In this document: positions 1-64,000 of the stretch, piece by piece | How positions within the stretch are numbered: position 1 is the stretch's first letter | How the letters are laid out: each line of letters begins with the position of its first letter | Origin: Candidatus Giovannonibacteria bacterium RIFCSPHIGHO2_12_FULL_44_22 | GTDB taxonomy: Bacteria > Patescibacteriota > Minisyncoccia > UBA11713 > 2-01-FULL-45-33 | Length of the DNA stretch: 64,000 bases | Assembly: GCA_001778695.1 (NCBI GenBank) | Contig: MFHU01000003.1 | Span: 75,112-139,111, forward strand | Reading direction: 5' to 3' | Notes under the pieces: model-generated | Told to the model about the DNA's origin: nothing | Seen by the model: the letters and a program-made list of their open reading frames with translations, nothing else | The model's database searches: none | Program-made: the position numbers and the translations under genes

Positions 1-1068
1 GCGGTTGTGGCGGCGTTCCGCGCCGTGCTTACGGGAAAGCAAACAGCGATTATGGCGCCCACCACGATTTTAGCCGACCAGCATTTTGAAATTTTTAAAA
101 AACGCCTTGAACTTTTTGGGGTAAATGTGGCTAGGCTTACCCGCCTGGAAAGCTCGGAAAAAATAAAAGAAATTTTAAAAAAGATTGAAGACGGCCGGAC
201 GGATATTGTAATCGGGACGCATAAAATTTTAGGAAAAAACATAAAGTTTAAGAATTTAGGCCTATTAATTATTGACGAAGAACAGAAATTTGGCGTTGCC
301 CAGAAGGAAAAATTCAAAAAAGAGAATCCTTCGCTTGATATTCTGACTCTTTTCGCGACGCCGATTCCTAGAACCTTGCAATTAGCGCTTTCCGGAATCC
401 GCGCGATTTCCGAAATCTCAACTCCTCCGGAAGGCAGAATGAAAATTGAGACTTTCGTGCTCCCAAAAAATAAAAGATTAATCAAAGAAGCGATTTTATA
501 TGAATTAAAAAGAAAAGGCCAAATTTATTTTCTAGCCAATAGGATCCATAAAATCCCCGCGCTTTTGGAGGAAATTAAAATTTTAAAAACCGGCGCCAAA
601 ATAGGCGTGCTTCACGGAAGAATGCCGGAAGCTAAAATTATAAAAACCATGCATGATTTTCGCGAAGGGAAATCAGACCTTTTGGTTTCCACCACGATTA
701 TTGAAAATGGGATGGATCTTTCCAACGTAAACACTTTGATTGTGGAAGATGCCACGCGCTTGGGGCTTTCGCAGGCGCACCAATTGCGTGGAAGAATCGG
801 GCGTGGAGATAAAGAGGCGTTTGCTTATTTTTTGTACCTTACTCAGCACCTCAAAGAAAAAGCCGTCTCTAGATTAGGGGCGCTAGAGAGGTATTCATGG
901 CTCGGCGCAGGTTTGGAAATTGCTAAAAGAGATTTGGAAATCCGTGGCGCGGGAAATATTTTGGGCCGCGCCCAGTCGGGCATCGCCTTCCGCATCGGAT
1001 TAAATCTTTATTTTGAACTTTTGGAGGAAGCAATTTCGGAAACCCGTGGATTTGACAAAAATAGCTAG
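1..1068 (+). CDS. mfd: Transcription-repair coupling factor Mfd, C-terminal helicase part; the gene starts upstream of the window
   Basis: SF2 helicase motifs are present (TPIPRTLQLALSG, GLLIIDEEQKFGV, QLRGRIGRG). A TRG-type motif DLEIRGAGNILGRAQSGIAFRIGLNLYFELLEEA matches Mfd more closely than RecG. The ORF is open to position 1. The protein ends about 17 aa after the TRG motif, so a D7-like C-terminal domain seems absent. Confidence 0.6.
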   Translation, partial: AVVAAFRAVLTGKQTAIMAPTTILADQHFEIFKKRLELFGVNVARLTRLESSEKIKEILKKIEDGRTDIVIGTHKILGKNIKFKNLGLLIIDEEQKFGVAQKEKFKKENPSLDILTLFATPIPRTLQLALSGIRAISEISTPPEGRMKIETFVLPKNKRLIKEAILYELKRKGQIYFLANRIHKIPALLEEIKILKTGAKIGVLHGRMPEAKIIKTMHDFREGKSDLLVSTTIIENGMDLSNVNTLIVEDATRLGLSQAHQLRGRIGRGDKEAFAYFLYLTQHLKEKAVSRLGALERYSWLGAGLEIAKRDLEIRGAGNILGRAQSGIAFRIGLNLYFELLEEAISETRGFDKNS

Positions 1069-1117
1069 ATTTACTAAGTTTATCGCAGATAGTAAAACTC
1101 AAAAAGGAGGGTGATTT

Positions 1118-1777
1118 ATGTGGACTAGCGCGCTTTGGATAATTGGAGGCGTCTGGATTTTGTGTGGGATTTTTTTCTGGTTCTTTGTAAAATCTCTGAA
1201 AGAAATCAAACGCTCAAGTTGGCATTACAAGCTCTACGATCTTGTGTGGAGTAATTATCCTCAATATTCTTCTTCTTATGCGCTTTGTTTGACCGTTACG
1301 CCATTCGCATTGATTGTGGCTATATGGTTTGTTCTTTGTTGGTTCGTGATCGGTTGCCCAATTAGGTTTCTCCTTAATTGGGTCATCTGGCCGTTTTTCT
1401 TTGGCAAGAGGCCCGTTGATGGATGGAGTAAGAAATACTGGGGCGATTTGATTGATACAGATACTCTCCCTAGTGATAATAGTACATATATTAATTGTTC
1501 TTTTTGGAAATGGCTTTTGTTGCCAGTCGGCGGAATATCTATGGAAACATTTATGTCGCCGTCCCCATTTGTGATTCTTATTGAAGGATTGACCGTTGTC
1601 TGGCTGTTTTACAAAATGCTTTTTAGGGCATTTTTGCCTCTAGAAAAATATATTTTGGGAGGCACAGTAGTTTTAATGATACTGATTGTTATAACAGCAT
1701 GGCTTAAACCACATCTGAAGAAGATATATATTAAATTGAGAAACAAACTTAGTGTCCATCTGCCCATCGTGGATTAG
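1118..1777 (+). CDS. Hypothetical Trp-rich polytopic membrane protein
   Basis: Strong SD (AAAGGAGGGTG) sits 6 nt upstream of the ATG. Several hydrophobic segments. No recognisable catalytic motif. Confidence 0.5.
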   Translation: MWTSALWIIGGVWILCGIFFWFFVKSLKEIKRSSWHYKLYDLVWSNYPQYSSSYALCLTVTPFALIVAIWFVLCWFVIGCPIRFLLNWVIWPFFFGKRPVDGWSKKYWGDLIDTDTLPSDNSTYINCSFWKWLLLPVGGISMETFMSPSPFVILIEGLTVVWLFYKMLFRAFLPLEKYILGGTVVLMILIVITAWLKPHLKKIYIKLRNKLSVHLPIVD

Positions 1778-1786
1778 CGTTTCCGG

Positions 1787-1818
1787 CTGCTGGTCTTTGA
1801 CCGCAGCTTTTTTATTTA
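1787..1818 (+). terminator. Rho-independent terminator after the membrane protein gene
   Basis: Imperfect hairpin GCTGCTGGTC-TTT-GACCGCAGC followed by TTTTTTATTTAT. Confidence 0.5.
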
Positions 1819-1870
1819 TAATTTGACAAAAAAACCTAGATTTGCTAGGTTATTTTTAGATTTGACAAAA
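1819..1870 (+). promoter_or_regulatory. Possible promoter/operator: direct repeat ATTTGACAAAAAA x2 flanking the palindrome CCTAG-ATTTG-CTAGG
   Basis: Two TTGACA boxes at 1823-1828 and 1862-1867. No convincing -10 box at the ideal spacing. The second box is too close to the start codon to be a -35. Confidence 0.3.
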
Positions 1871-1896
1871 AATTTTTCAGGAGAAAAGGAGACAAA

Positions 1897-2724
1897 ATGG
1901 CGCAATATAAAATAGGTGCGATGGAAATTACGGAAAAAATATATAGACTTTTAAGAAGTCAACAAGGAGAGATACTTCGCTTGTCGCGAACTTCTGTGAT
2001 GCGGGAAAAAGAAGTAAAAGGATTTGTCGGGGAGCTGGATTTATTTTTACAAACGGTTCTTTGCGATTTTTTACCATCGCTTATTGACTGCAAAATTGTG
2101 AGCGAGGAGATAAAAAGCGCGTGGCCGCCAGTATCTAGCGATTTTTGGATTATTGATCCACTAGACGGCACCGATAACTCCGGAATGCTTTCTTTCAACT
2201 TTGGCACAATGGGCGCTTTGATTGAGAGAGGTGGAATCTCTTTGGCGTGGATTTATCTTCCTATTAGAGAACAGGTCTTCGGAGACGGATTTTTCTTCGC
2301 TGTTCGTGGGAACGGAGCTTTTCAAAAAACGCCTATTGGTTTTAAGCCATTGCATGTCTCTGACAAACGAGATTTTGAAAAAGCCAATGTTTTTTTGGAA
2401 GGAGAAAGTAAAAAACTTCCAGAGTCGCCGTTTATCTGTAAAATCAGACAAAATACTCGCAACCGCAATGGTATGTCCTGCGCTCTATCTTTCGCCTTGC
2501 TCGCTTCCGGATTTCACGCACCAATCCCTGTTGATGCTGTGATTTCTTATAAGAATGAGCCCTGGGATAATTTGCCTGGAATATTGTTGACCGAAGAAGC
2601 CGGCGGTAAGGTTACTGATTTCTACGGAAGGCCTTGGTCGCTTGAAAATTGCGGCAGTTTGGTTTTTTCCAACGGGCTTTTGCATGGCCAGATCATTGCT
2701 CTCAACTGCCCAGCTTTTCGCTAG
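1897..2724 (+). CDS. Inositol monophosphatase / CysQ-family phosphatase
   Basis: WIIDPLDGTDN metal-binding motif and WDNLPG...EAGG C-terminal motif of the IMPase fold. SD GGAGAAAAGGAG. Confidence 0.65.
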   Translation: MAQYKIGAMEITEKIYRLLRSQQGEILRLSRTSVMREKEVKGFVGELDLFLQTVLCDFLPSLIDCKIVSEEIKSAWPPVSSDFWIIDPLDGTDNSGMLSFNFGTMGALIERGGISLAWIYLPIREQVFGDGFFFAVRGNGAFQKTPIGFKPLHVSDKRDFEKANVFLEGESKKLPESPFICKIRQNTRNRNGMSCALSFALLASGFHAPIPVDAVISYKNEPWDNLPGILLTEEAGGKVTDFYGRPWSLENCGSLVFSNGLLHGQIIALNCPAFR

Positions 2725-2761
2725 GATACGATATGGCCTTAATCCAAATGGATGGGCCTTT

Positions 2762-3913
2762 TTATTTTTCCTGATTTTCTTGCACTTCCTCTTTCGGAGC
2801 CACAGGCGCTTCGCCTTTTTTCCCGAGAAACGAAAGCGAAAGTTTTTTATCTTCCGGTTTATAGTTCACTATCTGGAAAAAATATGACTCGCCGGCCAAA
2901 ACCATCTCGCGCATTTTTTTCTCCGTGCCGAATTCCGAAATATGGGCGAGTCCGTAGATGCCGGTGTCCAAAGTTATCAGCGCGCCGAATTTATTTAAAC
3001 GCAAAACTTTTCCTTCCACAATATCGCCTTTTTTATATTTTTCTTTGTGCGTTTCCCAGGGGTCCGGCTTTAAGGCTTTCACTGAAAGTGAAATTTTGTC
3101 TCCGTCTATTGAAATTATTTTAGCTTTTATTTGTTCACCGACTTTAAAAAGCGCGTTGGGGTTTTCCACCAAAGCCCAATCCAGCTCCGAGATGTGGGCG
3201 AGCCCCTCCAGCCCTTCCTCTAATTTTATAAATATTCCGAAATCAACCACGCCGGTAACTTCTCCCTCAATAATGTCGCCGACTTTGTATTTTCCCACGA
3301 CTTTTTTCAAATCTTCTGACTCCGCGCCTTTTTCTGAAAAAATAAGTTTGTTTTCTTTGGGGTCAAAATCCAAAATGGTGACGGAGATAGCCTCTCCAAC
3401 CAATTTTCTAAGCTCGTCAAAAATTTTTTCTTTCTCGCCATTCTCAACTCGCGGGTAGTGGGACGCTTTGAGTTGCGACGCCGGCAGAAATCCTTTGATG
3501 CCGCGCCATTCCAAAACCACGCCGCCTTTGTTGGCTTCCAAAACTTTCAAATTCAAAGCTTCCTGCGAACCCTTCAGCTCTTTAGCTTCTTTCCAAATCA
3601 TTTCCGAGCCCGCTTCTTTCAATGAAAGCTCAACGAAGCCGTTTTCATTTTCAAGTTCCACGATTTTTGCCGTTACCTTATCTTCCGGTTTCAGATTTTT
3701 AATAAGCTCCCGCGCGTTTTGATATTCCTGGCCGTAGATGATGCCGGTGCCGAAAATTCCCAAATCCAAAAACACTTTGGCGCCTTCCCGCTCCAGCACA
3801 CAGCCCTCAATTAAATCGCCGATTTTAAGAAAAACCTTCGGCCGCGCTTTAAGCAAAGCGTCCATTATGCCGTTATTCGGCTTAATATCTTTTTCCATAG
3901 CTAAATTCGCCAT
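2762..3913 (-). CDS. rpsA: 30S ribosomal protein S1
   Basis: Four repeated S1 domains (KVGD/IIEG...GLAHISE patterns). Start chosen at MANLAMEK (3913). The ORF track extends to an alternative ATG at 3958. Confidence 0.8.
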   Translation of the reverse strand: MANLAMEKDIKPNNGIMDALLKARPKVFLKIGDLIEGCVLEREGAKVFLDLGIFGTGIIYGQEYQNARELIKNLKPEDKVTAKIVELENENGFVELSLKEAGSEMIWKEAKELKGSQEALNLKVLEANKGGVVLEWRGIKGFLPASQLKASHYPRVENGEKEKIFDELRKLVGEAISVTILDFDPKENKLIFSEKGAESEDLKKVVGKYKVGDIIEGEVTGVVDFGIFIKLEEGLEGLAHISELDWALVENPNALFKVGEQIKAKIISIDGDKISLSVKALKPDPWETHKEKYKKGDIVEGKVLRLNKFGALITLDTGIYGLAHISEFGTEKKMREMVLAGESYFFQIVNYKPEDKKLSLSFLGKKGEAPVAPKEEVQENQEK

Positions 3914-3950
3914 TGATTGGATTATAAGCATTTTGCTACAATTGTCTAGT

Positions 3951-4600
3951 ATGGTCATAACTTACTACGGGCTTTCGTGTTTTAAAATACAAAGCGGGGA
4001 CACGGTGTTGGCTATTGACCCTTTTTCAAAAGAGTCGGGGCTGACGCCACCGAGGTTTGAGGCGCACGCTGTTTTGGTGACGCACGATCACGAAAACCAC
4101 AATAATATTGAAACGCTTTCCGCGAAGGGTGAGGGCGTCGTTTTCAAAATTACTGGTCCCGGCGAATACGAGTTTAAGGGGATTTTGGTGCGTGGTTTTT
4201 GGTCTTTTCACGACTCTAAAAACGGCAAACAAAAAGGGAAAAACACAATTTATATAATTGAATGGGAAGGGATGAAGCTCGCGCATTTGGGCGATTACGG
4301 CGAGGAAACTTTGCGGAGTGAAATTCAGGAGGCATTGGGCACGCCGGATATTTTATTTTTGCCGGTGGGTGGCGGCGATACAATAGACGGCGAGGTGGCA
4401 GCGAAATTGGCGAACCAAATTGAACCGCGCGTCATAATCCCTATGCATTATAAAATTTCGGGGCTCCGAGCGAAATTGGACGGCGTGGAAGTTTTTATGA
4501 AAGAAATGGGAGAGAAGGCGGAGCCGGAAGAGAAATTTACAATTAAGAAAAGCGGACTACCTAACGCCGAGGATTCCAAAATAGTAATTTTAAAAACGCC

Positions 4601-4604
<4 letters not shown>
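3951..4604 (+). CDS. MBL-fold metallo-hydrolase
   Basis: VLVTHDHENH His cluster, GDY/LFLPVGG, PMHY. Start taken at the internal ATG 3951 (MVITYYG), because the upstream part of ORF 3738.. is antisense to rpsA. Confidence 0.6.
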
Positions 4605-6828
<2,224 letters not shown>

Positions 6829-6833
6829 ATAAT

Positions 6834-7460
6834 ATGAAAATCACAAAACACATTCATTCATGTTTGCTGGTGGAGGATGCGGGGAAACGGATTTTGGTTG
6901 ACCCTGGGAATTATACTTTTGAGGAGGGCGCGCTGGATTTGGGGAAAATTGACGGCTTGGATTTGATTTTGATAACCCACGAACATTTGGACCACGCCTA
7001 TCCGCCTTTGATTAAAAAAGTTTTGGAGCGCTTTCCGGATGTTAAAATTCTGGCGAATTTATCCACCAAAAATTTCTTAACGAAAGAAGGCATCGGCTCT
7101 TTTGCGAATAATTTTGATGGCATCACTTTGGCGGACGCTCCACATGAATTTTTGCTAGGCGGACGGACTGCTGAAAATTCGCTTTTAAATATTTTTGGAA
7201 AATTAACCCATCCTGGCGATTCACTAAAATTTAACGCGTCTCTCCCGATTTTGGCTTTGCCCATCCAAGCACCATGGGGAAGCATGGTGGCCTCGGTTGA
7301 AAAAGCCGCGCTCGTAAAACCGAAATTTGTAATTCCAATTCACGATTGGCATTGGAAAGATTCAGCGCGGAAGAAAATGTACGACATGGCAAAAAATTAT
7401 CTGGCCGAAAAGGGCATTGAGTTCCGGAGCTTGGAAACTGGAGAAGAATTTGAAGTTTAG
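6834..7460 (+). CDS. MBL-fold metallo-hydrolase
   Basis: ILITHEHLDH (HxHxDH) motif and PIHDWHW. Confidence 0.6.
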   Translation: MKITKHIHSCLLVEDAGKRILVDPGNYTFEEGALDLGKIDGLDLILITHEHLDHAYPPLIKKVLERFPDVKILANLSTKNFLTKEGIGSFANNFDGITLADAPHEFLLGGRTAENSLLNIFGKLTHPGDSLKFNASLPILALPIQAPWGSMVASVEKAALVKPKFVIPIHDWHWKDSARKKMYDMAKNYLAEKGIEFRSLETGEEFEV

Positions 7461-7483
7461 CTTTAAATTGCTACAATAATCCT

Positions 7484-7765
7484 ATGATTTCTAAAGAAGA
7501 AATAGAACATCTGAAGGATTTGGCAAGAGTAGAATTTGGAGCGAAGGAAACTGAAAAGCTTGCCAAGGATTTGGACGAGATTTTGGAATACATTGACCAA
7601 CTTAAAAAGGCGGACGTTTCAAACGCTCCGGAAATGACGCACGCGCTGGAGGGAGTAAAAAATATTGTTAGGAAAGATGAAAACAATAAATATAATTCAG
7701 AGGATTTAATCGGCGCGTTTCCCGAAAAAGAAAATAGCTATCTTAAGGTAAAAGCAATTTTATGA
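7484..7765 (+). CDS. gatC: Asp/Glu-tRNA amidotransferase subunit C
   Basis: 93 aa. Motif IEHLKDLARVEF...LDEILEYIDQL typical of GatC. Stop overlaps the gatA start. Confidence 0.8.
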   Translation: MISKEEIEHLKDLARVEFGAKETEKLAKDLDEILEYIDQLKKADVSNAPEMTHALEGVKNIVRKDENNKYNSEDLIGAFPEKENSYLKVKAIL

Positions 7766-9159
7766 CGATTTTAGAATTTCACAAAGCCCTTAAAAATAAA
7801 AAAACTTCCGCAAGAGAGACGGCAATTTCCTATTTGGACAAAATAAAAAAGGAAAATAAAAATTTAAACGCCTATCTGGAAATTTTTTCCGCCAGAGGGG
7901 GATCCGCATCTGGCGGAGAGTATGACGCGCTTAAGCAGGCAAAAGAAATTGACGAGAAAATCGCTTCGGGCGAAGAACCCGGCGCGCTTTGGGGCGTGCC
8001 GATTGCCATAAAAGACAATATTTTAATAAGAGGGGAAATTGCCTCCGCTGCCTCAAAAATTTTAGGAAATTACGTGGCTTCCTACGACGCGCATGTGATT
8101 GCAAAATTAAAAAAAGCTGGCGTAATATTTTTGGGGCGCACCAATATGGACGAATTTGCCATGGGTTCATCAACCGAAAACTCCGCCTACGGTCCGACAA
8201 AAAATCCGCGCGACACTTCCAAAGTTCCGGGTGGTTCATCTGGCGGCTCGGCCGCCGCCGTTGCCGGCGGCCTCGCCATGGCTGCCTTGGGTTCAGATAC
8301 CGGGGGCTCCATCCGCCAGCCGGCGGCTTTTTGCGGAGTTGTTGGTTTGAAGCCCACTTACGGCGCGGTTTCCCGAAACGGACTTATCGCCATGGCTTCT
8401 TCTTTGGACCAAATCGGACCAATTACCCAAACAGTGGAAGACGCGGAAATTTTATTTAATACAATTAAAGGAAAAGACGAAATGGATTCAACTTCTGTTT
8501 TACCAAAAGTTTTCAACCGCGCCGCCAAAATTAAAACCATTGGCATTCCCAAAGAATATTTCAGTGAACAAGGTCTTGACCCCCATATTAAATCAGAACT
8601 TGATAAAGTAATTAACAAACTTGAGAAAAATTATGAAATCCACGAAATCAACTTGCCGCATACCAAATACGCTCTGGCTTGCTACTATATAATTGTACCG
8701 GCGGAAGTTTCATCCAATATGGCGCGGTTTGACGGTGTAAGATACGGCGAAAGAAAAGATGCCGGAAATTTGATTGAAACTTACAAAAAAAGCCGCGGCG
8801 AGGGAATCGGGCTTGAAGTCAGAAGAAGAATTTTGCTGGGCACTTACGCGCTTTCGGCGGGCTACTACAACGCGTATTATTCCAAAGCCCAGCGCGTCCG
8901 TTCGTTGGTTGCAGAAGATTTTAAAAAAGCATTCGCCGAAGTTGATCTGATTTTGGCGCCCACCGTTCCTACTCCGCCTTTTAAAATCGGCGAAAAAACA
9001 AATGACCCATTGGCTATGTACCTTTCCGATATTTATACTATTCCGGCAAACTTGGCGGGCGTGCCAGCGCTCACTTTGGCTTCAGGCGCCCAGCTTATTG
9101 CCCCGCATTTTGAAGAAAATAGATTATTTGAAGTCGGTAAATTTATAGAACATGATTGA
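7762..9159 (+). CDS. gatA: Asp/Glu-tRNA amidotransferase subunit A (amidase)
   Basis: Amidase signature GGSSGGSAAAVA plus GSDTGGSIRQPA. 465 aa. Confidence 0.9.
   Translation: MTILEFHKALKNKKTSARETAISYLDKIKKENKNLNAYLEIFSARGGSASGGEYDALKQAKEIDEKIASGEEPGALWGVPIAIKDNILIRGEIASAASKILGNYVASYDAHVIAKLKKAGVIFLGRTNMDEFAMGSSTENSAYGPTKNPRDTSKVPGGSSGGSAAAVAGGLAMAALGSDTGGSIRQPAAFCGVVGLKPTYGAVSRNGLIAMASSLDQIGPITQTVEDAEILFNTIKGKDEMDSTSVLPKVFNRAAKIKTIGIPKEYFSEQGLDPHIKSELDKVINKLEKNYEIHEINLPHTKYALACYYIIVPAEVSSNMARFDGVRYGERKDAGNLIETYKKSRGEGIGLEVRRRILLGTYALSAGYYNAYYSKAQRVRSLVAEDFKKAFAEVDLILAPTVPTPPFKIGEKTNDPLAMYLSDIYTIPANLAGVPALTLASGAQLIAPHFEENRLFEVGKFIEHD
7889..7918 (+). repeat. GC-rich palindromic mini-insert in gatA, TCCGCCAGA-N12-TCTGGCGGA, encoding (S)ARGGSASGG(E)
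   Basis: 9-bp inverted arms. A near-identical element is present in asnB at 32926-32956. Confidence 0.6.
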
Positions 9160-9688
9160 TCTCATAAACTCAATTTTTGATTTGGCTTTTAATATTATAG
9201 ATTTTTTAATTAACTACGATTATTCGCGGCCGGTGCCCTTGCTAAAGGCCTTGGCGGTTTATATTTCCATCCCGCTGGTTTTTGGCATAATTTACAGCAT
9301 TTACAAATCCAACCAGATTTTCAGGGCGATGCACGTTTTTGACGAGCCGAAAGGAACGCCGTTGGAGAAAAATAAAAATCAGGAGGATTGGGATAAAATT
9401 TTGGCTGGCGGAAAATCGGAAAATGAAAACGACAGGAAACAAGCAGTAATTTCCGCGGATTCTTTGATTGAGAAAATTTTGGGGATGGCCGGATATTCTG
9501 GAGAAAATTTAGGGGAGAAATTAAAAAATATCGAGCCAGCGGATCTGGATTCTCTGGACGCGCTTTGGGAAGCGCATAAAATCAGAAACCGCATCGCCCA
9601 CGAAGCCGGCTATCAGCTTCTCAAAGAAGATTCCGAAAAAGCCCTCGCCCTTTTTGAAAAAGCGTTGAAGGAATTGGAATATATTTAA
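9152..9688 (+). CDS. Hypothetical protein with an N-terminal TM segment
   Basis: ATG overlaps the gatA stop. No recognisable motifs. Confidence 0.4.
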   Translation: MIDLINSIFDLAFNIIDFLINYDYSRPVPLLKALAVYISIPLVFGIIYSIYKSNQIFRAMHVFDEPKGTPLEKNKNQEDWDKILAGGKSENENDRKQAVISADSLIEKILGMAGYSGENLGEKLKNIEPADLDSLDALWEAHKIRNRIAHEAGYQLLKEDSEKALALFEKALKELEYI

Positions 9689-9703
9689 TTTTTCTTTTCG
9701 CGG

Positions 9704-9774
9704 TAGCGGGGGCGGGAGTTGAACCCACTTCTGGAGGTTATGAGCCTCCCGAGATACCGTTTCTCTACCCCGCA
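9704..9774 (-). tRNA. tRNA with CAU anticodon (Met or Ile2 type)
   Basis: Hand fold gives D stem GAGA/TCTC, anticodon stem GGAGG/CCTCC, loop CTCATAA and T arm GTGGG-TTCAACT-CCCGC. The acceptor stem pairs 6 of 7 positions, and position 1:72 looks unpaired (T:T). No encoded CCA. Confidence 0.55.
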
Positions 9775-9815
9775 TCGTAATCGCTATTATACTGTCTTTA
9801 TTAAGATTGAGCAAA

Positions 9816-9860
9816 GAAAAACCGCCCTTCGTCCGCCAACTAGCGGACTCGGCGGTTTTT
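9816..9860 (-). terminator. Rho-independent terminator downstream of csp; A/T runs on both sides, so possibly bidirectional
   Basis: AAAAACCGCC..GTCCGC-CAACTA-GCGGAC..GGCGGTTTTT. Confidence 0.6.
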
Positions 9861-9872
9861 CTTCCGCAACGC

Positions 9873-10073
9873 TTATGCGCGCGATACATTGACTGCCGCT
9901 GGGCCTTTTTCGCCCTCAACGACTTCAAAGGTGACTTTGTCGCCAACCTTCAATTCGTCATATGTTACGCCTTTCAACTCCTTGGAGTGAAAGAAGAGAT
10001 CCTTTGTCTCGCCTTCGCGAGCAATGAATCCAAATCCTTTGGGCGTAAGTGTCTTGATTGTTCCTTCCGACAT
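9873..10073 (-). CDS. cspA: Cold-shock protein (CspA family)
   Basis: 66 aa. RNP motifs GFGFI and VFFH-like, in the block KGFGFIAREGETKDLFFH. Confidence 0.85.
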   Translation of the reverse strand: MSEGTIKTLTPKGFGFIAREGETKDLFFHSKELKGVTYDELKVGDKVTFEVVEGEKGPAAVNVSRA

Positions 10074-10170
10074 GCGATTTGTTTTTATAATTAACTATAC
10101 CGAGAAACTCGACTTTGTTTCTGTGCTTTACAACACCAAATTAGTGTAGCATGTAATCGGAATTTATACA

Positions 10171-10201
10171 AATAAAAAAAGGGGAGCCGGCGGGGGCTCC
10201 C
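10171..10201 (-). terminator. Rho-independent terminator of the lytic transglycosylase gene
   Basis: Minus-strand reading GGGAGCC-CCCGCC-GGCTCCCC followed by TTTTTTT. Confidence 0.6.
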
Positions 10202-11047
10202 TTAATGCGCTGATTCGTCCAGAGGCAATTCATGTTTCGTCTCCTGATTTGAGCACGAAAAGTCTTCAGGATTGAAAGTGCCGGCCAGATAAGATTTAAA
10301 TAATCTCCCGGCGCAAGCCACTCGAAATGGGTAAGTAGGAGTCCAATCATGTTTCGCAGAATCAAATTTGGCAATCATCTCCGCCAGTTGCGGGTTTTCC
10401 CCCGAATGGGCTATAAAATACAGCTTGGTTGGAGTCATATCCTCGTTTTCCCATCCCGGTGTTTTCTTCGCGACGGAAATGAATCTATTCACTAAACCTT
10501 CCCCCGCGTGATACGCCCAAATTGCGTTGTTTATATTTCCGAAGCGCTCCGCGAGGCCGGCAAGATGTTTAGCCGAAGCCATTGTCGCCAATTTAGGATT
10601 AAATCTATCATCCCGCACGATAACTTTTTTATAAACGGGAATTCTTGTGATTTTCCCTTTGCGTCGGGCAACGACAGTTTTTTTAATATTGCCGTATTTA
10701 ACTAGCCCCATATTTTTTCCGGTAAGGGGCATAATTTGCCCGATTCCGGAAGCTCCCGAGCGGTTTTTTGCCGTGGGATCACAGCCACTTTCCAGAAGAA
10801 TGATTTCCAAGAGTTTGTCTTCCGGAAATCCGCTCGTTTCTGAGGCCTCGCGAAACATTTCAAGGTAGGTGGTCTTAGCGCATTCGCTAAGGCCTTTAAA
10901 GAATCTTTCTTTCGCAATGAAGACTCGCGCTTGCATCGCGATAAGGGCTTCCTCTTTCTCTTCAAAGATCTTGTTGGCATCTATCTCCTGCCCATACACT
11001 CGCAACGTAACGGCGAGCAATAAAATTGAAAAGATCGCTATTTTCAT
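10202..11047 (-). CDS. Secreted lytic transglycosylase (SLT domain)
   Basis: N-terminal signal peptide. SLT catalytic motif ESGCDP...SGASGIGQIMP. Strong SD GAAGGAGGG. Confidence 0.75.
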   Translation of the reverse strand: MKIAIFSILLLAVTLRVYGQEIDANKIFEEKEEALIAMQARVFIAKERFFKGLSECAKTTYLEMFREASETSGFPEDKLLEIILLESGCDPTAKNRSGASGIGQIMPLTGKNMGLVKYGNIKKTVVARRKGKITRIPVYKKVIVRDDRFNPKLATMASAKHLAGLAERFGNINNAIWAYHAGEGLVNRFISVAKKTPGWENEDMTPTKLYFIAHSGENPQLAEMIAKFDSAKHDWTPTYPFRVACAGRLFKSYLAGTFNPEDFSCSNQETKHELPLDESAH

Positions 11048-11203
11048 AATAAACCCTCCTTCTATAAAATGAATTATGAACTAAGAAATACATAGCACCC
11101 TTCAATTTAAATGTCAACTATTTGTTTATGCGCGTTTGCCGCCAAATTGAATACACCCGTCAGTAAAATGTATTCGGCTCTTGTTTCTGATTCGTTCATA
11201 CAG

Positions 11204-12076
11204 TTATACGCCTATCTTCCATATTTCTTTTTCAAGAAATGCTTCGATAGTTTGGCGCGTCGCTTTATTAATGAGATTTGAATGTGATAATTTATTTTCT
11301 TTTGCGTACTCGGCAAGTGTAATAATTTTCTTACCTTCCAAATACGCCAGCCTTTTGTGGTAACTATTAGTAAGCGACTTAGCTACAATTTCTTCCATAA
11401 TCTCTGTTTTACTTTTTGTGTCGAATTCCTTGAACGCATCATAATATTTTTTCCGGTCAATGAATTTTATGTTGATCGGCGCATATCCCTCACGAATTAA
11501 AAGATAATTATTGATCACTCGCCCAATGCGTCCATTACCATCTACAAACGGGTGCGTGTATTCAAAGGCAAGATGTAGCCCAGCAATTCGTTTAATAATA
11601 TTTTCTTGACTGCTCGCATGATATTCTGCAAGCATTTTTTCAAGTCGCCCCGCCACTTCTTCCGGCTTTGGCGCGATATGGCTTCCCACTCTCACATATT
11701 CTCCCGACGCACGAAACCTTCCGGCAACATCATCACGAATATTTGAGATAAGCATTTTATGGAGAGATAAAATAACATCAAGCGTTAATTCTTGTTCTTT
11801 GGCTCGCTTCTCTATATATGACACCACTCTAGCCAGATTTTTTGCTTCAAAAATTTCTCGCTCACTGATAAACCTGTCTAGGTCAATTTGGAGCAGTATT
11901 TTTTCAGTTTCTTCAAGAGTAAGCGTGCTATTTTCAATAGCGTTGGAGTTATAAACTTGTTCAGCAATTTCCGCTTCGCTCACAAGCTTAATAAGCGCCT
12001 CTTTGCCGGTAGACGCTTTATAGTATCTTTCACGCAGTGAGTGTATTTTATTAAAAACGCTTAATACTTTAGCCAT
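11204..12076 (-). CDS. Fic-family protein (AMPylase type) with an intramolecular inhibitory motif
   Basis: Fic motif HPFVDGNGRIGR. N-terminal SNAIEN matches the (S/T)xxxE(G/N) inhibitory helix. Confidence 0.8.
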   Translation of the reverse strand: MAKVLSVFNKIHSLRERYYKASTGKEALIKLVSEAEIAEQVYNSNAIENSTLTLEETEKILLQIDLDRFISEREIFEAKNLARVVSYIEKRAKEQELTLDVILSLHKMLISNIRDDVAGRFRASGEYVRVGSHIAPKPEEVAGRLEKMLAEYHASSQENIIKRIAGLHLAFEYTHPFVDGNGRIGRVINNYLLIREGYAPINIKFIDRKKYYDAFKEFDTKSKTEIMEEIVAKSLTNSYHKRLAYLEGKKIITLAEYAKENKLSHSNLINKATRQTIEAFLEKEIWKIGV

Positions 12077-12085
12077 ATACCCCCA

Positions 12086-12112
12086 TTATAGTAAAATTCA
12101 CGGTTTTGTCAA
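12086..12112 (-). promoter_or_regulatory. Sigma70-like promoter for fic
   Basis: On the minus strand: TTGACA, a 16-nt spacer, TATAAT, then GGGGG (SD) and ATG. Confidence 0.5.
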
Positions 12113-12156
12113 CATAATCGTGAAAATATAGTATTTTTTTGATGTTTTTCACGGTT

Positions 12157-12333
12157 TTAGCTATAATTTCCCCAAAAACGTCTTATTGAGAACCGTTTTT
12201 TAATCTGCTCTAAATCATCAAGATACTTTAAGAACAAAATCCAAGAAGTTTGCTCAATATAATCAAGCTCTGTGGCGCACCCAGCATCGCGATGCAAAAT
12301 ATCGTCTATATTCCGAAATGCTTGCTCAAACAT
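12157..12333 (-). pseudogene. 58-aa remnant of the N-terminal domain of a type I restriction-modification / N6-adenine methyltransferase (HsdM_N)
   Basis: Manual translation: MFEQAFRNIDDILHRDAGCATELDYIEQTSWILFLKYLDDLEQ..., which fits the HsdM N-terminal pattern (LR...EY...LLFLKYL.D), followed by an early stop. It is below the ORF-track length cutoff. Confidence 0.5.
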
Positions 12334-12420
12334 TTATAGTTTAGTCGCTACAAATAATGAGCTTAGAATAACATAAATTAACGCTTTGCAGAATAAAACT
12401 GTAAGGTTATTAAAATAAAA

Positions 12421-12455
12421 CAGAAGTGGCGGATTTTATCCGCCACTTCTGTTTT
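12421..12455 (-). terminator. Terminator hairpin downstream of the tRNA cluster; A/T runs flank both sides, so possibly bidirectional
   Basis: Perfect 12-bp stem CAGAAGTGGCGG-ATTTTAT-CCGCCACTTCTG, flanked by T and A runs. Confidence 0.6.
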
Positions 12456-12540
12456 ATCATTTTCCAAGCCGATCGGTCTTCCGATAAAAAGTGTTTCGGG
12501 CGCGGGCGATGGGATTTGAACCCACGATCTCCTCTCATGA

Positions 12541-12656
12541 CCCCGCACCAAAAATTTCCAGCGGGCCCGAAGGGATTTGAACCCTCGATCTTCCCCGTGA
12601 CAGGGGGACGTGTTGCCAGGCTACACCACGGGCCCATATTTAATTTTGGTGCGGGG
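12541..12656. repeat. 13-bp perfect inverted repeats (CCCCGCACCAAAA and TTTTGGTGCGGGG) bracketing tRNA-Asp with 8-nt spacers on each side
   Basis: Read directly. The left arm is 12541-12553 and the right arm is 12644-12656. Confidence 0.85.
12562..12635 (-). tRNA. tRNA-Asp (GUC)
   Basis: GGGCCCG-TG-GTGT-AGCCTGGCA-ACAC-G-TCCCC-CTGTCAC-GGGGA-AGATC-GAGGG-TTCAAAT-CCCTT-CGGGCCC-G. Confidence 0.85.
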
Positions 12657-12712
12657 CGGGCAGGGAGGCGTGTTAACCAGGCTACACCACGCCCGCATAA
12701 TTTTTTAGCCAA

Positions 12713-12784
12713 TGGCTGCAGCAGGGATCGAACCTGCGACCTAGGGCTTATGAGTCCCTCGCTCTACCACTGAGCTATGCAGCC
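12713..12784 (-). tRNA. tRNA with CAU anticodon (Met or Ile2 type)
   Basis: GGCTGCA-TA-GCTC-AGTGGTA-GAGC-G-AGGGA-CTCATAA-GCCCT-AGGTC-GCAGG-TTCGATC-CCTGC-TGCAGCC-A. G1-C72 is paired. Confidence 0.8.
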
Positions 12785-12855
12785 GATTATTATACAAATA
12801 TACAACAAATTAAGCAAAAATTGAAGAATAAATCAATATAAAGTATTATTAAAAA

Positions 12856-13329
12856 ATGATTCGCATTAAAAAACTTAAATCGCTCTTGGCAATTGTTGAA
12901 AATTCTGCACTGGGCGATAACTACCTCTTCCGAAATTTATATGCCGATGTTAATGGCGAAGAAAAAGATATTCTTGAAGACGGCGCTTTGTCGTGCGCGG
13001 TTTTCGCGTCGGCGGTTTTACTAAATTTGGAGCTTATTAAAAAGCCGCATGCCACGGTTTCCGGAACCGTTAAAGATATGTTTGAAAGCGGATGGCGCGA
13101 AATTGCTCAATTAGGGCCGGGGGCGGTTATTCTGTGGGAGAAAATAATATTTGAAGACGGGAAAGAACACTCCCATATTGGTTTTTATATCGGCAATGAG
13201 GAGGCGATTAGCAATTCTTTTGCTGACAAATGCCCTCGGCGGCATCATATAACTTATGGCACTAACCAAGACGGCGCGCCGAAACGCAAAATAGAAAAAA
13301 TTTATTGGCATCCGGAGCTGAATGATTAA
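12856..13329 (+). CDS. Hypothetical NlpC/P60-like papain-fold protein
   Basis: A Cys in the block ALSCAVF and a His block HSHIGFYIGN that resembles the NlpC/P60 HVGIYIG motif. Weak evidence. Confidence 0.35.
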   Translation: MIRIKKLKSLLAIVENSALGDNYLFRNLYADVNGEEKDILEDGALSCAVFASAVLLNLELIKKPHATVSGTVKDMFESGWREIAQLGPGAVILWEKIIFEDGKEHSHIGFYIGNEEAISNSFADKCPRRHHITYGTNQDGAPKRKIEKIYWHPELND

Positions 13330-14473
13330 AAACATGTCTAATATAGAAATCAAATCTTCGGAGGAGGTAGAGATAATAAAAACTCTTGAGGCCCGGAGCG
13401 ACCACGAGGCAAAAAGATTATTGCGTTTTTTGAAAATGCCGGATTTATCGCGCGCTAAAGCAAGCCCGCTTTATGAATTAATAGAGCGCCTAGTTAACCT
13501 CCCGGAATTTAAATCATTTGATGTTGTAAAAATTCCGGATATTGTCCCCGCCAAAGAAAGTTTTGATTTGTTTGATTTTCCGCTTGACCATCCCACGCGG
13601 AGCAAGTCGGACACATACTATATTAACGACGAATATATTCTTCGCACTCACACTACGGTCATGTGGTATTATTATTTGCTTTCGGAGGCGATTAAAGAAA
13701 AATTAAAAGGCGAAGCGCCAATCGGGGTTTTTTCCTACGGCAAAGTTTACAGGAAAGATGAAATAGATCGCCACCATATGAATGTTTTTCACCAAGTGGA
13801 CGGATTATACCTTTGCCGAAAAAACGAAAAAATTTTTGAAAGGCGGGATTTAGAAGAAGTCCTTGTGAAAATCGCTAAAGCAATATTCGGGAAAGACATA
13901 AAGTATCGCTTTAATGATGATTTTTTTCCGTTTACTTATTCCAGCATTGAAATGGAGATTGAGAAAAAAGATAAATGGATAGAAGTTCTTGGCGCGGGCA
14001 TCGCACAGCCGTCCGTTTTGGAGAAGCTTGGCGTTGATTCTAAAATTTGGGGCGGCTGGGCTTTCGGTTTCGGTTTGGAACGGCTTGCCATAATCAGTAT
14101 GGATTTGCCGGACATACGGCTTTTATGGTCGGAAGATCCGCGGATTAAAAAACAATTGCGCTTGGGAAATAAATATATTCCGGTGAGCAAATATCCGCCG
14201 ATTACTAGAGATATATCTTTTGTCGTCGCCAACGACTTTATTCCAAATAATTATTTTGATTTGATAAGGGATTTGGGAGGCGATTTGGTTGAAGAAGTTA
14301 AGCTGATTGATAAATATGAAAATCTAGAAAAATTCGGCACGGGAAAAATAAGCTACACATACAGAATAATTTACAGAAGCAACGACAGGACTTTGGTTTC
14401 GGGCGAAATTGATAAAATCCAAAACGAAATTTACAAACAAACCGCCAAGCAATTTAACGCCGAATTAAGATGA
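13322..14473 (+). CDS. pheS: Phenylalanine-tRNA ligase, single-chain (mitochondrial-type) form: PheS catalytic core plus a C-terminal FDX-ACB-like anticodon-binding domain
   Basis: HPTRSKSDTYYI...LRTHTT motif. Class II motif 3 GWAFGFGLERLAIISMDLPDIRLLWSEDPR. C-terminal SKYPPITRDISFVV...DLGGDLVEEVKLIDKYE...ISYTYRIIYRSNDRTL resembles the ACB domain of monomeric PheRS. No pheT lies adjacent. Confidence 0.7.
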   Translation: MIKNMSNIEIKSSEEVEIIKTLEARSDHEAKRLLRFLKMPDLSRAKASPLYELIERLVNLPEFKSFDVVKIPDIVPAKESFDLFDFPLDHPTRSKSDTYYINDEYILRTHTTVMWYYYLLSEAIKEKLKGEAPIGVFSYGKVYRKDEIDRHHMNVFHQVDGLYLCRKNEKIFERRDLEEVLVKIAKAIFGKDIKYRFNDDFFPFTYSSIEMEIEKKDKWIEVLGAGIAQPSVLEKLGVDSKIWGGWAFGFGLERLAIISMDLPDIRLLWSEDPRIKKQLRLGNKYIPVSKYPPITRDISFVVANDFIPNNYFDLIRDLGGDLVEEVKLIDKYENLEKFGTGKISYTYRIIYRSNDRTLVSGEIDKIQNEIYKQTAKQFNAELR

Positions 14474-15198
14474 AATCATTTTTACATTTGTTTTATAAAA
14501 TCCGCGGGAAATTTTTAGAAAATTCAGCTAAAAATAAACTTTCTAAATTAAAAAACAGCGAATATAGATTGCCGTATCAAATTCCTTATGTTTCGCAGTA
14601 CGCTTCTAAAGAATTAGCGGAGAGTTATGTTAAAAACGCCGAACTTTTGGCAAGTGACCCAAGGTGGCGCGATTTTGGCGCGGAAACGCCAGAAGAATAC
14701 GCTTTTTGGTCTAGGAGAATTTGCGGAATGGCCTGTTTTCAAATGATTTTATTATCACTTAGACGTCCGACGTCTAAGTTGATGGAATTAGGGAAAAAAG
14801 CGATGACCGCCGGATGCTATTTATTGGATCCCAAAAATCCAAAACGGCTCGTCGGGCTTTTGCATAAACCGTTTTTGAAATTTATTGATAAGTTTGGGCT
14901 TGCCGGGAAACTAATGTGGTATATCGGACCAGCGGTTATCGCCTATGAGATTTTAAATAAAAATTTTGTGATTGCTTCTGTAAGCCACGAAATACGCTTT
15001 AGAGATGCGCGTCCAGAAGATAAAACCGGGCACTTGGTTTTAGTTCATGGGTTTAAAATGAATGGAGGCATAATCGCTGGATTTTATATTCATAATCCTT
15101 CTGGTTTTTACGGCATCTCGCAAGAAAATCATTTTGTCCCGGCTGATGATTTTTTAAATTGCTTCTCGGGCAGGATTATTGTTTTGAAGTTAAAGTAA
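14470..15198 (+). CDS. Hypothetical papain-like (peptidase C39-like) protein
   Basis: VSQ...ICGMACFQMIL Cys block and HLVLVHGF His block. It contains the palindromic insert at 14757-14784. Confidence 0.35.
   Translation: MKSFLHLFYKIRGKFLENSAKNKLSKLKNSEYRLPYQIPYVSQYASKELAESYVKNAELLASDPRWRDFGAETPEEYAFWSRRICGMACFQMILLSLRRPTSKLMELGKKAMTAGCYLLDPKNPKRLVGLLHKPFLKFIDKFGLAGKLMWYIGPAVIAYEILNKNFVIASVSHEIRFRDARPEDKTGHLVLVHGFKMNGGIIAGFYIHNPSGFYGISQENHFVPADDFLNCFSGRIIVLKLK
14757..14784 (+). repeat. Palindromic element CACTTAGACGTC-C-GACGTCTAAGTTGAT inside a CDS, encoding LRRPTSKL
   Basis: An identical 28-nt copy lies at 28894-28921 in an unrelated GT4 gene. The core palindrome is 21 bp. Confidence 0.8.
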
Positions 15199-15308
15199 AT
15201 TTGCAACTTGCTTGCTATAGCGTGATTATTGCAAATTCTAAAGAGTGCAAATTAACCAGCGATAGCTGATTAACTTGTAGTTTGGAAAGGTGTGAAAAAA
15301 AATAAAAA

Positions 15309-15350
15309 AAGCGTGGGGAGCGTTTGCTCAGCCACGCGCGTTTTGAGGCT
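15309..15350. terminator. Bidirectional terminator between convergent genes
   Basis: AAAAAAAGCGTGGGGAGCG..CAGCCACGCGCGTTTT, with stem GCGTGG/CCACGC. Confidence 0.5.
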
Positions 15351-15357
15351 CGCAAAA

Positions 15358-15693
15358 TCACAAGAATTTCATAAAGGTTAGAAGATGGGAATGCTCATTT
15401 TCGTTTATTTTCAAAATGCGGCAAAGATGACGGCGAAATGGATTTTCTTGGCAATTCATTTTCAAGACTAGTTCCACATTTTGCACCAAACGATTAATTT
15501 CAAAAAAACGCTCAATTTCCGGCGATAGCGACAAAGGATTTAAATAAGCCTCTGTCCATTCTCCCTTTCCATAACAACCACATATCCAGTCAGCAATGAT
15601 TTTAACCTCTTCTGGCGTAACTTTCCATAAATCTGGAGAAATTTCTATGTTTTTCATAATCGCACCCCCATCTTTCTTTATCATATACTTCAT
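15358..15693 (-). CDS. Hypothetical protein
   Basis: ORF only. No recognisable motifs. Confidence 0.3.
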   Translation of the reverse strand: MKYMIKKDGGAIMKNIEISPDLWKVTPEEVKIIADWICGCYGKGEWTEAYLNPLSLSPEIERFFEINRLVQNVELVLKMNCQENPFRRHLCRILKINENEHSHLLTFMKFL

Positions 15694-15767
15694 ATTTTTT
15701 TCATCAATATCTGGTTGTTGATAGGTTATTTTTATGCTATTATTAAGCTATAAATTAGATATTCATT

Positions 15768-17771
15768 ATGCCCAAAAAAACCAAGAAAATAGCGCCCAAA
15801 AATGAGGGGGGGAAAGGGGGGTCGTACACCGCAAAGGATATTTTTGTATTAGAGGGTTTAGAGCCGGTCAGGAAGCGCCCGGGAATGTATATCGGGTCAA
15901 CCGGCGCGGAGGGACTACATCATTTGATTTGGGAAGTAGTGGATAACTCCATAGACGAAGCGATGGCGGGGTACGCCAAAAATATAATTGTGACTCTTTT
16001 GCCGAATCACCGCGTGCGCGTGACGGACGACGGCCGGGGAATTCCGATTGAAGTCCACAAGCAGACAAAAAAATCTGCTTTAGAAACCGTGATGACCATG
16101 CTTCACGCCGGAGCCAAATTCGGCGGAGAGGGTTATAAAGTTTCGGGAGGGCTCCATGGTGTTGGTGTTTCGGTGGTCAACGCTTTATCCAGCTGGATGC
16201 GCGCGGAAGTTTGCCGACCTGCCCGTAATGCTACGCATAGCGTTGCAGGCGGGGAGGGCGAGCACTGGGCGCAGGAATATCAAAGAGGCAAACCAAAAAC
16301 TAAGGTGCAGAAAGTCGGCAAATGCCGAAAGCTGGGGACTTCCATAACATTTGAACCGGATCCGGAAATTTTCGCGGACAGCAAAACCGGAAACATTCCT
16401 GAATTTGATTGGAAAAAAATTCTTGAGAGATTGCGCCAACAGGCGTATTTGACGAAGGGCATAAAAATTTCCATATCCGACGAAAGAGAAAAAAACGAGG
16501 CGGAACAAAATTCTTATTCTTTTTATTTTGAAGGCGGGGTGGCTTCCTACGTGAAATATTTAAACGAGGGGTTTACTCCGAAGCACGACACGATTTTTTA
16601 CACTCAAAAAGAATCCGAGGAAATCTTGGTTGAAATCGCTTTGCAATATGTTGACGATTTGCAGACGAGGGAGTTGGCTTTCGCCAATAATATTTTAAAC
16701 CCCGAAGGCGGTATGCATTCCACGGGTTTTCGGACGGCGCTCACAAGGTCGCTCAATTCTTACGCCAGAAAAAATAGTTATCTAAAAGAATCTGAAGAAA
16801 ATCTAACTGGAGAAGACGCGCGGGAAGGGCTCACTTCAATAATTTCCATAAAACTTAAAAATCCGCAGTTTGAAGGGCAGACCAAGGCCAAACTGGGCAA
16901 CCCCGAGGCACGTACGGCGGTGGACGATGTTTTCGCAAAATCTTTTGACGCTTTTTTGGAAGAGCGCCCGCAGGATGCCCGCGCTATTTTGGAAAAAGTA
17001 ATTTTAGCGTTAAAAGCCAGAAAGGCAGCCAAGGCGGCCAAGGATACTATTTTAAGAAAGGGCGCTTTGGACGGCCTGGCGCTTCCGGGAAAGCTGGCGG
17101 ACTGCCAGAGCAAGAATCCCGCCGAGTCGGAAATTTTTATCGTGGAAGGCGATTCGGCCGGAGGCTCGGCTAAGCAGGCGCGCGACAGGAGATTTCAGGC
17201 GATACTTCCTTTGCGTGGAAAAATTTTGAACGTGGAAAAAGCCCGCTTGGACAGAATGCTGACTTCAGACCAAATAAAAACCTTGGTCATCGCGTTGGGA
17301 GCGGCGATTGCGGAAAGTTTTGACCTTTCAAAATTAAGATACCACCGCATCGTGATTATGACCGATGCCGACGTTGACGGCGCGCACATCCGCACGCTTT
17401 TGCTCACGCTTTTTTACAGATATTATTTGCCATTGATTCAAAAGGGATATATTTATATAGCCCAGCCACCGCTTTATAAAATTCAAAAAGGGAAAGAAAT
17501 CAAATACGTTTATTCAGAAGAAGAAAAAAATAAAACAGTAAAATATTTTGATAATCCCAATATTCAGCGCTACAAAGGCCTGGGAGAAATGAACGCCGAC
17601 GAATTGGGCGAGACAACAATGGACCCGGCCAAGCGCGTTTTGAGGCAGGTGACGATTGACGACGCCAAAGGCGCAGATCATATTTTTGATGTTTTGATGG
17701 GCGACGACGTCGCCCCCCGCAAACTTTTTATCCAAACCCACGCCAAGGCGGTAAAGAATTTGGATATATAA
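15768..17771 (+). CDS. gyrB: DNA gyrase / topoisomerase IV subunit B
   Basis: GHKL ATPase motifs (EVVDNSIDEAMAG, GLHGVGVSVVNALS) and Toprim (EGDSAGGS, PLRGKILNVE). 667 aa. Confidence 0.9.
   Translation: MPKKTKKIAPKNEGGKGGSYTAKDIFVLEGLEPVRKRPGMYIGSTGAEGLHHLIWEVVDNSIDEAMAGYAKNIIVTLLPNHRVRVTDDGRGIPIEVHKQTKKSALETVMTMLHAGAKFGGEGYKVSGGLHGVGVSVVNALSSWMRAEVCRPARNATHSVAGGEGEHWAQEYQRGKPKTKVQKVGKCRKLGTSITFEPDPEIFADSKTGNIPEFDWKKILERLRQQAYLTKGIKISISDEREKNEAEQNSYSFYFEGGVASYVKYLNEGFTPKHDTIFYTQKESEEILVEIALQYVDDLQTRELAFANNILNPEGGMHSTGFRTALTRSLNSYARKNSYLKESEENLTGEDAREGLTSIISIKLKNPQFEGQTKAKLGNPEARTAVDDVFAKSFDAFLEERPQDARAILEKVILALKARKAAKAAKDTILRKGALDGLALPGKLADCQSKNPAESEIFIVEGDSAGGSAKQARDRRFQAILPLRGKILNVEKARLDRMLTSDQIKTLVIALGAAIAESFDLSKLRYHRIVIMTDADVDGAHIRTLLLTLFYRYYLPLIQKGYIYIAQPPLYKIQKGKEIKYVYSEEEKNKTVKYFDNPNIQRYKGLGEMNADELGETTMDPAKRVLRQVTIDDAKGADHIFDVLMGDDVAPRKLFIQTHAKAVKNLDI
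16217..16253 (+). repeat. GC-rich partly palindromic insert in gyrB, CCTGCCCGT...GCAGGCGGGG, encoding an apparent insertion of about 15 aa (CRPARNATHSVAGGEGE)
   Basis: The same end motifs (CCTGCCCGT and GCAGGCGGGG) recur at 31341-31364 in a GT4 gene. Confidence 0.5.
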
Positions 17772-17774
17772 AGC

Positions 17775-17804
17775 TTGATTTTTATTAGCCATACATGTTA
17801 GAAT
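17775..17804 (+). promoter_or_regulatory. Possible promoter with an extended -10 box
   Basis: TTGATT, an 18-nt spacer, then TGtTAGAAT. Confidence 0.3.
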
Positions 17805-17866
17805 GGTCATAGAGACGAGGGCAACCTAATATTGGGGCCAAAATATAGTATGAAAGGAGGTGTTAG

Positions 17867-18085
17867 ATGAATATCAAGGGAATTTCTATTACATACGACC
17901 CAGTTAAGGAACCCATCAAAAGATTCACGGTTAAATGGGACTTGGAAGGCGAACATCCGCCATCTGTTGAGAAGCTTGTTGAATTTGTTTTGGGCGCCAG
18001 AAAGTTTATTGCAAAAGCGATCTGGTGGCTCTTCCTTGTTTTTGTCGGCTTCGGCAGATCGGAGTTTGACCGCAACAAGGTTTAA
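17867..18085 (+). CDS. Small hypothetical protein with a C-terminal TM segment
   Basis: Very strong SD AAAGGAGGTG. Hydrophobic C-terminus AIWWLFLVFVGFG. Confidence 0.4.
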   Translation: MNIKGISITYDPVKEPIKRFTVKWDLEGEHPPSVEKLVEFVLGARKFIAKAIWWLFLVFVGFGRSEFDRNKV

Positions 18086-18105
18086 AGGGGAGGAGTGCAA
18101 CAAGA

Positions 18106-18395
18106 TGAAAAAGAAACAACAAGTTCCGGCACCTGTCGTAACGACATCCGTAACAATGGAGTGCCGTTCAACGATAGCGGTGTTTACTGTCCAGGGTGCT
18201 TCCGATAACGATCTTTACCAAGCCAAGCAGAAGCTGGTAGCTCGGGGCATCCAATGCGACATAGTAAATCTCGGTGATGGAAAGCTGGCGCTCTCTGTTC
18301 CTATAAAGACGGTGAAGGAGCGTGGAGGCGATTTTCTGGAGGAGGTGCAGTCCTTCCTGCGAGGTTTTTCAAGGACGGTGTCGAGTCCCGCTTAA
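18106..18395 (+). CDS. Small hypothetical protein (96 aa)
   Basis: Start chosen at MKKKQQV, preceded by SD AAGGGGAGGAG. The region is visibly more GC-rich than its surroundings. Confidence 0.4.
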
Positions 18396-18422
18396 CCGCG
18401 CGTTAGTCTGATGGGTTTTCAA

Positions 18423-18470
18423 AGGCCAACTTCCAAATAATGGAGGTTGGCCTCTTTACTTTTCTTTTTG
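18423..18470 (+). terminator. Rho-independent terminator
   Basis: AGGCCAAC-loop-GTTGGCCT followed by a T-rich tract. Confidence 0.6.
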
Positions 18471-18542
18471 CGTTTGCTATCCTTAAATCAGGCCCTCAGG
18501 GGCTTTTAAAAAACATTAAAAAATATAAATCAACGAATTATT

Positions 18543-18725
18543 ATGTTTACAAAGTTAGCAAATTATTTTAAAGAAACCAGGTTGGAGATGAGAAAAGTGA
18601 ATTGGCCTACCAGAGCCGAAACTTTGCGCTATACAGTAACTGTAATTTTGGTGTCTTTGGGCGTGGCGGCGGTTTTGGGCTTCTTTGATTTTATTTTTAC
18701 CAGCATCCTTCAGTCTTTTATTTAA
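18543..18725 (+). CDS. secE: Preprotein translocase subunit SecE
   Basis: 60 aa with a single TM. Conserved position just before nusG. Confidence 0.7.
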   Translation: MFTKLANYFKETRLEMRKVNWPTRAETLRYTVTVILVSLGVAAVLGFFDFIFTSILQSFI

Positions 18726-18808
18726 ATAATAAATTTTATATTTGGTCGAATTTTATGATATTTAGTTTACAAAAGCATTATAACTAATCGATTTTTCTAC
18801 TACCTGGT

Positions 18809-19354
18809 ATGGCGAAACAAACATCTGAATTCGGAAAAAATTGGTACGCTGTGCACACTTACTCCGGCTATGAGGACGCGGTGGCCAGAAATTTACGCCA
18901 ACGCATTGAATCTTTAGGAATGGAAAATCAGATTTTTCAAGTTGTGGTGCCAAAGGAAAAAAAGATAAAAATAAAAGGCGGCAAGCGGCGCGTGGTTGAG
19001 GAAGAAATTTATCCGGGTTATGTTTTGGTGGAGATGGTGGTGACGGACGCTTCGTGGTATGTTGTCAGAAACACTCCGCGGGTTACGGGCTTTGTGGGCT
19101 CAGGCACCACGCCTGTGCCTTTAGCCAAGGAAGAAATTGATTCGCTATTTTCGCGAATGGGCAAAGACGAACCGGTCCATAAAATTGATATTTCTGTGGG
19201 CGATCCGGTGCGCATAATTGACGGGCCATTCAAAGATTTTGAAGGCAAGGTGCACGAAATTGACGAAGCCAGGGGTAAAGCGAAAGTTTTTGTTTTAATG
19301 TTCGGCCGGGAAACTCCGGTGGAGCTGGATTTTTTACAAGTTAAAAAGTTATAA
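18809..19354 (+). CDS. nusG: Transcription termination/antitermination factor NusG
   Basis: NGN domain (NWYAVHTYSGYE) and KOW motif (GDPVRIIDGPFKDFEGKV). Confidence 0.9.
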   Translation: MAKQTSEFGKNWYAVHTYSGYEDAVARNLRQRIESLGMENQIFQVVVPKEKKIKIKGGKRRVVEEEIYPGYVLVEMVVTDASWYVVRNTPRVTGFVGSGTTPVPLAKEEIDSLFSRMGKDEPVHKIDISVGDPVRIIDGPFKDFEGKVHEIDEARGKAKVFVLMFGRETPVELDFLQVKKL

Positions 19355-19363
19355 AATATTTAT

Positions 19364-19789
19364 ATGGCCAAGGCTATAAAGACAATATTAAAATTACAGA
19401 TACCGGCGGGAAAAGCCACGCCGGCGCCTCCGATCGGCCCGGCTTTGGGCCAGCACGGAATCAACATCGGAGAATTCGTAAATAAATTCAATGCCGCCAC
19501 CGCCCAGATGGGAGACGATATAATTCCGGCGGAAATTACAATCTACCAGGACCGGACTTTTGATTTTAAATTAAAAACCCCGCCGGCTTCGGATCTTTTG
19601 CGAAAAGCCGCCGGAGTTGAAAAAGGCGCGGCCAATCCTTTGGCCGGAAAAGTTGGCAAAATCTCGCGTGCCAAAATCCACGAAATCGCCGAACGAAAAA
19701 TGGAGGATTTAAACGCCAATGATATTGAAGCGGCCTCAAAAATTATTGAAGGAACCGCCCGCTCAATGGGGATTGAGGTTGCGGATTAA
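19364..19789 (+). CDS. rplK: 50S ribosomal protein L11
   Basis: [26 protein letters not shown]. Confidence 0.9.
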
Positions 19790-19814
19790 ACTTGCGCGGT
19801 TTTGTTCTAAAAAT

Positions 19815-19845
19815 AAAAGGCCAACTCACGGGTTGGCTTTTTTGA
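19815..19845 (+). terminator. Rho-independent terminator after rplK
   Basis: GCCAAC-TCACGG-GTTGGC followed by TTTTTT. Confidence 0.6.
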
Positions 19846-19855
19846 AACATGATTG

Positions 19856-20545
19856 CTATCGCTGGCCGGAATAGCGCGCCCCCTTTTTCATGATGTATGG
19901 GACTTGGGCGGGCGAAGACAATTGCCGGAATGAAGCAGCGGCGAAAGGCAGGCCAGGGTAGATATTAAAGTTTTTTTGAGAAATATTGATTACCTCCAAT
20001 ACTGCGTGACCAACCCAACCGGCATGGAAAATCGGAGAAGAAACATGGGACGTCATGCCATCGCGAGCTAAGCGACTTTTGCCATTCAGTTCCATTTGTA
20101 TGTCGTAAGGGACACATATGATTTCAAGCGTGTGCGCAAGTGCTAACATTCCTGGTTGCAGCTCCACTGTTTCGTCGTGATCAATGGTGAATTTTATCCG
20201 ATGTTCGTCTTCAATGGAGACCTTTCTGGTTTTTTCCAAAAGATTTATATTGTTATTGCGGTAATCTCTTGTCAATCTCCGGATCACCCGTCTTCCATCA
20301 ATTTTCACAACTTCCAGGATGGTATCCGCGATTTCTATCTCGGTACCAAACCGGAGATCAATAGTATCGGCATCAAGGGCGCTCGTAGGGGGTAGAGGAT
20401 CAATGATGATTTTTCCTTTTTTTAAAGCCAGCTCTAATTTTCTAGGAATCTTTCCTCGCGCCACTTCTTCCAAAAAATAAGGCTTGAGCCCTACCCTTTC
20501 CAAGGTGGTAAGTCGTTTTTTAAAATCGCGATCTGACAGAATCAT
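19856..20545 (-). CDS. dcd: dCTP deaminase
   Basis: N-terminus MILSDRDFKKRL resembles E. coli Dcd MRLCDRDIEAWL. dUTPase-fold motifs SRLARDGM and GWVGHAVLEV (catalytic Glu present), plus C-terminal ARYSGQ. Confidence 0.7.
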   Translation of the reverse strand: MILSDRDFKKRLTTLERVGLKPYFLEEVARGKIPRKLELALKKGKIIIDPLPPTSALDADTIDLRFGTEIEIADTILEVVKIDGRRVIRRLTRDYRNNNINLLEKTRKVSIEDEHRIKFTIDHDETVELQPGMLALAHTLEIICVPYDIQMELNGKSRLARDGMTSHVSSPIFHAGWVGHAVLEVINISQKNFNIYPGLPFAAASFRQLSSPAQVPYIMKKGARYSGQR

Positions 20546-20692
20546 AAGCTTGCTCCTTTCGTTTTTTATTCACAAACTTTCTGGGCTGATAATAGCAAGG
20601 CATTTTAATAATGTCAAAAATGTCAAATAGATTTAAAATTTGATTTTTAAAGGCGGATATGCTTTCTTAATATTTAGAAGGGAGATAGAAAT

Positions 20693-21085
20693 ATGGAAGC
20701 ACTTTTACATGACTCAGCATTAGCGTTGGTCAAAATAAACACCTATGACTCCATCTTCGTCAGCGAACTTTTTGGTTTTAATGTGGATGGAGCTCCTGGA
20801 GAGGTTTGTTACTGCGGAATATGCCAAGGTGGCATGAAGCGATTTACTGGTAATGGCACTTCAGTGATTTACTGCAAAAGATGTGGTTTGCGCGTGAATT
20901 TGCCAAGCGACGTTATGTCTCTGGATGATTTGATTGAATATCTTTCTTTTGAGAATTTGGAAGAAGATATAGTGCGGCGCGGCATTTGTCCGAGATGTTT
21001 CGGAACGAAGAAAATCCAAGTGATCGGCGAAAGCCACGGGTTAAAAATTCCAGAAATTTTTAACTGTTCAAAGTGTCAAGAATAA
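20693..21085 (+). CDS. Hypothetical tetra-CxxC zinc-ribbon protein
   Basis: CYCGIC, CKRCG, CPRCFG and CSKCQ motifs. SD GGGAGATAG. Confidence 0.45.
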   Translation: MEALLHDSALALVKINTYDSIFVSELFGFNVDGAPGEVCYCGICQGGMKRFTGNGTSVIYCKRCGLRVNLPSDVMSLDDLIEYLSFENLEEDIVRRGICPRCFGTKKIQVIGESHGLKIPEIFNCSKCQE

Positions 21086-21106
21086 AAAAGAAAGGAGAAT
21101 CGCTAT

Positions 21107-22639
21107 ATGGACTGGCCAGTATACGAAACAAGCCAAATTATTGTAGGCAATTTAGAAAGTCCAGTAGCGATAACCACGCTCTGGACAAATAAGGAACCGA
21201 TTGCTAATCAGATTGGCGACAAGCGCCTGTATTGCGCCGTGGGGACACTCTATAATCGCAAAGTGGGGATTGATTTGTTGGTGCGGAATTTGCTTGCGCG
21301 CCCGACCATCCGCAATTTAATTATCTGCGGACATGATCGCGCGAGAAGTGGCGAGGCGCTTATAAAGTTTTTCCGCCACGGTTTCAAGCGCGGAGTTGAC
21401 GGCAACGGCAACCCGAAATGGATTATTGACCTAAGCGATGGAGATTATGGCGTCATTGATATTGAGGTGGAAGAAGAAATGCTCCATCTCCTAAGAAAAA
21501 ACGTTACTTTCCTTGATTTTCGCGGCACAGAAGACGGAAGCGCTCTCTGTTCGGTGTTGGAAGATTTACACTCTAGCACCAAAGCCGTTTCTTACGCAGA
21601 AGCTAAAATTTTCCCGAAAGTGATACCGGCTGTGTCTTCTTTGCCGGCGCCGGACAGCGGACGCGTGTTTCGGTCTCCTACCGTTGTGGGCGCTTGGTTG
21701 CAGGCGATCCGCGAGATTTCCAAGTTTGGGGTGGTGGGCGATACCCATTACAATCCGGCTGCCGAAGTGCTGAATATTCTAACAGTCATAACCGCGGAAA
21801 ATCCTAATGACTTTTTCGTTCCGGATTGGCTGCCTATCGGACGGAAGGAAATTAAGGCGTATTGTGAGCAGGTGCTGACACCGATACTCTCACCCGGCGC
21901 GCGCTATGGCTATGGCCATCGTATTTTCAAATACTTCGGCTATGACCAGCTTGAAACGTCTGTTAAAAAATTAGTCGAAGACCCCGATTCAAAAAGCGGA
22001 GTCATAAATATTTGGGATCCGGCTAAAGATGTTGGCGATCTGGTAAATCCTAAATCGCCGTGCGTCAACAAAATTTGGCCGAGGTTGCGGCGGGGCAAAC
22101 TTTTTATGACTGTCACAATTCGCTCAAACGACATCGGCGAAGCATATTTAGGGAATGGTTTTGCTTTTAGGCGTTTTCAGGCGGAGTATCTTAGAATACT
22201 AAGAGAGTTGATGGTAGAACAGGAACTTTCGTTGGGCGACCTTACTATTAATTCTGAATCTGCCCATCTCTACGAATCAAGTTGGTCTAATGTTGAGGAA
22301 ACGCTTAATCGGCGTTGGAAGGAAGTTATGAAAGGTCCTGCTGTGCGCCAGGATCCTTATGGCTCTTTCCGAATCGTTGTGGATGTAGAATCCAAAATGA
22401 TTATAGCGACGCATTTTTCGCCGGGCGATGATATTATCGCGGAATATCGCCGCAGGACTGCCTTAGAGCTTACAACCAAGCTTGCAGATGATGGTATTAT
22501 GTCAGAACCATATCACGCTGCTTATCTTGGGCGCGAGCTCCAAAAAGCGGAGTTTGCTTTGCAATTTGGGTTGAACTACATTCAAGACCAGCCTCTTTTT
22601 AAGGTGCACGGTCCCAAGCCGCGTATTCTTCTCGAATAG
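21107..22639 (+). CDS. Thymidylate-synthase (ThyA) fold enzyme with an N-terminal extension of about 180 aa and a C-terminal extension of about 90 aa
   Basis: Residues about 180-420 align with ThyA. GARYGYGHRIF matches ThyA GPVYGKQWR. EDPDSKSGVINIWDP matches NDPDSRRIIVSAWN. Active-site Cys in SPCVNK matches PCH. RSNDIGEAYLGNGF has Asn at the ThyA N177 position. AHLYES matches THLYSN. Strong SD AAAGGAGAA. Confidence 0.6.
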   Translation: MDWPVYETSQIIVGNLESPVAITTLWTNKEPIANQIGDKRLYCAVGTLYNRKVGIDLLVRNLLARPTIRNLIICGHDRARSGEALIKFFRHGFKRGVDGNGNPKWIIDLSDGDYGVIDIEVEEEMLHLLRKNVTFLDFRGTEDGSALCSVLEDLHSSTKAVSYAEAKIFPKVIPAVSSLPAPDSGRVFRSPTVVGAWLQAIREISKFGVVGDTHYNPAAEVLNILTVITAENPNDFFVPDWLPIGRKEIKAYCEQVLTPILSPGARYGYGHRIFKYFGYDQLETSVKKLVEDPDSKSGVINIWDPAKDVGDLVNPKSPCVNKIWPRLRRGKLFMTVTIRSNDIGEAYLGNGFAFRRFQAEYLRILRELMVEQELSLGDLTINSESAHLYESSWSNVEETLNRRWKEVMKGPAVRQDPYGSFRIVVDVESKMIIATHFSPGDDIIAEYRRRTALELTTKLADDGIMSEPYHAAYLGRELQKAEFALQFGLNYIQDQPLFKVHGPKPRILLE

Positions 22640-22643
22640 CCCT

Positions 22644-22685
22644 ACTATCCTGCGCAACGCAAGGTGGTAGGGCAATTTTTTTTAT
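22644..22685 (+). terminator. Rho-independent terminator
   Basis: GCCCTAC..CCTGCGCAACGCAAGG..GTAGGGC followed by AATTTTTTTT. Confidence 0.55.
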
Positions 22686-22702
22686 GATAAAATAATTTCT
22701 AT

Positions 22703-23242
22703 ATGATTCTTGGGTCAACGGAGTTTTTGAGGTTGGTAAAAGAGATTAATTTGGTTGAGAATTTGTCGAAACGCGAACTTACTAATCCGGAAGGCGCCGG
22801 TTTTGATTTGCGCCTGGGAAAACTTTTTAGATTAAAAGGAAAAGGTTTTCTTGGTGTGAATGAACGCGAAACTCCAAAGGTTGAGCTCGCGGCGGAATTC
22901 AACTCCGGGAAAGCGCAGTCTGTGATTATAAAACCGGGCGAATATTTTTTAACCGAAACAATAGAAAAACTTAATATGCCGCTGGATTTGCTGGGCATTG
23001 TAAAACCGCGAACGACTCTGCATCGCTCGGGCATAATTACTAGAGTATCAATCGCCGACCCTGGTTATTCAGGAGTTTTGCATCCGGCTATTTATAACGC
23101 TGGGGGTGTTGAAGTGGAAATAGAAATGGGCGCGCGCTACGTTAATATTATGTTTTTTGAAGTTAAGGGCGACACGGCAAAATACCGCGGCCAGTGGCAG
23201 GGCGGCCGTGCCACTACCCAAGGAAGAGAAACTCAAATATAA
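22703..23242 (+). CDS. Second dUTPase-fold protein (Dcd/Dut-like) lacking the Dcd catalytic Glu
   Basis: RTTLHRSGI, DPGYSGVLHPAIYN (no Glu where Dcd has ..LE..) and C-terminal KYRGQWQGG. Confidence 0.55.
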   Translation: MILGSTEFLRLVKEINLVENLSKRELTNPEGAGFDLRLGKLFRLKGKGFLGVNERETPKVELAAEFNSGKAQSVIIKPGEYFLTETIEKLNMPLDLLGIVKPRTTLHRSGIITRVSIADPGYSGVLHPAIYNAGGVEVEIEMGARYVNIMFFEVKGDTAKYRGQWQGGRATTQGRETQI

Positions 23243-23260
23243 TAATGAATAAATAAAATT

Positions 23261-24577
23261 ATGAAAGTTCGCGCGTGGGCATTAATTATTTTAATCATCG
23301 GAGTTTTGGCCGGTTTTTATGATTCGGCGCAATTTTTAATCCGCCAGCCTGCGGACGGCAATTCTCACTGGCTGAAACCTTTTCAATTGGGGCTGGATTT
23401 GCAGGGCGGGACGCATTTAGTTTATCAAGCCGATACCGCTTCCATCGCCTCTTCGGATGTCGCGGAAGCCATAGCCGGCGTTAGGGATATTATTGAACGC
23501 CGCGTGAATCTTTTCGGCGTGGCGGAGCCGGTTGTGCAGACGGAAAATGTTGGAAGCGAGCGGAGGCTGATTGTGGAATTGGCCGGAGTTTTTGATATAA
23601 AAGAAGCGATTAAAACAATCGGCGAGACGCCCTTTTTGGAATTTAAGGAATTAAAGCGCGATAAATCCGGCGGGGTAGCTTCATCCACTGGAGCCGTAAC
23701 CGATTTCGTGGCCACGAATCTTACCGGCAGATATCTTAAAAAAGCTTCTTTGAATTTCGCGCAAAATCTTGGGGAGCCCGAAATTTCTCTGGAATTCAAC
23801 GACGACGGCGCCAAAATTTTTGAAGAAATTACCGCCAGAAACGTGGGGGAGCCGGTCGCCATATTTTTGGACGGCGCTCCGATAAGCATTCCGGTGGTGC
23901 GCGAAAAAATCACCGGCGGCAAAGCGCAGATTACCGGCAAATTTTCCGTGGATGAAGCCAGGCAATTGGTGCGCAGGTTCAACGCCGGCGCATTGCCTGT
24001 GCCCATTGTTTTAATTTCCCAGCAGAGCATCGGTTCTTCTTTGGGCAAAGACGCGCTTTTTAAAAGTCTCCGCGCCGCGCTTTACGGAACAATCGCTGTA
24101 ATGCTTTTTATGATTTTTTGGTATCGCTTGCCCGGACTTATCGCGGTACTGGCCTTGGGGGTTTACTCGGCTTTGACTTTGCTTTTATTTAAATTGGTTC
24201 CGGTGACGCTTTCCTCGGCTGGTATCGCTGGATTTATTTTGTCGGTGGGTATGGCAGTGGACGCGAATATTTTAATTTTTGAAAGGATGAAGGAAGAAAT
24301 CCGTTCCGGAAAATTTTTGGATACGGCCATGGCCGAAGGTTTCCGCAGGGCGTGGACTTCTATAAGAGATTCTAATGTTTCCAGTTTAATTACTTCCGTA
24401 ATTCTTTATTGGTTCGGCACGTCAATTGTCCGCGGATTCGCGCTAACCTTAGGCCTCGGAATTTTAGTGAGCATGTTTTCGGCAATCACCGCCTCGCGAT
24501 ATTTTCTTTTCTCTTTGCCGCACAAGGATGCCGGCCGCATCACTCGCTTCCTCTTTGGCGCTGGACTTTCTCGGTAG
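23261..24577 (+). CDS. secD: Protein-export membrane protein SecD
   Basis: LGLDLQGG motif, a periplasmic domain and six C-terminal TM segments. No secF lies adjacent. Confidence 0.75.
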   Translation: MKVRAWALIILIIGVLAGFYDSAQFLIRQPADGNSHWLKPFQLGLDLQGGTHLVYQADTASIASSDVAEAIAGVRDIIERRVNLFGVAEPVVQTENVGSERRLIVELAGVFDIKEAIKTIGETPFLEFKELKRDKSGGVASSTGAVTDFVATNLTGRYLKKASLNFAQNLGEPEISLEFNDDGAKIFEEITARNVGEPVAIFLDGAPISIPVVREKITGGKAQITGKFSVDEARQLVRRFNAGALPVPIVLISQQSIGSSLGKDALFKSLRAALYGTIAVMLFMIFWYRLPGLIAVLALGVYSALTLLLFKLVPVTLSSAGIAGFILSVGMAVDANILIFERMKEEIRSGKFLDTAMAEGFRRAWTSIRDSNVSSLITSVILYWFGTSIVRGFALTLGLGILVSMFSAITASRYFLFSLPHKDAGRITRFLFGAGLSR

Positions 24578-24614
24578 GCCCTGCTAATGTCTATTTTAGA
24601 GGAGGGTCGCAATA

Positions 24615-24965
24615 ATGCTTAAAATTTTGGAAACAGATTCAGAGAATAATCCGACATTGGTTGAATATTACGGTCAGAAAATTAAAGAAGGAGACGTAAT
24701 AAATTTCAAAGCAAGTAGATCTGAAAGAAAGCCGCCTAAGTATTTCCTTGTGGATTCCATTATCGAAAAGATACGCAATGGCGATTGTATTGCTGTAACT
24801 TTATTGCAATGCCGACCTACAGTGACTGTGCGGCTTGATCAAAATGATCCAGATGACGAATTCTCTTTTCGAATTCTTACGCCCTGGCAGGCAGTCGGGA
24901 TACTCAATGACTTCGGTGAATCAGTGCTGAAAATTATAAAAGATCTACGCAGAGCTATTGAATAA
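24615..24965 (+). CDS. Hypothetical protein
   Basis: Strong SD GAGGAGGG. No recognisable motifs. Confidence 0.4.
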   Translation: MLKILETDSENNPTLVEYYGQKIKEGDVINFKASRSERKPPKYFLVDSIIEKIRNGDCIAVTLLQCRPTVTVRLDQNDPDDEFSFRILTPWQAVGILNDFGESVLKIIKDLRRAIE

Positions 24966-24974
24966 TTAACTTTC

Positions 24975-25015
24975 CTACGCTACGCTTTCGGCAATGTTTC
25001 GGAAGCGTTTTTTTA
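24975..25015 (+). terminator. Rho-independent terminator
   Basis: CGCTTTCGGCAATGTTTCGGAAGCG followed by TTTTTTT. Confidence 0.45.
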
Positions 25016-25041
25016 TCTCTAATTTTTATGTGATTTATTGA

Positions 25042-25079
25042 TATACTCATTCTTATACGATCGTAGCAAATTGAGTATA
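25042..25079. promoter_or_regulatory. 38-bp palindromic operator, copy 1: TATACTCA-N22-TGAGTATA with central ACGATCGT
   Basis: Read directly. It overlaps -10-like TATACT hexamers upstream of the regulator gene. Confidence 0.6.
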
Positions 25080-25106
25080 CTATATTTATATGCTAAATTA
25101 TAAGAT

Positions 25107-25649
25107 ATGCGGCGGAGAATTATTTACGAGCCAACTTTAAGCGATGCGGCGTTGCTTATTCTTGACGCGGCAGGCAAAATTTTTATTAAATCTTTTTGGC
25201 CGCATCCTTATTATCATACGTTCTGCAATCACAAACCCAAGCAGTCTTTTAGAAACGCCCTTAGTCGTTTGGAAAATAAAGGTTTGATAGTTGGCGAACG
25301 CAGAAACGGCAAAGTTATTTTTAACCTTTCCGATAATGGAGAGAAGCTCGCTAAACGCTTGAAATTGAAACTGGAACTTGCCAAGAAATGGCGCTGGGAC
25401 GGAAAGTGGAGAATTTTAATTTTTGACGTGCCGGAGAAAATCCGAGGGAAGCGCGATTTTTTAAGGCGCGAACTTATTGATTTCGGATTTTATCCTCTTC
25501 AAAAAAGCGTCTGGGTTTATCCTTACAATCTACCGGAAGACTTTTTTGATATTTTTAACGAACTTGATTTTGGAGAACAATTAGTTTTGGTTGAATCCGC
25601 GAATATCAAACAAGACGATTCTATCCGAGCGTTTTTCGGCTTATCTTAA
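25107..25649 (+). CDS. PaaX-like transcriptional regulator (wHTH N-terminus plus a Cas2/VapD-like C-terminal fold)
   Basis: ALSRLENKGLIV...NGKVIFNLSDNGEKL wHTH-like pattern. C-terminal WRILIFDVPEKIRGKRDFLRRELIDFGF...QKSVW resembles the PaaX_C/Cas2-like strand-helix pattern. Confidence 0.45.
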   Translation: MRRRIIYEPTLSDAALLILDAAGKIFIKSFWPHPYYHTFCNHKPKQSFRNALSRLENKGLIVGERRNGKVIFNLSDNGEKLAKRLKLKLELAKKWRWDGKWRILIFDVPEKIRGKRDFLRRELIDFGFYPLQKSVWVYPYNLPEDFFDIFNELDFGEQLVLVESANIKQDDSIRAFFGLS

Positions 25650-25651
25650 AC

Positions 25652-25689
25652 TATACTCATTTTTGTACGATCGTGAATAATTGAGTATA
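25652..25689. promoter_or_regulatory. 38-bp palindromic operator, copy 2; 31 of 38 positions identical to copy 1
   Basis: TATACTCATTTTTGTACGATCGTGAATAATTGAGTATA. It lies directly after the regulator stop and upstream of the surface-protein gene. Confidence 0.6.
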
Positions 25690-25719
25690 GTGGGTTTTTG
25701 TTGATTGTAAAATTTTGCC

Positions 25720-27294
25720 ATGTTAAGCTCATCGGTAATGGATTGGTTCAACAAGTTCACAACAAGCCGGTGGCATTTTTTGTTGGTTATAATTTTGTTG
25801 GGCGCAGCAAATTTTGCTTACGCGTCCGTTGGCGATGTCGCGATTTCCGAAGTTTTATTTGACCCGGCCGGAGGCACGGACACAGGATTAGAATACGTTG
25901 TAATAAAAAATTTTGGTTCCTCCGCGGTGGATGTATCAGGTTGGGATTTATATCCATCGGGCGCCGGATATTTTACTTTGCCCAGCTTTAGTTTAGGTGG
26001 CGGAAAAGAACTTAAAATACATTTGCGGGCAAGCGGTAATAATGATGATGGCAATCTTTACCATACAAATGCTTCTGCCAATATGGGCAACTCATCTGGT
26101 TCTTTGGCGCTTTTTTCTAGCACGACACATAGTAAAGACACGATTATTTCTTATATTAGATATCACAAACCGGGAAGCGGAGAGAGCAAAACATGGGAAA
26201 CGGCCGCCGCGGGCACCGAATTGTGGACTGCCGGAACATTTTTTGATATTTCATCGGGCACTGAAGGAAAAATTTTAAAACTTATTGATTATAATCAAAA
26301 AACGAGCGTGTCCGGCTGGTCTTTGGCTGAAGCTTCTGCTCAAAGCGATGTTGGTGTTGGACCGGCGTCCGTTACAGAAAATGATGTTGCCGCTACATTT
26401 TCCGGAAGCGTTGCTCCGCTGCCGGTGAACCAGATAAAAGCTTATGCCGGGCCGGATCGCGCGGGCATCGCCGGAGGAGAAATATTTTTTGAAGGCTTCG
26501 CCGAAGGTTTGCAAGGCGACCCGTTGGACGGCGCGAGATTTTCTTGGAATTTCGGCGACGGCGCCGCATTAGTAGACGGCAAAAAAATCGGGCACACTTT
26601 TCTTTTTCCAGGCGTTTATACGGTTTCTTTAAACGTGTCCGCGGGAGAATATTCTGCGCTGGATACAGCCAATTTGGTTGTTACCGAGAGCCCACTTTTG
26701 ATTTCTGAGATAAAAACTGGCGCTGATGGCTGGGTTGAGATAAAAAATAATTCAGCTCGGAAAATTGAAATTTCGCGGTTTGGATTTGGAGAAAGTAATT
26801 TCAAGCCATTTTTCTTTCCAGAAAATACTTATTTGGCGCCCTGGGCTTTGGTGGTTTTGGGCACGTCAACTCTGGGATTTATTTTGCCGGAAAGCGGCGA
26901 GATAAAATTGCTTTATCCCAACGGTAAAATTATTTTTTCATCAAATTATCCGAATTTAAATTTAGGGAGCGATGAAAGTTTAAGTCTTGAAAATGGCGGA
27001 CCTGCCTCGCCTGGCGCGAATCAAGGCGGGTGGCTTAAAACAAAAATCACTCCGGGCTTGAAAAACGAGATAACAAAATCTATTGCGCTTTCGGCAAAAA
27101 GTGCCGCGGAACCGAAAGCCAAACCGCCCACGGCCATTGTGGAAAATCTAGGAAACGCCCAAACCGCCTCGGTTATCAGTATTGAAAAACCGTCTTCATT
27201 TTTAAACGACTATTTTTGGCTTTTTGTTGGTCTCGGCGCCGGAATTTTTGCTGGCCTCATTTTTGTGATAATCCGTCACAGTTTTACGTTATAA
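25720..27294 (+). CDS. Cell-surface protein: signal/TM, lamin-tail domain, PKD domain, second lamin-tail domain, C-terminal TM anchor
   Basis: LTD patterns ISEVLFDPAGG..EYVVIKN..VDVSGWDL and LISEIKTGADGWVEIKNNS. PKD-like FSWNFGDGA...GVYTVSLNV. C-terminal hydrophobic anchor. Confidence 0.55.
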   Translation: MLSSSVMDWFNKFTTSRWHFLLVIILLGAANFAYASVGDVAISEVLFDPAGGTDTGLEYVVIKNFGSSAVDVSGWDLYPSGAGYFTLPSFSLGGGKELKIHLRASGNNDDGNLYHTNASANMGNSSGSLALFSSTTHSKDTIISYIRYHKPGSGESKTWETAAAGTELWTAGTFFDISSGTEGKILKLIDYNQKTSVSGWSLAEASAQSDVGVGPASVTENDVAATFSGSVAPLPVNQIKAYAGPDRAGIAGGEIFFEGFAEGLQGDPLDGARFSWNFGDGAALVDGKKIGHTFLFPGVYTVSLNVSAGEYSALDTANLVVTESPLLISEIKTGADGWVEIKNNSARKIEISRFGFGESNFKPFFFPENTYLAPWALVVLGTSTLGFILPESGEIKLLYPNGKIIFSSNYPNLNLGSDESLSLENGGPASPGANQGGWLKTKITPGLKNEITKSIALSAKSAAEPKAKPPTAIVENLGNAQTASVISIEKPSSFLNDYFWLFVGLGAGIFAGLIFVIIRHSFTL

Positions 27295-27302
27295 TTAGAT
27301 AA

Positions 27303-29438
27303 ATGAGCGAAAAACCTGCGGTTTTAGTTTTTACTACCGCTTATTTCCCGTTTGTGGGAGGAGCGGAAGTGGCGATACAGGAAGTGGCAAGAAGGCTCAA
27401 AAATGAGTACGATTTTTTTATTTTTACTTCAAGAATGGACGGCAAACTCCCAGCGCGCGAAAAAAGGCTAGAAGGATTGGTAATCAGAATTGGTTTTGGA
27501 AATAAATTTGATAAATTCTGGCTTTTAATTTTTGGATGGTTTGTAGCTTGGCGGGAATTGAGAAAGTGGCATAGAAAAATTATTTTTTGGGTTATGGATT
27601 TTTCGTTCGGGGCCGCGGTAGCTGGATTTTTGAAAATTTTTTATCCGAAAATTCCGTTGGTTTTTACAATTCAATATGGCTACGGCGACGAAAGAGTTAA
27701 AAAAGGCAGAGGTGGCCTTATGAATTTGGCATTTCGGCTGATACTTTCGCAGGCGGATTATGTTACGGCAATTTCAAATTATTTATTGAATTTATGCAAG
27801 CAGTACGGCTATATTGGCGAGGAAGCGGTAATACACAACGGGGTTGATTTAAAAAAGTTTACAAATCAAGAATCACGAATAGGAAATCATGTGATAATTT
27901 CAACCTCGCGGCGAGTTTACAAAAATGGTCTGGATATTCTGGAAAAGGCCTTCGAGATCATAAAAAAGAAATTTCCAGATGCCGAGTTGAAAATTGTTAG
28001 CGACGTTCCGTATGATGAATTGCCTAAATATTTATGGAAAGCTAGTATCTTCGTCAGACCCTCGCGCTCTGAGGGGATGGGCAATGCGTTTATTGAAGCT
28101 TTAGCGGCCGGATTACCGATAATTGGCACGCCTGTCGGAGGGATTTTAGATATTATTGAGGATGGGCAGACGGGTCTTTTCGCGAAAGTTGACGACCCAC
28201 AAGATTTAGCAGAGAAAATTAAAATTTTACTCGAAGATAAAAAATTGGTGTCGCAAATTATAGAAAATGGTAGAAAAATAGTTGAAGAAAGATTTTCTTG
28301 GGATAAAATCGCGGCGCAATACGCCGAGGTTTTTAATTCGCAATTAAATACAAAAAAAAGAATACTGATAGTCACAGGAATTTTCCCGCCCGATGTCGGT
28401 GGACCGGCGACATACAGCAAAATTTTACTAGACGAGTTGCCTAAAGAAAATTTTTGCGCAAAAGTATTAAGTTTCGGAAGCGTTAAATATTTGCCCAAAG
28501 GCATTAGCCATATTGCTTATTTCCTTAAAGCCATGCGGTTAGGCGCGCGCGCCGATATTATTTTCGCGCAGGATCCGGTGAGTGTGGGGTTGCCCGCGAT
28601 GCTAGCGGCAAAAATTTTGCGCAAAAAATTTATTTTAAAAATCGTGGGCGATTATGCTTGGGAACAAGGCGTTCAGCGGTTCGAGGTGAAAGAGATTTTA
28701 GATGATTTTTTAAATAAGAAATACGGTATTAATGTGGAGGTTTTGAGAAAAATAGAAAAATTTGTCGCAAATCACACAGAAAAAATTATCGTGCCGAGCG
28801 AGTATTTGAAAAAAGTTGTTTCGGCGTGGGGCGTAAATCCGAATAAAATTAAAGTAATTTATAATGCGTTTGATTTTAAAGACTTCGAACACACACTTAG
28901 ACGTCCGACGTCTAAGTTGATTGTTTCGGCGGGTCGTCTTGTTCCGTGGAAAGGATTCGGCACTTTAATTGAGATTATGCCAAAGATTTTAAGAGAAGTG
29001 CCGGACGCGAAGTTGATTATTATTGGAGATGGACCGGAAAGACACAAATTAAAATTACAAGTAGCCACTTGGCGGCTCGGCCGCCAAGTGGAACTTATAG
29101 GAAATCTGCCGCATAAAAAAGTTTTGGAATATCTCGCTTCCGCCGATGCTTTTATTTTAAACACTGCCTACGAAGGATTTTCGCACCAAATTTTGGAGGC
29201 GATGGCAATTGGGGCGCCTGTTATCACGACAAACGTTTGCGGAAATCCGGAGTTGGTGGAAAACAATGTCTCCGGAATTTTGGTCGAATTTAACGATAAG
29301 GAAGCGATTAAAAATTCTATTTTAAAATTATTGAAAGACGAAAAACTTACTCAAAAATTAACCTCCGCCGCTTTCCAAAAATCCAAACAATTTTCAAAAG
29401 AGAGGATGATTAATGAAACGATAAAAATATTATTATGA
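27303..29438 (+). CDS. Tandem two-domain glycosyltransferase (GT4 + GT4)
   Basis: Two EX7E-type motifs: SEGMGNAFIEALAAGLPIIGT and FSHQILEAMAIGAPVITT. Confidence 0.7.
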   Translation: MSEKPAVLVFTTAYFPFVGGAEVAIQEVARRLKNEYDFFIFTSRMDGKLPAREKRLEGLVIRIGFGNKFDKFWLLIFGWFVAWRELRKWHRKIIFWVMDFSFGAAVAGFLKIFYPKIPLVFTIQYGYGDERVKKGRGGLMNLAFRLILSQADYVTAISNYLLNLCKQYGYIGEEAVIHNGVDLKKFTNQESRIGNHVIISTSRRVYKNGLDILEKAFEIIKKKFPDAELKIVSDVPYDELPKYLWKASIFVRPSRSEGMGNAFIEALAAGLPIIGTPVGGILDIIEDGQTGLFAKVDDPQDLAEKIKILLEDKKLVSQIIENGRKIVEERFSWDKIAAQYAEVFNSQLNTKKRILIVTGIFPPDVGGPATYSKILLDELPKENFCAKVLSFGSVKYLPKGISHIAYFLKAMRLGARADIIFAQDPVSVGLPAMLAAKILRKKFILKIVGDYAWEQGVQRFEVKEILDDFLNKKYGINVEVLRKIEKFVANHTEKIIVPSEYLKKVVSAWGVNPNKIKVIYNAFDFKDFEHTLRRPTSKLIVSAGRLVPWKGFGTLIEIMPKILREVPDAKLIIIGDGPERHKLKLQVATWRLGRQVELIGNLPHKKVLEYLASADAFILNTAYEGFSHQILEAMAIGAPVITTNVCGNPELVENNVSGILVEFNDKEAIKNSILKLLKDEKLTQKLTSAAFQKSKQFSKERMINETIKILL
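28894..28921 (+). repeat. Second copy of the CACTTAGACGTCCGACGTCTAAGTTGAT palindromic element
   Basis: Identical 28 nt to 14757-14784. It encodes LRRPTSKL in-frame. Confidence 0.8.
29065..29091 (+). repeat. Hairpin element CCACTTGGCGGC-TCG-GCCGCCAAGTGG (12-bp stem) inside a GT CDS, encoding TWRLGRQV
   Basis: Read directly. A second copy lies at 29835-29873. Confidence 0.8.
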
Positions 29439-30484
29439 AAGTCTTAATGATAAGCGGGGATCCGGGGGTTTTGAATCCGAATAGCGACGCGGGAAAGCGG
29501 ATGGAAGAATATCGCCAAACTCTTGGAACATTAGATATTTTAGTCTGCCGAGGAAATATTTTTAGTTTTATTACAGGATTTTTTCGCGGCGTAAAAATCA
29601 TTCGCAAAAATAAACCCGAAGTTATTACAGCTCAAGATATGGAACATTCTCTATTTGCTTGGATTTTTTCAAGATTATTTAAAGTTCCGTGGCAGATGCA
29701 GATTCATACGGATATTTTTAGTCCGTATTTTTGGCAGGAATCTTTTAAAAATAAAATACGCGTTGTGCTGGCAAAATTCTTGTTGCCTCGAGCAAGTTGT
29801 ATTCGGGTTATGAGCGAAAGAATTAAAGAATCAATAACTTGGCGGCTCGGCCGCCAAGTGGCGGCCGAGTTATTCGTTACAGTTTTGCCAATTTTTGTGG
29901 ATACGGAAAAAATTAAAAATACGCCGATTAAAACCAATCTTCACAAAAAATATCCCGGGCGGTTTATAATTTTGATGGCATCGCGGATAACAAGAGAAAA
30001 AAATATCGTCATGGCCTTAGAGGCCATGCGCGGACTAACGCAGAATGACACGCGGACTAACGCAGAAAAGGTTTTATTGCTGATTATCGGTGATGGGCCG
30101 GAGAAAGAACACTTACGGCGTATGGCGTATAGCTTAAAGCTGGATGAGAGCGTTGTTTTTGAGTCAGCTACTTCCGACCTCGCTTCTTATTATAAAACCT
30201 GCGATTTGTTTTTGCTCACCTCCGATTACGAAGGGTACGGAAGAACTTTGATTGAGGCGGCGGCCATTAAAGCCAAAATAATCTCCTCCGATGTCGGAAT
30301 AGTTCCGGAAATTTTAGAGTTGGATTGTATTTTTAAAATTGGTGATAAGGATGGTTTGGCTGAAAAAATCAACGCCGCTTTGGCAGGCCAACTCAAGCCG
30401 CCAAAACCTGTGATTTTTCAAACAAAAGAGGAATATCTAAGATTATATAAGAATAACTTGGAACAATGCCAAAAAATATTTTAA
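29435..30484 (+). CDS. Glycosyltransferase family 4
   Basis: C-terminal YEGYGRTLIEAAAIKAKIISSDVG. Confidence 0.6.
   Translation: MKVLMISGDPGVLNPNSDAGKRMEEYRQTLGTLDILVCRGNIFSFITGFFRGVKIIRKNKPEVITAQDMEHSLFAWIFSRLFKVPWQMQIHTDIFSPYFWQESFKNKIRVVLAKFLLPRASCIRVMSERIKESITWRLGRQVAAELFVTVLPIFVDTEKIKNTPIKTNLHKKYPGRFIILMASRITREKNIVMALEAMRGLTQNDTRTNAEKVLLLIIGDGPEKEHLRRMAYSLKLDESVVFESATSDLASYYKTCDLFLLTSDYEGYGRTLIEAAAIKAKIISSDVGIVPEILELDCIFKIGDKDGLAEKINAALAGQLKPPKPVIFQTKEEYLRLYKNNLEQCQKIF
29835..29873 (+). repeat. Second copy of the TTGGCGGCTCGGCCGCCAAGTGG hairpin element, extended by CGGCCGAGTTATT
   Basis: ACTTGGCGGCTCGGCCGCCAAGTGG is identical to 29067-29091. It encodes TWRLGRQV. Confidence 0.8.
30011..30072 (+). 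repeat. Hairpin ATGGCCT-TAG-AGGCCAT followed by a tandem 22-bp duplication (CGCGGACTAACGCAG x2) inside a GT4 CDS
   Basis: Read directly. It encodes MALEAMRGLTQNDTRTNAEK. Confidence 0.7.
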
Positions 30485-31509
30485 TTCTTACTCAAAAAGT
30501 TGACAAGAATGATGATAATCTAGGTTTTTTTCATCGCTGGTTGGAGAAATTTGCCGAGAAAACGGGCAAGATTTTTGTCATCGCGAATTTTATCGGCGAG
30601 TATAATTTGCCGGCCAATGTTCAGGTTTTTTCTTTGGGTAAAGAAAAAAGATTGGGCAGAGTTAGGCGCTATATAAACTTTTATAAATATCTTTTTAAAA
30701 CTTTGCCCAAATCGGATGCCGTATTTGTGCATATGATTCCGGCTTGGGTGGTTTTAGTTTGGCCAGTGGCCGCGATTTATAGAAAAAAAATATATTTGTG
30801 GTATACGCACAAATCACTAACTTTTTCGCTTCGGCTTGCCGAAAAATTGGTTGCTAAAATTTTCACGGCTTCTCTTGAAAGCTGCCGTTTAAATTCTAAA
30901 AAAATCGCGGTTGTTGGCCATGGGATTGATACGGAACATTTTAAGCCCAAAGATTTTCCGCATGACCAGGGCGCGTTTAGACTTCTTAGTGTTGGCCGGG
31001 TAACTCCTTCCAAAGATTATGAATTTTTGTTGGAAGCCATGGAGGCTTTAAAAATCCGCGGCTATAGCGCGGTTTTAGATGTTGTGGGTGCTCCGATAAC
31101 CTCCGCAGATTTTAGCTATAAAAATAAGCTTGATGATTTAATTAAAAAGAGAGGATTGCAAAACATTGTCAATTTTATTGGACCAAAAATTTACGCAGAA
31201 ATTCCAGATGTTTATAACGGCCACGATTTATTGCTTCACGCAAGCGAAACCGGAAGCCTTGATAAAGCTGTTTTAGAAGCAATGGCTTGCGGTTTGCCGC
31301 CAGTAACAACCAACGAAGCTTTTAAGAATATTCTGGCGGCCCTGCCCGTCCGGCAGGCGGGGCGGTATGTGTCGCGCAAGAATAGCAGTGAAATGACAGG
31401 AAAAATTATCCAACTAAAAAACACTGGGAAAAATTTATCTTTGCGCGAAATAATAATACAAAACCATAACTTAAATAATTTGATTAAGAAAATTATGGAA
31501 AATTTATGA
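30466..31509 (+). CDS. Glycosyltransferase family 4
   Basis: HASETGSLDKAVLEAMACGLPPVTT. Confidence 0.6.
   Translation: MPKNILILTQKVDKNDDNLGFFHRWLEKFAEKTGKIFVIANFIGEYNLPANVQVFSLGKEKRLGRVRRYINFYKYLFKTLPKSDAVFVHMIPAWVVLVWPVAAIYRKKIYLWYTHKSLTFSLRLAEKLVAKIFTASLESCRLNSKKIAVVGHGIDTEHFKPKDFPHDQGAFRLLSVGRVTPSKDYEFLLEAMEALKIRGYSAVLDVVGAPITSADFSYKNKLDDLIKKRGLQNIVNFIGPKIYAEIPDVYNGHDLLLHASETGSLDKAVLEAMACGLPPVTTNEAFKNILAALPVRQAGRYVSRKNSSEMTGKIIQLKNTGKNLSLREIIIQNHNLNNLIKKIMENL
31341..31364 (+). repeat. Short hairpin CCTGCC-CGTCC-GGCAGG followed by CGGGG; a family member of the gyrB insert
   Basis: Shares CCTGCCCGT and GCAGGCGGGG with 16217-16253. Confidence 0.5.
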
Positions 31510-32339
31510 GAGAAAAAATTCCATGCTCTATTGGTGTTCTCACTTTAAACTCGGGCGGCACTTTGAGGCGCTGTTTGGATTCGCTTAAAGATTTTACAGA
31601 AATCATAATTTGCGACGGCAATAGCACTGACAACACTTTGGAAATCGCCAGGGAGTATGGCGCCAAAATCGTAAAACAGTACGATTCCGATGAGCCGAAT
31701 TTGCGTTGTGAAAAAGACAAGGCCAATGTCCGGATGCGCAATATGCGAGCGGCTTCTTACGACTGGTATTTTTTTATGGATTCGGACGATATACTCCCCG
31801 ATGGAATTACGGAAGAGATTAGAAGCATAGTAACGAATCCTGGTCCGCAATTTTTAGTTTATCGTATGCCCGGGCGTATTTTTATTGATGGACGAGAGAT
31901 AAAACACGAAGCTAGTTACCCTTCGTATCAGACTAGATTGATAAACCGAAAAATCAATCCTTATTTCAAAGGCCGCGTGCATGACCGTCTGGAATTTGAC
32001 CGCAAAAAATATAAAGTAGGGGAATTAAAAAATTATTATGACTTTCATTGGTCAAAAGACCGGGTCCAAAATTATTGGAAGTATCTTAAAATGTATTCCG
32101 GTTGGGAGGCGGAAGTCGCTAACGGCGGGCCGTGGCTGGCATTTTTTTACTGGTGTGTTTATAAACGACTCCGCATCATCGCCGGATATCTCTATAGAAT
32201 TCCTTTAATGTATTTGCGGTACGGATTCCGGGATTCCATGCCTTTAAAACTTCAGCTTTTAACCTTGTGGTATCATTTTTATCTTTTATATTTATTTACC
32301 AAGAAGCAAATTTTTTATGTGCGCAATAAATGGGTTTAA
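31506..32339 (+). CDS. Glycosyltransferase family 2
   Basis: GT-A fold: IGVLTLNSGGTL...ICDGNSTDNT and the DxD motif FMDSDD. Confidence 0.6.
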   Translation: MREKIPCSIGVLTLNSGGTLRRCLDSLKDFTEIIICDGNSTDNTLEIAREYGAKIVKQYDSDEPNLRCEKDKANVRMRNMRAASYDWYFFMDSDDILPDGITEEIRSIVTNPGPQFLVYRMPGRIFIDGREIKHEASYPSYQTRLINRKINPYFKGRVHDRLEFDRKKYKVGELKNYYDFHWSKDRVQNYWKYLKMYSGWEAEVANGGPWLAFFYWCVYKRLRIIAGYLYRIPLMYLRYGFRDSMPLKLQLLTLWYHFYLLYLFTKKQIFYVRNKWV

Positions 32340-34137
32340 CTTCAAAGACGAGGGGCTGATCTTGAAAATGAATCAGGCAACGCGCCACAGGGGCCCAGAC
32401 GGCACAGGAATTTTTTTGGGCGAAAAAATTTCTTTAGGGCATAATCGCTTAAGCATAATTGACTTGAGCGATGCCGCAAATCAGCCTATGTTTTCCTCCG
32501 ACGGCAATTTAGTGATTAGTTTTAACGGAGAAATTTATAATTTCCGCGAGATTAAAAGAGAATTTGAAGATTTTTATAAATTTAAAACCAATAGCGACAC
32601 GGAAGTTATTTTAGCCGCTTATCAAAAATGGGGCGCCGAATTCGTTAAAAAATTAAACGGGATTTTTGCTTTTGTAATTTGGGACAAAACTAAAGAAGAA
32701 TTATTTTTAGCGAGAGACCACATAGGCTTGAAGCCTTTATATTATTTTTTGGATGGCGATAGATTTATTTTTTCTTCTGAAATTAAAGCTATTTTGGAGC
32801 ATGATGTGCCTCGGAAGCTCAACCGCGAAGCATTTAATATTTATTTAAGAACGCTTTACGCGCCGGCGCCGCTCACTATGTTTGAAGGAATTTATAAATT
32901 CCCGCAGGCGCATTATGGCGTTTTCTCCGCCAAAGGCGGATCTGCCTCGGGCGGAAAAAATGGCGAATTTAAACTCACAAAATATTGGGAAATTCCAGTA
33001 ATAAAATATTTTGATACTCCTTTTAAAATTTTGGCGAAAAATTTGCGCGGTGAAATTTTAAAAAGCGTGGAGCGGCAATTAATTTCCGACCGGCCGATCG
33101 GGCTTTACCTTTCCGGCGGGATTGATTCCAGCGCGGTGCTAGATGCTATGCATGAATTTAGAAACAATATTGATACTTTTTCAGTGGGCTTTGAATTGCC
33201 TAATAAAGATGACGAAAATAAATTCAACCAGGATTTTTATTTGGCCAAGCGCACGGCGGCGCTCTATGGGACCAGGCACCATGAAATTTTATTGGAAGAA
33301 AAAGAAGTGCTGAATCTTTGGGAAAAAGTTTTTTTACAGCTTGACGAGCCGATTGCCAACTCCACTGCCATCCCGATGATGAAATTAGCCGAATTCACCA
33401 AGGGCCATGGGGTAGATGTGGTTTTGGGAGGCGACGGCGGGGACGAACTTTTCGGAGGGTACGAAAGATACAGATTGAGCAGAATTATTGGCTATTTCCC
33501 AAAAATATTGTCATTTTTGCCAAAGGGAGTGGACATATTTTCCCGTTTTATGTTTCAAAAAGATCCTGTTTTAAATGAAGTTTTGCAAAAAAAGTTTTTT
33601 GACAGAGAAGTTTCAAGATCGTTTTTTGAAGAACGCTATTTTAAAGAAAATCCGTTCAAAACTTTTGAGGAACTTTTTATGGACGTGGACAGGCGGACGT
33701 GGCTTGTTGATGAGTCGCTAATGCGGACGGATAAAATGTCTATGTTCTCGGCGGTTGAGGCGAGGGCGCCTCTTTTGGACAAAAATCTTATTGAATTCGC
33801 GGCGAAAATTCCCAGAAAATACAAAGTCAGCGCATTCAACACAAAAATTATTTTAAAAGAGGCGTTTATGGGACGGATTCCGGATTTTTTATTATCCCAG
33901 CCGAAACGTGGCTGGTTTTCTCCGGCGGCCAAATGGTTGAGGAACCCCCAAATTCATGCTACCGCTAAAAATATTCTCTCCAAAAATTATTACGCCGAAA
34001 CCGCGCCTATATTTAATTGGGAAAATGTTGATAAAATTCTAAAAGACCATATTGAAGGCAGAAGATACAACCTCACAATTTTGTGGGCGTTGATTAATTT
34101 TCAAGTTTGGGCGAAACTCTATAAAGTTAAATTATGA
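32317..34137 (+). CDS. asnB: Asparagine synthetase (glutamine-hydrolysing)
   Basis: N-terminal MCAING with catalytic Cys2. PP-loop SGGIDSS. 606 aa. Confidence 0.85.
   Translation: MCAINGFNFKDEGLILKMNQATRHRGPDGTGIFLGEKISLGHNRLSIIDLSDAANQPMFSSDGNLVISFNGEIYNFREIKREFEDFYKFKTNSDTEVILAAYQKWGAEFVKKLNGIFAFVIWDKTKEELFLARDHIGLKPLYYFLDGDRFIFSSEIKAILEHDVPRKLNREAFNIYLRTLYAPAPLTMFEGIYKFPQAHYGVFSAKGGSASGGKNGEFKLTKYWEIPVIKYFDTPFKILAKNLRGEILKSVERQLISDRPIGLYLSGGIDSSAVLDAMHEFRNNIDTFSVGFELPNKDDENKFNQDFYLAKRTAALYGTRHHEILLEEKEVLNLWEKVFLQLDEPIANSTAIPMMKLAEFTKGHGVDVVLGGDGGDELFGGYERYRLSRIIGYFPKILSFLPKGVDIFSRFMFQKDPVLNEVLQKKFFDREVSRSFFEERYFKENPFKTFEELFMDVDRRTWLVDESLMRTDKMSMFSAVEARAPLLDKNLIEFAAKIPRKYKVSAFNTKIILKEAFMGRIPDFLLSQPKRGWFSPAAKWLRNPQIHATAKNILSKNYYAETAPIFNWENVDKILKDHIEGRRYNLTILWALINFQVWAKLYKVKL
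32926..32956 (+). repeat. GC-rich palindromic mini-insert in asnB encoding (S)AKGGSASGG(K)
   Basis: TCCGCC...GGCGGA arms. Paralogous to the gatA element at 7889-7918. Confidence 0.6.
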
Positions 34138-35246
34138 AAAAGCTTGTTTATATTGCCAACGCCCGCATTCCCACTGAAAAAGCGCACGGGATCCAGATTA
34201 TGAAAATGTGCGAGGCATTCTCTGCTCAAGTGGTTGATGTTGAGTTGGTATTGCCTAGGCGCTTAAATCGCATTAAAGAAAATCCGTTTGATTATTACGG
34301 CGTTAAAAAGAATTTTAAAATCACCAAACTGCCCACTATAGATTTTATTACTTTAGGCCTAGGACAGATAGGATTTTTTCTCGAGACTTTTATATTTCTA
34401 ATTGCGTCTAGAATCTATTTATTTTTTAGAAGCTACGATATTTTATATACGCGCGAAGAGTGGGCTGGACTGTTTTTTAGAGATTTTGGCGTAGAAATTC
34501 ATTCTTTGCCGGCTAGACCGAGTTTTTTACATAAAAAAACCTGGCGGAAAGCCAAAGCAATTTTTACGCTTACCAGCTTTTTAAAAAATGAGCTTATAAA
34601 ATTCGGCGTTTCGGAAAATAAAATTCTAATCTTGCCGGATGCGGTGGATTTAGCTAAATTTGACATAAAAATTTCCAAAGAGGAGGCAAGAGAAAAACTA
34701 AACTTACCGCAGGACAAAAAAATTATTTTATACATCGGAAGTTTTTATCTTTACGATTGGAAGGGAACCGATGTATTATTGGAAGCTGCAAAGAATTTTG
34801 GAGAAGATTTTTTGTTTTTGCTTGTCGGAGGTTCAGAAAAGGAAATCTCAAATCTCAAATCGCAAGTCACAAATCTCAAAAATATTAAGTTTATTGGCCA
34901 TAAGCCATATGCCGAAATTCCAAATTATTTAAAATCCGCCGATATTTTAGTCTTGCCGAATAAAGCTGGGCACAAAATGTCGGAGAAACATACTTCGCCA
35001 CTCAAACTTTTTGAATACATGGCTTCAGGGCGGCCTATTGTGGCATCGGATTTGCTGTCTCTTCGTGAAATTCTCACGGAACAGGAGGCAATATTTTTCA
35101 AACCGGACGACCCATTAGATTTAGCGCTCAAGATTAAAGAAATTTTAGTCAACCAAAGTTTGGCCGAGCAAATATCTCAAAACGCCCGTGAAAAAGTTCA
35201 AAACTACACCTGGCAAAACCGCGCCCATCGCGCATTGATTTTTTGA
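34134..35246 (+). CDS. Glycosyltransferase family 4
   Basis: EKHTSPLKLFEYMASGRPIVASD. Confidence 0.6.
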   Translation: MKKLVYIANARIPTEKAHGIQIMKMCEAFSAQVVDVELVLPRRLNRIKENPFDYYGVKKNFKITKLPTIDFITLGLGQIGFFLETFIFLIASRIYLFFRSYDILYTREEWAGLFFRDFGVEIHSLPARPSFLHKKTWRKAKAIFTLTSFLKNELIKFGVSENKILILPDAVDLAKFDIKISKEEAREKLNLPQDKKIILYIGSFYLYDWKGTDVLLEAAKNFGEDFLFLLVGGSEKEISNLKSQVTNLKNIKFIGHKPYAEIPNYLKSADILVLPNKAGHKMSEKHTSPLKLFEYMASGRPIVASDLLSLREILTEQEAIFFKPDDPLDLALKIKEILVNQSLAEQISQNAREKVQNYTWQNRAHRALIF

Positions 35247-35368
35247 GTGAACTCACTCCCGGCTATTTATTTTTTCTAAATTTTAGTGCCAAAACCACGT
35301 AAAGAGAATCAAAAATATCGCGCATAGAAACTTGCTTTGAGCAAATTTTGTTATATTATTGTACCAAT

Positions 35369-36082
35369 ATGTCTAAAGTCGATACCGCTGTTATTTTAGC
35401 CGGAGGCAAGGGGCTTCGTTTAAGGCCTGAGACTATAGACAAGCCTAAGGCCATGGTGAGGGTTGCCGGTAAACCCATAATTGAATGGGTTATTCTTTGG
35501 CTTAAAAAAAATGGCATCAAAAATATTGTTTTGAGCGTGGATTACAAAAAGGAAACCCTAGCGAGTCATTTAGGAGACGGCCGTGGCTTCGGAGTTAAAA
35601 TAATTTATAATCACCACAAGGGGGCAAAAGATACCGGGGACGCTTTTCGGAGTGTTTTTAAAAATATAAATCTTCCGGAAACTTTTATCGCGATGAACGG
35701 AGACCAAATAACCAACCTTTCTATTAAAAAATTAGTCGCGCATCATGAAAAGTACCGACCGATTGCCACTGTGGCAGTTTGTCCTATGAAAAGCCCTTTC
35801 GGCATTGTGCATCTAGATGAGAATCATACTATTAGAGCTTTCCATGAAAAGCCGATTTTATATGATAAGCTTATGAATACAGGTATTTACATTTTTGAAC
35901 GCGGGATTCATCATTATTTGCCAAAACATGGAGCAATTGAAAAGACCACTTTTAAGAAATTAGTTAGGGAGAAGCAACTCAATGCTTATGCCCATCGCGG
36001 TTTTTTTAGCACAGTAAACGACCACAAAGACTTGGCATCCACAGAAGAAATTTTAAAAAGAGCAAAGCTTAATTTCATATGA
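35369..36082 (+). CDS. Sugar-phosphate nucleotidyltransferase
   Basis: AVILAGGKGLRLRP...DKPKAMV. Start chosen at MSKVD. Confidence 0.6.
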   Translation: MSKVDTAVILAGGKGLRLRPETIDKPKAMVRVAGKPIIEWVILWLKKNGIKNIVLSVDYKKETLASHLGDGRGFGVKIIYNHHKGAKDTGDAFRSVFKNINLPETFIAMNGDQITNLSIKKLVAHHEKYRPIATVAVCPMKSPFGIVHLDENHTIRAFHEKPILYDKLMNTGIYIFERGIHHYLPKHGAIEKTTFKKLVREKQLNAYAHRGFFSTVNDHKDLASTEEILKRAKLNFI

Positions 36083-37029
36083 GAATTCTTATTACCGGCG
36101 TTACTGGTTTTATCGGAAGCGAGCTCGCGCGGGAGCTCTTAAAAACAGGGGAGTATGAACTTGCCGGGCTGGTTCGCGCCACCTCTGACAGGGGTCATCT
36201 GGACAATATAGCCGATTTGGCGTCAAAACTTCAGCTTTTTTACGCCAACTTCACGGATTGGCACGCTATCCAGCAAGTTGTGCGCTCTTTTCGGCCGAGC
36301 GTAATTTTTCATCTCGGCGCCCAAACTGCAGTCAGGCAGTCTTTTGAACTTTCGCACGAATTCAACGAGACAAATTTTTTGGGGACGATAAATCTCGCGC
36401 ACGCGGCTTTGGAGGTCTCGAATTTCAAGAAATTCATTTTCGCGTCTACAATGGAGGTCTATGGCTGGCAGAAAATCAGGAAAGCATTCAAGGAAGAAAC
36501 AATTTTGTGTCCTGCAAGCCCCTACGCCGTTTCCAAGGCCGCTTCGGAATATTATCTAGAAATGGCGGCAAAAGCCTACGGCTTGCCTTATTTGATTTCT
36601 CGGGCTTGCAATACCTACGGTCGGAAACATAATACGGGATTCATCGTGGAATATCTGATAACAACAATGCTCGCCGGCAAAGATGTTTATATCGGCACTC
36701 CAAAAGCCGTACGGGATATGATGTACGCGAAAGACCATGTAAGTGCCTATTTGAAACTTTTAAAAACTCCTTTAATAAATCAGACTTTCAATTTCGGCAC
36801 CAGTTCCAAAACTAAAATGCTGGATCTCGCCATAAAAATTAAACAGAAGCTTAATTTTAAGGGCAAAATTATTTCCCACTTTCCCGCGAATTATCCGTAT
36901 CGTCCGGTGGCGGAAGAATTTCTTTCAATTGACGCGTCCAAAGCCAAACGCCTTTTGAAATGGAAACCTAAATATTCTTTGGATAAAGGTTTGGACAAAA
37001 CCATCGCTTATTGGAAAAAACAAATTTAA
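36079..37029 (+). CDS. NAD-dependent epimerase/dehydratase
   Basis: ILITGVTGFIGSEL Rossmann motif and YAVSKAASE (YxxxK). Confidence 0.7.
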   Translation: MRILITGVTGFIGSELARELLKTGEYELAGLVRATSDRGHLDNIADLASKLQLFYANFTDWHAIQQVVRSFRPSVIFHLGAQTAVRQSFELSHEFNETNFLGTINLAHAALEVSNFKKFIFASTMEVYGWQKIRKAFKEETILCPASPYAVSKAASEYYLEMAAKAYGLPYLISRACNTYGRKHNTGFIVEYLITTMLAGKDVYIGTPKAVRDMMYAKDHVSAYLKLLKTPLINQTFNFGTSSKTKMLDLAIKIKQKLNFKGKIISHFPANYPYRPVAEEFLSIDASKAKRLLKWKPKYSLDKGLDKTIAYWKKQI

Positions 37030-37030
37030 A

Positions 37031-37771
37031 CTAAAACACGCTAAAAATATGTTTTATACGCTGGAGAAATCCCCAAAAGACAGGGTTCATATAAGAAAAA
37101 AATTGTTTATGGTAGCGGAGAGTGGATTCTTTCGGACTTTTTTCGTAGTGTATAGGTATTTCTAAAAAAGTGGCTCCACGGAAATAAGCTTTGATAGGAA
37201 GCTCCACATGGAACCCAAAGCCGTTGTTTTCAATTTTAATATCTGTAACTTTCTTTAGGCGGTAGAGCTTGAAGCCCGTAGTTAAATCATTTACTGGGAG
37301 GCCAGTTAGAACCCTTGCAAATACGTTATAAAAACGGCTCAAAAAACGCCGTTGCGAACTTAAAGTAGCGCTTCCGCCTTTCACGAATCTGGAGCCAATG
37401 ATAATATCAGCTTTCTCGCGAGAGTCAAAGAGTTGCCTGATATCCTCAGGATTATGGGAAAGATCGCAGTCCATGATTAGAAAAAAATTTCCAGCAGCAT
37501 TTTTAATGCCTTCTTTTAGAGAACTCCCAAGGTCTTTGGAAGAGCGGTTGTAGCGCTGGATTACTTTAAGGCGCGGTTCGGTTTTGGCAAGTGCCGCGGC
37601 GATATCTCCAGTACGGTCAGCGCTGTGATTATTCAAAAAAATCAATTCACCGTCTATGTCATATTTTTTAAAAATCTCCAGCACTTGCCTTAGAATGGCC
37701 TCAACGCGAGCTTCCTCGTTTAAAGCAGAGATGATCACGGAAAGAACAGGATGATGGTTAAATGAGTTCAT
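37031..37771 (-). CDS. GT2 polyprenyl-phosphate glycosyltransferase (DPM1-like)
   Basis: LSVIISALNEE, NNHSADRTG and DCDLSHNPED. Soluble, 246 aa. Confidence 0.6.
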   Translation of the reverse strand: MNSFNHHPVLSVIISALNEEARVEAILRQVLEIFKKYDIDGELIFLNNHSADRTGDIAAALAKTEPRLKVIQRYNRSSKDLGSSLKEGIKNAAGNFFLIMDCDLSHNPEDIRQLFDSREKADIIIGSRFVKGGSATLSSQRRFLSRFYNVFARVLTGLPVNDLTTGFKLYRLKKVTDIKIENNGFGFHVELPIKAYFRGATFLEIPIHYEKSPKESTLRYHKQFFSYMNPVFWGFLQRIKHIFSVF

Positions 37772-39436
37772 TTATGGAGTAGAGTTTAGTTGGTATATTT
37801 CTATTCTAGGCCCTAAACTCTCTAATTTAAATAGACCCAAGGGATTACCAAAATTTCCGTCTCTTAGGTCATATTCTTTCTGCATGTCGCCGAAAGATTT
37901 TACTAAAACAGAATTTTTTGTAAGCACTTTAAGTTGATTGGTCCTTGCATTGTCGCCCGGCGGGTAAGTCGAATCCAAAAAAAGGTATTTGTAGTTATTA
38001 ATTCGCGCGTAATTCATAATATTTTTATAAAAATCATCATTGTTTACCGAGTAGAGATTTAAGACATGAAAATTTGTATAGCCGTGCGGGCTTTCTGCAA
38101 AATTCATTTCAGCATAATCTATTTGTCTCAAGGAAGCGGGGTCAAGAGCTTGCTGTTCTGCGATTGCTTTTTTGGTTGAAGCGAATCTTGTCATGTCGGC
38201 ATAAACCATGATTTTAGTATTTGTTTGCAAATTGGATTCCGCCCATTTTCTAGCTTGTATGCGCGAGTCATTTTTTAGCGCTAGCCAATCAAGCCGTAGA
38301 GAGACCGCGAGCTGCGTCATTAATAAAAGCAAAATAAAACCCGCGACAAAAGTTTTGCGCTGGATGAGCTGTGTTGCTGAATAAAGCCCGTAACCAGCCA
38401 AGATCGCTACTATTGGGAAAAGATAAATTGTAAAGCGCTGTTCATAATGAAATACGAGATAAAATACGCTGACGTAGGAAAAGATGTAAATTAATGCCGT
38501 CCAGAAAAAATTTCTAGCTTTGATGTAACCAAAAATAAATCCCACGGCAGCAAATATCGTTAAAATGGGTTCTGAATATAACTGCGGCTTAAAGAATTGG
38601 CTTGCGTTAACTAAAAATCCATAAATGGATTTGCCTTCTTTTATGGAATTGCCGCTGGCTAAGTGGAAGCCATAAGGATAGACGACGATAGATATAGCGG
38701 CAAGAACAAGGAAAGTGAGGAGGCATATATAAAGAATTTTTTCTTTAAACGCATCAAAGATAGAATATTTTTCGTGGCAAAGATACCAATAGAGCATAAA
38801 AAGCATTGAGAATGCGGCAATCGGGCTTATGCCAAACGCAACTCCGGATATCACTGTGCCGAATAGGTATCTTTTTTTAAAAGACATGTCTGGTTGAGTT
38901 ATAAAAAACATCACCAAGGCAAAAAGAAAAACAGCCGGCAACCAATCCCTAGCAACAAAAGAAAGGTAAATGTGCAGGGCGCTGAAAGCCAGAAGGGTTG
39001 CAGAGAGTAAGGCGAGAAGTTCTGTTTTAAAGATATTTTTAGAGATTTTATAAACAAGCCATACAGTGAGAGTTCCCAGTATTACATTTATAATCCTGGC
39101 TATAATAAAAAAATACGAGAGATCGCTTACTATGTAATTTTTAAATTCCAAGAGGGAGCCGCTAAAAAATAAATATTTTAGGCTAAGCAATAAGCTAAAA
39201 GGAATTAAATAAATATACGACAAGTATGGCGGGAAATATAATGTAGGTTGAAATTCGTTTTGGTGTAAAACCGGCAGCACCGTTTTAAGCTCCAACATCT
39301 TTAGGGCAGCAGCGACAAATGGCGGCTCATCGCCGATTAGCCAGAGAGGAAGGCCGTAACTTACGCCCGCGATTCTTATCAGAAATGCCAAAGCCAGAAT
39401 AAAAATCAGCCATTTTTGGGGCGAAATTTTAAACAT
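37772..39436 (-). CDS. Polytopic membrane glycosyltransferase, GT-C fold (PMT/ArnT-like)
   Basis: First-loop DE motif (LIGDEPPF), more than 10 TM segments and a soluble C-terminal domain. Confidence 0.5.
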   Translation of the reverse strand: MFKISPQKWLIFILALAFLIRIAGVSYGLPLWLIGDEPPFVAAALKMLELKTVLPVLHQNEFQPTLYFPPYLSYIYLIPFSLLLSLKYLFFSGSLLEFKNYIVSDLSYFFIIARIINVILGTLTVWLVYKISKNIFKTELLALLSATLLAFSALHIYLSFVARDWLPAVFLFALVMFFITQPDMSFKKRYLFGTVISGVAFGISPIAAFSMLFMLYWYLCHEKYSIFDAFKEKILYICLLTFLVLAAISIVVYPYGFHLASGNSIKEGKSIYGFLVNASQFFKPQLYSEPILTIFAAVGFIFGYIKARNFFWTALIYIFSYVSVFYLVFHYEQRFTIYLFPIVAILAGYGLYSATQLIQRKTFVAGFILLLLMTQLAVSLRLDWLALKNDSRIQARKWAESNLQTNTKIMVYADMTRFASTKKAIAEQQALDPASLRQIDYAEMNFAESPHGYTNFHVLNLYSVNNDDFYKNIMNYARINNYKYLFLDSTYPPGDNARTNQLKVLTKNSVLVKSFGDMQKEYDLRDGNFGNPLGLFKLESLGPRIEIYQLNSTP

Positions 39437-39479
39437 AGTTAAATTTACTATATATAAAATTTAGTTTATAATCCATAGC

Positions 39480-40184
39480 ATGCCTAAACTGTCTATTATC
39501 ATTCCAGCTTACAACGAAAAGAATACTGTTGCTGAAATAATAAGAAGAGTGAAAAAGGTTGATCTTGGTGATGTAGAAAAAGAAATTATTATAGTTGATG
39601 ACGGTTCTACGGATGGAACCAGAGAAATTTTGGAGAATTTAGGAAAAACCGGAAAATACAAAATTATTTATCAAGAAAAAAATCAAGGCAAAGGCGCTGC
39701 AATTCGGCGCGGCTTTAAAGAAGTCACCGGAGATTTTGTGATTATCCAGGACGCCGACCTGGAGTACGATCCTAATGAATATAAAATCTTGCTTCAGCCG
39801 CTTTTGGACAAAAACGCCGATGTTGTCTACGGCTCCAGATTTATGGGGGCTTCGGCTCACCGCGTTTTGTTTTTTTGGCATTACGTTGGCAACAAAATTC
39901 TTACTGCGCTTTCCAATATTTTGACAGACCTCAATTTAACCGACATGGAGACCGGGTATAAGGCTTTCCGCCGTGAAGCGCTTTTTAAAATTTTGCCTAA
40001 GCTCAAAAGCGACCGTTTCGGGATTGAGCCGGAGCTCACCGCCAGAGTCGCGCGCGCGGGATTCCGTGTTTACGAAGTCGGGATTTCTTACAATGGCCGC
40101 ACTTACGCAGAAGGCAAAAAAATCAGCTGGCGTGACGGTCTCTCCGCCATCTGGGCGATTATCAGATTTAATTTATTTGATTGA
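39480..40184 (+). CDS. GT2 polyprenyl-phosphate glycosyltransferase (DPM1-like)
   Basis: [23 protein letters not shown] and QDADLEYDP. Confidence 0.65.
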
Positions 40185-41425
40185 TTTTGGACTGGCTTAA
40201 AACTCATAAAACCGAGATTTGGATTTTTCTTCTGGCGTTCGGGGTGCGTTTTTTATATGCGATTTTTGTGCAAATCAAATTCGGGTCGCAAGGGTTTTTG
40301 GCTTACTCGGACGCATTTTCTTTTTATTTGCCTTTGGCAAAAAATTTGGTTGAGAACCATATTTTCAGCATGAGCTCCGTTCCGCCGTATGTATCGGACG
40401 CCTACCGCACGCCGCTTTACCCGCTTTTTTGGGCCGTTTTTTTGTGGTTTAAGCTGCCATTTTTTGTAGTTATTTTTGCGCAGAATATTTTGGCTGGATT
40501 TATGTCCGTTTTGATTTACAGAATCGGTCTGATGATGTTTAACTCAAAAAATATTAGTTTATTCGCGGCCGTTTTAATGAGTGTTGAGCCGATGTCTATT
40601 TACTGGAATAATCTTTTAATGTCTGATTATTTATTCGCCTTTTTATTTATTTTTGCTTTTTATATATTTGTTTCTGGGCATTATTATTTGTTCGCTTTAT
40701 TTTTCGGCTTAGCAACGCTTACCCGCTCAATCGGCATGTATATTTTCCCGCTGTTTTTAGTTACGATGTTGTGGAGAAAAATAGGTTGGAGGAAGATTAT
40801 TCTAACCGCTTTGATATTTTTAGCCATGCTTTTCCCATGGATGCTAAGAAATAAAATTGTTTTTGATACATGGCAATTATCCTCCGCTTCCTGGTATAAT
40901 CTTTACGGCGTTGTTACGCAGATATTCGCGGATAAAGAAGGGTTTATATTGCCGCGCCCGCAATCTTTGCCCTACGATCTAGCAAGCGTGCCATTTTATA
41001 AACAACATTTTTTTGAAATTTTCAAAGAAAAGCCACTGTCCTATGTTAAATTTTACATATCAGTTGTTTCGCGCTCTTTCTTTAAAAATCCTTACATGTA
41101 TCTTTCAGAATATGTTATAAAACCCAAATTTCCCCAATTTTTTTACGGATTTACGCTGCTACTTATCAATTTCGCGGTCGTTGTCGGCGGATTATTTTTA
41201 GTAGCAATTTATACTTTTGCTTTTTTGGGTTGGTTATCCAAAGATGCGAGACTGTGGTTTTCTTTAATATTTTTTATTATCTTCTTCAATGCTTTTTCTT
41301 TGGGCGCCCTTGGTTTAGGCGCAGATATGAGCCGCTATATGTTGCCTTTAACGCCGTTTACGTTCCTTTTCGCTGGCGCCGGATTTAATTTAATAGTTAA
41401 TAAGTATTCGTCATGGCCGATATAG
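40181..41425 (+). CDS. Polytopic membrane protein, possible GT-C glycosyltransferase
   Basis: Many TM segments. Start overlaps the upstream GT2 stop. Confidence 0.4.
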
Positions 41426-42147
41426 AATTATCAATTGTTTTACCTGTTTTTAACGGGGCCGATATTTTAGAATGGTCTTTGAAATGGTTACAAAGTTGGA
41501 TTATAGAAAAACCTTATAAAGTTGAGCTTATAGTCGTAAACGACGGCAGTACAGACGCAACAAAAAACATCTCGGAAAATTTTCTAGGAACGCTTGACTA
41601 TTATCAATTTATCAATTTTCCCGAAAATAGAGGCAAGGGATTTGCCACAAAAGCTGGGATGCGAGCCGCCAGTGGAAAGTTTGTTGTTTTTACCGATGCC
41701 GACCTTTCTTACGGCGTGGATATTTTTGATGCCATGCATCAATGTATGAGAACAGATAAAAATATCCAATTATTGTACGGCTCTCGCAGACATCCACAAT
41801 CCAAGGGTTATGCGGGATATACCAAATTAAGGAGGTTCTCCAGTTTGCTTTTTTCCAATTTAGTGTGCTTTATAGTTCTGCCGGGAGTAAAGGACACTCA
41901 ATGCGGCGTAAAAATGTTCCGAAAAGAATTTGCCGCGCTGGCGGCTCAAAAACTAACTATTAATCATTTCGCCTTTGATATTGAATTGTTTGTAATTGCA
42001 AAAGCTCATAATTTAATGTTCCAAGATTTTCCGGTCGCGCTTAGTCACAGGGAAGAAAGTAGCGTCAGGCTTATAACAGACGCTTTGTTTATGATAAAAG
42101 ATATTTGTTTAATGAAAATAAATATTTGGTTAGGGCGTTATAAATAA
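41413..42147 (+). CDS. GT2 polyprenyl-phosphate glycosyltransferase (DPM1-like)
   Basis: LSIVLPVFNGAD, VVNDGSTDAT and TDADLSY. Confidence 0.65.
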   Translation: MADIELSIVLPVFNGADILEWSLKWLQSWIIEKPYKVELIVVNDGSTDATKNISENFLGTLDYYQFINFPENRGKGFATKAGMRAASGKFVVFTDADLSYGVDIFDAMHQCMRTDKNIQLLYGSRRHPQSKGYAGYTKLRRFSSLLFSNLVCFIVLPGVKDTQCGVKMFRKEFAALAAQKLTINHFAFDIELFVIAKAHNLMFQDFPVALSHREESSVRLITDALFMIKDICLMKINIWLGRYK

Positions 42148-42148
42148 T

Positions 42149-43543
42149 ATGGGAAATAGTTATAAATTTATTCTCTTCGGTCTTACAATAATTTTCATCA
42201 GTTTGATATTTTATGGTTTTCCGGACAGCCCTGCGCCCTGGTTTGATGAAGGCATTAATTTGGGCATAGTAAAATCTTGGCTCAAGCACGGTGTTTACAG
42301 TTTGGAAATCGGCCCCAGCGAATTTATCAAAGAACGATCTTTATTGATTACGACGAATTATCCTCTACTTTTGTGGATCGCGCTTTCTTTTAAATTTTTT
42401 GGCATCGGTTTGTGGCAGGCCAAAATTGTAATGTTTGGGTTTTTATTTATTTTTGCATGCCTATTTTACCTTCTGGCCAAAAAATATTACGGTGCGAATA
42501 GCGCCCTTATGACACTGGCGCTTTTGATTACCTTTTTACCACTTTACGGGAATGGCAAAAGCGCTTTGGGAGAAATCCCGGGGCTTACGTATTTTCTGGG
42601 CGGGCTTTTATTTTGGGAAAGCGAGAAGAAATGGCGAATTTTCACAGCCGGATTACTTTTTGGTTTGGCGGCAGCTACCAAGCCTCTTTATTTGCTTTTA
42701 ATTGTGAGCGTTGCGATAGGCGAGCTTTGGATTTTCGCCGGAGATAGAAAATCCAATTATAAACGCTGGGTGCTACTTGCAAGCGGTTTTGCCCCGCCTT
42801 TGATTTTATGGCTTTACACTCTTTTGCCGGGTCAGCTTTCTTTTGATTATTTAATTAAAACCTGGCAACTCTACAGCAATCCGTACAATATTGAAAATAC
42901 CGCTTTTGTTAATTTCTTGAGATTTTTTAAAGAATCAACTCCGGTTCATTTCGGTTTACTTTTTGGCGCTTTTCTTTTTTCAAAAATTTTCGTAAAACAT
43001 TATTCGCTTAAAAAATTTGAAGTTATTTTGCTTGCATTTATTGTTTTAAATTTACTCTTTTATTTAAAAACCGCGGGATGGTACCGCTATTTTTTCCCTG
43101 CGCACATTTTGCTTTTTATGCTGTTTCCACAGGCGCTTGCCGGCATTATGGAGAAATTTGGTGTTTTGAATTGGATTAAAACTCGCGGCAGCATAATTTT
43201 AATCGCGATTTTGGCTGTGGTTCAAGCAATCGTTCTCGTTGTAAATATTCAAACCAGTTTATACTTAGACAGGACTCCGCGCCAATTTGCCGAAGCTGTC
43301 AACAAAATCGTTCCGCAAGGCCAAGGCATTTTAGTTATTGATTTTCCTGAAATTGTTTTTTTATTAAATCGCGATGATGTTTGGCATTATTTACGCGCTA
43401 ATCCTCATATTACTTTCGGGCGCGATTTGTTTGCGGCGAATCAATATCCTGCTTATGTCATCAGCGATGTTTTGCCGCCCGGCAATAAATATGATATAAA
43501 AATTGATGGCGGTAAATACGTTTTATATGAAAGAAAGAAATAA
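42149..43543 (+). CDS. Polytopic membrane glycosyltransferase, GT-C fold (ArnT/PMT-like)
   Basis: First-loop WFDEG motif and many TM segments. Confidence 0.5.
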   Translation: MGNSYKFILFGLTIIFISLIFYGFPDSPAPWFDEGINLGIVKSWLKHGVYSLEIGPSEFIKERSLLITTNYPLLLWIALSFKFFGIGLWQAKIVMFGFLFIFACLFYLLAKKYYGANSALMTLALLITFLPLYGNGKSALGEIPGLTYFLGGLLFWESEKKWRIFTAGLLFGLAAATKPLYLLLIVSVAIGELWIFAGDRKSNYKRWVLLASGFAPPLILWLYTLLPGQLSFDYLIKTWQLYSNPYNIENTAFVNFLRFFKESTPVHFGLLFGAFLFSKIFVKHYSLKKFEVILLAFIVLNLLFYLKTAGWYRYFFPAHILLFMLFPQALAGIMEKFGVLNWIKTRGSIILIAILAVVQAIVLVVNIQTSLYLDRTPRQFAEAVNKIVPQGQGILVIDFPEIVFLLNRDDVWHYLRANPHITFGRDLFAANQYPAYVISDVLPPGNKYDIKIDGGKYVLYERKK

Positions 43544-43544
43544 A

Positions 43545-44174
43545 ATGCAAAAATTTAAGGATTTTATCACCCTGCCTTTGCGCGCGGTTGCTCTTTTTGA
43601 GACAGGCAAGTGGGGCCTTTCTTCCACGCAGGCGGAGAGATTTGAGTATGCCGCCAAAGAGGTTTTGGGCTGTTGCTTGGATATAGGCTGTGGCAAATAT
43701 AATCTATTTATCAATAAATATTTGAACGGCAATGGCAAAGGCGTAGACATTTTCCCTTACGAAGGCCTGGTAGAAAAAGATATTATGCCTAATTTGGAAA
43801 CCTTTCCTTTTCCGGACCAATCTTTTGACTCCGCTACTTTTATTGCGAGCCTCAACCATATTCCTGAAGAGCTTCGGGATAAAGAACTTGCCGAGTCTTA
43901 CCGCTGTTTGAAAGTCAACAGCAATGTTATTGTTACTATGCCTTGCGCTTTTGCGGGAATATTAATTCATATAATCGTTGCTGTCTACGACAGTATTTTC
44001 GGCACGAATTATGACGTGGATTCTGTAAGAGGCATGCATCAAAATGAAGATTATTATCTGCCTGATAAGGAAATTATAGAAAGGCTTCAGCGCGCCGGAT
44101 TTAAAAATATATCTAAAAAATATTTTTGGACCCAATGGGGGATGAATCACGCGTTTATTGGTTGGAAAAAATAA
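43545..44174 (+). CDS. Class I SAM-dependent methyltransferase
   Basis: Motif I LDIGCGKYN. Start chosen at MQKFKDF, directly after the upstream stop. Confidence 0.55.
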   Translation: MQKFKDFITLPLRAVALFETGKWGLSSTQAERFEYAAKEVLGCCLDIGCGKYNLFINKYLNGNGKGVDIFPYEGLVEKDIMPNLETFPFPDQSFDSATFIASLNHIPEELRDKELAESYRCLKVNSNVIVTMPCAFAGILIHIIVAVYDSIFGTNYDVDSVRGMHQNEDYYLPDKEIIERLQRAGFKNISKKYFWTQWGMNHAFIGWKK

Positions 44175-44177
44175 AAA

Positions 44178-45611
44178 ATGTTAGATGCTGCAAAATTGGC
44201 TATAGCTATCAAATCCACTATTTTTTTGTCTTTTTTTGTCTTACTTTTCATTTATTTTTACTATCGTTATTTTTGGGATAATCCAGGGGCCAGGGATCTT
44301 TTTAAAATATTTATACCCTCTTTTGGCTTTATAGTTTTAGTAAAATTTTTAATCGGCCTTTTCTACAAGGACTATATTCAAGAACTTTTCTTTTTTTACG
44401 CTATCCCGTCACCAAAGGCCATGAGCTTGATTTGGCCGCTAATTGCCTTATTAACTTTTTTTGGTTTTTTATATTATAGAAGAAAAATTGAAGCACTCTC
44501 TAAGAATAAATTTTTACTTATTCTATTTTTAATATTTTTTGCCCTTGCTTTAGGCGTTGCTGGCATTCGCGAGGGCGCAAAGAGCATTGCCGACCCCTTT
44601 ACGCGGACTTTTTGGGAATACAGCGGCAATATGGGATTGGTGCGCACTGTTAAAGATTTTTTACATAATTATATTTCACTTATTCCGCGCTTAGCCGAAC
44701 ACAGCACGACTCACCCGCCGGGATACACTTTGGTTTTATATTTTGTTTATAAATATTTTAAAGCCGGATTTTTTGGCATGTCTTTATGGGTTGTCTTTAT
44801 CGCTGGTCTGACTTTGTGGCCTCTATATTTCTTATGGAGGTATTTTTTAGAAGAGATAGAAGTCAAGCGCGCGTTGGAAATTTTTATATTTGTGCCGAGC
44901 GTCGTGATGATGACCGCGACTTCCATGGAAGGAGTTTTTATGTTTTTGGTTTGGTGCGCAATCGCTTTGGTTTTTATAGGCTGGCAAAAAAATATTTGGC
45001 TGGCAGGATTGGGAGGGCTCGCGGCCGCTATGGCGCTACTTACAAATTTCCTATTTTTGCTTCTTGCCCCGTTTTTTCTTTTTTTGGCTTGGCATGTTAC
45101 ACAAAAAGCAGTCGCAGTTGGCCGTTCCAAGGCATTATTAAGAGTATTTATCTCGTTGGCGTTGTTTTTTCTATTTTTCTTTAGCTTATGGCAATGGTCG
45201 GGATATTCGATTGTAGACAATTTTTTTGCGGCTCTGGCTGCTAATCAAGGCGCTGTTAGGAGTAATTTTGAGTCGATACCCGTGTATTTTCTTTACATCT
45301 TTATGAATATAGTAAACTTTTTAATTTATTTGGGCTTGCCTTTGTTTTTTGTTTTTTTAAAAGGATTGCCGGCGACATTTAAAAACGGCAATCTGCTTTT
45401 TAAAAGCGGATTGTGGATTCTTTTGTTTTTTCTGGCAGTCGGCGTTTTTCAGGCCAATGTGGAGAGATTGTGGTTGTTTATTGTACCGTTTTTTATGGTG
45501 TTTAAAAATAAATTATTTAATGAAGAATGCCGGCCGCTATTTCATCCATTTTTATCTTTGATGCTGTTTCAAATAGTAGTTACGCAGATTTTATTTTATA
45601 CCTTTTTTTGA
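44178..45611 (+). CDS. Polytopic membrane protein (glycan polymerase/GT-C-like?)
   Basis: More than 10 hydrophobic segments. Confidence 0.4.
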   Translation: MLDAAKLAIAIKSTIFLSFFVLLFIYFYYRYFWDNPGARDLFKIFIPSFGFIVLVKFLIGLFYKDYIQELFFFYAIPSPKAMSLIWPLIALLTFFGFLYYRRKIEALSKNKFLLILFLIFFALALGVAGIREGAKSIADPFTRTFWEYSGNMGLVRTVKDFLHNYISLIPRLAEHSTTHPPGYTLVLYFVYKYFKAGFFGMSLWVVFIAGLTLWPLYFLWRYFLEEIEVKRALEIFIFVPSVVMMTATSMEGVFMFLVWCAIALVFIGWQKNIWLAGLGGLAAAMALLTNFLFLLLAPFFLFLAWHVTQKAVAVGRSKALLRVFISLALFFLFFFSLWQWSGYSIVDNFFAALAANQGAVRSNFESIPVYFLYIFMNIVNFLIYLGLPLFFVFLKGLPATFKNGNLLFKSGLWILLFFLAVGVFQANVERLWLFIVPFFMVFKNKLFNEECRPLFHPFLSLMLFQIVVTQILFYTFF

Positions 45612-45612
45612 T

Positions 45613-46332
45613 ATGGATTTCAATCAATATCAGTACGAGGATATGGCGGTCAGGCCGGACGATCCCTATGCCAACGCGAAATACCAGATTATTATTGATT
45701 ATCTAAAAAACGAGAAGCGTCTTAAAATTTTAAACGCCGGCTGCGGATCCGGAGAACTTTCTTTTTTGCTTGCTCGGGCCGGGCATGAGGTTTTGGGCGT
45801 TGATCCGGCGCCCGAATATATAGAGCTGGCTAAACGTCAAGCCGCTGCTAGCGGCGCGCTTTGTAAATTCCAAGTGAGCTCAATTGAGGATTTTTCGGAT
45901 AGCGAAAGCTTTGATTGCGTAATCGCAACCGATGTTTTAGAACATATAAAAGACGGCCAGGCGGCTGCCAATAAATTAGCGAGGTTTGCTCGCTCGGGAG
46001 GACGTTTGATTTTAACCGTGCCGGCGATGCAATCGCTTTTCGGATTTCATGACGAGGAATTGGGCCATTTCAGGCGCTATTCGCGCTCGCAACTTAAAAA
46101 ACTAATTTTGAAAACGCGCTTGATCAAAATAGAAAAAATTCGCTACTTCGGATTTACCTTAATACCAGTTTGTATTTTATTCAGCAAAATTTTGCGGCGC
46201 TCTTACCCTGTGGCCGCGTTTGGGGAAGCGAGAACCGCGCGCGCGGCAGTTCTTAAAATTCTTTTAGCTCTAGACAAAAACTTACCTATGCCGTTTGGCA
46301 CCAGCTTGATTTTATTTGGAAGAAGGGGATAA
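45613..46332 (+). CDS. Class I SAM-dependent methyltransferase
   Basis: ILNAGCGSGELS and DCVIATDVLEH. Confidence 0.65.
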   Translation: MDFNQYQYEDMAVRPDDPYANAKYQIIIDYLKNEKRLKILNAGCGSGELSFLLARAGHEVLGVDPAPEYIELAKRQAAASGALCKFQVSSIEDFSDSESFDCVIATDVLEHIKDGQAAANKLARFARSGGRLILTVPAMQSLFGFHDEELGHFRRYSRSQLKKLILKTRLIKIEKIRYFGFTLIPVCILFSKILRRSYPVAAFGEARTARAAVLKILLALDKNLPMPFGTSLILFGRRG

Positions 46333-46349
46333 TAAAAACAATTATTTAT

Positions 46350-47660
46350 ATGAAAAAATATAAAATTGGCGTTGTAGGTTTATGGCATTTGGGCGAGATT
46401 TATAGCGCTGGCCTTTCCGATTTAGGCCACGACATTATTGGTTTTGATGAGAATAGTGAAATCGTTTCTAATTTAAATAAAGGTATTCCGCCATTGGCCG
46501 AACCAAAACTTGCTAAAATTATAAAGAAAAATATAAAAAACGGGCGACTATTTTTTAACAATGCGTTTGAGCAACTAAAAACCCGCGATATCATATGGCT
46601 CACTTTTGATACTCCAGTTGATGATAAAGATAACGTCAACCTCAAGCCCGTTTGGAATTTTTTAAAATCCAATGCTAAGTTTTTTAAAAATAACATATTA
46701 ATTATTATCTCAAGCCAAATGCCGGTAGGGACTTGCTCGGAAATTGAAAAACTTTTAGCTAGACTGCGCCCAAAACTTAATTTTAATTTGGCTTACGCGC
46801 CGGAAAACTTGCAGCTAGGCCGAGCTCTCAAAAGTTTTTTTGAGCCGGACAGAATTGTTATTGGGGCGTCAAGCCGCGAGGTTATTCAAAAAATAGAAAG
46901 CGTTTTTTCTGGAATTAAGACCAATTTTATACCCATGAGCGTCGCTTCGGCCGAGATGAGTAAGCACGCCCTAAACGCTTTTTTAGCCACTTCCATTGGT
47001 TTTATTGATGATATTTCTGATTTATCTAGAGCTTACGGCGCAGATGCGGTGGATGTTGCCAAATCGCTCCGCTCCGACAAAAGGATCGGCTCGTACGCGC
47101 GTCTTGATGCAGGTATTGGTTTTTCCGGAGGCACGCTGGCGAGAGATTTGAAAATTCTTATTAAAAAAGGCAGTGAGGTGGGAATAAAAGTCCCGCTCAT
47201 TTCAACTGTTTTTAAAAGGAATAATCTGAGGCGCAATTTGGTAGTTGAATATTTGAAAAAATATTTCGCCGCTTTGCGGCTACGCGGCAAAAAAATCGCG
47301 GTGCTGGGTCTTACTTATAAACCAGGGACTCCCACTTTGCGAAGAGCGATGTCTTTGGAGATTATTAAAAAGCTTAAAAAAGCAGGGGCAGTGGTATCCA
47401 CATGCGACCCGTTGGCGGATGAGAAAGAAGCCGAACACCTGACTGGCGCTAAATTTTATAAAAACCCGTATCTCGCTTTGAAAGGCGCTAACGCCGCGGT
47501 TTTTATTAATAACTCGCCGGAATTTAAAAAAATAAATTTTAAAAAAATGAAGGCGCTGATGAAAAAACCATTCATCTTTTTTGACACAGGAAATTATTTT
47601 TATGAACGCGAAAAAGAAATTAAAAAGCGAGGTTTTTTATACACAGGAATAGGCAGATAA
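46350..47660 (+). CDS. Nucleotide-sugar 6-dehydrogenase (UDP-glucose/GDP-mannose dehydrogenase family)
   Basis: N-terminal KIGVVGLWHLG Rossmann motif. 436 aa, typical domain order. Confidence 0.65.
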   Translation: MKKYKIGVVGLWHLGEIYSAGLSDLGHDIIGFDENSEIVSNLNKGIPPLAEPKLAKIIKKNIKNGRLFFNNAFEQLKTRDIIWLTFDTPVDDKDNVNLKPVWNFLKSNAKFFKNNILIIISSQMPVGTCSEIEKLLARLRPKLNFNLAYAPENLQLGRALKSFFEPDRIVIGASSREVIQKIESVFSGIKTNFIPMSVASAEMSKHALNAFLATSIGFIDDISDLSRAYGADAVDVAKSLRSDKRIGSYARLDAGIGFSGGTLARDLKILIKKGSEVGIKVPLISTVFKRNNLRRNLVVEYLKKYFAALRLRGKKIAVLGLTYKPGTPTLRRAMSLEIIKKLKKAGAVVSTCDPLADEKEAEHLTGAKFYKNPYLALKGANAAVFINNSPEFKKINFKKMKALMKKPFIFFDTGNYFYEREKEIKKRGFLYTGIGR

Positions 47661-47722
47661 AAAAATAAGCCGAGCTGGCAATCCTATTGATTTTATTTGG
47701 TAAAAGGCGATAATAAAACATT

Positions 47723-48652
47723 ATGATTTCCGTTGTGATTCCGGTCTATAATGAAGAAAAAAACGTTGCTATTTTGCATGGCAAAATAGCCAAGGCGATG
47801 CGGAAACTTAACGAGCCCTATGAGGTTATCTTTATAGAAGACGGATCTACCGACGATACGCTGAAAAACTTAAAATCCTTAAAAGGAGTAAAAATAATTA
47901 TTTTGGCGATGCCGCTCGGCCAAACTGCGGCGCTGGACGCAGGCATACACGAAACCCAGGGCGATATAATTATCACGATGGATGGCGATTTGCAAAACGA
48001 CCCCGCGGATATTCCGAAGCTGGTTGGAAAGATTCGCGAAGGATATGATGTTGTTTCCGGCTGGCGGCAGGATAGGCACGATTCAGTTGGACGCAGGGCT
48101 TTGTCAAGATTGGCTAATTGGCTTACTGCTAAGATGACCGGCCTTTATCTTCACGATTCCGCCTGCGCGCTTAAGGCTTACAGACGTGAGGTTTTGGTGC
48201 CTATTCATTTGTATGGAGAGATGCATGTGTTTTTGCCGGCGTATCTTTTTATGCGCGGAGCGAAGGTCGCGGAAATTCCGGTTTTGCATCATGCCAGAGA
48301 ATTTGGAACTTCCAAACACTATTTTATGAAGGCCGTAAAAGATATTTTTGATTTGCTTACGATTAAATTCATGTCCAGTTTAACCGGCCGGCCTCTGATA
48401 TTTTTTGGCGGCGCCGGAATCATATCGATTTTATTGGGCATTGCTGTCGGCGCGGTTGCCGCTTATCTTAAATTGGCGGAGCTTCGTAATTTTGGGCAAA
48501 CCCCTTTGCCAATCCTCGCAATTTTTTTTATTCTTTCCGGAATTTTATTTTTTATGGTTGGCTTTTTGGCCGAGCTATTGCTGCGGGTTTATTTTGAGAC
48601 TAATAGAAAAACGCCTTACATTATTAAGGAGCGGATTGAAACTCCCAAATAA
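47723..48652 (+). CDS. GtrB-like GT2 polyprenyl-phosphate glycosyltransferase with two C-terminal TM helices
   Basis: ISVVIPVYNEEKN, IFIEDGSTDDT and DGDLQNDP. C-terminal TM segments. Confidence 0.7.
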   Translation: MISVVIPVYNEEKNVAILHGKIAKAMRKLNEPYEVIFIEDGSTDDTLKNLKSLKGVKIIILAMPLGQTAALDAGIHETQGDIIITMDGDLQNDPADIPKLVGKIREGYDVVSGWRQDRHDSVGRRALSRLANWLTAKMTGLYLHDSACALKAYRREVLVPIHLYGEMHVFLPAYLFMRGAKVAEIPVLHHAREFGTSKHYFMKAVKDIFDLLTIKFMSSLTGRPLIFFGGAGIISILLGIAVGAVAAYLKLAELRNFGQTPLPILAIFFILSGILFFMVGFLAELLLRVYFETNRKTPYIIKERIETPK

Positions 48653-48658
48653 TTAATT

Positions 48659-49666
48659 ATGATTTTAACTAGGACTCCATTTCGCCTGCCGTTGGGCGGA
48701 GGCTCAACGGATTTGCCGGCTTATTATGAAAAGCACGGCGGTTTTATTTTCGCAGCGGCGGTCAACTTATATATGTATGTGGCCGTAAATCGCCCGCCAT
48801 CCGACGACATGATTCGTTTAAAATATCGCCAAAGCGAGGAAGTCAAAAATCTCGACGACATCAAGCATCCCCTTATCCGGGCGGCGCTTAAGCGCTCGGG
48901 TATAAATAAAATGATTGAAATTTCCTCAATGTCGGACATATCCGACGGTACGGGCTTGGGGAGCTCGGCCAGTTATTTGATAGGGCTTTTAAACGCGCTC
49001 CATTCTTTAAAAGGAGAAAATGTCTCGCGTAGGCATTTGGCGGAAGAGGCCTTTGAAATTGCGACCAGGGACTTGGGCCTTCCGGACGGTAAGCAGGATT
49101 TTTATCTGGCGTCTTTCGGGAATTTTTGCGTATTAGATATTGCGCCCTCGGGAGCGGTTACTGTTTCCAACGCCAATATTTCCAAATCCGTGCAAGATAC
49201 TTTTGAGCAGAGGACGCTTTTATTTTATACAGGCGTGCGAAGGAGCAGCGAAGATATTTTAAGAGAACAACAAACTGATATTCAGGCAAATAAAGAAAGC
49301 GCTTTAGAGCTTAAACATCAAACCAAAAGAATCGGTCAGAATGTTTTTAACGCCTTTGAGGCCGGCAGATTGGATGAATTCGGCAGTTTAATGGACGAAC
49401 ACTGGCATATCAAAAGAAAAATATCCGTGAAGATGAGCAATGATATGTTTGATGAAATTTATGAAAAAGCCAAGCAGGCCGGGGCGCTTGGCGGCAAGAT
49501 CGTCGGCGCTGGCGGGGGAGGATTTTTTTTGATTTACTGCCGGGAAGGCTCGCAGGATGCCGTCCGCAAAATATTTTCCCAATATGGATTGCGTGAAGTG
49601 CCCTTTTCTATGGATTCCGCCGGAACGCAGGTTTTAATGAATAAGCCAAGAACGTTTACTATATGA
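48659..49666 (+). CDS. GHMP-family sugar kinase (heptose-7-phosphate kinase HddA-like)
   Basis: GHMP motif DGTGLGSSASYLIGLLNAL and GGKIVGAGGGGF. Confidence 0.65.
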   Translation: MILTRTPFRLPLGGGSTDLPAYYEKHGGFIFAAAVNLYMYVAVNRPPSDDMIRLKYRQSEEVKNLDDIKHPLIRAALKRSGINKMIEISSMSDISDGTGLGSSASYLIGLLNALHSLKGENVSRRHLAEEAFEIATRDLGLPDGKQDFYLASFGNFCVLDIAPSGAVTVSNANISKSVQDTFEQRTLLFYTGVRRSSEDILREQQTDIQANKESALELKHQTKRIGQNVFNAFEAGRLDEFGSLMDEHWHIKRKISVKMSNDMFDEIYEKAKQAGALGGKIVGAGGGGFFLIYCREGSQDAVRKIFSQYGLREVPFSMDSAGTQVLMNKPRTFTI

Positions 49667-49800
49667 CCAGGTAGTAGAAAATTTGATTAATAATTTTGCT
49701 TTAACAAATAATTTGTAAAAACAATGTATCAGTTGTATAACAATCATTACTGCGACAAAACGGCTATTATTAAAAAGCAATCAAGTTTTTCACTACCTGG

Positions 49801-50601
49801 ATGATTTTGAAAAACAAAAAAGCGCTAATTACGGGAGGTAACGGCGTTATTGGAAGAACTATTGCCGAGTTTTTTGAACGGGAAGGATGCGATGTTATAA
49901 CAGCCAGTAGGTCCGGCAGTTATCCTGTTGATGTTGCTAATCCAGAGAGCGTTAAGAGCCTTATGAATTTAGTTGAGAAAAAATTCGGCGGGCTTGATAT
50001 TTTAGTGACCGCCGCAGGCACTTATGGCGAAATCGGCTCTTTGGAGAAATGCGACGAAGACAAGTGGTTTGACGCAGTAAAAACGAATTTATGGGGTACA
50101 TTTCTTTCAATAAAGCACGCCTTGCCTTTGCTCAAAAAAAATAGTGGCGGGAAAATAATTGCTTTCGCCGGTGGCGGGGACGGCCCTCTGCCAAATTTTA
50201 CTTCTTACGCAAGTTCCAAAGGCGGGGTTTTACGTTTGGTAGAATCATTGGCGCAGGAGTTTTTGCCTTACAGCATAGATATCAATGCCATCTCGCCTGG
50301 CCTGGTTAATTCCGACTTTCAGCAAGAGTTAATCAAAGCTGGCCCGGAAAGGGCGGGAGGCGAGAAGTATAAAGTCGCCTTGAAAGAAGCATCCGGCGAG
50401 GCCGAAACCGTTTCTCCGGAACGCGCCGCGGGATTGGCTGTTTTTCTGGCTTCCGAAAAATCCAACGGCATTACCGGCAAAAATATCAGCGCTGTTTGGG
50501 ACAAGTGGGAGGAATTTCCAAATCATCTTGAGCATATTAAAAAGTCGGATATTTATAATTTAAGACGCGTAAGACCAAAAGAACGCGGCTATGATTGGTA
50601 A
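49801..50601 (+). CDS. SDR-family oxidoreductase
   Basis: ALITGGNGVIGRTIA and the YASSK catalytic pair. Confidence 0.65.
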   Translation: MILKNKKALITGGNGVIGRTIAEFFEREGCDVITASRSGSYPVDVANPESVKSLMNLVEKKFGGLDILVTAAGTYGEIGSLEKCDEDKWFDAVKTNLWGTFLSIKHALPLLKKNSGGKIIAFAGGGDGPLPNFTSYASSKGGVLRLVESLAQEFLPYSIDINAISPGLVNSDFQQELIKAGPERAGGEKYKVALKEASGEAETVSPERAAGLAVFLASEKSNGITGKNISAVWDKWEEFPNHLEHIKKSDIYNLRRVRPKERGYDW

Positions 50602-51598
50602 AAAATACAATTTTGGGATAATCGGAGCCGGCCGCATGGGCGCGCGCTGGGCCAGTGTATTAAAAATGTACGGGCAGGCGTCTTTACGGGCTGTCGCTGA
50701 TCAAAATTTGCCTGGCGCTAAAGAATTAGCCGATCAGTTTAAAAATTGTCGAGTTTTTTCTGACCCGCGGCAGCTCTTAAAAATTAAAGATATTGACGCG
50801 GTGGTTATCGCTGTCCCGCATAAATTTTTAGCGCCGCTCTCAATAGAAGTATTGAAAGCGGGAAAACATGTTCTTTCTGAAAAGCCCGCCGGCGTAAGCT
50901 CTAGAGAGCTGGCCGAAGCCGTAAAAACAGCCAAAAAGCGGCGTTTGTCTTATATGGTGGGCTTTAATCATCGTTTTCATCCAGGCTACCTTTTGGCAAA
51001 AAAAATTATTAAAACAAAAAAAATCGGCGATATTTTATTTATAAGAGCCAGGTACGGTTTCGGCGGGCGTCTGGGTTATGAAAAAGAGTGGCGGATGAAT
51101 AAAAATTTTAGCGGCGGAGGAGAACTTTTGGACCAGGGCGTCCACATGATAGATCTGTGCCGAATGTTTTTGGGAAATTTCCATAAAGTTTGCGGGCTTG
51201 CCGAAAATCTTTACTGGAATTCTTCTGTGGACGACAACGCTTTTTTGATTCTTAAAAACAAACAGAATCAAATTGCCTCCATTCACGTAAGCTGGACAAA
51301 TTGGGACCCAATACACAACTTTGAGATTTACGGAACACTGGGTTATATTCGGATTGAGGGGCTTGGCAACGCACCACATAGCTATGGAAAAGAAAAACTA
51401 ACTCTTGGCTTAAGGAGCAAGAATTATTTTGATGCGCCGAAAGAAAAAGAATTTCTTTGCGGCGCGGATAGAAACCAATCTTTGCTGAAAGAACTGCAAG
51501 AATTTATATCATCAATCCGCGAGAAGAGAGTGCCGCGGCCTTCGGGAGAAGATGGATACCAAGCTTTAAAAATAGTGGAAAAGATTTATAAAAAATAA
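50591..51598 (+). CDS. Gfo/Idh/MocA-family sugar oxidoreductase
   Basis: NFGIIGAGRMGARW and the EKP motif (LSEKPAG). Confidence 0.65.
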   Translation: MIGKKYNFGIIGAGRMGARWASVLKMYGQASLRAVADQNLPGAKELADQFKNCRVFSDPRQLLKIKDIDAVVIAVPHKFLAPLSIEVLKAGKHVLSEKPAGVSSRELAEAVKTAKKRRLSYMVGFNHRFHPGYLLAKKIIKTKKIGDILFIRARYGFGGRLGYEKEWRMNKNFSGGGELLDQGVHMIDLCRMFLGNFHKVCGLAENLYWNSSVDDNAFLILKNKQNQIASIHVSWTNWDPIHNFEIYGTLGYIRIEGLGNAPHSYGKEKLTLGLRSKNYFDAPKEKEFLCGADRNQSLLKELQEFISSIREKRVPRPSGEDGYQALKIVEKIYKK

Positions 51599-51601
51599 TT
51601 T

Positions 51602-52537
51602 ATGAATAAGAAAAAAATTTTGGTTACGGGTATCGCCGGTTTTATTGGAAGCAATCTTGCTGATAGGCTTTTAGTAGCAGGGCACGAGGTATTAGGAATA
51701 GATAATTTATCTTATGGTTTAAAAGAACAAATCGCGCCGGAAGTAATTTTTCACAAGCTGGATATCCGGTCAAAAGATATTTATCCTCTGTTTGAGGGAA
51801 TAGACATGGTTTTTCATATGGCGGCAAAAAACTGCCTTTCTGACTGCCAAAAAGATCCGGTGGAAACGGCGGATATCAATGTCGTCGGCACGGTGAACGT
51901 TTTGGAGGCGGCCAGCCGAGCCAAGGTAAGAAAGGTCATTTACGCGGAAAGTTCGGACATGTATGGCGGCTTAAAAACCTTCCCGACCAATGAAGAAAAA
52001 ATACAGCCCGAAACTTTTTACGCGAATTCCAAAGCCGCAAGTCATTTTTTTGCCCAAAGCTACGTAAAATATCATCAGATGAATATTACTGGTCTCCGCT
52101 ATTTTAACGTTTATGGTCCGCGGCAAGACTGGCAAAGAACCGACCGGCCGATCGTGAGCGAATTTATTATCCAGCTTTTGCGCGGCGAGAGGCCGATTTT
52201 ATACGGCGAGGGTAGGCGCAGCAAGGATTATATTTATGTGGATGACATTAACGATTTTCATCTCTTGGCAATGGAAAACGACGCTACTAATGGCGAGGTA
52301 TATAATTTAGGCAGCGGCACAGCTACTAGTTTTAAGGAACTTTTGGACACCGTACAAAAGTTGTTGGGTAAGAAAGTGGAGCCTGAACTCCGCCCATCTT
52401 TGAGTTTTGGCGTGGAAAGGACAGAAGCCGATATTTCCAAAGCAAGAGCTTTAGGCTGGGAGCCGAAAACTTCTTTGGAAGAAGGATTAAGGCTAAGCAT
52501 AGATTATATTAAAAAACACGTTATCCCCAAATTATGA
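51602..52537 (+). CDS. NAD-dependent nucleotide-sugar epimerase/dehydratase
   Basis: KILVTGIAGFIGSNL and YANSKAASH. Confidence 0.7.
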   Translation: MNKKKILVTGIAGFIGSNLADRLLVAGHEVLGIDNLSYGLKEQIAPEVIFHKLDIRSKDIYPLFEGIDMVFHMAAKNCLSDCQKDPVETADINVVGTVNVLEAASRAKVRKVIYAESSDMYGGLKTFPTNEEKIQPETFYANSKAASHFFAQSYVKYHQMNITGLRYFNVYGPRQDWQRTDRPIVSEFIIQLLRGERPILYGEGRRSKDYIYVDDINDFHLLAMENDATNGEVYNLGSGTATSFKELLDTVQKLLGKKVEPELRPSLSFGVERTEADISKARALGWEPKTSLEEGLRLSIDYIKKHVIPKL

Positions 52538-53259
52538 AAGCCGTCATTATAGCCGGCGGTTTGAGCATTCGTTTACGGCCTTTAACCAACGACACTCCAA
52601 AGCCGATGATAGAAGTCGCAGGTCAAAATATTTTAGAGCGCGCGCTGGAACAGCTAAAAAAAGCCGGGGTGGTGGATATTATTTTAAATACTCATTACTT
52701 GGCCGATAAAATTTCTGATTATTTTGGCGATGGTTCTAAATTCGGCCTTAAGATTAAATATTTTTATGAGAAAGATTTGGTCGGCACCGCGGGGGCCATA
52801 AAGAGATTGGAAGAAAAGTTAAAAGAGCCGTTTTTAGTGATCTACGGCGACAATGTTTTTAATATGGATTTCGGAAAAATTTTAAGCATTCCGTTTGATG
52901 CCGGAAGCTTGGCGTTGATTGCGCTTTTTGATAGAAATATTAACGCCAACAGCGGAGCGGTTGGGCACGTTGTGGAAATTGACGACATGGGTTTCGTGAA
53001 AGGTTTTTGGGAAGGCACGGCGCGGCCTGACATTAATTTTATTAACGTCGGAGTTTATATTTTAAAACCGGAAATTTTTAAATATATTCCTGCCGGCGTT
53101 TTTTGCGATTTCGGCAAACATGTTTTTCCGGATTTGCTAAAAAAAGGTGTTCCAATTCAAACCTATATTATTCCTCACGGTGAGGCTGTATTTGGAGCTG
53201 ACACTTTTGAATATTTGGAAAAGACCAGAGAATACTTTGTGTCGCTTAGAGAGTTATAA
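52534..53259 (+). CDS. Sugar-1-phosphate nucleotidyltransferase (HddC-like)
   Basis: KAVIIAGGLSIRLRPLT...KPMIEV. Confidence 0.6.
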   Translation: MKAVIIAGGLSIRLRPLTNDTPKPMIEVAGQNILERALEQLKKAGVVDIILNTHYLADKISDYFGDGSKFGLKIKYFYEKDLVGTAGAIKRLEEKLKEPFLVIYGDNVFNMDFGKILSIPFDAGSLALIALFDRNINANSGAVGHVVEIDDMGFVKGFWEGTARPDINFINVGVYILKPEIFKYIPAGVFCDFGKHVFPDLLKKGVPIQTYIIPHGEAVFGADTFEYLEKTREYFVSLREL

Positions 53260-53265
53260 AAATAT

Positions 53266-53883
53266 ATGCCAAAAGATCACATAGCCACATATTTGGACGA
53301 AGTCGCTGAAATCGCGAAAAAAATAGACCAAGGATCAATACATAAAACTGTTAAGATTCTGCTGGATTTAAGAGATAAAAAAGGTCGACTTTTTATTCTT
53401 GGCGTCGGCGGCTCGGCGGCCAACGCCTCGCACGCCGTTAATGATTTCCGCAAGATTGCCCATATTCAATCTTATTCGCCGACAGATAATGTCGCGGAGC
53501 TTACCGCTAGAGTAAACGATGACGGTTGGGACTCTGTTTTCGCGCGCTGGCTTCTGCGTAACCATGTAACGCCCAACGACGCAGTGATGGTGCTTTCCGT
53601 AGGCGGAGGAAACGCCGAAAAAAACGTTAGCGCGAATATTGTGCACGCGTTAAATCATGCAAAAGCCGAAGGCGCAAAGATTATCGGCATCGTGAGCCGT
53701 GATGGCGGGCATACCGCTAAAATGGCCGATGCCTGTGTTCTTGTCCCCGTCGTCAACCAGGAAAATATAACGGCGCACGCAGAATCGTGGCAGGCCGTTA
53801 TCTGGCATGCGATTGTTTTTCATCCCAAATTAAAAATGATTGAAGGAAAATGGGAATCAATTCAAAAACCGATACTGTCTTGA
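53266..53883 (+). CDS. gmhA: Phosphoheptose isomerase (SIS domain)
   Basis: LFILGVGGSAANASHAVNDF SIS motif. About 200 aa. Confidence 0.7.
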   Translation: MPKDHIATYLDEVAEIAKKIDQGSIHKTVKILLDLRDKKGRLFILGVGGSAANASHAVNDFRKIAHIQSYSPTDNVAELTARVNDDGWDSVFARWLLRNHVTPNDAVMVLSVGGGNAEKNVSANIVHALNHAKAEGAKIIGIVSRDGGHTAKMADACVLVPVVNQENITAHAESWQAVIWHAIVFHPKLKMIEGKWESIQKPILS

Positions 53884-54422
53884 GGCGGGCGGTTTTTCTT
53901 GACCGCGATGGAGTGATAAACGACACCGTGGACCGCGGCGAAAATTTTTTCGTGAAAGGCAAGCAGGTACGATGGACTGCGCCGTACAGCTACGGCGAGT
54001 TCAAATTCAAAAGCGGCGTCGCTGAATCTTTGAAAAAATTCGGCGAACTCGGCTTTCTGCGCATTATAGTCACAAATCAGCCGGATGTGAAATACGGATT
54101 TATATCGAAAAAGGAGTATGATCTTATCATGTCTGATCTTCAAAGTTTGCCGCTGGACGATATTTTTGTGTGTTTGCATGCGAGAGATGACGGATGTGAA
54201 TGCAGAAAACCGAAACCAGGCATGATAGTTGAAGCTGCGAAAAAGTGGGGAATAGATTTAGGGAAATCGCTTATGATCGGAGACGCAGAAATTGACATGG
54301 ACGCCGGGAAGGCTGTTGGGCTCCGGACTATCTTGATGGACTATGAACACAACAAAGACGTGGCGGCGGATGTGCGTGTTAAAAATTTATCAGAAGCTGT
54401 AAAATACATAAAAACAATATGA
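53850..54422 (+). CDS. gmhB: HAD-family D,D-heptose 1,7-bisphosphate phosphatase
   Basis: AVFLDRDGVIN plus MIGDAEIDMDAGKAVG. The true start may be the TTG at 53880, which overlaps the gmhA stop. Confidence 0.65.
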   Translation: MGINSKTDTVLRRAVFLDRDGVINDTVDRGENFFVKGKQVRWTAPYSYGEFKFKSGVAESLKKFGELGFLRIIVTNQPDVKYGFISKKEYDLIMSDLQSLPLDDIFVCLHARDDGCECRKPKPGMIVEAAKKWGIDLGKSLMIGDAEIDMDAGKAVGLRTILMDYEHNKDVAADVRVKNLSEAVKYIKTI

Positions 54423-55153
54423 AAATTTTTATTGATAGCGCCAATTTAACGGATATTGAGGAGGGTTTAAAACGCGGCTTCGCGCAAGGAATTACGACTA
54501 ATCCCTCGCTTCTCGCCAAAGAGCCCAAGTCTTCTTTTGAGGCACATATCGGAAAAATTATTGAACTGATTAAAAAATACCAGCCGGGAATTCATTTAAG
54601 CGTTGAGGTTTTTTCGCGCGACCAGAAAACAATTTTAGAGCAAGCCCAGAAATTTATAAAACAATTTGCTTATCCGCAGATGAGCGTTAAGGTTCAGGTG
54701 GGATGGGATGAGTTGGAGACAATTAAAAAATTGAGCGCCGCTGGAATTTCCGTAAATTGCACAGCTTGCATGAGCGTGACGCAAGCGGTTATGGCCGCCC
54801 GTGCGGGCGCGAAATACGTCAGTTTATTTTGGGGGCGTATTCGCGATGGCGGATTGGATTTTGATATGCCGCGGGCGCGCGATGCGGCTTTTGCGAAGAA
54901 GGCCTTGGACAAAAATGATTTTGATCCTTTCTGGGTTGTTAAATCAACGCGCCAGATTTTGGACCAGGACAAAATTCCTTCCGAAATCATCGCGGGAAGC
55001 ATGAGGGGCGCGGTTGATGTCCGAGACGCTAGACTTGCCGGAGCGCATATCGTAACCGTCCCTCCCAAATTTTTCCCAGACATGATTTCTCACTTCAAAA
55101 CCGACCAAGTCGTCAACCAATTTTTGACTGATTTTGAGAAGTGGCTAAGTTAA
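54419..55153 (+). CDS. Transaldolase-family protein (fructose-6-phosphate aldolase/transaldolase)
   Basis: MKIFIDSANL...GITTNPSL. Confidence 0.65.
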   Translation: MKIFIDSANLTDIEEGLKRGFAQGITTNPSLLAKEPKSSFEAHIGKIIELIKKYQPGIHLSVEVFSRDQKTILEQAQKFIKQFAYPQMSVKVQVGWDELETIKKLSAAGISVNCTACMSVTQAVMAARAGAKYVSLFWGRIRDGGLDFDMPRARDAAFAKKALDKNDFDPFWVVKSTRQILDQDKIPSEIIAGSMRGAVDVRDARLAGAHIVTVPPKFFPDMISHFKTDQVVNQFLTDFEKWLS

Positions 55154-56886
55154 TTTATCAAGAACATTTTTGGGGGATTCTTGCGGCTTTTATAGTTGGT
55201 ATCATTTGCATTGCTCCGCAAATTGTTTTTATTATTTCCTTGGGAGATCAATACCGCGGCATTCCGATGATGCAGACGCCCAACGAAGAGGCATATCTGG
55301 CGATAATCAGGGAGGTCAACGAGGGCCATATCTTAGCCGCGTCTTTCCCGTTTTTTGAATATAAAAATTCCCTGCCACTTCTTCCGCCGACCATACCTAT
55401 TTTCTACGCGTTTTTTGCCTGGCTGTTTAATCTGAATTTGGTTAATCTCTTAATCGCCAGCAAATTTATTTTACCAGCTGTCTTATTTTTTCTGGTTTAT
55501 CTCCTGATTTACAAACTGGAGGGCGAGCCAGCCGAATGGCAAGGAAAGTTAAACGCGATTGCCGGAGGACTCGCGGTTGTTCTGGGGTTTGATTTAGTTG
55601 ATTACCGAACAGCGCTTTCTTTTTTATTCGGAGCGGATTCTCCGCAAAATTTTTTGATATGGACTCGTCCGGTTAATCCAATATCTGGAGCCGTGCTTCT
55701 TTTTATTTTTTTGATAGGGCTTTTAGAGTTGGTTGAAAAAAACAAGAAATTTTGGATTTGGATTTCCGGACTCGCTTTAGCGCTTATGACGGCGAGCTAT
55801 GTTTTTAGCTGGACTTTGGCGCTTGCCGTCACAGGACTTTTGGGTTTGTTTTATCTCGTTGAAAAACGATTTGACGCGATAAGAAACTTGTTAAAAGTCG
55901 TCGTTTTGGTGATTATCTTTTCCCTGCCTTACTGGATTATGGTCTGGTCTTCTTCGCTGGCGCCTGGGTTTGTGGACGCGGCGGGCCGGATTGGGACGAT
56001 TTACACTCATCAGCCGGTACTGAATAAATTTTTATTTTTTGTTTTAATAATTTTTGCGACCGCGTCATTTTTCTTTAAAAAAGAGCTCAAGGGCAATAAG
56101 CCGCTCTGGTGGTTATTTTCCGCGGCTTTTATTTTAGGCGGGTTTATTGTTTATAATCATCAGATTTTAACCGGAATTGATGTTTGGCACTATCACTATG
56201 TTTTTTACACTATCCCCTTGGGTTTAGTAGTTTTATCGCTTACCCTTTGGCATTATTTGCGTCCGAAATTACCTTCGGTTTGGTTAGCGATCGTTTATGT
56301 TATTATATTTTCTTCTTCGGCATTTGGCATTTACACGCAAATGGCGGTTTTTGGAAATAATTTTCAAAGCTATAAGGATTTTCAGCGCCACGCTGCTTTA
56401 ACAGATTTTTTAAACAGCAGCGGGAAAAATGGCTGTGTTGTGCTGTCAAATAAACATGACGGGCTATGGCCCAATTTTATTCCGGCGTTTACTTCTTGCG
56501 ACATGTACACATCCGGCGAGATAGAAAATATGGTGCCGCGGGAGCGCCTATATCATAATTATCTTGTTTTATTGCGGCTTAAAGGCGTGGCGGCTTCAGA
56601 AATAGATTCCTATCTTAAAAACAACAGGAATGAGGCATACGGTTTTTTGCGCTCGCAAATTTTTGATGCCGATGTTTATCCGGACGCAAAGTTCCGTGAA
56701 GCATTTGGGCGCCTGCCGGCAAATTATCGGGAGTTTTTGAAGAAAGATTTTCGCGACGAACTTTTTAAATACCGCTTGGATTATATTTTGTCCGATGGCG
56801 CGCTCAGAGAAACAGTTGTTAAGTCTTTGTCTTTAGAAAAGATTTTTAACGTGGACAATATGTTTCTTTATTCTTTCATTAAATAA
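55141..56886 (+). CDS. Large polytopic membrane protein (GT-C-like?)
   Basis: More than 10 TM segments plus a soluble C-terminal domain. Confidence 0.4.
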   Translation: MAKLIYQEHFWGILAAFIVGIICIAPQIVFIISLGDQYRGIPMMQTPNEEAYLAIIREVNEGHILAASFPFFEYKNSLPLLPPTIPIFYAFFAWLFNLNLVNLLIASKFILPAVLFFLVYLLIYKLEGEPAEWQGKLNAIAGGLAVVLGFDLVDYRTALSFLFGADSPQNFLIWTRPVNPISGAVLLFIFLIGLLELVEKNKKFWIWISGLALALMTASYVFSWTLALAVTGLLGLFYLVEKRFDAIRNLLKVVVLVIIFSLPYWIMVWSSSLAPGFVDAAGRIGTIYTHQPVLNKFLFFVLIIFATASFFFKKELKGNKPLWWLFSAAFILGGFIVYNHQILTGIDVWHYHYVFYTIPLGLVVLSLTLWHYLRPKLPSVWLAIVYVIIFSSSAFGIYTQMAVFGNNFQSYKDFQRHAALTDFLNSSGKNGCVVLSNKHDGLWPNFIPAFTSCDMYTSGEIENMVPRERLYHNYLVLLRLKGVAASEIDSYLKNNRNEAYGFLRSQIFDADVYPDAKFREAFGRLPANYREFLKKDFRDELFKYRLDYILSDGALRETVVKSLSLEKIFNVDNMFLYSFIK

Positions 56887-56906
56887 AAAAAGGGCGGTTA
56901 GGACGC
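56881..56906 (-). terminator. Terminator hairpin for the radical SAM gene
   Basis: Minus-strand reading AGGGCG-TCCTAAC-CGCCCT followed by TTTTTTT. Confidence 0.5.
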
Positions 56907-58415
56907 CCTGTCGGCGCGGGATTTGAGCCGCGCGGCAACGTATTCTGGAGTGTTTACCTCCCGCCATGCGCTTTCTCTTATTTCAATAAGCTTGTCGGGC
57001 GGGATGATGGTATTTTTCATCATCACATTCATCCAGTTCATTTTATCTGGATCAAAATTTTGATCAAGATGGTTTTGCGCGAGAGCTATTTCATAAAGCC
57101 TGCTTCCCGGAAATGGGATGGGGATAAAAAATGCGCAGTACGGAGCGCCAGCTTCCACAAGTCGCTTTCCAAGTTCTATGGTTTGGCGAATCTCGTTTTT
57201 GGTTTCGTCAGGAAAGCCGATCATCATATTGATTGGACATTTAATGCCTAGGCGGGAAGCAATGCGTACCAATTCGACAACATCCAGTCTATCCAGGTTT
57301 AACTTTGCTGTTGCGTATTTATCTAAGATCCGCTGCGATCCAGATTCCACCGGGAAGGAAATCTCGTCAAATCCGGCGTTCTTTAAAAGTTCAAGGTATT
57401 CCACATCAATTTTCAATCTACCGCTATGCTTGTGCTGAAAATGAATAAGGTTGACTCCGTTGATGGCAGCGATTTCCAGTCCCATACCAAGCACACTTTC
57501 AAAGATAGTTTTTACTCGACTTTTTTTGGCAAGAAGACTGTCATCCTCAAAAAAGAGTTTTTTAACACCGAGATTTCGCAAGCGTTCCACTTCTTCCAAA
57601 ACGCGCTCCACTGATTTTAAGCGCAAAGAACCAATGCCTCCACTGCCAGCCGAATCCACTTTTTCCATAGAGATATGACAGTAGAGACACTCAAAAGGGC
57701 AACCGCGGGATGTCATAATGGGCGCGTAGCGCGCTTTTTGTGGCGAATCGGCGCCGCTTCGAGACGAGGTAATCGCGTCATAATGCTTGAAGAGAAGTTT
57801 ATCCCAAGCGGGAATCGGTAGGTCATCCAGATTAGCGTATGCGTCTCCCGGCATAACGGCGTTTTTTAGATGTTGTTCGCCTGTTTTATATAACACGCCA
57901 GACACTTTTTCAAATCCGCGGCCTCGCGCTAATTCTTCCGCTGTCCTGACAATAATTTTTTCTGCTTCCGTCAGGCAAACGGCGTCCACATGGTCGCTAT
58001 CCAAAAAACATTTTGCCAGATTTCTGGCGTTCACTCCACCGACAATAACTTTGATGTCAGCGCTACCGCTCTTCGCAATTGCGGCGACTTCCAACGCCAT
58101 GCGGGTTTGGGCGGTGAAATTTGAATTGATGCCTACGCACGCGTACCCGCCCTTCGCAATAAATTCCCGCAACCGCTCTTGCGACATTCCTATGCGAATC
58201 AGTCCGTTTGGCTGCCTTACGGCGCGGTAGAAAGTTTCTGTTAATTCGTCGTCTGCGTTGCCGACAGAAACGTCTAAAACGTCTGTTTCAAAGCCGGCGC
58301 GCTGAAGCGCGCTGGCAAGATACAGGAGGCCTAACGAACCGTCCGGCCTCGGAACCTCTATATCCATCAGCTGGTTTGGCGGATATACCAATAGAATTTT
58401 TGGATTCCTAATCAT
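56898..58415 (-). CDS. B12-binding radical SAM enzyme (class B radical SAM methyltransferase-like)
   Basis: N-terminal cobalamin-binding-like domain. Radical SAM cluster motif TSRGCPFECLYCH (CxxxCxxC). Confidence 0.7.
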   Translation of the reverse strand: MIRNPKILLVYPPNQLMDIEVPRPDGSLGLLYLASALQRAGFETDVLDVSVGNADDELTETFYRAVRQPNGLIRIGMSQERLREFIAKGGYACVGINSNFTAQTRMALEVAAIAKSGSADIKVIVGGVNARNLAKCFLDSDHVDAVCLTEAEKIIVRTAEELARGRGFEKVSGVLYKTGEQHLKNAVMPGDAYANLDDLPIPAWDKLLFKHYDAITSSRSGADSPQKARYAPIMTSRGCPFECLYCHISMEKVDSAGSGGIGSLRLKSVERVLEEVERLRNLGVKKLFFEDDSLLAKKSRVKTIFESVLGMGLEIAAINGVNLIHFQHKHSGRLKIDVEYLELLKNAGFDEISFPVESGSQRILDKYATAKLNLDRLDVVELVRIASRLGIKCPINMMIGFPDETKNEIRQTIELGKRLVEAGAPYCAFFIPIPFPGSRLYEIALAQNHLDQNFDPDKMNWMNVMMKNTIIPPDKLIEIRESAWREVNTPEYVAARLKSRADRAS

Positions 58416-58506
58416 TGTTTCCTCCTAAATTTACAAAGATACCTTTTTCATTCTACAGAGTTTTATAGTTAAAGTCAATTATGCTATTATTCAACAACTC
58501 ATTATT

Positions 58507-59193
58507 ATGAAAGCAGTCATTTTAGCGGCAGGAGAAAGCAAGCGGATGCTGCCTCTTACATTATCGGTCCCCAAGCCGTTACTGCGCATCGGCGGCAAGG
58601 TTGTTTTGGATTATATTTTTGACGCGTTGCCGGAAGAGGTTGATCAGGTTATAATTGTAGTCGGGTATCTTAAGAAAAAAATTCAACAGCATTTCGGAGT
58701 AAAATATCAAGGTAAGTCCATACGTTACGTTGTGCAAAATACTTTAAATGGTTCGGGCCCCGCATTGCTTTGTTGTAAAGATTTATTTTCTCCAGGCGAG
58801 AGATTTTTAGTTATGTACGCTGATGATATGCCCAATCGTAAAGAAATCGCTGAATGTCTAAAGCATGAGTACAGCTGGCTTTGTGTCACAACCAACAACT
58901 CCAAGCAGAACGGAGAAGCTGTTGTTTCTGATGACGGTTATATTTTGGAAGTTGTTGAAAAACCGGAGCACCCAGTATCAAATATTGTGGCTGTCGGCAC
59001 GATGGTTGTAAATAGCGATATTTTTTCTTATGCTCCGATTCAGCATCCTAATGGAGAATATTATCTCACACCATTAATGAGCCAATTCGCGGCATCTCAC
59101 AAAATCAAAGCGGTTTACGGTAGGCAAAGGCCTGGTTTTCTTTCACCGGATGAAATAGAAAAAATTAATCTTAACATTTCCGATTGGGTATGA
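58507..59193 (+). CDS. Sugar-phosphate nucleotidyltransferase
   Basis: KAVILAAGESKRMLPLT...PKPLL. Confidence 0.6.
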   Translation: MKAVILAAGESKRMLPLTLSVPKPLLRIGGKVVLDYIFDALPEEVDQVIIVVGYLKKKIQQHFGVKYQGKSIRYVVQNTLNGSGPALLCCKDLFSPGERFLVMYADDMPNRKEIAECLKHEYSWLCVTTNNSKQNGEAVVSDDGYILEVVEKPEHPVSNIVAVGTMVVNSDIFSYAPIQHPNGEYYLTPLMSQFAASHKIKAVYGRQRPGFLSPDEIEKINLNISDWV

Positions 59194-60119
59194 TTTCTAT
59201 TATTGTTCCAGCTTTTAATATCGCGAATAATTTAGATAAGCTGCATCGCCGGCTGGTCTTGGTGTCGGAATCTTTAAATGAACCTTATGAAATAATTATA
59301 ATTGACAGCGGTTCTACCGACGGGACGCGCCAAAAACTTATAAAACTTTCTCCTATAACCGCGGTTTTGCTTTCCCGAAATTTCGGCCGGAACGCGGCAT
59401 ATGATGCCGGATTTAAAATGGCCGTCGGCGACTTTGTTGTGACATTTAGCGGGGATATGGAAAATAATCCCGAAGACATAAAAAAAATCGTGGATAAATT
59501 GCGCGAAGGATACGGCGTTGTGTCTGGCTGGCGCCAAAATCGCCAAGATGTTTTTTACCGCAAATTATTTTCTCGTTTCGCGAACTGGTTAGTAAGTAAA
59601 ATAAGCGGAGTTAAACTGCGCGACTTTCATTCGTCTCTGAAAGGATATCGCAGGGAATTTATTGATGGCGTTCAGATTCTGGGAGAAACTTTTATTTTTA
59701 TGCCCATCTTTGCCCATGACCGCGGGGCGCGCGTTGCCGAAATAGAAATAAGTTCAGCTAATGGAGAGGCCCAAAAATCACGGAGGAAGATCTCCGAAAT
59801 GGCCGAACTCTTTTTTGATTTAATCAGCGTGAAGTTTTTGCTTAATTATTTTTCCCAACCCTTGAGATTTTTCGGCAAATGGTCGCTATTTTCTTTGTTT
59901 CTGGCGGCCTCGACTTTCATCTGGGCTATTATCATGAAGATATTGGGCATCAACGATTTTAGCACAACCCCATTGCCTGTGATAAGCACTATGTTCGTTG
60001 TTCTTTCGGTTACGCTTTTTATGATGGGATTTATCACGGAAATTTTACTGCGCATTTACTACGACCGCAAAGACAACGCCCCTTATATGATTTACGAGGT
60101 TGTGAAGAATAAAAAGTAA
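59184..60119 (+). CDS. GtrB-like GT2 polyprenyl-phosphate glycosyltransferase with C-terminal TM segments
   Basis: ISIIVPAFN, IIIDSGSTDGT and SGDMENNPED. C-terminal TM segments. Confidence 0.65.
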   Translation: MGMISIIVPAFNIANNLDKLHRRLVLVSESLNEPYEIIIIDSGSTDGTRQKLIKLSPITAVLLSRNFGRNAAYDAGFKMAVGDFVVTFSGDMENNPEDIKKIVDKLREGYGVVSGWRQNRQDVFYRKLFSRFANWLVSKISGVKLRDFHSSLKGYRREFIDGVQILGETFIFMPIFAHDRGARVAEIEISSANGEAQKSRRKISEMAELFFDLISVKFLLNYFSQPLRFFGKWSLFSLFLAASTFIWAIIMKILGINDFSTTPLPVISTMFVVLSVTLFMMGFITEILLRIYYDRKDNAPYMIYEVVKNKK

Positions 60120-60541
60120 TGCGTCGGCTAATTATCAGTTTCGGCAAATATGGCGCTATCGGAGTCCTCAATGTGTTTTTAAGCTTAGGGATTTTTAATT
60201 TTTTGGTTTGGACAACCGGCATAGCGACGGGGTGGTGGGCAGATGTTTTTATAGTGGCGGCTTTTGTCATCACAGTTACCCACAGTTTTTTTTGGAATAA
60301 GTTTTGGGTTTTTGAATTCGACAATACCGAGAAGGCAAAAAGAGAATATGCAAAATTCTTTTTGGTGACTGGTATGACTTCCGGGTTGAACACTGTTTTA
60401 TTTCATATAATTATTAATGTGATAGGAGCGCCTGCGAATATAAACCAAACGCTTTGGGCCAACATCGCTTTGGTTTCGCTGATTCCCGTTTCCGTTTTGG
60501 GCAACTTCGCCGGTTATAAGCTGATTGTTTTTAAGAAATAA
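60119..60541 (+). CDS. GtrA-family membrane protein
   Basis: 140 aa, four TM segments, GtrA-like N-terminus (GAIGVLNVFLSLGIFNFLV). Confidence 0.6.
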   Translation: MRRLIISFGKYGAIGVLNVFLSLGIFNFLVWTTGIATGWWADVFIVAAFVITVTHSFFWNKFWVFEFDNTEKAKREYAKFFLVTGMTSGLNTVLFHIIINVIGAPANINQTLWANIALVSLIPVSVLGNFAGYKLIVFKK

Positions 60542-60551
60542 ATTTTGAATT

Positions 60552-61658
60552 ATGAAAATAGAATTCATAGATTTGAAAAAACAATATCAGTCGCTTAAAA
60601 ACGAATTGGATGGCGCTATAGCGCGAGTTCTGGATAAGGGGATTTTTGTTTTAGGAGAGGAAGTGGAAAATTTCAGCCGGGAATTCGCGCGGTTTTGCGG
60701 CGCCAAACACTGTATTGCCGTAGCTTCCGGGACGGACGCTCTTTATCTGTCGCTAAAAGCTCTGGGAGTCGGCAAGGGAGATGAGGTAATTACGGCGCCT
60801 AATTCTTTCGTAGCGACAGCAATGGCAATTTCGTTAACCGAGGCAAAACCGGTTTTTATTGATATTAATCCGTTAACTTACAATATTGACGCGGCTAAAA
60901 TTGAAGAAAAAATAACTCCCAAAACAAAAGCCATTATTCCCGTTCATTTATATGGCCAGCCGGCGGATATGGATGAAGTTTTTGAAATTGCCAGCAAATA
61001 TAATCTTAAAATTTTAGAAGACGCATGCCAAGCCCATGGCGCTGAATATAAAAATAAAAAGACAGGAACTTTAGGAGACATCGCGGCTTTTAGTTTCGGC
61101 CCGCCTAAGCCGCTGGGCGCTTACGGCGACGGGGGGGCAGTGGTTACCAATGACGATGCGTTAGCCGAGAAGGTTTCAATTTATAAAAATTACGGCGCGC
61201 CCAAAAGAGATAATTATTTATTGGTTGGCATTAATTCCAGATTGGATGCTTTGCAGGCGGCGATATTGAAGGTTAAATTGAAATATCTTGATAAGTGGAA
61301 CGAGATGCGCAGAAATAACGCTAAACTATACGATAGATACTTGGAGGGTGTAGCGGAGATTACAAGGCCTATGATTTTAAGCCATAATAGATCGGCTTTC
61401 CACTTGTATGTGGTTAGGGCCAGAAATCGGGACAGCTTGGCGGAATATCTCAAAACAAAACAGATTCCCGCGCTTATACATTATCCTCGGCCGATTCATC
61501 TTCAATCTGGCTACGCGGCGCTTGGCTATAAAAAGAGCGATTTTCCTGTCACTGAAAGGGCGGCGGAGGAAATTTTATCGCTGCCAATATTTCCGGAATT
61601 GCTGGAAAACGAAATCGGCTATATCGCCGAGAATATTAAGAGGTTTTACGGGCTATGA
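60552..61658 (+). CDS. DegT/DnrJ/EryC1/StrS-family sugar aminotransferase
   Basis: N-terminal FIDL..QY pattern and an AHLY-type fold. 368 aa with an LPIFPEL-like C-terminus. Confidence 0.65.
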   Translation: MKIEFIDLKKQYQSLKNELDGAIARVLDKGIFVLGEEVENFSREFARFCGAKHCIAVASGTDALYLSLKALGVGKGDEVITAPNSFVATAMAISLTEAKPVFIDINPLTYNIDAAKIEEKITPKTKAIIPVHLYGQPADMDEVFEIASKYNLKILEDACQAHGAEYKNKKTGTLGDIAAFSFGPPKPLGAYGDGGAVVTNDDALAEKVSIYKNYGAPKRDNYLLVGINSRLDALQAAILKVKLKYLDKWNEMRRNNAKLYDRYLEGVAEITRPMILSHNRSAFHLYVVRARNRDSLAEYLKTKQIPALIHYPRPIHLQSGYAALGYKKSDFPVTERAAEEILSLPIFPELLENEIGYIAENIKRFYGL

Positions 61659-62377
61659 TTTCCGTTATAGTGCCGGTTTACAATGAAGAAAAGACGATTG
61701 AAGAACTTCATCGCAAAATAGTTGAAACGCTGGGTCGGCAAAATGACGCCTACGAAATTATTTTTGTAAATGACGGATCTACTGATAAAACCTGTGAATT
61801 AGCCGCTAAATTGCGCCCACTAAAATTAATATCATTTGAAAAAAATTACGGCGAAACCATTGCTTTGGATGCCGGCATCTATGAAGCAAGCGGCGAGATA
61901 ATTGTTTTAATGGATGCGGATCTGCAGAATGACCCCGGAGATACGCGGTTTTTATTGCAAAAAATAAAAGAGGGATGCGATGTGGTTGTTGGCTGGCGTC
62001 TGACGAGAAATGATCCACTGTCTAGAATTTTATTCTCAAAATTCGCTAACGGTCTTGCGCGATTGGTTTTGGGATTAAATATTCACGATTTTGGTTGCGG
62101 CTTAAAAGCGTACAAAAGCGATTACATAAAAGATTTCCGCCTTTGGGGCAGGATGCAGGTTTTTTTGCCGGCCATAGCTAAGGCGAGGGGAGCGAAAATT
62201 TGCGAAGCAGTTGTTTCTCACAGTCCAAGAAAAATCGGTTTTTCAAAAATCAAAATGTCTGACATGATCAAGGGGGGTATAGGTTTATTGGGAATTTTGC
62301 CTTATAGATATTTTTTAAAACCTTACCGGATAGTGAGGCCAAGCTATGTCATCAAAGAAATTAAAGAAAATAAGTAA
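61655..62377 (+). CDS. GT2 polyprenyl-phosphate glycosyltransferase
   Basis: ISVIVPVYNEEKT, FVNDGSTDKT and DADLQNDP. Confidence 0.65.
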   Translation: MISVIVPVYNEEKTIEELHRKIVETLGRQNDAYEIIFVNDGSTDKTCELAAKLRPLKLISFEKNYGETIALDAGIYEASGEIIVLMDADLQNDPGDTRFLLQKIKEGCDVVVGWRLTRNDPLSRILFSKFANGLARLVLGLNIHDFGCGLKAYKSDYIKDFRLWGRMQVFLPAIAKARGAKICEAVVSHSPRKIGFSKIKMSDMIKGGIGLLGILPYRYFLKPYRIVRPSYVIKEIKENK

Positions 62378-63479
62378 AAAAAATCCTGAATTAGCCATTA
62401 TCGGCGGCGGGATTTTTGGAACAACCTGCGCTATCATTTTAGGCAGATATTTCTCGGTTACTTTGTTTGAGAAAAATTCAGATATTTTTGGAGAGGCTAC
62501 TTGGGCCAACCAATACCGGCATCACTACGGATTTCATTATCCGAGAAGTGTTGCTACGATCAATGAGATTAAGAGAACCAGAAAAGATTTTGAGAAATTT
62601 TACAAAAGTATAATTGTAAGCGTCCCAAGTTATTATTGCGTTTCAAAAACTGGTTCAAATGTTTCGCCGGGAAAATATTTGGGAATTTTCAAGAGATTAA
62701 GGATTCCATACAAATTGGAATATCCACCGCGCGAGTTTTTAAATAGAAGCGCGGTCAGCGTTTGTATCCGCGCGCCGGAGGCCGTGTATGACTATAAAAA
62801 ACTGAAAAACTTTGTCAAAAAAAAGATAGGCACGAATGAAAACATACGGCTCGCGCTCGGTTGTGAGATAATCAGGGCAAAGTTGGACGATGACGGAGCG
62901 AAAATACTCAAAATTAAAAACAAAAATCGGATTTACGATAAAAGATTTGATTATGTTATAAACGCTACTTATGCGCGGCACAATAATTTTTGCAGTTGGC
63001 TTGGTTTCCCGGGAAAGCGCCTACGTTTCAGGCTCAAAGAATTGCCTTTGCTAAAGCTGAACACAAAACAAAGATGCGCTGTTACTATAATGGACGGGCC
63101 TTTTGCCACAATTCTGCCGGTCGGCGAGTCAAAAAATCTTTATACTTTGGGCGATGTGCCGCTCTCCGTGCACCGTAGTGTCACAGGCGTTAAAAGTTCT
63201 TCGGTAGACGATGCTCGCTGGGGTAATTACCGGTCTCGTTGGCGGGAGATGAAAAAGAGGTGCGCCCAATGGTTTCCCGCCATAAAAAACGCCCGCTACG
63301 CTGGGTCTATGTTTGTTATTCTTCCCACCGAAGCCGGCGCGGACGCGACAGACGCCAGGAATACTGACGTTGTGCGGCATGGCCACGGTTGCTGGTCTAT
63401 TTTCAGCGGGAAGATTCTGACTGCGGTTGCGGCGGCAAATAAAATACTCGCAGATATTAAAAAAGACTTGAATAAATAA
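62346..63479 (+). CDS. FAD/NAD(P)-binding oxidoreductase
   Basis: LAIIGGGIFGTTCA dinucleotide-binding motif. Confidence 0.5.
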   Translation: MSSKKLKKISKKNPELAIIGGGIFGTTCAIILGRYFSVTLFEKNSDIFGEATWANQYRHHYGFHYPRSVATINEIKRTRKDFEKFYKSIIVSVPSYYCVSKTGSNVSPGKYLGIFKRLRIPYKLEYPPREFLNRSAVSVCIRAPEAVYDYKKLKNFVKKKIGTNENIRLALGCEIIRAKLDDDGAKILKIKNKNRIYDKRFDYVINATYARHNNFCSWLGFPGKRLRFRLKELPLLKLNTKQRCAVTIMDGPFATILPVGESKNLYTLGDVPLSVHRSVTGVKSSSVDDARWGNYRSRWREMKKRCAQWFPAIKNARYAGSMFVILPTEAGADATDARNTDVVRHGHGCWSIFSGKILTAVAAANKILADIKKDLNK

Positions 63480-64000
63480 TGGATCACATCAATTACTGCA
63501 AACAATTTTTGAAAGCGGGCGGCAGGATTTTGGATATCGGCGCCGGACGGGGTAAATTTTTGGCTGGGATGGCTGAGCTCGGTTTTGAAGTTTACGGTGT
63601 TGAAACCAACCCCGAGTATATTGGAGGGTATGTGCTCGGAACGCGGGCGGAAGAATTGCCTTTTGAAGACGCGAGTTTTGATTTTGTAAATTGCGCCGAA
63701 GTCAGCGAACATGTGGATGACCCGATAAAAATGCTTAAAGAAATTTTCCGCGTTTTGAAGCCCGGAGGCAGGTGCTACATAAGTTTTCACAACCGCTGGG
63801 GTGTTTACGACTATCATTACCATTTGTATTTTATCAATTGGCTGCCTCGGCGATTGGCAGAGTTTTTTCTAAAATTATTGGGCAAGCAAAAAAAAGACGG
63901 CGGTGCGGGGCGGCAGAAACTTGAAACTATGCACTATTTCACGTTCTGCAAAATTAAAAACATGCTTAAGTCTTTTGGATTTATCTATAAAGACATCAGA
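63480..64000 (+). CDS. Class I SAM-dependent methyltransferase (3' end beyond the window)
   Basis: The frame is open from ATG 63480 to the window end. Motif I ILDIGAGRG, then FDFV and LKPGG. Confidence 0.6.

Follow-up and report, generated by a model that had tools for sequence, protein, structure and literature searches.

The stretch of DNA analysed here, 64 kb long and referred to as the window in the following, carries two copies of a GC-rich palindromic element, one in gatA and one in an asnB-like gene (Table 1). Both copies begin at a codon boundary and are read in a common frame as ten residues, namely SARGGSASGG on the plus strand in codons 43-52 of gatA and SAKGGSASGG in codons 204-213 of the asnB-like gene; across the inserts, the two proteins read ...EIFSARGGSASGGEYD... 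and ...GVFSAKGGSASGGKNG.... The initial annotation had proposed that these unrelated enzymes share the same DNA element and the same extra peptide, and this is borne out: the copies are identical at 25 of 30 nucleotides, and four of their five differences are synonymous, the remaining one exchanging arginine for lysine. Its coordinates need a small correction, since the gatA copy had been placed one base too far downstream (7889-7918), and in the asnB-like gene the start at 32926 was right but the length is 30, not 31 nucleotides.

Table 1. Copies of the element in the window, with their host genes and target flanks
Feature	Coordinates	Strand	Description
gatA, host gene 1	7762-9159	+	amidase family, downstream of gatC
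Left target flank, gatA	7885-7887	+	TTT, Phe codon; TTT also in empty orthologous sites
Element copy 1	7888-7917	.	double unit, TCCGCCAGAGGGGGATCCGCATCTGGCGGA, in gatA
Copy 1, unit a	7888-7902		TCCGCC AGA GGGGGA
Copy 1, unit b	7903-7917		TCCGCA TCT GGCGGA
Right target flank, gatA	7918-7920	+	GAG (GAA in empty orthologues); purine-A side of the T-run/A-run target
asnB-like, host gene 2	32317-34137	+	glutamine-hydrolysing asparagine synthase, within a glycosyltransferase cluster
Left target flank, asnB	32923-32925	+	TTC, Phe codon
Element copy 2	32926-32955	.	double unit, TCCGCCAAAGGCGGATCTGCCTCGGGCGGA, in the asnB-like gene
Copy 2, unit a	32926-32940		TCCGCC AAA GGCGGA, intact unit
Copy 2, unit b	32941-32955		TCTGCC TCG GGCGGA; one synonymous departure, TCC to TCT
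Right target flank, asnB	32956-32958	+	AAA, Lys codon

The unit of the element is a 15-nt palindrome, TCCGCC-N3-GGCGGA, with a 6-bp stem and a 3-nt loop, and its commonest form is a 30-bp arrangement of two units head to tail, joined by GGATCC. Copy 1 departs from the family consensus at two synonymous third positions (GGC to GGG and GCC to GCA), and all three stem changes found in the window copies are synonymous. The inverted arms that had been noted in both elements are indeed present, with 9/9 bp paired in copy 1 and 6/6 plus a partial pairing in copy 2, and each strand is predicted to fold far better than its shuffles (z = -3.8 to -5.9). The GC content of the element is 70%, compared with 38-47% for the window.

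A search of the 64 kb with the degenerate motif of the initial annotation, allowing up to three mismatches, returns these two sites only, where 100 dinucleotide-preserving shuffles of the window give an expectation of 0.00 matches. Likewise, the same two sites and no others are recovered with a profile derived from 114 foreign copies (E = 4e-12 and 6e-8). These results, together with the composition expectation for the genome scan described below, exclude a chance origin of the copies. No further or degenerate copies were found in the window by mismatch search, six-frame peptide search, nhmmer profile or a generic scan for 6-3-6 hairpins; a second palindrome in the window (29066/29836) is not an insertion of the TCCGCC-N3-GGCGGA kind.

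Filled and empty sites in relatives

The two sequences had been suspected to be extra segments that GatA and AsnB usually lack, and comparison with homologues reveals a gap of exactly ten residues in most or the closest of them. Among the 120 closest GatA homologues, 114, some of them 84% identical, run from ...LEVF directly into E.DA..., and the closest AsnB homologues (74-85% identical) lack the ten residues as well. At the DNA level, empty sites read TTT/GAA in gatA and TTT/ACA in asnB (the slash marks the insertion point here and below), and filled sites read TTT, 30 nt, and then GAx or AAA; comparing filled with empty alleles, we found no target-site duplication at either gene. At the sequence level, this confirms that both are true insertions with exact boundaries.

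Their occurrence among relatives is patchy, even inside species-level clusters. Relatives have one-unit and empty alleles at both the gatA and the asnB site, and the GatA cluster at 90% identity holds 455-residue forms without exactly the insert as well as a third allele, SAEGGSASGG. Insert-bearing GatA sequences are scattered phylogenetically, each with insert-free sisters and with differing loop triplets; insert-bearing AsnB sequences are monophyletic in 0 of 50 bootstraps, yet have their loops in common. The gatA site is occupied in at least six diverged lineages, and same-site occupancy is also seen for the pair L059/L099; a short preference for TTY/RAA does not by itself explain such occupancy in diverged orthologues. 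The initial annotation had considered that the peptide might be conserved in orthologues lacking the palindrome. Instead, orthologues have both or neither, apart from visibly decayed alleles such as SASGREGK in P0035 and SAKD in P0128.

Structure modelling had been suggested as a check on whether the inserts lie in surface loops; AlphaFold models show the extra peptide of both window proteins to sit in a predicted disordered loop. In GatA, it forms a coil between the strand at residues 38-41 and the helix at 56-68, with pLDDT below 50 at residues 46-49. In AsnB, it forms the turn of a β-hairpin between strands 199-204 and 218-222; the mean pLDDT of this model is 93.4, and residues 208-214 are its sole segment below 50.

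Distribution, frame and target of the element

A scan of species genomes with a pattern of 22 specified bases yielded at least 120 loci, where at most about one is expected from composition; the stems were fixed in this pattern, so that their invariance across phyla is partly a product of the search. Among the matches listed, every locus is a metagenome-assembled genome (MAG), from many studies and assemblers and including long-read MAGs; about half are Patescibacteria, and by label 58 are CPR, 10 Omnitrophota, 8 Kiritimatiellae, Verrucomicrobiota or Lentisphaerae, 4 Planctomycetes and 6 Ignavibacteria or Bacteroidota, and most match the pattern on both strands. The element occurs as a 15-nt single unit, a 30-nt double unit or a multi-unit array (1, 2 or about 4.5 units), its length being a multiple of three in all cases. 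Copies lie in genes, intergenic DNA and tRNA-gene fragments, with at least half of the sampled copies intragenic, and their hosts are unrelated proteins, such as PheT, AspS, DnaK, TsaD and UvrC. The scale of this family, which extends over many phyla and over coding and non-coding DNA and is thus not a quirk of two enzymes, could not be seen in the initial annotation.

Phage carriage of the element can be rejected, given only 2 matches in 2.9 million viral contigs and no copy in the GenBank phages searched. There was no match in PLSDB plasmids or in 5,426 E. coli genomes, and no Rfam family at the window sites or in the cassettes described below. Literature searches on CPR, palindromic in-frame inserts, MITEs, GIY-YIG proteins and tRNA returned no description of the element; its exact DNA string appears in unrelated cloning primers alone and the peptide GGSASGG as an engineered flexible linker alone. 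The element is therefore apparently undescribed.

In 49 of the 53 copies with a confidently coding context, the element is read in frame 0 (Ser-Ala-x-Gly-Gly), compared with a 13/9/13 distribution over the three frames for copies spanned by short ORFs only. As nearly all surviving genic copies begin at a codon boundary, they are read as Ser-Ala-x-Gly-Gly-Ser-Ala-x-Gly-Gly. This bias would reflect purifying selection for frame 0, because it encodes a flexible linker, in addition to the exclusion of one frame, because the empty target T/AA would be a stop codon there. The flanks are biased too: 98 of 125 copies have T at position -2 and 106 of 126 have A at +2, whether or not the DNA is coding. 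The target is accordingly the junction of a T-run with an A- or purine-run, TTY/RAA, whose flanks pre-exist in empty sites; the same type of junction is found in tRNA loops (CTTG/AAAA, GGTTC/, CAGTT/).

Of 52 stem-codon comparisons between GatA alleles, 46 show the identical codon, against 85 of 211 for synonymous codons in the flanking gene (Fisher p = 1e-10); by this codon comparison, the stems are shown to be held or renewed as DNA and not as protein sequence. Compensatory variants sit within units (CCCGCC..GGCGGG three times, CCCTCC..GGAGGG once), their count being small and noisy, and thermodynamics favours one long hairpin over tandem hairpins.

GIY-YIG cassettes at tRNA genes

Unbiased clustering of the neighbours of 106 array loci returned as its top family a GIY-YIG protein (PF01541) of about 86 residues. 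All six GIY-YIG genes of this cluster lie 1-129 nt from the array (chance about 1e-5), and six cassette proteins match PF01541 with E = 1e-11 to 1e-16. The underlying metagenome scan is heterogeneous, many matches being unrelated tandem repeats of longer period that contain the hairpin, and true double units are present in 25 of the 106 loci. Conversely, when three GIY-YIG genes were picked blind, by profile score and contig count only, all three proved to have an exact unit at a distance of 55-140 nt; this held for 30 of 30 loci, where the unit adjoins a partial copy of a tRNA. At a base rate of about one unit per 40-60 kb, three of three would arise by chance with a probability of roughly 3e-6. 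The cassette proteins consist of the GIY-YIG domain only (80-95 residues), and other GIY-YIG cassettes end in different terminal hairpins. Of seven array-linked GIY-YIG genes, five are also no more than 300 nt from a tRNA; hairpins and cassettes may both simply favour tRNA genes, which would make their association an indirect one.

The junctions of the cassettes bear partial tRNA duplications, and a complete tRNA follows downstream in place of a 3' exon. This and the lack of an Rfam intron match led us to reject a reading of the tRNA loci as group I introns (PMC13011429); covariance models for group I and II introns, run with Rfam on the window and 12 cassette loci, yielded matches to tRNA and rRNA only. 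A loop polarity marking the cassette ends (nnA left, Tnn right) was considered and dropped, as L181 and L238 fit it but L220 and L227 do not.

There is no GIY-YIG gene in the 64-kb window. Near dispersed copies, no linked gene was found in the 8-kb loci analysed, the best cluster being a membrane protein in 5 of 120 listed loci, and for five GIY-YIG genes in loci with the element the distance to the nearest unit is 0.9-4.8 kb; a nuclease responsible for these copies would therefore have to act in trans. Genes between paired copies are ordinary ones, ribosomal, glycosyltransferase and similar. No transposase with element ends was found in the loci, but the unit does terminate GIY-YIG cassettes.

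Free-standing GIY-YIG genes are familiar as homing endonuclease genes, for example the Seg genes of T4. Homing requires flank homology, which is missing in unrelated host genes. To our knowledge, GIY-YIG nucleases have roles in homing or repair, and none as a transposase. The cassettes resemble homing genes as small GIY-YIG ORFs in or beside conserved RNA genes, with partial target duplications and multiple copies in CPR; insertions in tRNA and rRNA genes are on record for Patescibacteria (PMC13011429; PMC11270868). The unit-bearing cassettes, unlike the window inserts, also encode the catalytic domain. They differ from homing genes in ending in a 15-nt palindrome that is also found solo, thousands-of-fold smaller, and from introns in having no Rfam group I/II match. 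We know of no described solo terminal derivatives of homing endonuclease genes.

Known elements and possible origins

Several known systems share features with the element. REPs are GC-rich stem-loops of 20-40 bp, with stems of 5-13 bp and loops of 2-20, which occur as monomers, dimers and clusters in many dispersed copies and occasionally in genes, adding 20-30 residues (Di Nocera et al. 2013, PMC3733652). Their enzyme gene is bracketed by repeats, dispersed copies are unlinked, palindromes differ by enzyme lineage, and the spread of CGTC REPs without a RAYT has been raised as a question (PMC3733652). The element resembles them in its 6-bp stem, 3-nt loop and 30-bp double unit, in its 15-nt, 30-nt and array forms, and in that differing GIY-YIG cassettes carry differing hairpins, as RAYT/REP pairs do. 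Unlike REPs, it has a unit of no more than 15 nt, it is often intragenic and in strict frame, its sequence is common to many phyla instead of forming one family per species, and its candidate partner is a GIY-YIG nuclease instead of a Y1 HUH transposase. Moreover, the flank logos of 126 copies show the T-rich left and A-rich right target only, without a REP tag, and Y1 genes in about 1 Mb of loci are not flanked by element units in the manner of a REPtron.

Rickettsia palindromic elements (RPEs), in turn, are selfish DNA of about 100-150 bp, restricted to Rickettsia and relatives (families RPE-1 to RPE-10). They encode a sizeable conserved peptide segment and have entered numerous unrelated genes in frame, essential ones often among them, with a peptide judged compatible with fold and function (PMC10969869). 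The element is likewise in frame in unrelated hosts (49/53 coding copies), and its peptide is placed where the modelled fold appears undisturbed, in a coil of GatA and a turn of AsnB. It differs in its size of 15 or 30 bp, in encoding a Gly/Ser/Ala linker of 5 or 10 residues, and in its hosts, which are CPR, Omnitrophota, PVC and others. MITEs share the inverted repeat, the double unit being a near-perfect palindrome throughout, but not the absence of a target duplication, seen in the step from TTT/GAA to TTT/element/GAA in gatA and alike in asnB.

GC-rich hairpin modules are also known as the double-hairpin elements of Allomyces and the 'byp' elements of Magnusiomyces, the latter being skipped by the ribosome. 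Unlike byp, the element has a length divisible by three, and its frame bias indicates ordinary read-through translation. The GC clusters and hairpin elements of yeast (PMC4478555) and sponge (PMC2800124) mitochondria compare well with the element, as GC-rich (double) hairpins of tens of bases in AT-rich genomes, coding regions included, which are mobile by inference and encode no transposase. They are organellar, however, and have other sequences and targets, whereas the contigs with the element are bacterial and carry bacterial housekeeping genes.

Taken together, the window inserts are probably old, slightly decayed copies of a selfish palindrome of the REP/RPE kind, with a presumptive nuclease step in its spread; we infer its mobility from its distribution. 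The module is added to DNA at TTY/RAA junctions without target-site duplication, and copies would survive in essential genes as a harmless Gly/Ser/Ala linker. Copies shrink to one unit, an outcome expected of slippage between repeated arms; they also accumulate point mutations, and they are precisely missing from close relatives. More tentatively, the unit may be the terminal sequence of small free-standing GIY-YIG cassettes lodged in tRNA genes. The dispersed 15- and 30-nt copies would then be cargo-less derivatives, spread in trans by the GIY-YIG nuclease, possibly through cleavage at TTY/RAA followed by repair copying or through the joining of hairpin ends. Such a nuclease/palindrome pair would parallel REP sequences and their RAYT transposase. 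More speculative again is the notion of an unrecognised class of mobile DNA, in which domain-only GIY-YIG nucleases in tRNA genes use the 15-nt palindrome as end and recognition sequence and cargo-less copies are dispersed into TTY/RAA sites throughout the genome. If true, copies of 15 or 30 nt would be the smallest mobile elements known, essential proteins in more than ten bacterial phyla would owe Gly/Ser/Ala linkers to them, and the system would be a nuclease-driven counterpart of REP/RAYT.

If this account is correct, the size limit of mobile-like bacterial DNA drops to a 15-nt module, and the streamlined genomes of CPR, which are thought to be strongly reduced, tolerate selfish DNA in core translation and metabolism genes. 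The copies would then constitute a natural, repeated experiment on the tolerance of proteins to flexible insertions of 5-10 residues, of use for protein engineering, for unexplained CPR indels and for phylogenomic alignments. The small GIY-YIG proteins, annotated as 'nuclease family protein', and TCCGCC-N3-GGCGGA would form a testable enzyme-substrate pair, which could explain the role of a very abundant orphan GIY-YIG family and how palindromic repeats without RAYT spread. Furthermore, the sequence shared by CPR, Omnitrophota, PVC and Ignavibacteria of the same habitats would mark a route of DNA exchange across phyla.

An unlikely alternative is templated patch repair, in which breaks or stalled forks at T-run/A-run junctions are filled by ectopic copying from hairpin arrays, through micro-conversion or template switching. 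The palindrome would maintain itself by intra-strand correction, no dedicated enzyme would be involved, and GIY-YIG genes would be mere neighbours of arrays at tRNA genes. The lack of a linked transposase and of target-site duplications agrees with this, as do the variable number of units, the mosaic GatA sequences and the hairpins inside tandem partial-tRNA repeats, which resemble repair scars. In addition, two adjacent paralogous GT4 genes of the window share an identical 25-nt patch at non-equivalent positions, which shows that ectopic patching over short lengths takes place in this genome. Patch repair leaves unexplained, however, why one 15-nt sequence recurs across more than ten phyla, what makes the target junction so uniform, and why GIY-YIG cassettes in independent tRNA genes have the unit precisely at their border.

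The hairpin could instead be useful, and spread for that reason, as an mRNA structure for ribosome pausing or stability, or as a palindrome to which a protein binds, for instance an operator or the target of restriction/modification (GGATCC, GGCGGA). The very stable predicted structure, the stem conservation above synonymous background, the compensatory changes within units and the inverted repeat with a 3-bp spacer, typical of a homodimer site, speak for such a role. We consider it improbable all the same, given the unrelated hosts and positions, the closest relatives that lack the insert and are otherwise unchanged, the decaying stems of the window copies, the missing Rfam match and the patchiness within species-level clusters.

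An ordinary REP/REPIN family moved by a RAYT, an IS200/IS605-type Y1 transposase, would be a similarly doubtful source. RAYTs act on single-stranded hairpins and leave no target duplication, in agreement with the element sites. Elements of the IS200/IS605 type have a one-sided tetranucleotide target, however, whereas the element's target shows symmetry across its two flanks. The element agrees with REPs in its size, its GC-rich stem-loop, its occurrence as monomers, dimers and clusters and its occasional presence inside genes (PMC3733652), but the flank logos lack an unpaired GTAG or CGTC tag. A Y1_Tnp gene does adjoin gatC in one locus (L126); this lead was dropped, as the palindrome that flanks this gene on both sides, GTTCGAAGTCGGACTTCGAAC, is a different one. 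The gene is one of only two Y1 matches in the roughly 1 Mb of loci with the element, and neither match is near a unit.

Selection of the peptide SAxGGSAxGG itself, be it as a linker or as a modification or cleavage site acquired by convergence, with the palindrome as a codon by-product, would account for the prevailing frame, for the synonymous stem changes in the window and for the likeness to an engineered linker. This very improbable reading is largely refuted by copies that lie outside coding DNA, within tRNA fragments or in either of the other frames; furthermore, the codons (TCC GCC .. GGC GGA) are fixed far beyond synonymous expectation, close relatives have functional alleles with one unit or none, and both inserts are predicted to lie in disordered loops. 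Finally, a technical artefact, such as leftover adaptor or linker sequence or a chimeric assembly, might be suspected from the BamHI site, the linker-like peptide, the restriction of the listed matches to MAGs or metagenome contigs and their absence from plasmid, E. coli and phage collections, but is of negligible probability, since the copies were recovered by many laboratories with differing assemblers and read technologies, long-read MAGs among them, the literature string search gave only unrelated cloning primers, orthologous sites show lineage-specific loop triplets and graded decay, and neither the frame bias nor the flanking target preference could arise from library chemistry.

Two insertions of one palindromic module

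The initial annotation had reported one element each in gatA and asnB of the window, which belongs to a metagenome contig of Candidatus Giovannonibacteria (Patescibacteria/CPR) and whose GC content is 38-47%. Both are present, with the position of the first being one base off and corrected in the table below. The statement that two enzymes share the same DNA element and the same extra peptide also holds: both copies are 30 nt long, lie in a long ORF in which they start exactly with a codon, and encode SARGGSASGG (gatA) and SAKGGSASGG (asnB). The annotated motif has no third site in the window with three mismatches allowed (0.00 expected from shuffles), and a profile built from foreign copies matches only the two known sites.

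Features discussed in the window
Feature	Position	Sequence	Remark
Element, copy 1	7888-7917	TCCGCCAGAGGGGGATCCGCATCTGGCGGA	gatA codons 43-52
Element, copy 2	32926-32955	TCCGCCAAAGGCGGATCTGCCTCGGGCGGA	asparagine synthase codons 204-213
gatA	7762-9159		host of copy 1
Glutamine-hydrolyzing asparagine synthase gene	32317-34137		host of copy 2
25-nt palindrome	29066-29090	ACTTGGCGGCTCGGCCGCCAAGTGG	in first GT4 gene
25-nt palindrome	29836-29860	ACTTGGCGGCTCGGCCGCCAAGTGG	in second GT4 gene
First GT4 glycosyltransferase gene	27303-29438
Second GT4 glycosyltransferase gene	29435-30484
Hairpin	12422-12456	AACAGAAGTGGCGGATTTTATCCGCCACTTCTGTT	perfect 13-bp stem, then T-run
tRNA gene	12562-12635		~110 nt from hairpin

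That the peptides are insertions relative to the usual GatA and AsnB, as had been proposed, is borne out by homologs without the insert and by exact empty sites at the DNA level. In GatA, ...LEVF is joined straight to E.DA... in 114 of the 120 closest homologs, and the ten residues of AsnB are missing from its closest homologs (74-85% identical). In the closest relative, the empty sites read GTT TTT/GAA GAT (gatA) and GTT TTT/ACA AAC (asnB; the slash marks the junction here and below), and the filled alleles TTT/30 nt/GAx or AAA, with zero bases duplicated or lost. In AlphaFold models, the structural check that had been proposed, both inserts are placed in loops: in GatA, in the coil that links strand 38-41 to helix 56-68 (pLDDT <50 at residues 46-49), and in AsnB, in a beta-hairpin turn that it lengthens, where it is the sole segment <50 of the whole model (mean pLDDT 93.4).

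Each insert is a copy of a palindromic DNA module that has a defined unit and target junction and leaves the target unduplicated. This unit is 15 nt long and consists of a 6-bp stem with a variable 3-nt center, as is evident from related one- and two-unit inserts of other lineages at the same gatA position: all have TCCGCC and GGCGGA arms, with the loops CAA and TAT or GAA and TCT in the two-unit inserts, and GAA or TCT in two alleles of only 15 nt. A pair of units with the joint GGATCC is the usual form, and the one-unit alleles would be the product expected of slippage between the repeated arms. Among the matches listed from the species scan described below, loop 1 is mostly nnA (AAA, GAA, CAA, GGA, AGA) and loop 2 mostly Tnn (TCT, TCC, TTT, TCG), and the two loops of one element are usually not mutually complementary.

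The constraint acts on the DNA, not on the protein. Stem codons are the same in 46 of 52 comparisons among five GatA alleles, as against 85 of 211 for the synonymous codons of 44 flanking gatA codons (Fisher p = 1e-10). Degenerate copies show compensation within the unit (CCCGCC...GGCGGG three independent times, CCCTCC...GGAGGG once); these changes, of which few are informative, disrupt the alternative long-hairpin pairing that is favored thermodynamically. In the window copies, three stem positions deviate from the consensus, each of them a synonymous third position, which marks the copies as decaying. A comparison with Rfam gave no match to the element.

Gain, loss and spread

Among relatives, the element has been gained, shortened and lost. 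In the GatA tree, insert carriers are scattered, each with insert-free sisters and with differing loop triplets, which is consistent with repeated gain at a hot spot. The AsnB carriers have the loop triplets AAA and TCG in common, yet they are monophyletic in 0 of 50 bootstraps, a pattern that requires precise loss or allele exchange through recombination. The 90%-identity cluster of the window GatA includes 455-aa proteins from which precisely the insert is missing and which are identical in the C-terminal 270 residues, as well as a third allele, SAEGGSASGG. Two orthologs that are 51% identical (L059 and L099; L-numbers denote loci and P-numbers database proteins collected in our searches) share the insertion site of the element and differ in its loops. 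The short TTY/RAA preference does not explain the repeated occupancy of particular sites. Three proteins in the 90% cluster just named (P0243, P0245 and P0246) are divergent in the N-terminal ~190 residues and identical to the window protein in the C-terminal ~270; this mosaic points to a chimeric assembly or to strains that co-occur and have recombined, and bears on how the loss of the insert is read.

The element is widespread. Scanning one genome per species with the pattern TCCGCCNNNGGNGGATCNGCNTNNGGCGGA (22 bases specified) yielded at least 126 copies at at least 120 loci, where base composition predicts about one match at most in the entire species collection; some few high-GC matches may be due to chance. 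Among the matches listed, every locus is from a MAG, with many laboratories, assemblers and read types represented. By record label, these comprise 58 loci from CPR lineages, 13 from 'Gammaproteobacteria' (co-assembly bins), 10 from Omnitrophota, eight from Kiritimatiellae, Verrucomicrobiota or Lentisphaerae, six from Ignavibacteria or Bacteroidota and four from Planctomycetes, the remaining loci being various other or unclassified. The element is almost missing from viral contigs (2 matches), and the plasmid, E. coli and phage collections searched contained none.

Host proteins are unrelated: PheT, a class-I aminoacyl-tRNA synthetase, DnaK, TsaD, UvrC, T9SS C-terminal domains, two AspS (at different positions), an ATP-synthase-beta-like and an RpoB-like protein. 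The insert lies anywhere along the chain, frequently near the termini. Among the matches listed, T predominates in the three positions left of the insert (at -2 in 98/125) and A in the three positions right of it (at +2 in 106/126), alike for coding and non-coding copies. Since empty orthologous sites are already TTT/GAA or TTT/AAA-like, these flanks reflect a target preference and do not belong to the insert. Within genes, the element is held to one reading frame: where a long dominant ORF crosses the copy, it reads Ser-Ala-x-Gly-Gly-Ser-Ala-x-Gly-Gly in 49 of 53 listed matches. Listed copies spanned by short ORFs only, probably intergenic DNA, are even across the three frames (13/9/13). We infer that selection causes this bias, which would in part follow from the target, as T/AA one base into a codon would, without the insert, be the stop codon TAA; the second excluded frame reads Pro-Pro-x-Ala-Asp-Pro-Pro, and there peptide selection is the likely filter. 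The module would be selfish, with an effect on its host between neutral and mildly deleterious.

In a Giovannonibacteria relative, gyrB contains one in-frame unit, TCCGCCTTGGGCGGA (L124, 17187-17201; ...MKGF/SALGG/EKLS...). It is another essential gene with the element, and the same contig has the gatA double unit. A Kiritimatiellae MAG carries the double unit inside a ~200-nt repeat on several contigs, and the metagenome Ga0172380 contains a composite repeat of two double units with a conserved 23-nt spacer and inverted flanks at its edges; the loci concerned are L003 (4484), L006 (4587 and 6408), L057 (7325), L134, L141, L182, L208 and L231. The module thus also serves as a component from which larger repeats are built.

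GIY-YIG cassettes at tRNA genes

There is a physical association between the element and GIY-YIG cassettes that sit at tRNA genes. When the 5,284 ORFs of the 120 listed loci were clustered all against all, no recurrent neighbor gene emerged, and the genes between paired copies are ordinary only. The sole multi-unit arrays among the matches listed (L003 and L029) each lie directly upstream of a ~90-aa GIY-YIG ORF, and for this reason we scanned metagenomes for arrays of at least three units, disregarding gene content. In this heterogeneous set, an unbiased clustering of the ORFs up to 300 nt away from arrays puts the small GIY-YIG family at the top (near arrays in 6 loci, far from them in 0), and a profile search finds six GIY-YIG genes, all 1-129 nt from an array (chance probability ~1e-5 with the locus lengths taken into account), whose proteins Pfam confirms as PF01541. 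In a blind test, in which the GIY-YIG profile was run against the protein database and P0281, P0359 and P0290 were picked by contig number alone, the gene has an exact unit at a distance of 55-140 nt in 30/30 loci, which represent three independent contexts; the background density is about one unit per 40-60 kb.

The genes adjoin tRNA genes (Asn, Asn, Pro, Phe, Ser, Gln, Leu), and the unit is placed exactly where the cassette meets a partial copy of the adjacent tRNA. L258 reads TCGGGGTGTGGCGCAGTT/TCCGCCGGAGGCGGA..., followed by the GIY-YIG gene and a complete tRNA-Pro, and in L238 a tRNA-Asn 5' fragment abuts units, the GIY-YIG gene, an intact tRNA-Asn and further units, which abut a tRNA-Asn 3' fragment. 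An array lies within the anticodon loop CTTG/AAAA of a partial tRNA-Ser (L029), a unit replaces the D-arm in tandem tRNA-Phe fragments (L162), and a unit follows GGTTC/ in tRNA-Ser fragments (L226). The left junctions of the cassettes (GTT/, TTG/, TTC/, GTA/) are like the left flank of dispersed copies. These genes appear to be tRNA-targeting mobile cassettes. As their loci contain no group I or II introns, they are distinct from the group I tRNA introns recently reported for Patescibacteria (PMC13011429). GIY-YIG genes without a nearby unit (L125, L078, L030) have other terminal hairpins by tRNA fragments, and enzyme lineage and hairpin appear to co-vary, a likeness to RAYT/REP systems (PMC3733652).

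At L238-L267, L125, L029, L162, L220 and L226, GIY-YIG genes of 80-95 aa lie directly upstream of or overlap tRNA genes, and upstream of the cassette the 5' part of the tRNA, as far as the D-loop, is present a second time as a fragment (e.g. L258 1400-1860). L258 has two cassettes ahead of successive tRNAs, downstream of a 16S gene; a 23S_rRNA_IVP-family ORF adjoins the cassette in L248, and in L220 the GIY-YIG ORF runs into the unit, with the C-terminus ...GSASGG.

The GIY-YIG nuclease may spread the module in trans, which is the weakest step of the proposed mechanism; transposition of DNA is not known for GIY-YIG enzymes, and the window encodes no GIY-YIG gene. The main rival is enzyme-independent, repair-based copying, and the association could come about through a joint preference for tRNA genes. 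A Y1 (IS200/RAYT-type) mobilizer is unlikely, the candidate in one relative (L126) being flanked by a palindrome of its own that is different from and unrelated to the element. This 229-aa Y1_Tnp-like gene (560-1440) adjoins gatC, has TGTTCGAAGTCGGACTTCGAACA on both sides and thus shows a REPtron-like layout in a CPR contig.

The element differs in defining features from each of the nearest known systems. It makes no target duplication, and the loci searched showed no transposase for it. It works like REP/RAYT elements, but has no GTAG or CGTC tag and, in the loci searched, no RAYT, and like Rickettsia palindromic elements, but is neither 100-150 bp long nor in Rickettsia. Unlike mitochondrial GC-cluster and double-hairpin elements, it is not organellar, and it also differs from free-standing GIY-YIG homing genes. 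Searches of the accessible literature turned up no description of it, and it is a real possibility that the link to GIY-YIG enzymes makes it a new class.

Other palindromes

The hairpin near the tRNA gene of the window is probably a bidirectional intrinsic terminator; it includes GGCGGA...TCCGCC, in the order opposite to the element. A recurrent locus (L156, L169, L170, L174, L199, L201, L202, L203, L211, L221, L223 and L236) has five TCCGCC-(CGG/CCG/CGC)-GGCGGA hairpins at an exact 41-nt spacing (e.g. L156 802-980) and adjoins a class-I fumarate-hydratase-like gene. Its period is too short for a CRISPR, and its 26-nt spacers are conserved between contigs; Rfam gave no match in L156, and this could be a structured RNA or protein-binding array that has not been described before.

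The identical 25-nt palindromes in the two adjacent GT4 genes are read in the same frame and give TWRLGRQV, whose positions in the two proteins do not correspond. In the first gene, the palindrome overlaps the conserved GT4 '...ELGL..V.F.G' region, and in the second, it substitutes an equal-length part of a hypervariable linker and is found in no homolog. Neither copy is a clean insertion, and the palindrome resembles a small patch of ectopic conversion between neighboring paralogs.

Follow-up and report, generated by a model that had tools for sequence, protein, structure and literature searches.

The question raised by this locus is how an intact gene for a Fic protein came to stand, with a consensus promoter of its own, next to a 58-codon open reading frame that resembles the beginning of a type I RM methyltransferase gene, and what this Fic protein may do there. 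An earlier note, made from the letters of the sequence, had proposed that the two are what remains of a type I RM locus in which a fic gene was embedded, brought in at a neighboring tRNA cluster. In the window, i.e., the whole stretch of 64,000 nucleotides that was analyzed, the minus strand carries, from high to low coordinates, the tRNA cluster, the 58-codon ORF, the promoter region, the Fic ORF, a 30-codon ORF and an SLT gene (Table 1). The SLT gene has its own conserved promoter starting near 11125, so that a length of approximately 1.2 kb results for the islet. A Fic protein that is 100% identical is encoded on contig MFIJ01000016 of Candidatus Giovannonibacteria bacterium RIFCSPLOWO2_01_FULL_43 (GCA_001778835.1), and several groundwater metagenome contigs contain the same exact Fic protein together with identical neighbors.

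Table 1. Features of the fic islet and its immediate surroundings; positions are those of the 64-kb window.
Feature	Position	Strand	Remarks
Terminator of the tRNA cluster, perfect 20-bp hairpin	12415-12457		End of the cluster
58-codon chimeric ORF hsdM'::'hsdS	12157-12333	-	Out of frame after codon 46; judged to be a pseudogene
hsdM 5' remnant, codons 1-46	12196-12333	-	Match to L048 hsdM and Pfam HsdM_N
Deletion junction GATTTAGAGCAGATTAAAAAA	12196-12216	-	hsdM/hsdS microhomology, 21 nt
hsdS 3' tail	12161-12195	-	Ends with the hsdS stop TAG (12163-12161); 1 nt out of register with the hsdM part
Box 1, AAAACCGTGAAAA, putative distal operator half-site	12146-12158	-	Exact match; left end of the conserved Fic cassette
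Box 2, TTTTCACGATTAT	12114-12126	-	Orientation opposite to boxes 1 and 3; -35 start 12 nt downstream
Sigma-70-type promoter TTGACA-16-TATAAT	12085-12112	-	12/12 match
Box 3, AAAACCGTGAATT	12107-12095	-	In the promoter spacer
GGGGG	12084-12080	-	In the 8 nt between -10 element and ATG
Intact class II Fic gene, 290 aa	11204-12076	-	Pfam, FICD alignment, AF2 model, Foldseek, dN/dS
Inhibitory motif SNAIEN	11947-11930	-	Fic residues 44-49
Catalytic motif HPFVDGNGRIGR	11554-11519	-	Fic residues 175-186
Winged-helix-like C-terminal domain	11329-11207	-	Fic residues ~250-290; AF2 model
hsdR 5' remnant MNESETRAEYI, codons 1-11	11167-11199	-	L048 nucleotide alignment and recurrence
30-codon ORF	11107-11199	-	hsdR head, then unrelated sequence
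SLT-type lytic transglycosylase gene	11047-10202	-	

Comparative loci were collected by scanning species-representative genomes with the Fic protein, and the best 80 of at least 352 were used. Among the 81 non-redundant loci, a single one is intact and serves as the reference, namely L048 from Parcubacteria bacterium Licking1014_17. It encodes on a single strand HsdM (484 aa), three small ORFs, HsdS (400 aa), Fic (290 aa) and HsdR (776 aa), and the identity of the genes is backed by Pfam and PADLOC (HsdM: N6_Mtase, 3.7e-62; HsdS: Methylase_S, 2.8e-36; HsdR: ResIII, 2.8e-36, and EcoEI_R_C, 5.6e-26). By blastn, the window aligns with L048 in two colinear blocks that overlap at the deletion junction. 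The first pairs window positions 12333-12197 with L048 positions 5873-6009, the first 137 nt of hsdM, at 83% nucleotide identity (E 4e-36). The second pairs 12216-11167 with 9859-10902 at 73% nucleotide identity and runs from 57 nt before the end of hsdS through the intergenic promoter and the whole of fic to nucleotide 33 of hsdR. The fragments in the window are colinear with an intact locus of the type hsdM-hsdS-x-hsdR, and since L048 has the order hsdM, three small ORFs, hsdS, fic, hsdR and matches all three scraps, two deletions are indicated, the one between hsdM and hsdS amounting to approximately 3.85 kb when measured against L048. With this archetype and the colinear alignment, the proposal that fic and the 58-codon ORF are left over from a type I RM locus, with fic embedded in it, is borne out.

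Residues 1-46 of the 58-aa peptide are 93% identical to the intact 484-aa HsdM of L048. Compared with the Pfam profile PF12161 (HsdM_N), as had been suggested, the peptide scored 24.5 bits, exactly the gathering score (E 4.6e-5), which on its own is a borderline result, with 34 of the 135 profile positions covered. A database search returned 544 matches, of which, among the 120 listed, most carry PF12161 and reach up to 96% identity over residues 1-46. The original description, an HsdM N-terminus that then stops, holds for codons 1-46, beyond which the reading frame runs out of frame into the tail of hsdS. At the junction, GATTTAGAGCAGATTAAAAAA agrees with hsdM at 19 of 20 positions and with hsdS at 16 of 21; the corresponding amino acids are DDLEQxKK for HsdM and ADLEELKK for HsdS. 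The hsdS tail was aligned to L048 hsdS positions 9880-9915 and, read in its own frame, ends in VLNKTFLGKL and a stop codon, the corresponding end of L048 HsdS being VLKEAFLGKL and stop. On these alignments, the 58-codon ORF is a deletion chimera consisting of hsdM codons 1-46, the junction and an hsdS tail one base out of frame. It could be argued that such an ORF encodes a small protein with a function of its own, the N-terminal module of HsdM having been retained, as its 46 hsdM codons are uninterrupted and conserved, as many HsdM_N-only proteins of 47-102 aa are present in the database, some of them on long contigs, and as the ORF is identical in four independent assemblies. However, each stub has a different tail past codon ~46 (hsdS out of frame in the window, hsdS in frame in the protein P0219, unrelated sequence elsewhere), about a quarter of the HsdM_N profile is covered, neither the sequence upstream of the ATG at 12333 nor an hsdM promoter in it is conserved between loci, and the ORF is preceded neither by a Shine-Dalgarno sequence nor by a good promoter. 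A functional product is, in our view, very improbable.

A search for fragments of hsdS or hsdR elsewhere had also been recommended, and it turned up, besides the hsdS tail within the 58-codon ORF, an hsdR head directly after the Fic stop that had been missed earlier; no other pieces of a type I RM system are present in the 64-kb window. The 30-codon ORF starts with MNESETRAEYI and HsdR of L048 with MNEAETRAEYIDPKLKASGW; its first 11 residues are identical to L048 HsdR at 10 of 11 positions and to the corresponding sequence in locus L015 at all 11. Taken by itself, the remnant of only 11 codons is not significant (tblastn E 0.7), and a Pfam search with the 30-aa ORF gave no match; it carries weight because it sits directly behind fic, because the DNA alignment runs on into it and because other loci have it as well. 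Weak tblastn matches antisense of Fic were judged to be due to chance. As homology to hsdR is over after codon 11, a second deletion is indicated that removed at least 2.3 kb of this gene relative to L048. A functional type I RM system is absent from the window: of an HsdM with its N6_Mtase catalytic domain only codons 1-46 are left, of an HsdS with two target-recognition domains only the last ~11 codons and the stop, and of the HsdR helicase-nuclease only codons 1-11. An intact hsdM continuing in another frame, which would have spoken against decay, was not found within the 64 kb either.

Related loci exhibit comparable states. Protein P0219 (74 aa) is an in-frame fusion of hsdM codons 1-46 with an hsdS tail at another junction and is followed 84 nt later by a 290-aa Fic (L095-L097), and P0222 (55 aa) is an hsdM stub with an hsdS-like 'GEL' end after which a different Fic of 379 aa is encoded (L098). 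A relative type I locus riddled with frameshifts is located beside an integrase in L099, and in L020 a distant type I system resides a few kb upstream. Heads of hsdR of varied length directly follow Fic in L015, L018, L026, L043, L069 and L079. In about 19 of 70 loci, an hsdS tail with its stop codon (…GGGGAATT[AG]TAG[TC]C) lies just ahead of box 1. Judged from their sequences, P0219, P0222 and the like are independent repeats of the same decay. Just as in other decayed or pseudogenized type I RM loci, only fragments of hsdM, hsdS and hsdR remain in the window; unlike in those, two clean deletions have spared one embedded gene along with its promoter.

The Fic protein itself matches Pfam family PF02661 (E 4.2e-22, 79.2 bits vs. 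a cut-off of 24), and both motifs pointed out in the earlier note are present. The catalytic consensus HxFx(D/E)GNGRxxR occurs as HPFVDGNGRIGR, and SNAIEN lines up with TVAIEG of the inhibitory helix in human FICD, corresponding to the class II motif (S/T)xxxE(G/N) located N-terminal to the core. The classification of Fic proteins into such classes reportedly goes back to Engel et al. in 2012. Human FICD is also the closest solved relative (E 1e-21). A model calculated with AF2 from homologs of 26-90% identity reached a pLDDT of 95.3 and a pTM of 0.91, a run with 43 homologs of at least 84% identity having given an unusable pLDDT of 43; in the final model, a helix at residues 26-47 leads into SNAIEN. 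Foldseek aligned the model with FICD (6i7g) with an E value of 3.5e-13 and a TM score of 0.76, at an rmsd of 2.4 Å over ~248 columns. The inhibitory helix with Glu48 of SNAIEN should keep the protein latent. In the model, residues 251-289 are arranged as beta-alpha-alpha-beta-beta with pLDDT values of ~95 or more, a predicted winged-helix topology, and the C-terminal 75 residues gave nothing significant against Pfam, NCBIfam and PDB sequences. Residues N270, A272, R274, Q275, A279, F280 and W286 in this part are invariant or nearly so in homologs down to 26% identity. The median dN is ~0.12 with synonymous sites saturated, and where dS is finite, dN/dS is ~0.04; by these sequence measures the Fic protein is functional and under strong selection. 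With PADLOC profiles, Fic is matched by PDC-S04 (1.2e-34), the better match, and by SoFic (5.3e-27), and against the NCBIfam SoFic equivalog NF046030 it reaches 36.8 bits where the cut-off is 550, i.e., it falls outside that equivalog.

The promoter TTGACA-16-TATAAT announced earlier was confirmed on the minus strand in front of fic. It is the sole 12/12 match between positions 10000 and 13500, a region with 17 promoter-like sites compared with 8.8 ± 2.8 in shuffled sequences, and its consensus, TTGACAAAAnCGTGAAAA...TATAAT, is kept across 74 related loci. Around the -35 element of the Fic cassette, three CGTGAAAA boxes are present at fixed spacing. In almost every locus, the module comprises box 1 (AAAACCGTGAAAA) and box 2 (TTTTCACGGTTATG), followed by TTGACA as the -35 element, by a spacer that contains box 3 (AAAACCGTGAAAA), and by TATAAT as the -10 element. 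All of 70 loci have 27-28 nt between boxes 1 and 2, 65 of the 70 have 12 nt from box 2 to where the -35 element begins, and box 1 forms the left border of conservation in every locus compared. Two distant homologs, one at 50% and one at 41% identity and one of the two from a high-GC host, still have a CGTGAA/TTCACG inverted repeat, which brackets the -35 element in L101 and is located just upstream of it in L100. Across the 64 kb, the box motif is not enriched (8 sites vs. 7.5 expected, three of the 8 at Fic), and this gives no sign of a regulon.

The -35 start is located 36-37 nt ahead of the ATG in 45 of 74 loci, which leaves ~8 nt after the -10 element; from this spacing, a leaderless or nearly leaderless fic mRNA is predicted. 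The letters GGGGG, for which a Shine-Dalgarno function had been assumed, are indeed there; however, they fall into the gap between -10 element and ATG and are not conserved in relatives, so that such a role is improbable. In three loci (L048, L043 and L036), fic ends and hsdR begins within a shared ATGA, so that the fic promoter is probably that of an ancestral fic-hsdR operon. A repeated and inverted putative operator overlaps the promoter of fic and is conserved together with the gene, and across many phyla no other gene travels with the boxes. The simplest reading is therefore that Fic itself binds them. The predicted topology and the co-conservation suggest an autoregulation in which the C-terminal domain binds the boxes flanking and filling the promoter and represses its own transcription.

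At least 352 species genomes, among which Patescibacteria/CPR are numerous, encode proteins that are 81-90% identical to this Fic. The neighbors of the Fic cassette are often defense genes (EcoRI-like methylase, RhuM, GmrSD, PLD, type ISP enzyme). In 79 of 81 related loci, the cassette stands alone in unrelated neighborhoods. This solitary occurrence could be explained by mobility of the Fic cassette itself, which would have landed beside an unrelated hsdM fragment with the hsdS tail and the hsdR head as passengers, so that a complete RM locus would never have existed at this place. Such a course of events would account for the solitary cassettes as well as for a conservation whose left border is always box 1. 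It would also fit L061, where a 49-nt direct repeat of a tRNA-Lys 3' end (48/49 identical, spacing 1003 nt) exactly brackets the ~1-kb cassette, a duplication from which it follows that some cassette copies arrived by tRNA-site integration, and a mild enrichment of tRNAs near the cassette (at most 500 nt away in 7 of 81 loci vs. ~2.7 expected) points in the same direction. Yet in the window the 5' end of hsdM has kept the order and orientation of L048, its fusion to the hsdS tail at a microhomology bears the signature of a deletion, and the end points of the remnants vary between loci. Furthermore, there is no integrase ORF near the islet or elsewhere in the window, att-like repeats and tRNA-end copies were not found around the islet, and a tRNA-end repeat exists neither in 9600-12850 nor anywhere else in the window. 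Integration at the tRNA cluster, which the earlier note had read from the proximity of tRNA genes, is therefore unsupported here. An empty site or a syntenic relative could not be recovered via the SLT neighbor, as the only two metagenome loci found share with the window just the SLT gene and its promoter. We consider it unlikely that the cassette came to this place by itself. Decay in place and a mobile cassette are partly compatible because the RM-fic locus itself surely came by transfer.

Another possibility concerns the role of the protein rather than its origin. FICD is the AMPylase and deAMPylase of BiP, and as FICD is the closest solved relative, the window Fic might be a housekeeping regulator that reversibly AMPylates an Hsp70-type chaperone or another core protein. 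The very strong purifying selection across many phyla would agree with such a task, as would the position of the cassette straight after grpE-dnaK-dnaJ in L010-L012. This adjacency is, however, confined to one lineage, the distribution is patchy, the cassette is without a fixed genomic position, and an origin inside an RM operon, the many defense genes among the neighbors and the matches to PDC-S04 and SoFic all argue against it. A housekeeping role thus appears doubtful, though less remote than independent arrival of the cassette.

Compared with known systems, the window Fic shares HxFx(D/E)GNGRxxR and a same-chain N-terminal (S/T)xxxE(G/N) helix with FICD/HYPE and other class II Fic proteins (PDB 6i7g, 4u0u). 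It differs from FICD in having only 26% sequence identity, in lacking the TPR and the membrane anchor, in its 40-residue C-terminal beta-alpha-alpha-beta-beta domain and in its setting, a bacterial RM operon. SoFic, a toxic protein of class 2, provides defense on its own by abortive infection (PMC12249575). Like the window Fic, SoFic and the PADLOC candidate PDC-S04 belong to this class, carry an additional C-terminal domain and are encoded by a stand-alone gene. The window Fic is shorter than SoFic (290 vs. ~370 aa) and has no conserved small downstream gene like AS1, given that the sequence past the Fic stop is not conserved; whereas SoFic defends, a defensive role of the window Fic is predicted from its sequence.

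In the prr locus, prrC is located between hsdS and hsdR. This is the slot that fic occupies in L048, and PrrC is likewise a potentially toxic enzyme encoded inside a type I RM locus. The PrrC anticodon nuclease of EcoprrI, a type Ic RM system, is held latent by the RM enzyme (PMC1484252). PrrC is an ABC-ATPase/RNase, whereas the window Fic is an unrelated AMP-transferase, and a physical link of Fic to the RM complex would be hypothetical. Unlike PrrC, Fic carries its own inhibitory helix and can therefore outlive the loss of the RM genes. With regard to regulation, controller (C) proteins offer themselves for comparison. They are HTH-type modules encoded just upstream of a restriction gene, with inverted operator boxes overlapping their own -35 element. 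The Fic cassette resembles them in repeated inverted boxes overlapping the -35 element of its own promoter and would also do so in a predicted HTH-type module encoded just upstream of hsdR. In contrast to C proteins, the putative HTH-like module is fused to an enzyme, the RM system is of type I instead of type II, and the sequence of the boxes, a putative operator, is unrelated to C-boxes. A literature search on Fic proteins embedded in type I RM loci yielded only general papers on embedded defense genes (PMC11411939; bioRxiv 10.1101/2024.01.29.577857), and one on the present Fic clade found nothing.

Taken together, the explanation that we regard as probable is that of a decayed type I RM locus from which a self-contained class II Fic has survived as a putatively autoregulated, latent effector. 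The segment from ~11167 to 12333 on the minus strand would be the leftover of a horizontally acquired locus with the order hsdM-(small ORFs)-hsdS-fic-hsdR. Alignment to the intact locus shows that a first deletion of ~3.85 kb fused hsdM at codon 46 with the final ~35 nt of hsdS, at the 21-nt microhomology, and that a second one of at least 2.3 kb took hsdR after codon 11. The fic cassette, composed of the three CGTGAAAA boxes, the consensus promoter and the gene for the 290-aa class II Fic, is the sole intact survivor. Its protein combines an N-terminal inhibitory helix, a FICD-like AMP-transferase core with the motif HPFVDGNGRIGR and the C-terminal beta-alpha-alpha-beta-beta domain, and the latter may bind the promoter boxes, by which Fic would repress its own transcription. 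Such a Fic could be a latent toxin or a single-gene defense effector like SoFic/PDC-S04, at the position that PrrC has in EcoprrI. While the RM genes were lost, selection kept Fic.

For annotation, this means that the three so far unannotated scraps (hsdM', 'hsdS and hsdR') can be labeled as pseudogene fragments and that the 58-aa 'hypothetical protein' called by some pipelines can be removed. The locus provides a clean example of an RM operon dismantled by microhomology deletions with an embedded gene spared. Its two components, a class II Fic gene and a decayed type I RM locus, are of known kinds; what likely goes beyond routine, judging from the compared loci, is the breadth and constraint of the cassette and its probable autoregulatory design. 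Tentatively, the Fic protein may be thought of as two-in-one, with a winged-helix tail that controls the fic-hsdR operon of a mobile type I RM family and a FICD-like head that is a latent AMPylating effector. Repression of its own promoter combined with inhibition of its own active site would keep Fic harmless as well as useful after deletion of the RM genes. If true, this would explain why, in hundreds of genomes, CPR and others, Fic is time and again the last gene left, its tail would be an analog of C proteins for type I RM systems, and L061 would represent a 1-kb unit within a tRNA-end duplication. The cassette, widely spread and previously unexamined, combines a fixed three-box putative operator with a C-terminal domain that had no earlier classification, and it would make a practical system for asking whether RM-embedded Fic proteins are self-regulated defense effectors.

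With regard to the surroundings of the Fic cassette (the three operator-like boxes, the promoter and the class II Fic gene), locus L061 constitutes a particular case. The 3' part of its tRNA-Lys(TTT) gene is duplicated as a 49-nt direct repeat (48/49 positions identical), and the repeat encloses a unit of 1003 nt that corresponds exactly to the cassette, with box 1 at one end and the stop codon of Fic at the other. No integrase is encoded inside this 1003-nt unit. The repeat is an att-like signature flanking a single-gene cassette. In the loci L010-L012, which represent one Parcubacteria lineage, grpE-dnaK-dnaJ are located directly upstream of the cassette, and genes for an EcoRI-like methylase, RhuM and GmrSD follow it. 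The adjacency of dnaK is notable because FICD acts on an Hsp70; it is limited to this single lineage.

Next to the islet in the window, the lytic transglycosylase (SLT) gene with its own promoter (TTGACAT...) was found again in two metagenome contigs (L093 and L094; 79% protein identity) that have nothing in common with the window beyond this gene and its promoter. The SLT protein also matches phage lytic-transglycosylase PHROGs, and the gene itself may be mobile. Sequence comparisons did not assign the adjoining spacer to hsdR, the Fic cassette or the SLT unit.

Neither ARAGORN, including its intron option, nor Rfam called the split tRNA gene beside the islet. Its 5' half extends from 12696 to about 12664. 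An insert of about 122 nt, which contains a complete tRNA-Asp(GTC) (12561-12635), separates it from the 3' half, which begins at about 12541 and ends at 12484. In-silico excision of this insert, which has complementary ends (CCCCGCACC...GGTGCGGGG), yielded a 77-nt cloverleaf called as tRNA-Met(CAT). Corresponding parts of the nested tRNA-Asp and the split-tRNA halves are 81-85% similar in a 61-nt register.

Features of the islet surroundings and of related loci
Feature	Locus	Position	Strand	Basis or recurrence
Three small ORFs (131, 144 and 115 aa) between hsdM and hsdS	L048	7527-8713		
SLT-type lytic transglycosylase gene with own promoter	window	10202-11125	-	L093 5900-6849; L094
Spacer (~41 nt), hsdR remnant end to conserved SLT promoter start (TTACTGACGGGTGTATTCAATTTGGCGGCAAACGCGCATAAAC)	window	11126-11166	-	
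Split tRNA region with nested tRNA	window	12484-12696	-	ARAGORN, Rfam, in-silico excision
hsdM::hsdS deletion fusion and the following Fic of different type (379 aa; Fic_N + Fic)	L098	4001-5386		
Fic cassette neighbourhood with grpE-dnaK-dnaJ	L010-L012	4031-8891		
tRNA-Lys(TTT) 3'-part direct repeat and bracketed Fic cassette	L061	8762-9813		49-nt repeat, 48/49 identical

Pfam and PADLOC searches gave no match for the small ORFs of the intact locus L048, the third of which appears membrane-spanning. The first two also occur in L047, another Fic-cassette locus, with 73-83% identity and about 5.6-6.0 kb upstream of Fic.

Public data contain very many HsdM_N-only 'proteins' of 47-102 aa (P0122-P0240), some of them on long contigs, and at least two of these stubs are hsdM::hsdS deletion fusions. 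Their abundance, the origin of some by fusion and the position of one before another Fic type suggest that 'hsdM stub + Fic' is a general outcome.

Follow-up and report, generated by a model that had tools for sequence, protein, structure and literature searches.

A tRNA-Asp gene carried by a short palindromic cassette inside a resident tRNA-Asp gene

A resident tRNA-Asp gene of a Giovannonibacteria-like bacterium, in the window (the whole 64-kb stretch of DNA that was analysed), is interrupted in its anticodon loop by an insert that is bounded by inverted repeats and holds a second, intact tRNA-Asp. The explanation that best accounts for this arrangement, with a probability of roughly three in four, is that a palindromic cassette moving at the DNA level inactivated the resident gene and supplies its replacement, leaving the outer halves as a split pseudogene. 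The arrangement was first described in an earlier note, and all of the features it listed are present on the minus strand. Three explanations were offered there: a decayed tRNA-Asp paralogue hit by a tiny tRNA-carrying palindromic element, a long intron, and a split tRNA like those of Nanoarchaeum. The first came closest, although the gene that was hit is the resident orthologue and not a paralogue; the element is real, but rather than a one-off it belongs to a large tRNA-nesting family.

Anatomy of the nested locus

The outer gene, or shell, lies on the minus strand at 12696-12501, with the break falling between G34 and U35. Of the roughly 120 nt inserted there, 74 belong to the inner, or cargo, tRNA; the insert runs in the order CCCG, 13-bp arm, 8 nt, intact tRNA-Asp, 8 nt and inverted arm. 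The features of the locus, together with a related palindrome in ligA, are as follows.

12713-12784, minus strand: tRNA-Met(CAU), upstream, first gene of a conserved tRNA-Met/tRNA-Asp pair (ARAGORN, Rfam)
12661-12696, minus strand: 5' half of the shell, resident tRNA-Asp, GCGGGCG...CCTCCCTG
12657-12660, minus strand: CCCG junction motif (4 nt, CNNG form) between exon and arm, read from the sequence
12644-12656, minus strand: left palindrome arm CCCCGCACCAAAA, exact match, perfect pairing with 12541-12553
12636-12643 and 12554-12561, minus strand: 8-nt AT-rich spacers around the inner tRNA-Asp
12562-12635, minus strand: inner (cargo) tRNA-Asp(GUC) (ARAGORN; Rfam RF00005, 64.2 bits, full-length model)
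12541-12553, minus strand: right palindrome arm TTTTGGTGCGGGG, exact motif match in the sequence
12501-12540, minus strand: 3' half of the shell, resident tRNA-Asp, starting TCATGAGAGGAGATC, then the T arm and CGCCCGC-G
5149-5181, plus strand: empty family palindrome ACCCCCACACCAAAA-G-TTTTGGTGTGGGGGT in ligA, boundaries uncertain by about 2 nt

The 5' half of the shell comprises the acceptor strand GCGGGCG, the D arm and the anticodon-stem strand CCTCC, up to C32-U33-G34, and matches positions 1-36 of the intact tRNA-Asp in the relative L015 with 100% identity. The 3' half reads TCAT-GA-GAGG, a damaged loop end and 3' anticodon-stem strand, followed by the variable loop AGATC, the T arm, CGCCCGC and a discriminator G. 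As originally reported, the outer acceptor strands form 7 of 7 pairs and the palindrome arms are complementary over all 13 bp; the whole 206-nt region gives a good fold in which the arms pair (z = -4.0). Both junctions have counterparts elsewhere. CCCG or CCTG also occurs at the tRNA-Asp junctions of L018, L105 and L152, with CNNG the usual flank at the corresponding element end across the family, and the TCATGA junction is found again in L105. The inner tRNA-Asp folds as a cloverleaf, has G73 as its discriminator and does not encode CCA. Its nearest matches are the resident tRNA-Asp genes of L005, L013 and L002 and the shell of L152.

The adjacency of tRNA-Met and tRNA-Asp is found in many relatives without any insert, and the uninterrupted version of the gene that comparison with related genomes was meant to look for exists as an intact tRNA-Asp in L015 and others. 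A scan of the minus strand for promoters and terminators returned nothing convincing. Two features that it left uncalled can be seen by eye, a TATAAT box at 12794-12789 and, at about 12453-12411, a long hairpin with a T run. When the flanks of 103 tRNAs, from the window and 80 related loci, were surveyed for inverted repeats, the best repeat was usually 5-8 nt, with 14 matches at the window locus and 12-14 in the other nested cases. Within the 64 kb the exact arm motif occurs only at the nested tRNA-Asp locus and in the ligA palindrome, at 5152-5178.

Joined together, the two shell halves match the intact tRNA-Asp of L015 at 74 of 75 aligned positions, with one inserted base. Both lesions, C38T and an inserted A, fall within the end of the loop and the 3' strand of the anticodon stem, and they constitute the mispairing already noticed in that strand; from the variable loop onward the shell and L015 are the same. 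With C38T and the extra A, the joined shell does not give an intact tRNA with a 7-nt loop. ARAGORN and Rfam recognise the inner tRNA-Asp and miss the outer gene, and ARAGORN at its default intron settings likewise returns the inner gene only. None of 169 virtual excisions of the window insert, on a 13 x 13 grid of cut points, yields tRNA-Asp(GTC). Calls of 'tRNA-Gly(GCC)' from this grid were set aside as an accident of the CCCG motif, and a poorly paired tRNA-Met(CAT), called by ARAGORN when an intron of 100-140 nt was forced, was judged spurious. To judge from these comparisons, the outer tRNA-Asp is the resident orthologue in a conserved tRNA-Met/tRNA-Asp operon and is already lesioned. It has the marks of a tRNA pseudogene, being damaged where an intact orthologue is not and passing unrecognised by tRNA models. 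Since the window shell shows just two lesions, the insertion may be recent.

The palindrome family, its tRNA cargo and the decay of shells

The palindrome in ligA, whose link to the tRNA locus was already suspected, is of the same family. It forms a 33-nt in-frame insertion of 11 residues immediately ahead of the adenylation motif KxDG. Solved LigA structures lack these residues, as do all close LigA homologues in the alignment, P0001-P0005 (75-82% identity) among them; one fragmentary row of the alignment (P0007) is uninformative. The alignment shows the palindrome to be a recent in-frame DNA insertion, and the comparison indicates that the family palindrome moves at the DNA level.

A metagenome scan with the pattern CCCCRCACCAAA-N75-105-TTTGGTGYGGGG recovered arm-bounded cassettes on at least 118 contigs, several of them clearly from candidate-phyla-radiation bacteria, for a total of at least 120 elements. 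The same arm pattern gave no match in a viral contig collection. Among the matches listed, elements are found in tRNA genes, RNase P RNA, ORFs and intergenic arrays; in L089 and L107 an element occupies position P3 of the RNase P RNA, and in L104 one lies in frame within a long ORF, two further signs of movement at the DNA level. The palindrome is thus present in many copies, with conserved inverted arms, in unrelated contexts, as is characteristic of mobile palindromes. No candidate transposase, nuclease or RAYT-like protein was seen among the 57 larger ORFs of the window, judged by N-terminal sequences, a few Pfam tags and homology, and nothing like a tRNA-splicing endonuclease or RNA ligase stands out there either.

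At least 46 elements enclose a tRNA (39 distinct sequences among the matches listed), which makes 40 distinct cassettes with the window included. Their cargo among the matches listed covers Pro, Met, Val, Glu, Arg, Ala, Asp, Gln, Leu and Ile, the insertion sites in disrupted tRNA genes are in the D, anticodon and T loops, and both orientations of the element relative to the tRNA occur. For 28 of the 40 distinct tRNA cassettes (matches listed plus window) the flanks are closer to the cassette's own cargo than to any cargo of another type, and 15 of the 40 lie in tRNA genes that virtual excision can restore. By contrast, virtual excision placed none of the 72 distinct cassettes without a tRNA, among the matches listed, in a restorable tRNA gene. 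A cassette in a tRNA gene, as these flank comparisons demonstrate at the level of sequence, carries that same tRNA.

The flanks of the 120 elements among the matches listed are enriched for TTCA or TTTA at one end and CNNG at the other. These motifs are part element and part exon, and some exon bases are replaced. Neither the 120 element flanks nor the comparison of filled and empty sites revealed a consistent target-site duplication or fixed element end. For tRNA-Asp, the site is filled in the window and empty in L015 and others; for tRNA-Met, it is filled in L116 and empty in L005.

Shells elsewhere are often in a worse state than that of the window. In L116 the 5' half equals the resident tRNA-Met of L005, and the T arm and 3' acceptor strand have been deleted, while in L053 (L053a) and L018 (L018a) nothing but a 5' half remains of the outermost shell. 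At T-loop insertions the junction reads CNNG-[cassette]-TGAA-ATT, so that these shells are without T54-Ψ55. Near-identical contig pairs are mostly identical throughout, which leaves L113 and L192 as the sole informative pair: here the cargo is identical at 72 of 72 positions and the cassettes at 107 of 109, and the shells have diverged, with added hairpin inserts. In these cases shells decay, losing 3' halves, lacking TΨC and gaining hairpins, as cargo tRNAs remain intact. Nests reach three levels deep, and in L152 the shell is identical to the window cargo over its 3' half and acceptor. With the cargo type of one genome forming the shell of another, the comparisons show replacement that is to all appearances serial.

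Not every shell is eroded. That of L152 keeps perfect exons (CTG|...|TCAC GGAGA), and in L192, L053b and L026b the acceptor stem is still perfectly complementary despite several inserts.

The extra shell hairpins sit in loops and not in stems, and the same look would be expected of inserts that are either tolerated or excised. Separately, the shell and cargo of L091 and of L130 are nearly identical, which a purely horizontal cassette does not predict.

Probable replacement of the resident gene and its alternatives

If a DNA-level cassette did replace the resident gene, the inner tRNA-Asp would be the functional copy, presumably co-transcribed from the resident tRNA-Met/tRNA-Asp operon. RNase P and the usual 3' maturation would free it, perhaps with help from the 13-bp leader-trailer helix, and the shell fragments would be discarded. 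With a further complete gene for the same tRNA in the insert, the outer copy is dispensable. Where a tRNA gene is single-copy, only insertions that bring a replacement would survive, and this selective survival would give rise to the same-tRNA rule. Three routes of entry can be envisaged. The cassette may enter by single-strand transposition with hairpin recognition, of the REP/RAYT or IS200/IS605 kind, beside TTCA-like loop sequences; homologous recombination across the highly conserved tRNA flanks may spread it as an allele; or break repair may rescue a gene hit by a palindrome, an intact allele being copied into the tip of the hairpin.

The last route can be developed into a variant of the replacement explanation in which the cargo has a different origin and the cassette is not mobile, a version that seems rather unlikely. 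An empty palindrome would have hit the gene first, followed by rescue in place as break repair at the hairpin tip copied an intact allele, from the sister chromosome or from taken-up DNA, between the arms, with microhomology at the arm-end A/T runs priming the copy. Such a history fits the observation that cargo and shell are always alike in identity and orientation among the matches listed, and nearly so in full sequence in L091 and L130. It also fits the exactly central position of the cargo in the palindrome, the very short AT-rich spacers, the A and T runs in which the arms end, and the existence of empty family palindromes that move. The window itself speaks against it, as the cargo is of the GGGCCCG type and the shell of the GCGGGCG type, and the cargo matches resident or shell genes of other lineages. 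One identical cassette occupying the diverged shells of L113 and L192 is a further difficulty, the spacers have no convincing similarity to shell-flanking sequences, and a cell whose essential, single-copy tRNA gene had taken an empty palindrome would need to stay viable until repair.

A different possibility, improbable on present evidence, is that the outer gene is functional, with the insert removed at the RNA level or the halves ligated or working as a two-piece tRNA. The cassette might be a protein-dependent intron, or RNase P and RNase Z might free the inner tRNA with the halves then clamped by the 13-bp helix and the acceptor stem; the conserved arm would be the recognition site of an RNA-processing enzyme. 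This would explain why the outer acceptor is paired at 7 of 7 positions with T and D arms intact, why the 206-nt region folds well with paired arms (z = -4.0), and why the arms of the Met cassettes vary yet stay complementary. The perfect exons of the L152 shell and the confinement of shell inserts to loops, with complementary acceptor stems in L192, L053b and L026b, are also in its favour.

The junctions themselves argue otherwise. No bulge-helix-bulge is found there: analysis by hand gives internal loops of 7x5 nt in the window and 7x4 nt in L152, and several pairing registers tried by hand for these two loci produced no fit to a 3-4-3 bulge-helix-bulge. The joined exons of the window contain an extra A and are never called tRNA-Asp, T-loop-hit shells lack T54-Ψ55 at any boundary chosen, and the 3' half is missing from several shells. 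The element occurs in both orientations, and a junction RNA motif would therefore differ between cases. The absence of all 72 tRNA-less hairpins from restorable tRNA genes, among the matches listed, speaks against splicing because spliced cargo would not need to be a tRNA, and in ligA the palindrome is retained in frame. Bacteria are not known to have a tRNA-splicing endonuclease. Of the explanations first put forward, the Nanoarchaeum-like split tRNA finds no support, given the missing bulge-helix-bulge, the damaged exons and the 0 of 72. The long intron fares no better, lacking a group I core as well as a bulge-helix-bulge, with damaged joined exons and truncated related shells.

It is highly improbable that the insert is a degenerate group I intron or a leftover attachment site from an integrase-type element that targeted the tRNA gene. 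Anticodon and T loops are common targets of integrases. Inverted arms flank the insert, though, and no tRNA segment is directly repeated as attL and attR require. Group I introns at 35/36 of the anticodon loop are found in Patescibacteria tRNA-Asp (PMC13011429), and if the boundary is slid by one base (33/34), so that …CCU|GCCCG…GGGG|UCAU is read as …CCU|G…GGG|GUCAU, the 5' exon ends in U and the insert in G. This agreement with the U/G end rule is trivial here because there is no ribozyme core: at E <= 10 Rfam finds neither a group I intron (RF00028) nor another family in the window insert or in the longer inserts of L018 and L053, and at both the gathering threshold and E <= 10 these inserts return their inner tRNAs only. 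Against both origins, 74 nt of the roughly 120-nt insert are tRNA, and the family is also present in protein-coding genes and RNase P RNA.

An assembly or chimera artefact formed from two similar tRNA-Asp genes deserves almost no credence: stretches such as GTGGTGTAGCCTGG are common to both tRNA-Asp sequences and the contig of the relative L011 ends within the shell 5' half, but a comparison of 24 contigs encoding the adjacent protein found the nested locus identical in the independent assembly ERZ28563557 and in GCA_001778615.1 / MFHN01000005.1, from different samples, and hence not a mis-assembly, and well over 40 unrelated contigs show the nested architecture again with different tRNAs.

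Relation to known elements and significance

Short, multi-copy, non-autonomous palindromes with conserved arms are known as RPEs, REP/BIME with RAYT, Correia/NEMIS and ERIC. Like Rickettsia palindromic elements and REPs, the present family varies in presence between close relatives and is inserted in frame in coding sequence and in structural RNA. It differs in that the hairpin loop holds a complete tRNA gene, and in that the cassette sits in loops of a gene for the same tRNA, disrupting and replacing it at once. The arm CCCCRCACCAAA and the TTCA/CNNG junctions also differ from known REPs with their GTAG/CGTC tags, and no RAYT-like gene is seen in the window.

Split, tri-split and multi-intron tRNAs with bulge-helix-bulge junctions are known from archaea (Nanoarchaeum, Caldivirga, Thermoproteales). 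The resemblance to these lies in halves parted at the anticodon loop, a GC-rich 13-bp helix joining what follows the 5' half to what precedes the 3' half, and inserts in the D, anticodon and T loops; the differences are the bacterial host, halves that are adjacent in cis, the lack of a bulge-helix-bulge, and exons that are damaged or truncated. Integrative elements such as phages and genomic islands are kilobases long, encode an integrase, restore the displaced 3' segment only and leave a direct repeat. A hit in an essential tRNA gene is tolerated via replacement there as well, with the same preference for anticodon and T loops, but the cassette is a unit of about 120 bp without a protein gene, in which inverted arms enclose an entire tRNA, and what it leaves behind is a nested, split shell. 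Pack-MULEs and filler-DNA MITEs are eukaryotic and carry gene fragments. They share with the cassette the placing of host gene sequence between conserved terminal inverted repeats; the cassette cargo is instead a whole tRNA gene, nested in the gene it replaces.

The group I introns reported at position 35/36 of Patescibacteria tRNA-Asp and tRNA-Asn (PMC13011429) share with the window insert the phylum, the gene and the loop, and in both cases the host gene is missed by standard tRNA finders. The window insert departs from them in having no ribozyme core, in being about 120 nt of mostly tRNA, in its 34/35 position, and in exons that do not rejoin intact. The literature searched yielded no description of nested tRNAs or of the arm palindrome.

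Were the outer gene functional after RNA processing, a poor prospect, bacteria would have their first example of protein-dependent tRNA splicing or of a split-tRNA system. As a case of replacement, the locus would represent a new route of tRNA gene turnover, in which a cassette of about 120 bp overwrites a resident gene from within, in some cases more than once. The setting is one of very small genomes with single-copy tRNA genes, and the outcome is nests of shells like Russian dolls. Such loci also pose an annotation problem, as they break contigs (L011) and contain shell genes uncalled by ARAGORN or Rfam. For the debate over split tRNAs, they would mean that split- or intron-looking tRNA genes can arise late, by insertion. 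The strictly conserved arm CCCCRCACCAAA, the loop-specific insertion and the same-tRNA rule together suggest an insertion or recombination system in candidate-phyla-radiation bacteria, which, once found, might serve as a small site-specific insertion tool.

Anatomy of the nested tRNA-Asp locus

The earlier note described a tRNA gene cut in its anticodon loop by an inverted-repeat-bounded insert that carries an intact tRNA-Asp, and the minus-strand sequence bears this out. The outer, split gene is called the shell here, the inner tRNA the cargo, the 13-bp inverted repeats the arms, and the palindrome-bounded insert the cassette or element.

Features of the nested locus in minus-strand order (evidence in brackets)
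12696-12661, minus: shell 5' part, with acceptor GCGGGCG, D arm and anticodon-stem strand CCTCC to CUG (sequence)
between 5' part and first arm, minus: CCCG (sequence)
12656-12644, minus: first arm, CCCCGCACCAAAA (sequence)
between first arm and inner tRNA, minus: 8-nt stretch (sequence)
12635-12562, minus: complete inner tRNA-Asp(GUC) (sequence, ARAGORN, Rfam)
between inner tRNA and second arm, minus: 8-nt stretch (sequence)
12553-12541, minus: inverted second arm, TTTTGGTGCGGGG (sequence)
12540-12501, minus: shell 3' part, with TCATGAGAGG, AGATC, T arm, acceptor strand CGCCCGC, and G (sequence)

This order, the outsize inverted repeat and the same locus in two independent assemblies (GCA_001778615.1, contig MFHN01000005.1, and ERZ28563557) confirm the nested arrangement. 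Inverted repeats flanking tRNA genes are normally 5-8 nt long (103 tRNAs in the window and 80 related loci); the flanking-repeat score is 14 matches at the window locus and 12-14 at other nested cases. A scan of the window places the exact arm at only one other site, the palindrome inside ligA that the earlier note had also reported.

The window encodes bacterial LigA, GatA, PheS, GyrB, and NusG, and the nearest relatives of its PheS come from Candidatus Giovannonibacteria and other Parcubacteria MAGs (60-78% identity). Synteny in these genomes yields an uninterrupted version of the locus, with one tRNA-Asp directly after tRNA-Met in many of them. When joined at G34/U35, the shell halves equal the intact tRNA-Asp of one relative (L015, Giovannonibacteria RIFOXYD1_FULL_48_21) except for C38T and one extra A in the anticodon-stem 3' strand; by this comparison, the outer halves are the resident tRNA-Asp gene. 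The inner tRNA-Asp, with acceptor GGGCCCG, represents another allele; its nearest matches are the resident tRNA-Asp genes of three other relatives (L005, L013, and L002).

The nearest relative at the nested locus (L011 1-103, LCKG01000001.1; 79% nucleotide identity over 741 nt) is a contig that breaks off after 16 nt of this same 5' half of the outer tRNA-Asp. An assembly break caused by the nested duplicate would give such an end, and given such breaks nested loci may be under-reported in MAGs. Close to the locus, a 58-codon ORF at 12160-12333 on the minus strand (MFEQAFRNIDDILHRDAGCATELDYIEQTSWILFLKYLDDLEQ...), closed by stop codons a short way upstream of the Fic-domain gene at 11204-12076, presumably resembles the N terminus of the type I restriction-modification protein HsdM. 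It has the look of a gene remnant and so suggests a region of gene flux on that side of the tRNA locus.

A family of arm-bounded cassettes and its mobility

Other copies of the arms, a search for which the earlier note had proposed, recur in metagenomes. A scan for two arms of fixed sequence 75-105 nt apart, which biases the sample toward tRNA-sized cargo and misses arms that have diverged, as in the Met cassettes of loci L053, L018, and L026, found at least 120 elements at at least 118 loci. Among the matches listed, 46 elements carry a tRNA (ten specificities), the distinct tRNA-carrying cassettes number 40 with the window's included, and in 28 of the 40 the best fit of the flanks is to their own cargo, ahead of every cargo of another type. 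Shell and cargo follow a same-tRNA rule, and their alignment places the insertion points in the D loop, anticodon loop, or T loop. Several contigs are clearly from Patescibacteria; the GyrB of L116 is 70% identical to the window's, and GatA identity is 54-55% for L183 and L197.

Two more tRNA-Asp cases, L105 and L152, share the window's arms and its 34/35 insertion site. L105 also has the TCATGA junction in common with the window; in L152 the shell exons are perfect. In L018, a PheS-linked locus, a 21-nt junction identical to the window's, CCTCCCTG followed by CCCGCCCCGCACC, lies upstream of another intact tRNA-Asp in a badly decayed shell. An intact tRNA-Met lies between complementary arms within a disrupted tRNA-Met-like gene in the PheS-linked loci L053, L018, and L026, and the first two have a third, outermost shell consisting of a 5' half only.

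These Russian-doll tRNA-Met loci (L053 850-1330; L018 470-800; L026 1840-2130; also L116 3300-3480) hold 50-110-nt hairpin inserts in the D loops of their Met-like shells. Their arms vary in sequence among genomes and remain complementary, and the junction is always ACU/TTCA-arm ... arm-CA(A/T)G/TAA. Some of the matches (L084, L093, L099, L101, L110, L121, and L128) are not single cassettes but dense arrays of short related palindromic units (CCCCGCACCAAAT, GGGGATCCCCTCACCAAG, and similar), which resemble REP clusters. Elsewhere in related Parcubacteria, tRNA-Asp genes are directly flanked by 11-14-nt inverted repeats of unrelated sequence with no obvious shell around them (L041 5385-5490, AAACATGTCGTCT / AGACGACATGTT; L076 1130-1235, similar; L047 400-540, TTGTTCTTTGGAAAT / ATTTCCAAAGAGCAA); they may belong to different cassette families or date from older events. 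In L082 (11297-11508), L096 (1305-1532), L137 (3231-3462), and L187 (1355-1586), a hairpin element whose cargo is not a tRNA is found 25-50 nt away from an intact tRNA. Inspection of the flanks in the first three found tRNA-like fragments, which in L082 and L096 resemble the neighboring tRNA's type, and all four loci may be nests that were rearranged or lost some of their parts.

The palindrome moves as DNA, and it is also found outside tRNA genes.

Family elements in ligA and RNase P RNA genes
5149-5181, plus: empty family palindrome, a 33-nt in-frame insertion immediately before the KxDG adenylation motif, inside ligA (4816-6828)
L089 4554-4657 and L107 357-460: family element within the RNase P RNA gene, arms plus about 78 nt of cargo extending the hairpin

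The insertion made by the ligA palindrome is found neither in solved LigA structures nor in any close homologue aligned, several of them at 75-82% identity. With the active-site lysine so near, LigA must tolerate the inserted loop at this site. In L089 and L107, the RNase P RNA is full-length bacterial class A, with the element just upstream of the conserved AGGAAAGUCC; the flanking AGGAAAGTCC sequence would place it in the P3 hairpin, a position that should be tolerant of an extension. In L104 an element is in frame within a long ORF (about 800 codons).

Elements usually have TTCA or TTTA before one end and CNNG after the other, motifs that partly replace exon bases, and a comparison of flanks found no consistent target duplication. 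The repeated hits at TTCA-like sequences in D and T loops suggest a single-strand mechanism specific for hairpins or loops, like that of REP/RAYT or IS200/IS605. Alternatively, the nested allele may have spread by homologous recombination via the conserved tRNA flanks, or the gene may have been rescued in place by break repair. Inspection of the window's ORFs found no evident candidate for an insertion enzyme.

The fate of the split gene

A dead shell is favored over a spliced gene on five grounds: decay, rates, association, orientation, and serial replacement. Decay is seen in L116, where the shell's 5' half matches the resident tRNA-Met of L005 exactly, the anticodon CA has been replaced by TTCA-cassette-CAAG, and both the T arm and the acceptor strand on the 3' side have been deleted. 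It is also seen in the outermost shells of L053 and L018, which have no 3' half. Where the insertion is in the T loop, the shell reads stem-CNNG-[cassette]-TGAA-ATT-stem and lacks T54-Ψ55 under any boundary choice. As for rates, L113 and L192 do not differ in cargo (72/72) and hardly in cassette (107/109), whereas many substitutions and additional hairpin insertions separate their shells.

Among the matches listed, virtual excision restores a tRNA of the same type in 15 of the 40 distinct tRNA-carrying cassettes and in none of 72 distinct cassettes that lack one. ARAGORN restoration is a lenient test that accepts some abnormal T loops. Hairpin removal from tRNA transcripts would predict empty or non-tRNA hairpins in otherwise intact tRNA genes; none were found, which disfavors splicing. 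The element also occurs in both orientations relative to the tRNA, and therefore an RNA-level junction motif would not be conserved. Finally, the shell of L152 has the same acceptor as the window's cargo and an identical 31-nt 3' half, with a further outer remnant present; the cargo of one genome is the shell of another. The window shell has two lesions only, and the insertion may therefore be recent; here the case for a dead shell leans largely on family-wide evidence.

The tRNA-Pro shells of L113 and L192 hold several extra, unrelated hairpin inserts (e.g., CCCCAGTAGC...GCTACGGGG then TGAA), which are found in the D and T loops and also directly behind the anticodon stem; the acceptor strands of the L192 shell are still complementary. 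Either the loops are strongly preferred targets or the inserts are tolerated.

The long intron and the Nanoarchaeum-like split tRNA offered in the earlier note find no support: the window insert (about 120 nt, 74 of them tRNA) and longer related inserts match no Rfam family besides tRNA even at E <= 10, the window junctions could not be placed in a bulge-helix-bulge (strands of 7 and 5 nt run from the anticodon stem to the 13-bp helix), and none of the cut-point pairs in a 13 x 13 grid of virtual excisions gave tRNA-Asp(GTC) from the window. With a forced 100-140-nt intron, ARAGORN finds only a badly paired Met(CAT), and without it ARAGORN and Rfam recognize only the inner tRNA-Asp and the adjoining tRNA-Met; the halves are never called tRNA-Asp.

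With a dead shell, the inner tRNA-Asp would be transcribed with tRNA-Met from the resident operon and freed by RNase P and 3' processing, leaving the shell fragments as waste. The 13-bp leader-trailer helix may be merely the element's arms or a processing aid. The same-tRNA rule would arise from selection, since only insertions that bring a replacement survive where tRNA genes are single-copy.

Relation to known systems

The cassettes are like the Rickettsia palindromic elements and REP-type repeats in their small palindrome, in-frame insertions, and hits in RNA genes, and they follow the same logic as integrative elements, which disrupt a tRNA gene and also restore it. Split tRNAs and multi-intron tRNAs of archaea look similar, but their defining junction motif is absent here. 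Group I introns were recently found at position 35/36 of Patescibacteria tRNA-Asp (PMC13011429), in the same gene and loop, but the cassette has no ribozyme. In a full-text literature search, neither the arm sequence nor the nesting of a tRNA gene in a shell of its own type turned up. The nested cassette is classed with the small palindromic mobile elements, among which it is an unusual form of biological interest.

Follow-up and report, generated by a model that had tools for sequence, protein, structure and literature searches.

A probable single-chain phenylalanyl-tRNA synthetase of mitochondrial architecture in Candidatus Giovannonibacteria

The housekeeping phenylalanyl-tRNA synthetase (PheRS) of a Candidatus Giovannonibacteria bacterium is likely to be one chain of 383 amino acids, in which a PheS-type catalytic core is joined to an FDX-ACB domain that would read G34 of the anticodon. 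Judged from its sequence, the gene very probably encodes the working PheRS of the cell, with the architecture of the mitochondrial enzyme and no editing domain. The fused PheRS family of which it is a member is large and well conserved in the Parcubacteria group and in Doudnabacteria.

Reviews and databases (PMC3275996, PMC11580382) list the forms of PheRS as a bacterial (alpha-beta)2, an archaeal/eukaryotic (alpha-beta)2 and a mitochondrial monomer, and label the monomer ‘mitochondrial-like’. A full-text literature search brought up no account of a single-chain PheRS from bacteria, CPR included; the same kind of search returned no mention of ‘SrmL’, a PheS-like protein treated below. What is new here is a bacterial single-chain PheRS family of a known kind of enzyme, and databases already annotate part of it.

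Gene, domains and functional residues

The gene is complete and lies on the forward strand of the window, the whole 64-kb stretch of DNA analysed, at positions 13322–14473 (an ATG-initiated ORF of 383 aa plus stop). A Shine-Dalgarno-like GGAG, read from the sequence at 13314–13317 (forward strand) and 4 nt ahead of the ATG, may be its ribosome-binding motif. A second in-frame ATG occurs at 13334. The gene is flanked on the same strand by an upstream ORF of 157 aa (12856–13329), which shares its last 8 nt, stop included, with the start of the PheRS gene and is probably co-transcribed with it, and by a downstream ORF of 242 aa (14470–15198), which shares its first 4 nt with the end of the PheRS gene, stop included. 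The downstream product is Peptidase_C39_2-like (Pfam, E 8.9e-6), in agreement with the first-pass annotation, which had described a PheRS followed by a peptidase-like gene and not by pheT. A scan for promoters and terminators gave sites no more numerous than in shuffled sequence.

The protein has two Pfam domains. The class II PheS catalytic core (tRNA-synt_2d, E 1.5e-55) spans residues 41–278, encoded at 13442–14155 (forward strand) and bearing the motif residues described below. The FDX-ACB anticodon-binding domain (E 1.5e-23) spans residues 289–383, encoded at 14186–14470 (forward strand), and is matched over its full length (1–94/94), which confirms a genuine C-terminal domain of about 95 aa. 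Ahead of the core is an N-terminal helical segment, residues 1–40 (13322–13441, forward strand), with helices at 13–24 and 28–38 in the AF2 model; the coiled-coil PheS N-domain PF02912 was not found in the protein by the Pfam search. In the ORF listing of the window, the 383-aa product contains the strings VSKYPPITRDISFVV...DLGGDLVEEVKLIDKYE...YTYRIIYRSNDRTL.

Structure comparisons gave the same division. By sequence, the closest PDB entry is human mitochondrial PheRS, which aligns over both domains (E 1e-61); PheS chains of bacteria align with the core alone, and PheT chains with the last domain alone. An AF2 model computed with 37 homologues as input has a pLDDT of 91.2 and a pTM of 0.87; its top Foldseek match in the PDB is again human mitochondrial PheRS (3cmq, TM 0.80/0.76, E 7.5e-32), over both domains, with bacterial PheS chains covering only the core. 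A fusion of the PheS class II core to a C-terminal segment of about 95 aa, and a likeness of that segment to FDX-ACB, had both been proposed before any search was run, and both are confirmed.

The protein scores above none of the NCBIfam cutoffs for pheS_mito, SrmL, pheS and pheT. It reaches 253.9 bits on pheS_mito (TIGR00469), just under the cutoff of 258.35; 244.2 bits on SrmL (NF051887) against a cutoff of 300; 172.1 bits on bacterial pheS (TIGR00468) against 237.45; and 78.9 bits on PheT (TIGR00472) against 402.65, the match being confined to profile positions 694–798 of 798. P0121, which represents the family at 50% identity, scores 264.3 bits on pheS_mito, above the cutoff. A canonical PheS alpha subunit is ruled out by the score below cutoff, the lack of PF02912 and the lack of an adjacent pheT. 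A PheT beta subunit is ruled out since the B3_4, B5 and catalytic-like domains are absent and only the FDX-ACB part matches. Compared with canonical (alpha-beta)2 PheRS (TIGR00468/TIGR00472; 3PCO, 1PYS, 7DAW), the core is homologous to PheS and the C-terminus to PheT domain B8, whereas PheT domains B1–B7, including the B3/B4 editing site, have no counterpart. Without a B3/B4 editing domain, Tyr-tRNAPhe would not be edited in cis.

The catalytic residues are largely conventional. Motif 2 is GKVYRKDEIDRHHMNVFHQVDG, which includes R144, and FHQVDG is present. The Phe pocket is FFPFTYSSIEME, with the pattern FFPFT..S.E (FP[FY]T.PS.E is the form in the comparison), and motif 3 is GWAFGFGLERL, whose A247 is equivalent to A294 of E. 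coli. All three agree with canonical and mitochondrial PheRS in a residue comparison. The active site departs from the classical consensus in two places, HTT..W for HTS..Q and FHQ.D for FHQ.E. The D after FHQ occurs also in some mitochondrial-type sequences.

Human mitochondrial PheRS contacts G34 of tRNAPhe through D364, F366 (by stacking), S375 and R414; the counterpart of F366 is Tyr in Thermus PheT, and the D364G change abolishes charging (PMC7540514). D330, Y332, S344 and the C-terminal R383 of the window protein, all carried by the FDX-ACB domain, align to these four residues. An alignment of 37 family members shows no variation at the Phe pocket, at motifs 2 and 3 or at the four G34-contact residues. 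The gene is also under purifying selection, with a dN/dS of 0.06 against an 87%-identical homologue. In the mechanism we propose, the class II core would activate phenylalanine and transfer it to tRNAPhe, and the fused FDX-ACB domain, homologous to PheT B8, would read the GAA anticodon at G34 by means of D330, Y332 (stacking), S344 and R383, as in the human mitochondrial enzyme. By homology, the PheRS is predicted to work as a monomer.

The fused family and the search for pheT

An identical protein is encoded on the 146,762-bp contig MFHN01000005.1 (GCA_001778615.1, a Rifle-aquifer MAG), and database entries including KKS96819.1 are identical as well; they are named ‘Phenylalanyl-tRNA synthetase [Ca. 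Giovannonibacteria]’, and the UniRef name is ‘phenylalanine--tRNA ligase’. A search of 5.8 billion protein clusters gave more than 7000 matches at E<=1e-10. The best 120 of these are two-domain proteins of 366–419 aa (most of them 376–395), 65–86% identical to the query besides the 100% self-match, and many NCBI records among the 120 carry the label ‘hypothetical protein’. At the genome level, the protein is encoded at no fewer than at least 549 of the 600 pattern matches listed for GTDB species representatives. All 80 loci retained from the GTDB scan come from MAGs of the Patescibacteria/Parcubacteria group: Giovannoni-, Yanofsky-, Colwell-, Wolfe-, Nomura-, Wildermuth-, Azam-, Lipton-, Niyogi- and Doudnabacteria, with Paceibacterota/Minisyncoccia also among them. 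A metagenome scan gave a similar picture. When clustered at 50% identity, the family reduces to essentially one full-length representative.

The organism is a CPR bacterium with a reduced genome, which probably measures about 0.6–1 Mb. When all six-frame ORFs of the 64-kb window were searched with E. coli PheT and PheS (phmmer), only the PheRS ORF was found; PheS matches it with E 4e-36, and PheT through its own last ~95 residues only. Nor is pheT among the ten largest ORFs of the window. A wider sample took in 161 loci plus the window (2.0 Mb, non-redundant), searched with phmmer for E. coli PheT and PheS and for 12 control genes, among them dnaK, recA, secA, argS, alaS, leuS, valS, ileS, aspS and serS. 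Each of the 161 loci has exactly one PheS-like gene. No match to PheT B3–B7 and no second PheS were found in the sample, and each control appeared in only 0–2 loci, so these zero counts in 2.0 Mb carry little weight. In 16 of the sampled loci thrS was present, a loose linkage and not an operon.

Published gene tables bear on the question from another side. The core table of Nelson & Stegen 2015, which is limited to genes shared by 13 or more of 17 Parcubacteria genomes, has pheS (COG0016) in 16 genomes, argS in 14 and aspS in 15, and has no row for pheT/COG0072; among the Pfam markers of the same study, one FDX-ACB is found in 16/17 genomes and tRNA-synt_2d in 17/17. A core pheS and a single FDX-ACB without a core pheT fit an FDX-ACB domain carried on the ‘pheS’ protein. 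The reverse arrangement is seen in PMX_810_sub, a fully annotated Patescibacteria MAG, which has an adjacent canonical pheT (B3_4, CLM, B5 and FDX-ACB) and pheS (with PF02912). Its whole annotation table holds one PF03147 gene and one PF01409 gene, hence no fused form. For Minisyncoccus archaeiphilus, the rows of the annotation table that were covered include no PheRS. Canonical pheST is thus retained by some Parcubacteria (Mukai 2017; also PMX_810_sub). Together, the 17-genome table and PMX_810_sub suggest that the fused form and canonical pheST are alternatives and that not all Parcubacteria have switched. Most likely the fused PheRS replaces the two-subunit enzyme in those bacteria of the Parcubacteria group that carry the family. 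From the 64 kb read and, indirectly, from the published tables, we infer that pheT is absent from this Giovannonibacteria genome. With neither pheT nor a canonical pheS elsewhere, the fused protein would be its only PheRS.

Another reading keeps the protein as the PheRS of the cell but gives it a separate tRNA-binding partner, an OB-fold protein like PheT B2, so that the working unit is not a single chain. Some relatives do have such a gene. An ORF of 120–178 aa with the tRNA_bind domain PF01588, about 44% identical to domain B2 of E. coli PheT, lies directly upstream on the same strand in 16/161 loci. Locus L057 has the tRNA_bind domain and the synthetase joined in one reading frame, and three-domain proteins of this kind (504–520 aa) make up eight independent protein clusters. 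The synthetase genes so linked fall mostly near the base of the family tree, whose internal branches are very short and weakly resolved. However, no tRNA_bind ORF was found in the 64-kb window, and none stands next to the gene in about 90% of loci. Human mitochondrial PheRS, moreover, functions without a tRNA_bind domain. On balance we judge a separate partner improbable. The adjacent 157-aa ORF was considered as a partner and rejected: it has no match in a Pfam search, and although 16 further loci have a homologue no more than a few kb away from the PheRS gene, the two are not consistently adjacent.

Rather less probable still is an accessory role, in which the protein, a PheS-like paralogue comparable to SrmL, would stand beside a canonical pheS–pheT pair located elsewhere and take no part in routine Phe-tRNAPhe synthesis. 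SrmL (NF051887) is likewise bacterial, combines a PheS-like core with an FDX-ACB-like C-terminus, and is sister in NJ trees to the clade holding the Parcubacteria family; the 244 bits scored on its profile point the same way. Ordinary bacteria, too, have sporadic fused forms (an Oligoflexia MAG is one example), and these bacteria we take to have kept canonical PheRS. An accessory role would also accord with the presence of canonical pheST in some Parcubacteria, the part of the present genome that was read being 64 kb. Against this, true SrmL proteins score 375–415 bits on the SrmL profile, well clear of the cutoff of 300 under which the window protein falls. They have HPYT.NG.E and GLALGMG at the pocket and lack the G34 aromatic, the Ser and the terminal Arg. 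The window protein, with its pocket and G34 residues kept and invariant in the family, therefore retains what a PheRS needs and SrmL does not, and membership of SrmL is rejected on score and on residues alike. The family is also near-universal, single-copy and 65–86% identical across many Parcubacteria lineages, the 17-genome core table is without a pheT family, and the relative with canonical pheST is without the fused gene. A single-chain housekeeping enzyme is the reading that we prefer.

Relatives and origin of the family

A search among cluster representatives gave 271 clusters at E<=1e-30, and the best 150 of the 271 are all members of the fused family or fragments thereof. Four groups can be told apart among the relatives. 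The first is eukaryotic mitochondrial PheRS, with sequences from a fern and from Vitrella as examples, and the second consists of proteins some 350 aa long, including one encoded on a phage-like contig of 340,874 bp. The third comprises sporadic bacterial forms, from the Oligoflexia MAG and from one contig with an odd translation, and the fourth is SrmL. On the contig with the odd translation, reading the called gene by the standard bacterial code does not give the query sequence, a hint of another genetic code. The PheRS of the phage-like contig (P0138/P0277) has the same two-domain architecture as the window protein, passes pheS_mito with 308 bits, and groups with the mitochondrial-type clade and not with the Parcubacteria family. 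The same contig carries the phage-type genes PhageMetallopep, PcfJ and SNF2.

Trees were made by bootstrapped NJ with a single canonical outgroup, which is a rough method. The Parcubacteria family is monophyletic (100/100 bootstraps); it is joined by the sporadic bacterial forms (72/100) and then by SrmL (79/100), while the mitochondrial-type sequences form a separate clade (71/100). The window protein is about 35% identical to mitochondrial-type sequences and about 43% to the other bacterial forms.

The likeness to mitochondrial monomeric PheRS (human FARS2, yeast MSF1; PheRS-M in AARS Online; TIGR00469; 3CMQ/3TUP) is one of design. Both place the core and a C-terminal FDX-ACB domain on one chain, both do without the coiled-coil N-domain and the editing domain, and they agree in fold (TM 0.80), in the Phe pocket and in the four residues for G34 contact, with Tyr for human Phe366. 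The window protein differs in being bacterial and shorter (383 aa), with no targeting peptide; in lacking an insertion in the core that breaks the alignment with the human enzyme in two; in its HTT..W and FHQ.D variants; and in its clade. The term ‘mitochondrial-type’, applied to the protein in the first-pass annotation, is apt for the architecture (Pfam; 3cmq, TM 0.80) and fails for the clade, which is separate in the NJ tree, and for the pheS_mito cutoff (253.9 against 258.35).

The NJ topology argues against a recent transfer from eukaryotes, and we reject it: acquisition of a FARS2-like mitochondrial PheRS by a CPR bacterium would account for the best PDB and NCBIfam matches and for the shared domain architecture, but it is scarcely credible beside the grouping of the family with bacterial fused forms and SrmL, the higher identity to the bacterial forms, the absence of the human insertion from the family, the spread over hundreds of species and the bacterial PheT-B2-like gene beside the synthetase in several lineages.

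That gene, free or fused, instead suggests that the family derived from a bacterial pheS–pheT pair. It suggests further that the family kept the tRNA-contacting pieces of PheT, B2 and B8, and that B2 was later lost in most lineages, including this one. The single-chain PheRS would then have arisen inside bacteria, by collapse of the pheS–pheT pair. The widest form of this account holds that a very large bacterial radiation, taking in much of the Parcubacteria group as well as Doudnabacteria, has the fused protein as its sole PheRS, reached by a collapse in bacteria to the alpha core plus beta B8, with the B2-keeping lineages as surviving intermediates. We offer it tentatively, as a possibility that is unlikely to hold in every part.

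Implications for bacterial and mitochondrial PheRS

Since the protein scores below the TIGR00468 and TIGR00472 cutoffs, marker sets that expect pheS and pheT miss it, and the missed marker is expected to affect completeness estimates as well as annotation. The 383-aa protein is also a natural minimal PheRS scaffold.

If an editing-free chain of some 380 aa is the only PheRS of free-standing bacteria, the one-chain design would be no peculiarity of organelles. In a large bacterial branch, Phe codons would then be translated with no cis editing to remove Tyr or meta-Tyr, and bacterial and phage relatives would allow a test of where FARS2 came from. Should the pheS–pheT pair indeed have collapsed within bacteria, the one-chain PheRS would be a bacterial invention, and the mitochondrial enzyme, long seen as a eukaryote-specific chimera, could descend from a fused gene of bacteria or phages.

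Genes around the PheRS gene in the window

The single-chain PheRS gene (13322-14473, plus strand) shares 8 nt with the ORF upstream of it (12856-13329, plus strand) and 4 nt with the ORF downstream (14470-15198, plus strand). Because it overlaps its neighbours on both sides, the three genes look like a single operon. The upstream ORF encodes 157 aa without a Pfam match, but at 16 other loci, too, a homologue lies only a few kb away from the PheRS gene. The product of the downstream ORF is a C39-like peptidase.

Just upstream of the operon, on the minus strand, lie genes for a Fic/DOC-domain protein (11204-12076) and an SLT lytic transglycosylase (10202-11047). Three minus-strand tRNA genes, two for tRNA-Met(CAT) and one for tRNA-Asp(GTC), are also found upstream, at 9702-9774, 12561-12635 and 12713-12784, and no tRNA-Phe gene was found in the 64-kb window. 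Further upstream are gatC (a listed GatC gene), gatA (an Amidase-family ORF, 7762-9159) and the gene for an NAD-dependent DNA ligase.

On the 3′ side, a 510-aa protein (21107-22639, plus strand) combines MtrA-like, thymidylate-synthase-like and PterinBD-DUF4346 domains, an unusual fusion that is kept in the same-species contigs L003-L006. The interval 25720-37029, in which the Pfam scan covered three ORFs only, contains a gene for a secreted protein with LTD and PKD domains, followed by a series of ORFs that includes a 711-aa double GT4 glycosyltransferase and an asparagine-synthase-like gene.

PheT-B2-like and thrS genes in related loci

Among the 161 loci with single-chain PheRS homologues, 16 carry an ORF of 120-178 aa for a PheT-B2-like tRNA_bind domain (PF01588), directly 5′ of the PheRS gene (L057, L034, L035, L046, L050, L060, L066, L067, L071, L072, L074, L077, L099, L128, L151 and L167); none was found in the window. 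At L057 (9614-11155) the tRNA_bind domain and the synthetase form one fused gene, and the same fusion occurs in eight database clusters (P0292-P0299, 504-520 aa).

The thrS gene is found approximately 3-10 kb from the single-chain PheRS gene, in variable orientation, in 16 related loci (e.g. L012, L053, L058, L103 and L150). Each of the remaining control genes, searched alongside pheT and pheS, was found in only 0-2 loci.

Divergent and phage-associated homologues

A divergent fused PheRS (P0128, 456 aa) is encoded at 9463-10833 of locus L179, adjoining an F-type ATP synthase operon. Translation of the called gene with the standard bacterial code does not yield the query, and this mismatch hints at an alternative genetic code.

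The 340,874-bp ENA contig of locus L007 encodes a mitochondrial-like PheRS of 348 aa (P0277; gene 10001-11047), whose cluster representative, P0138, scores above the cutoff of the pheS_mito HMM (258.35 bits). With its PhageMetallopep, PcfJ and SNF2 helicase genes and numerous unannotated ORFs, the contig is phage-like, and it may represent a huge phage.
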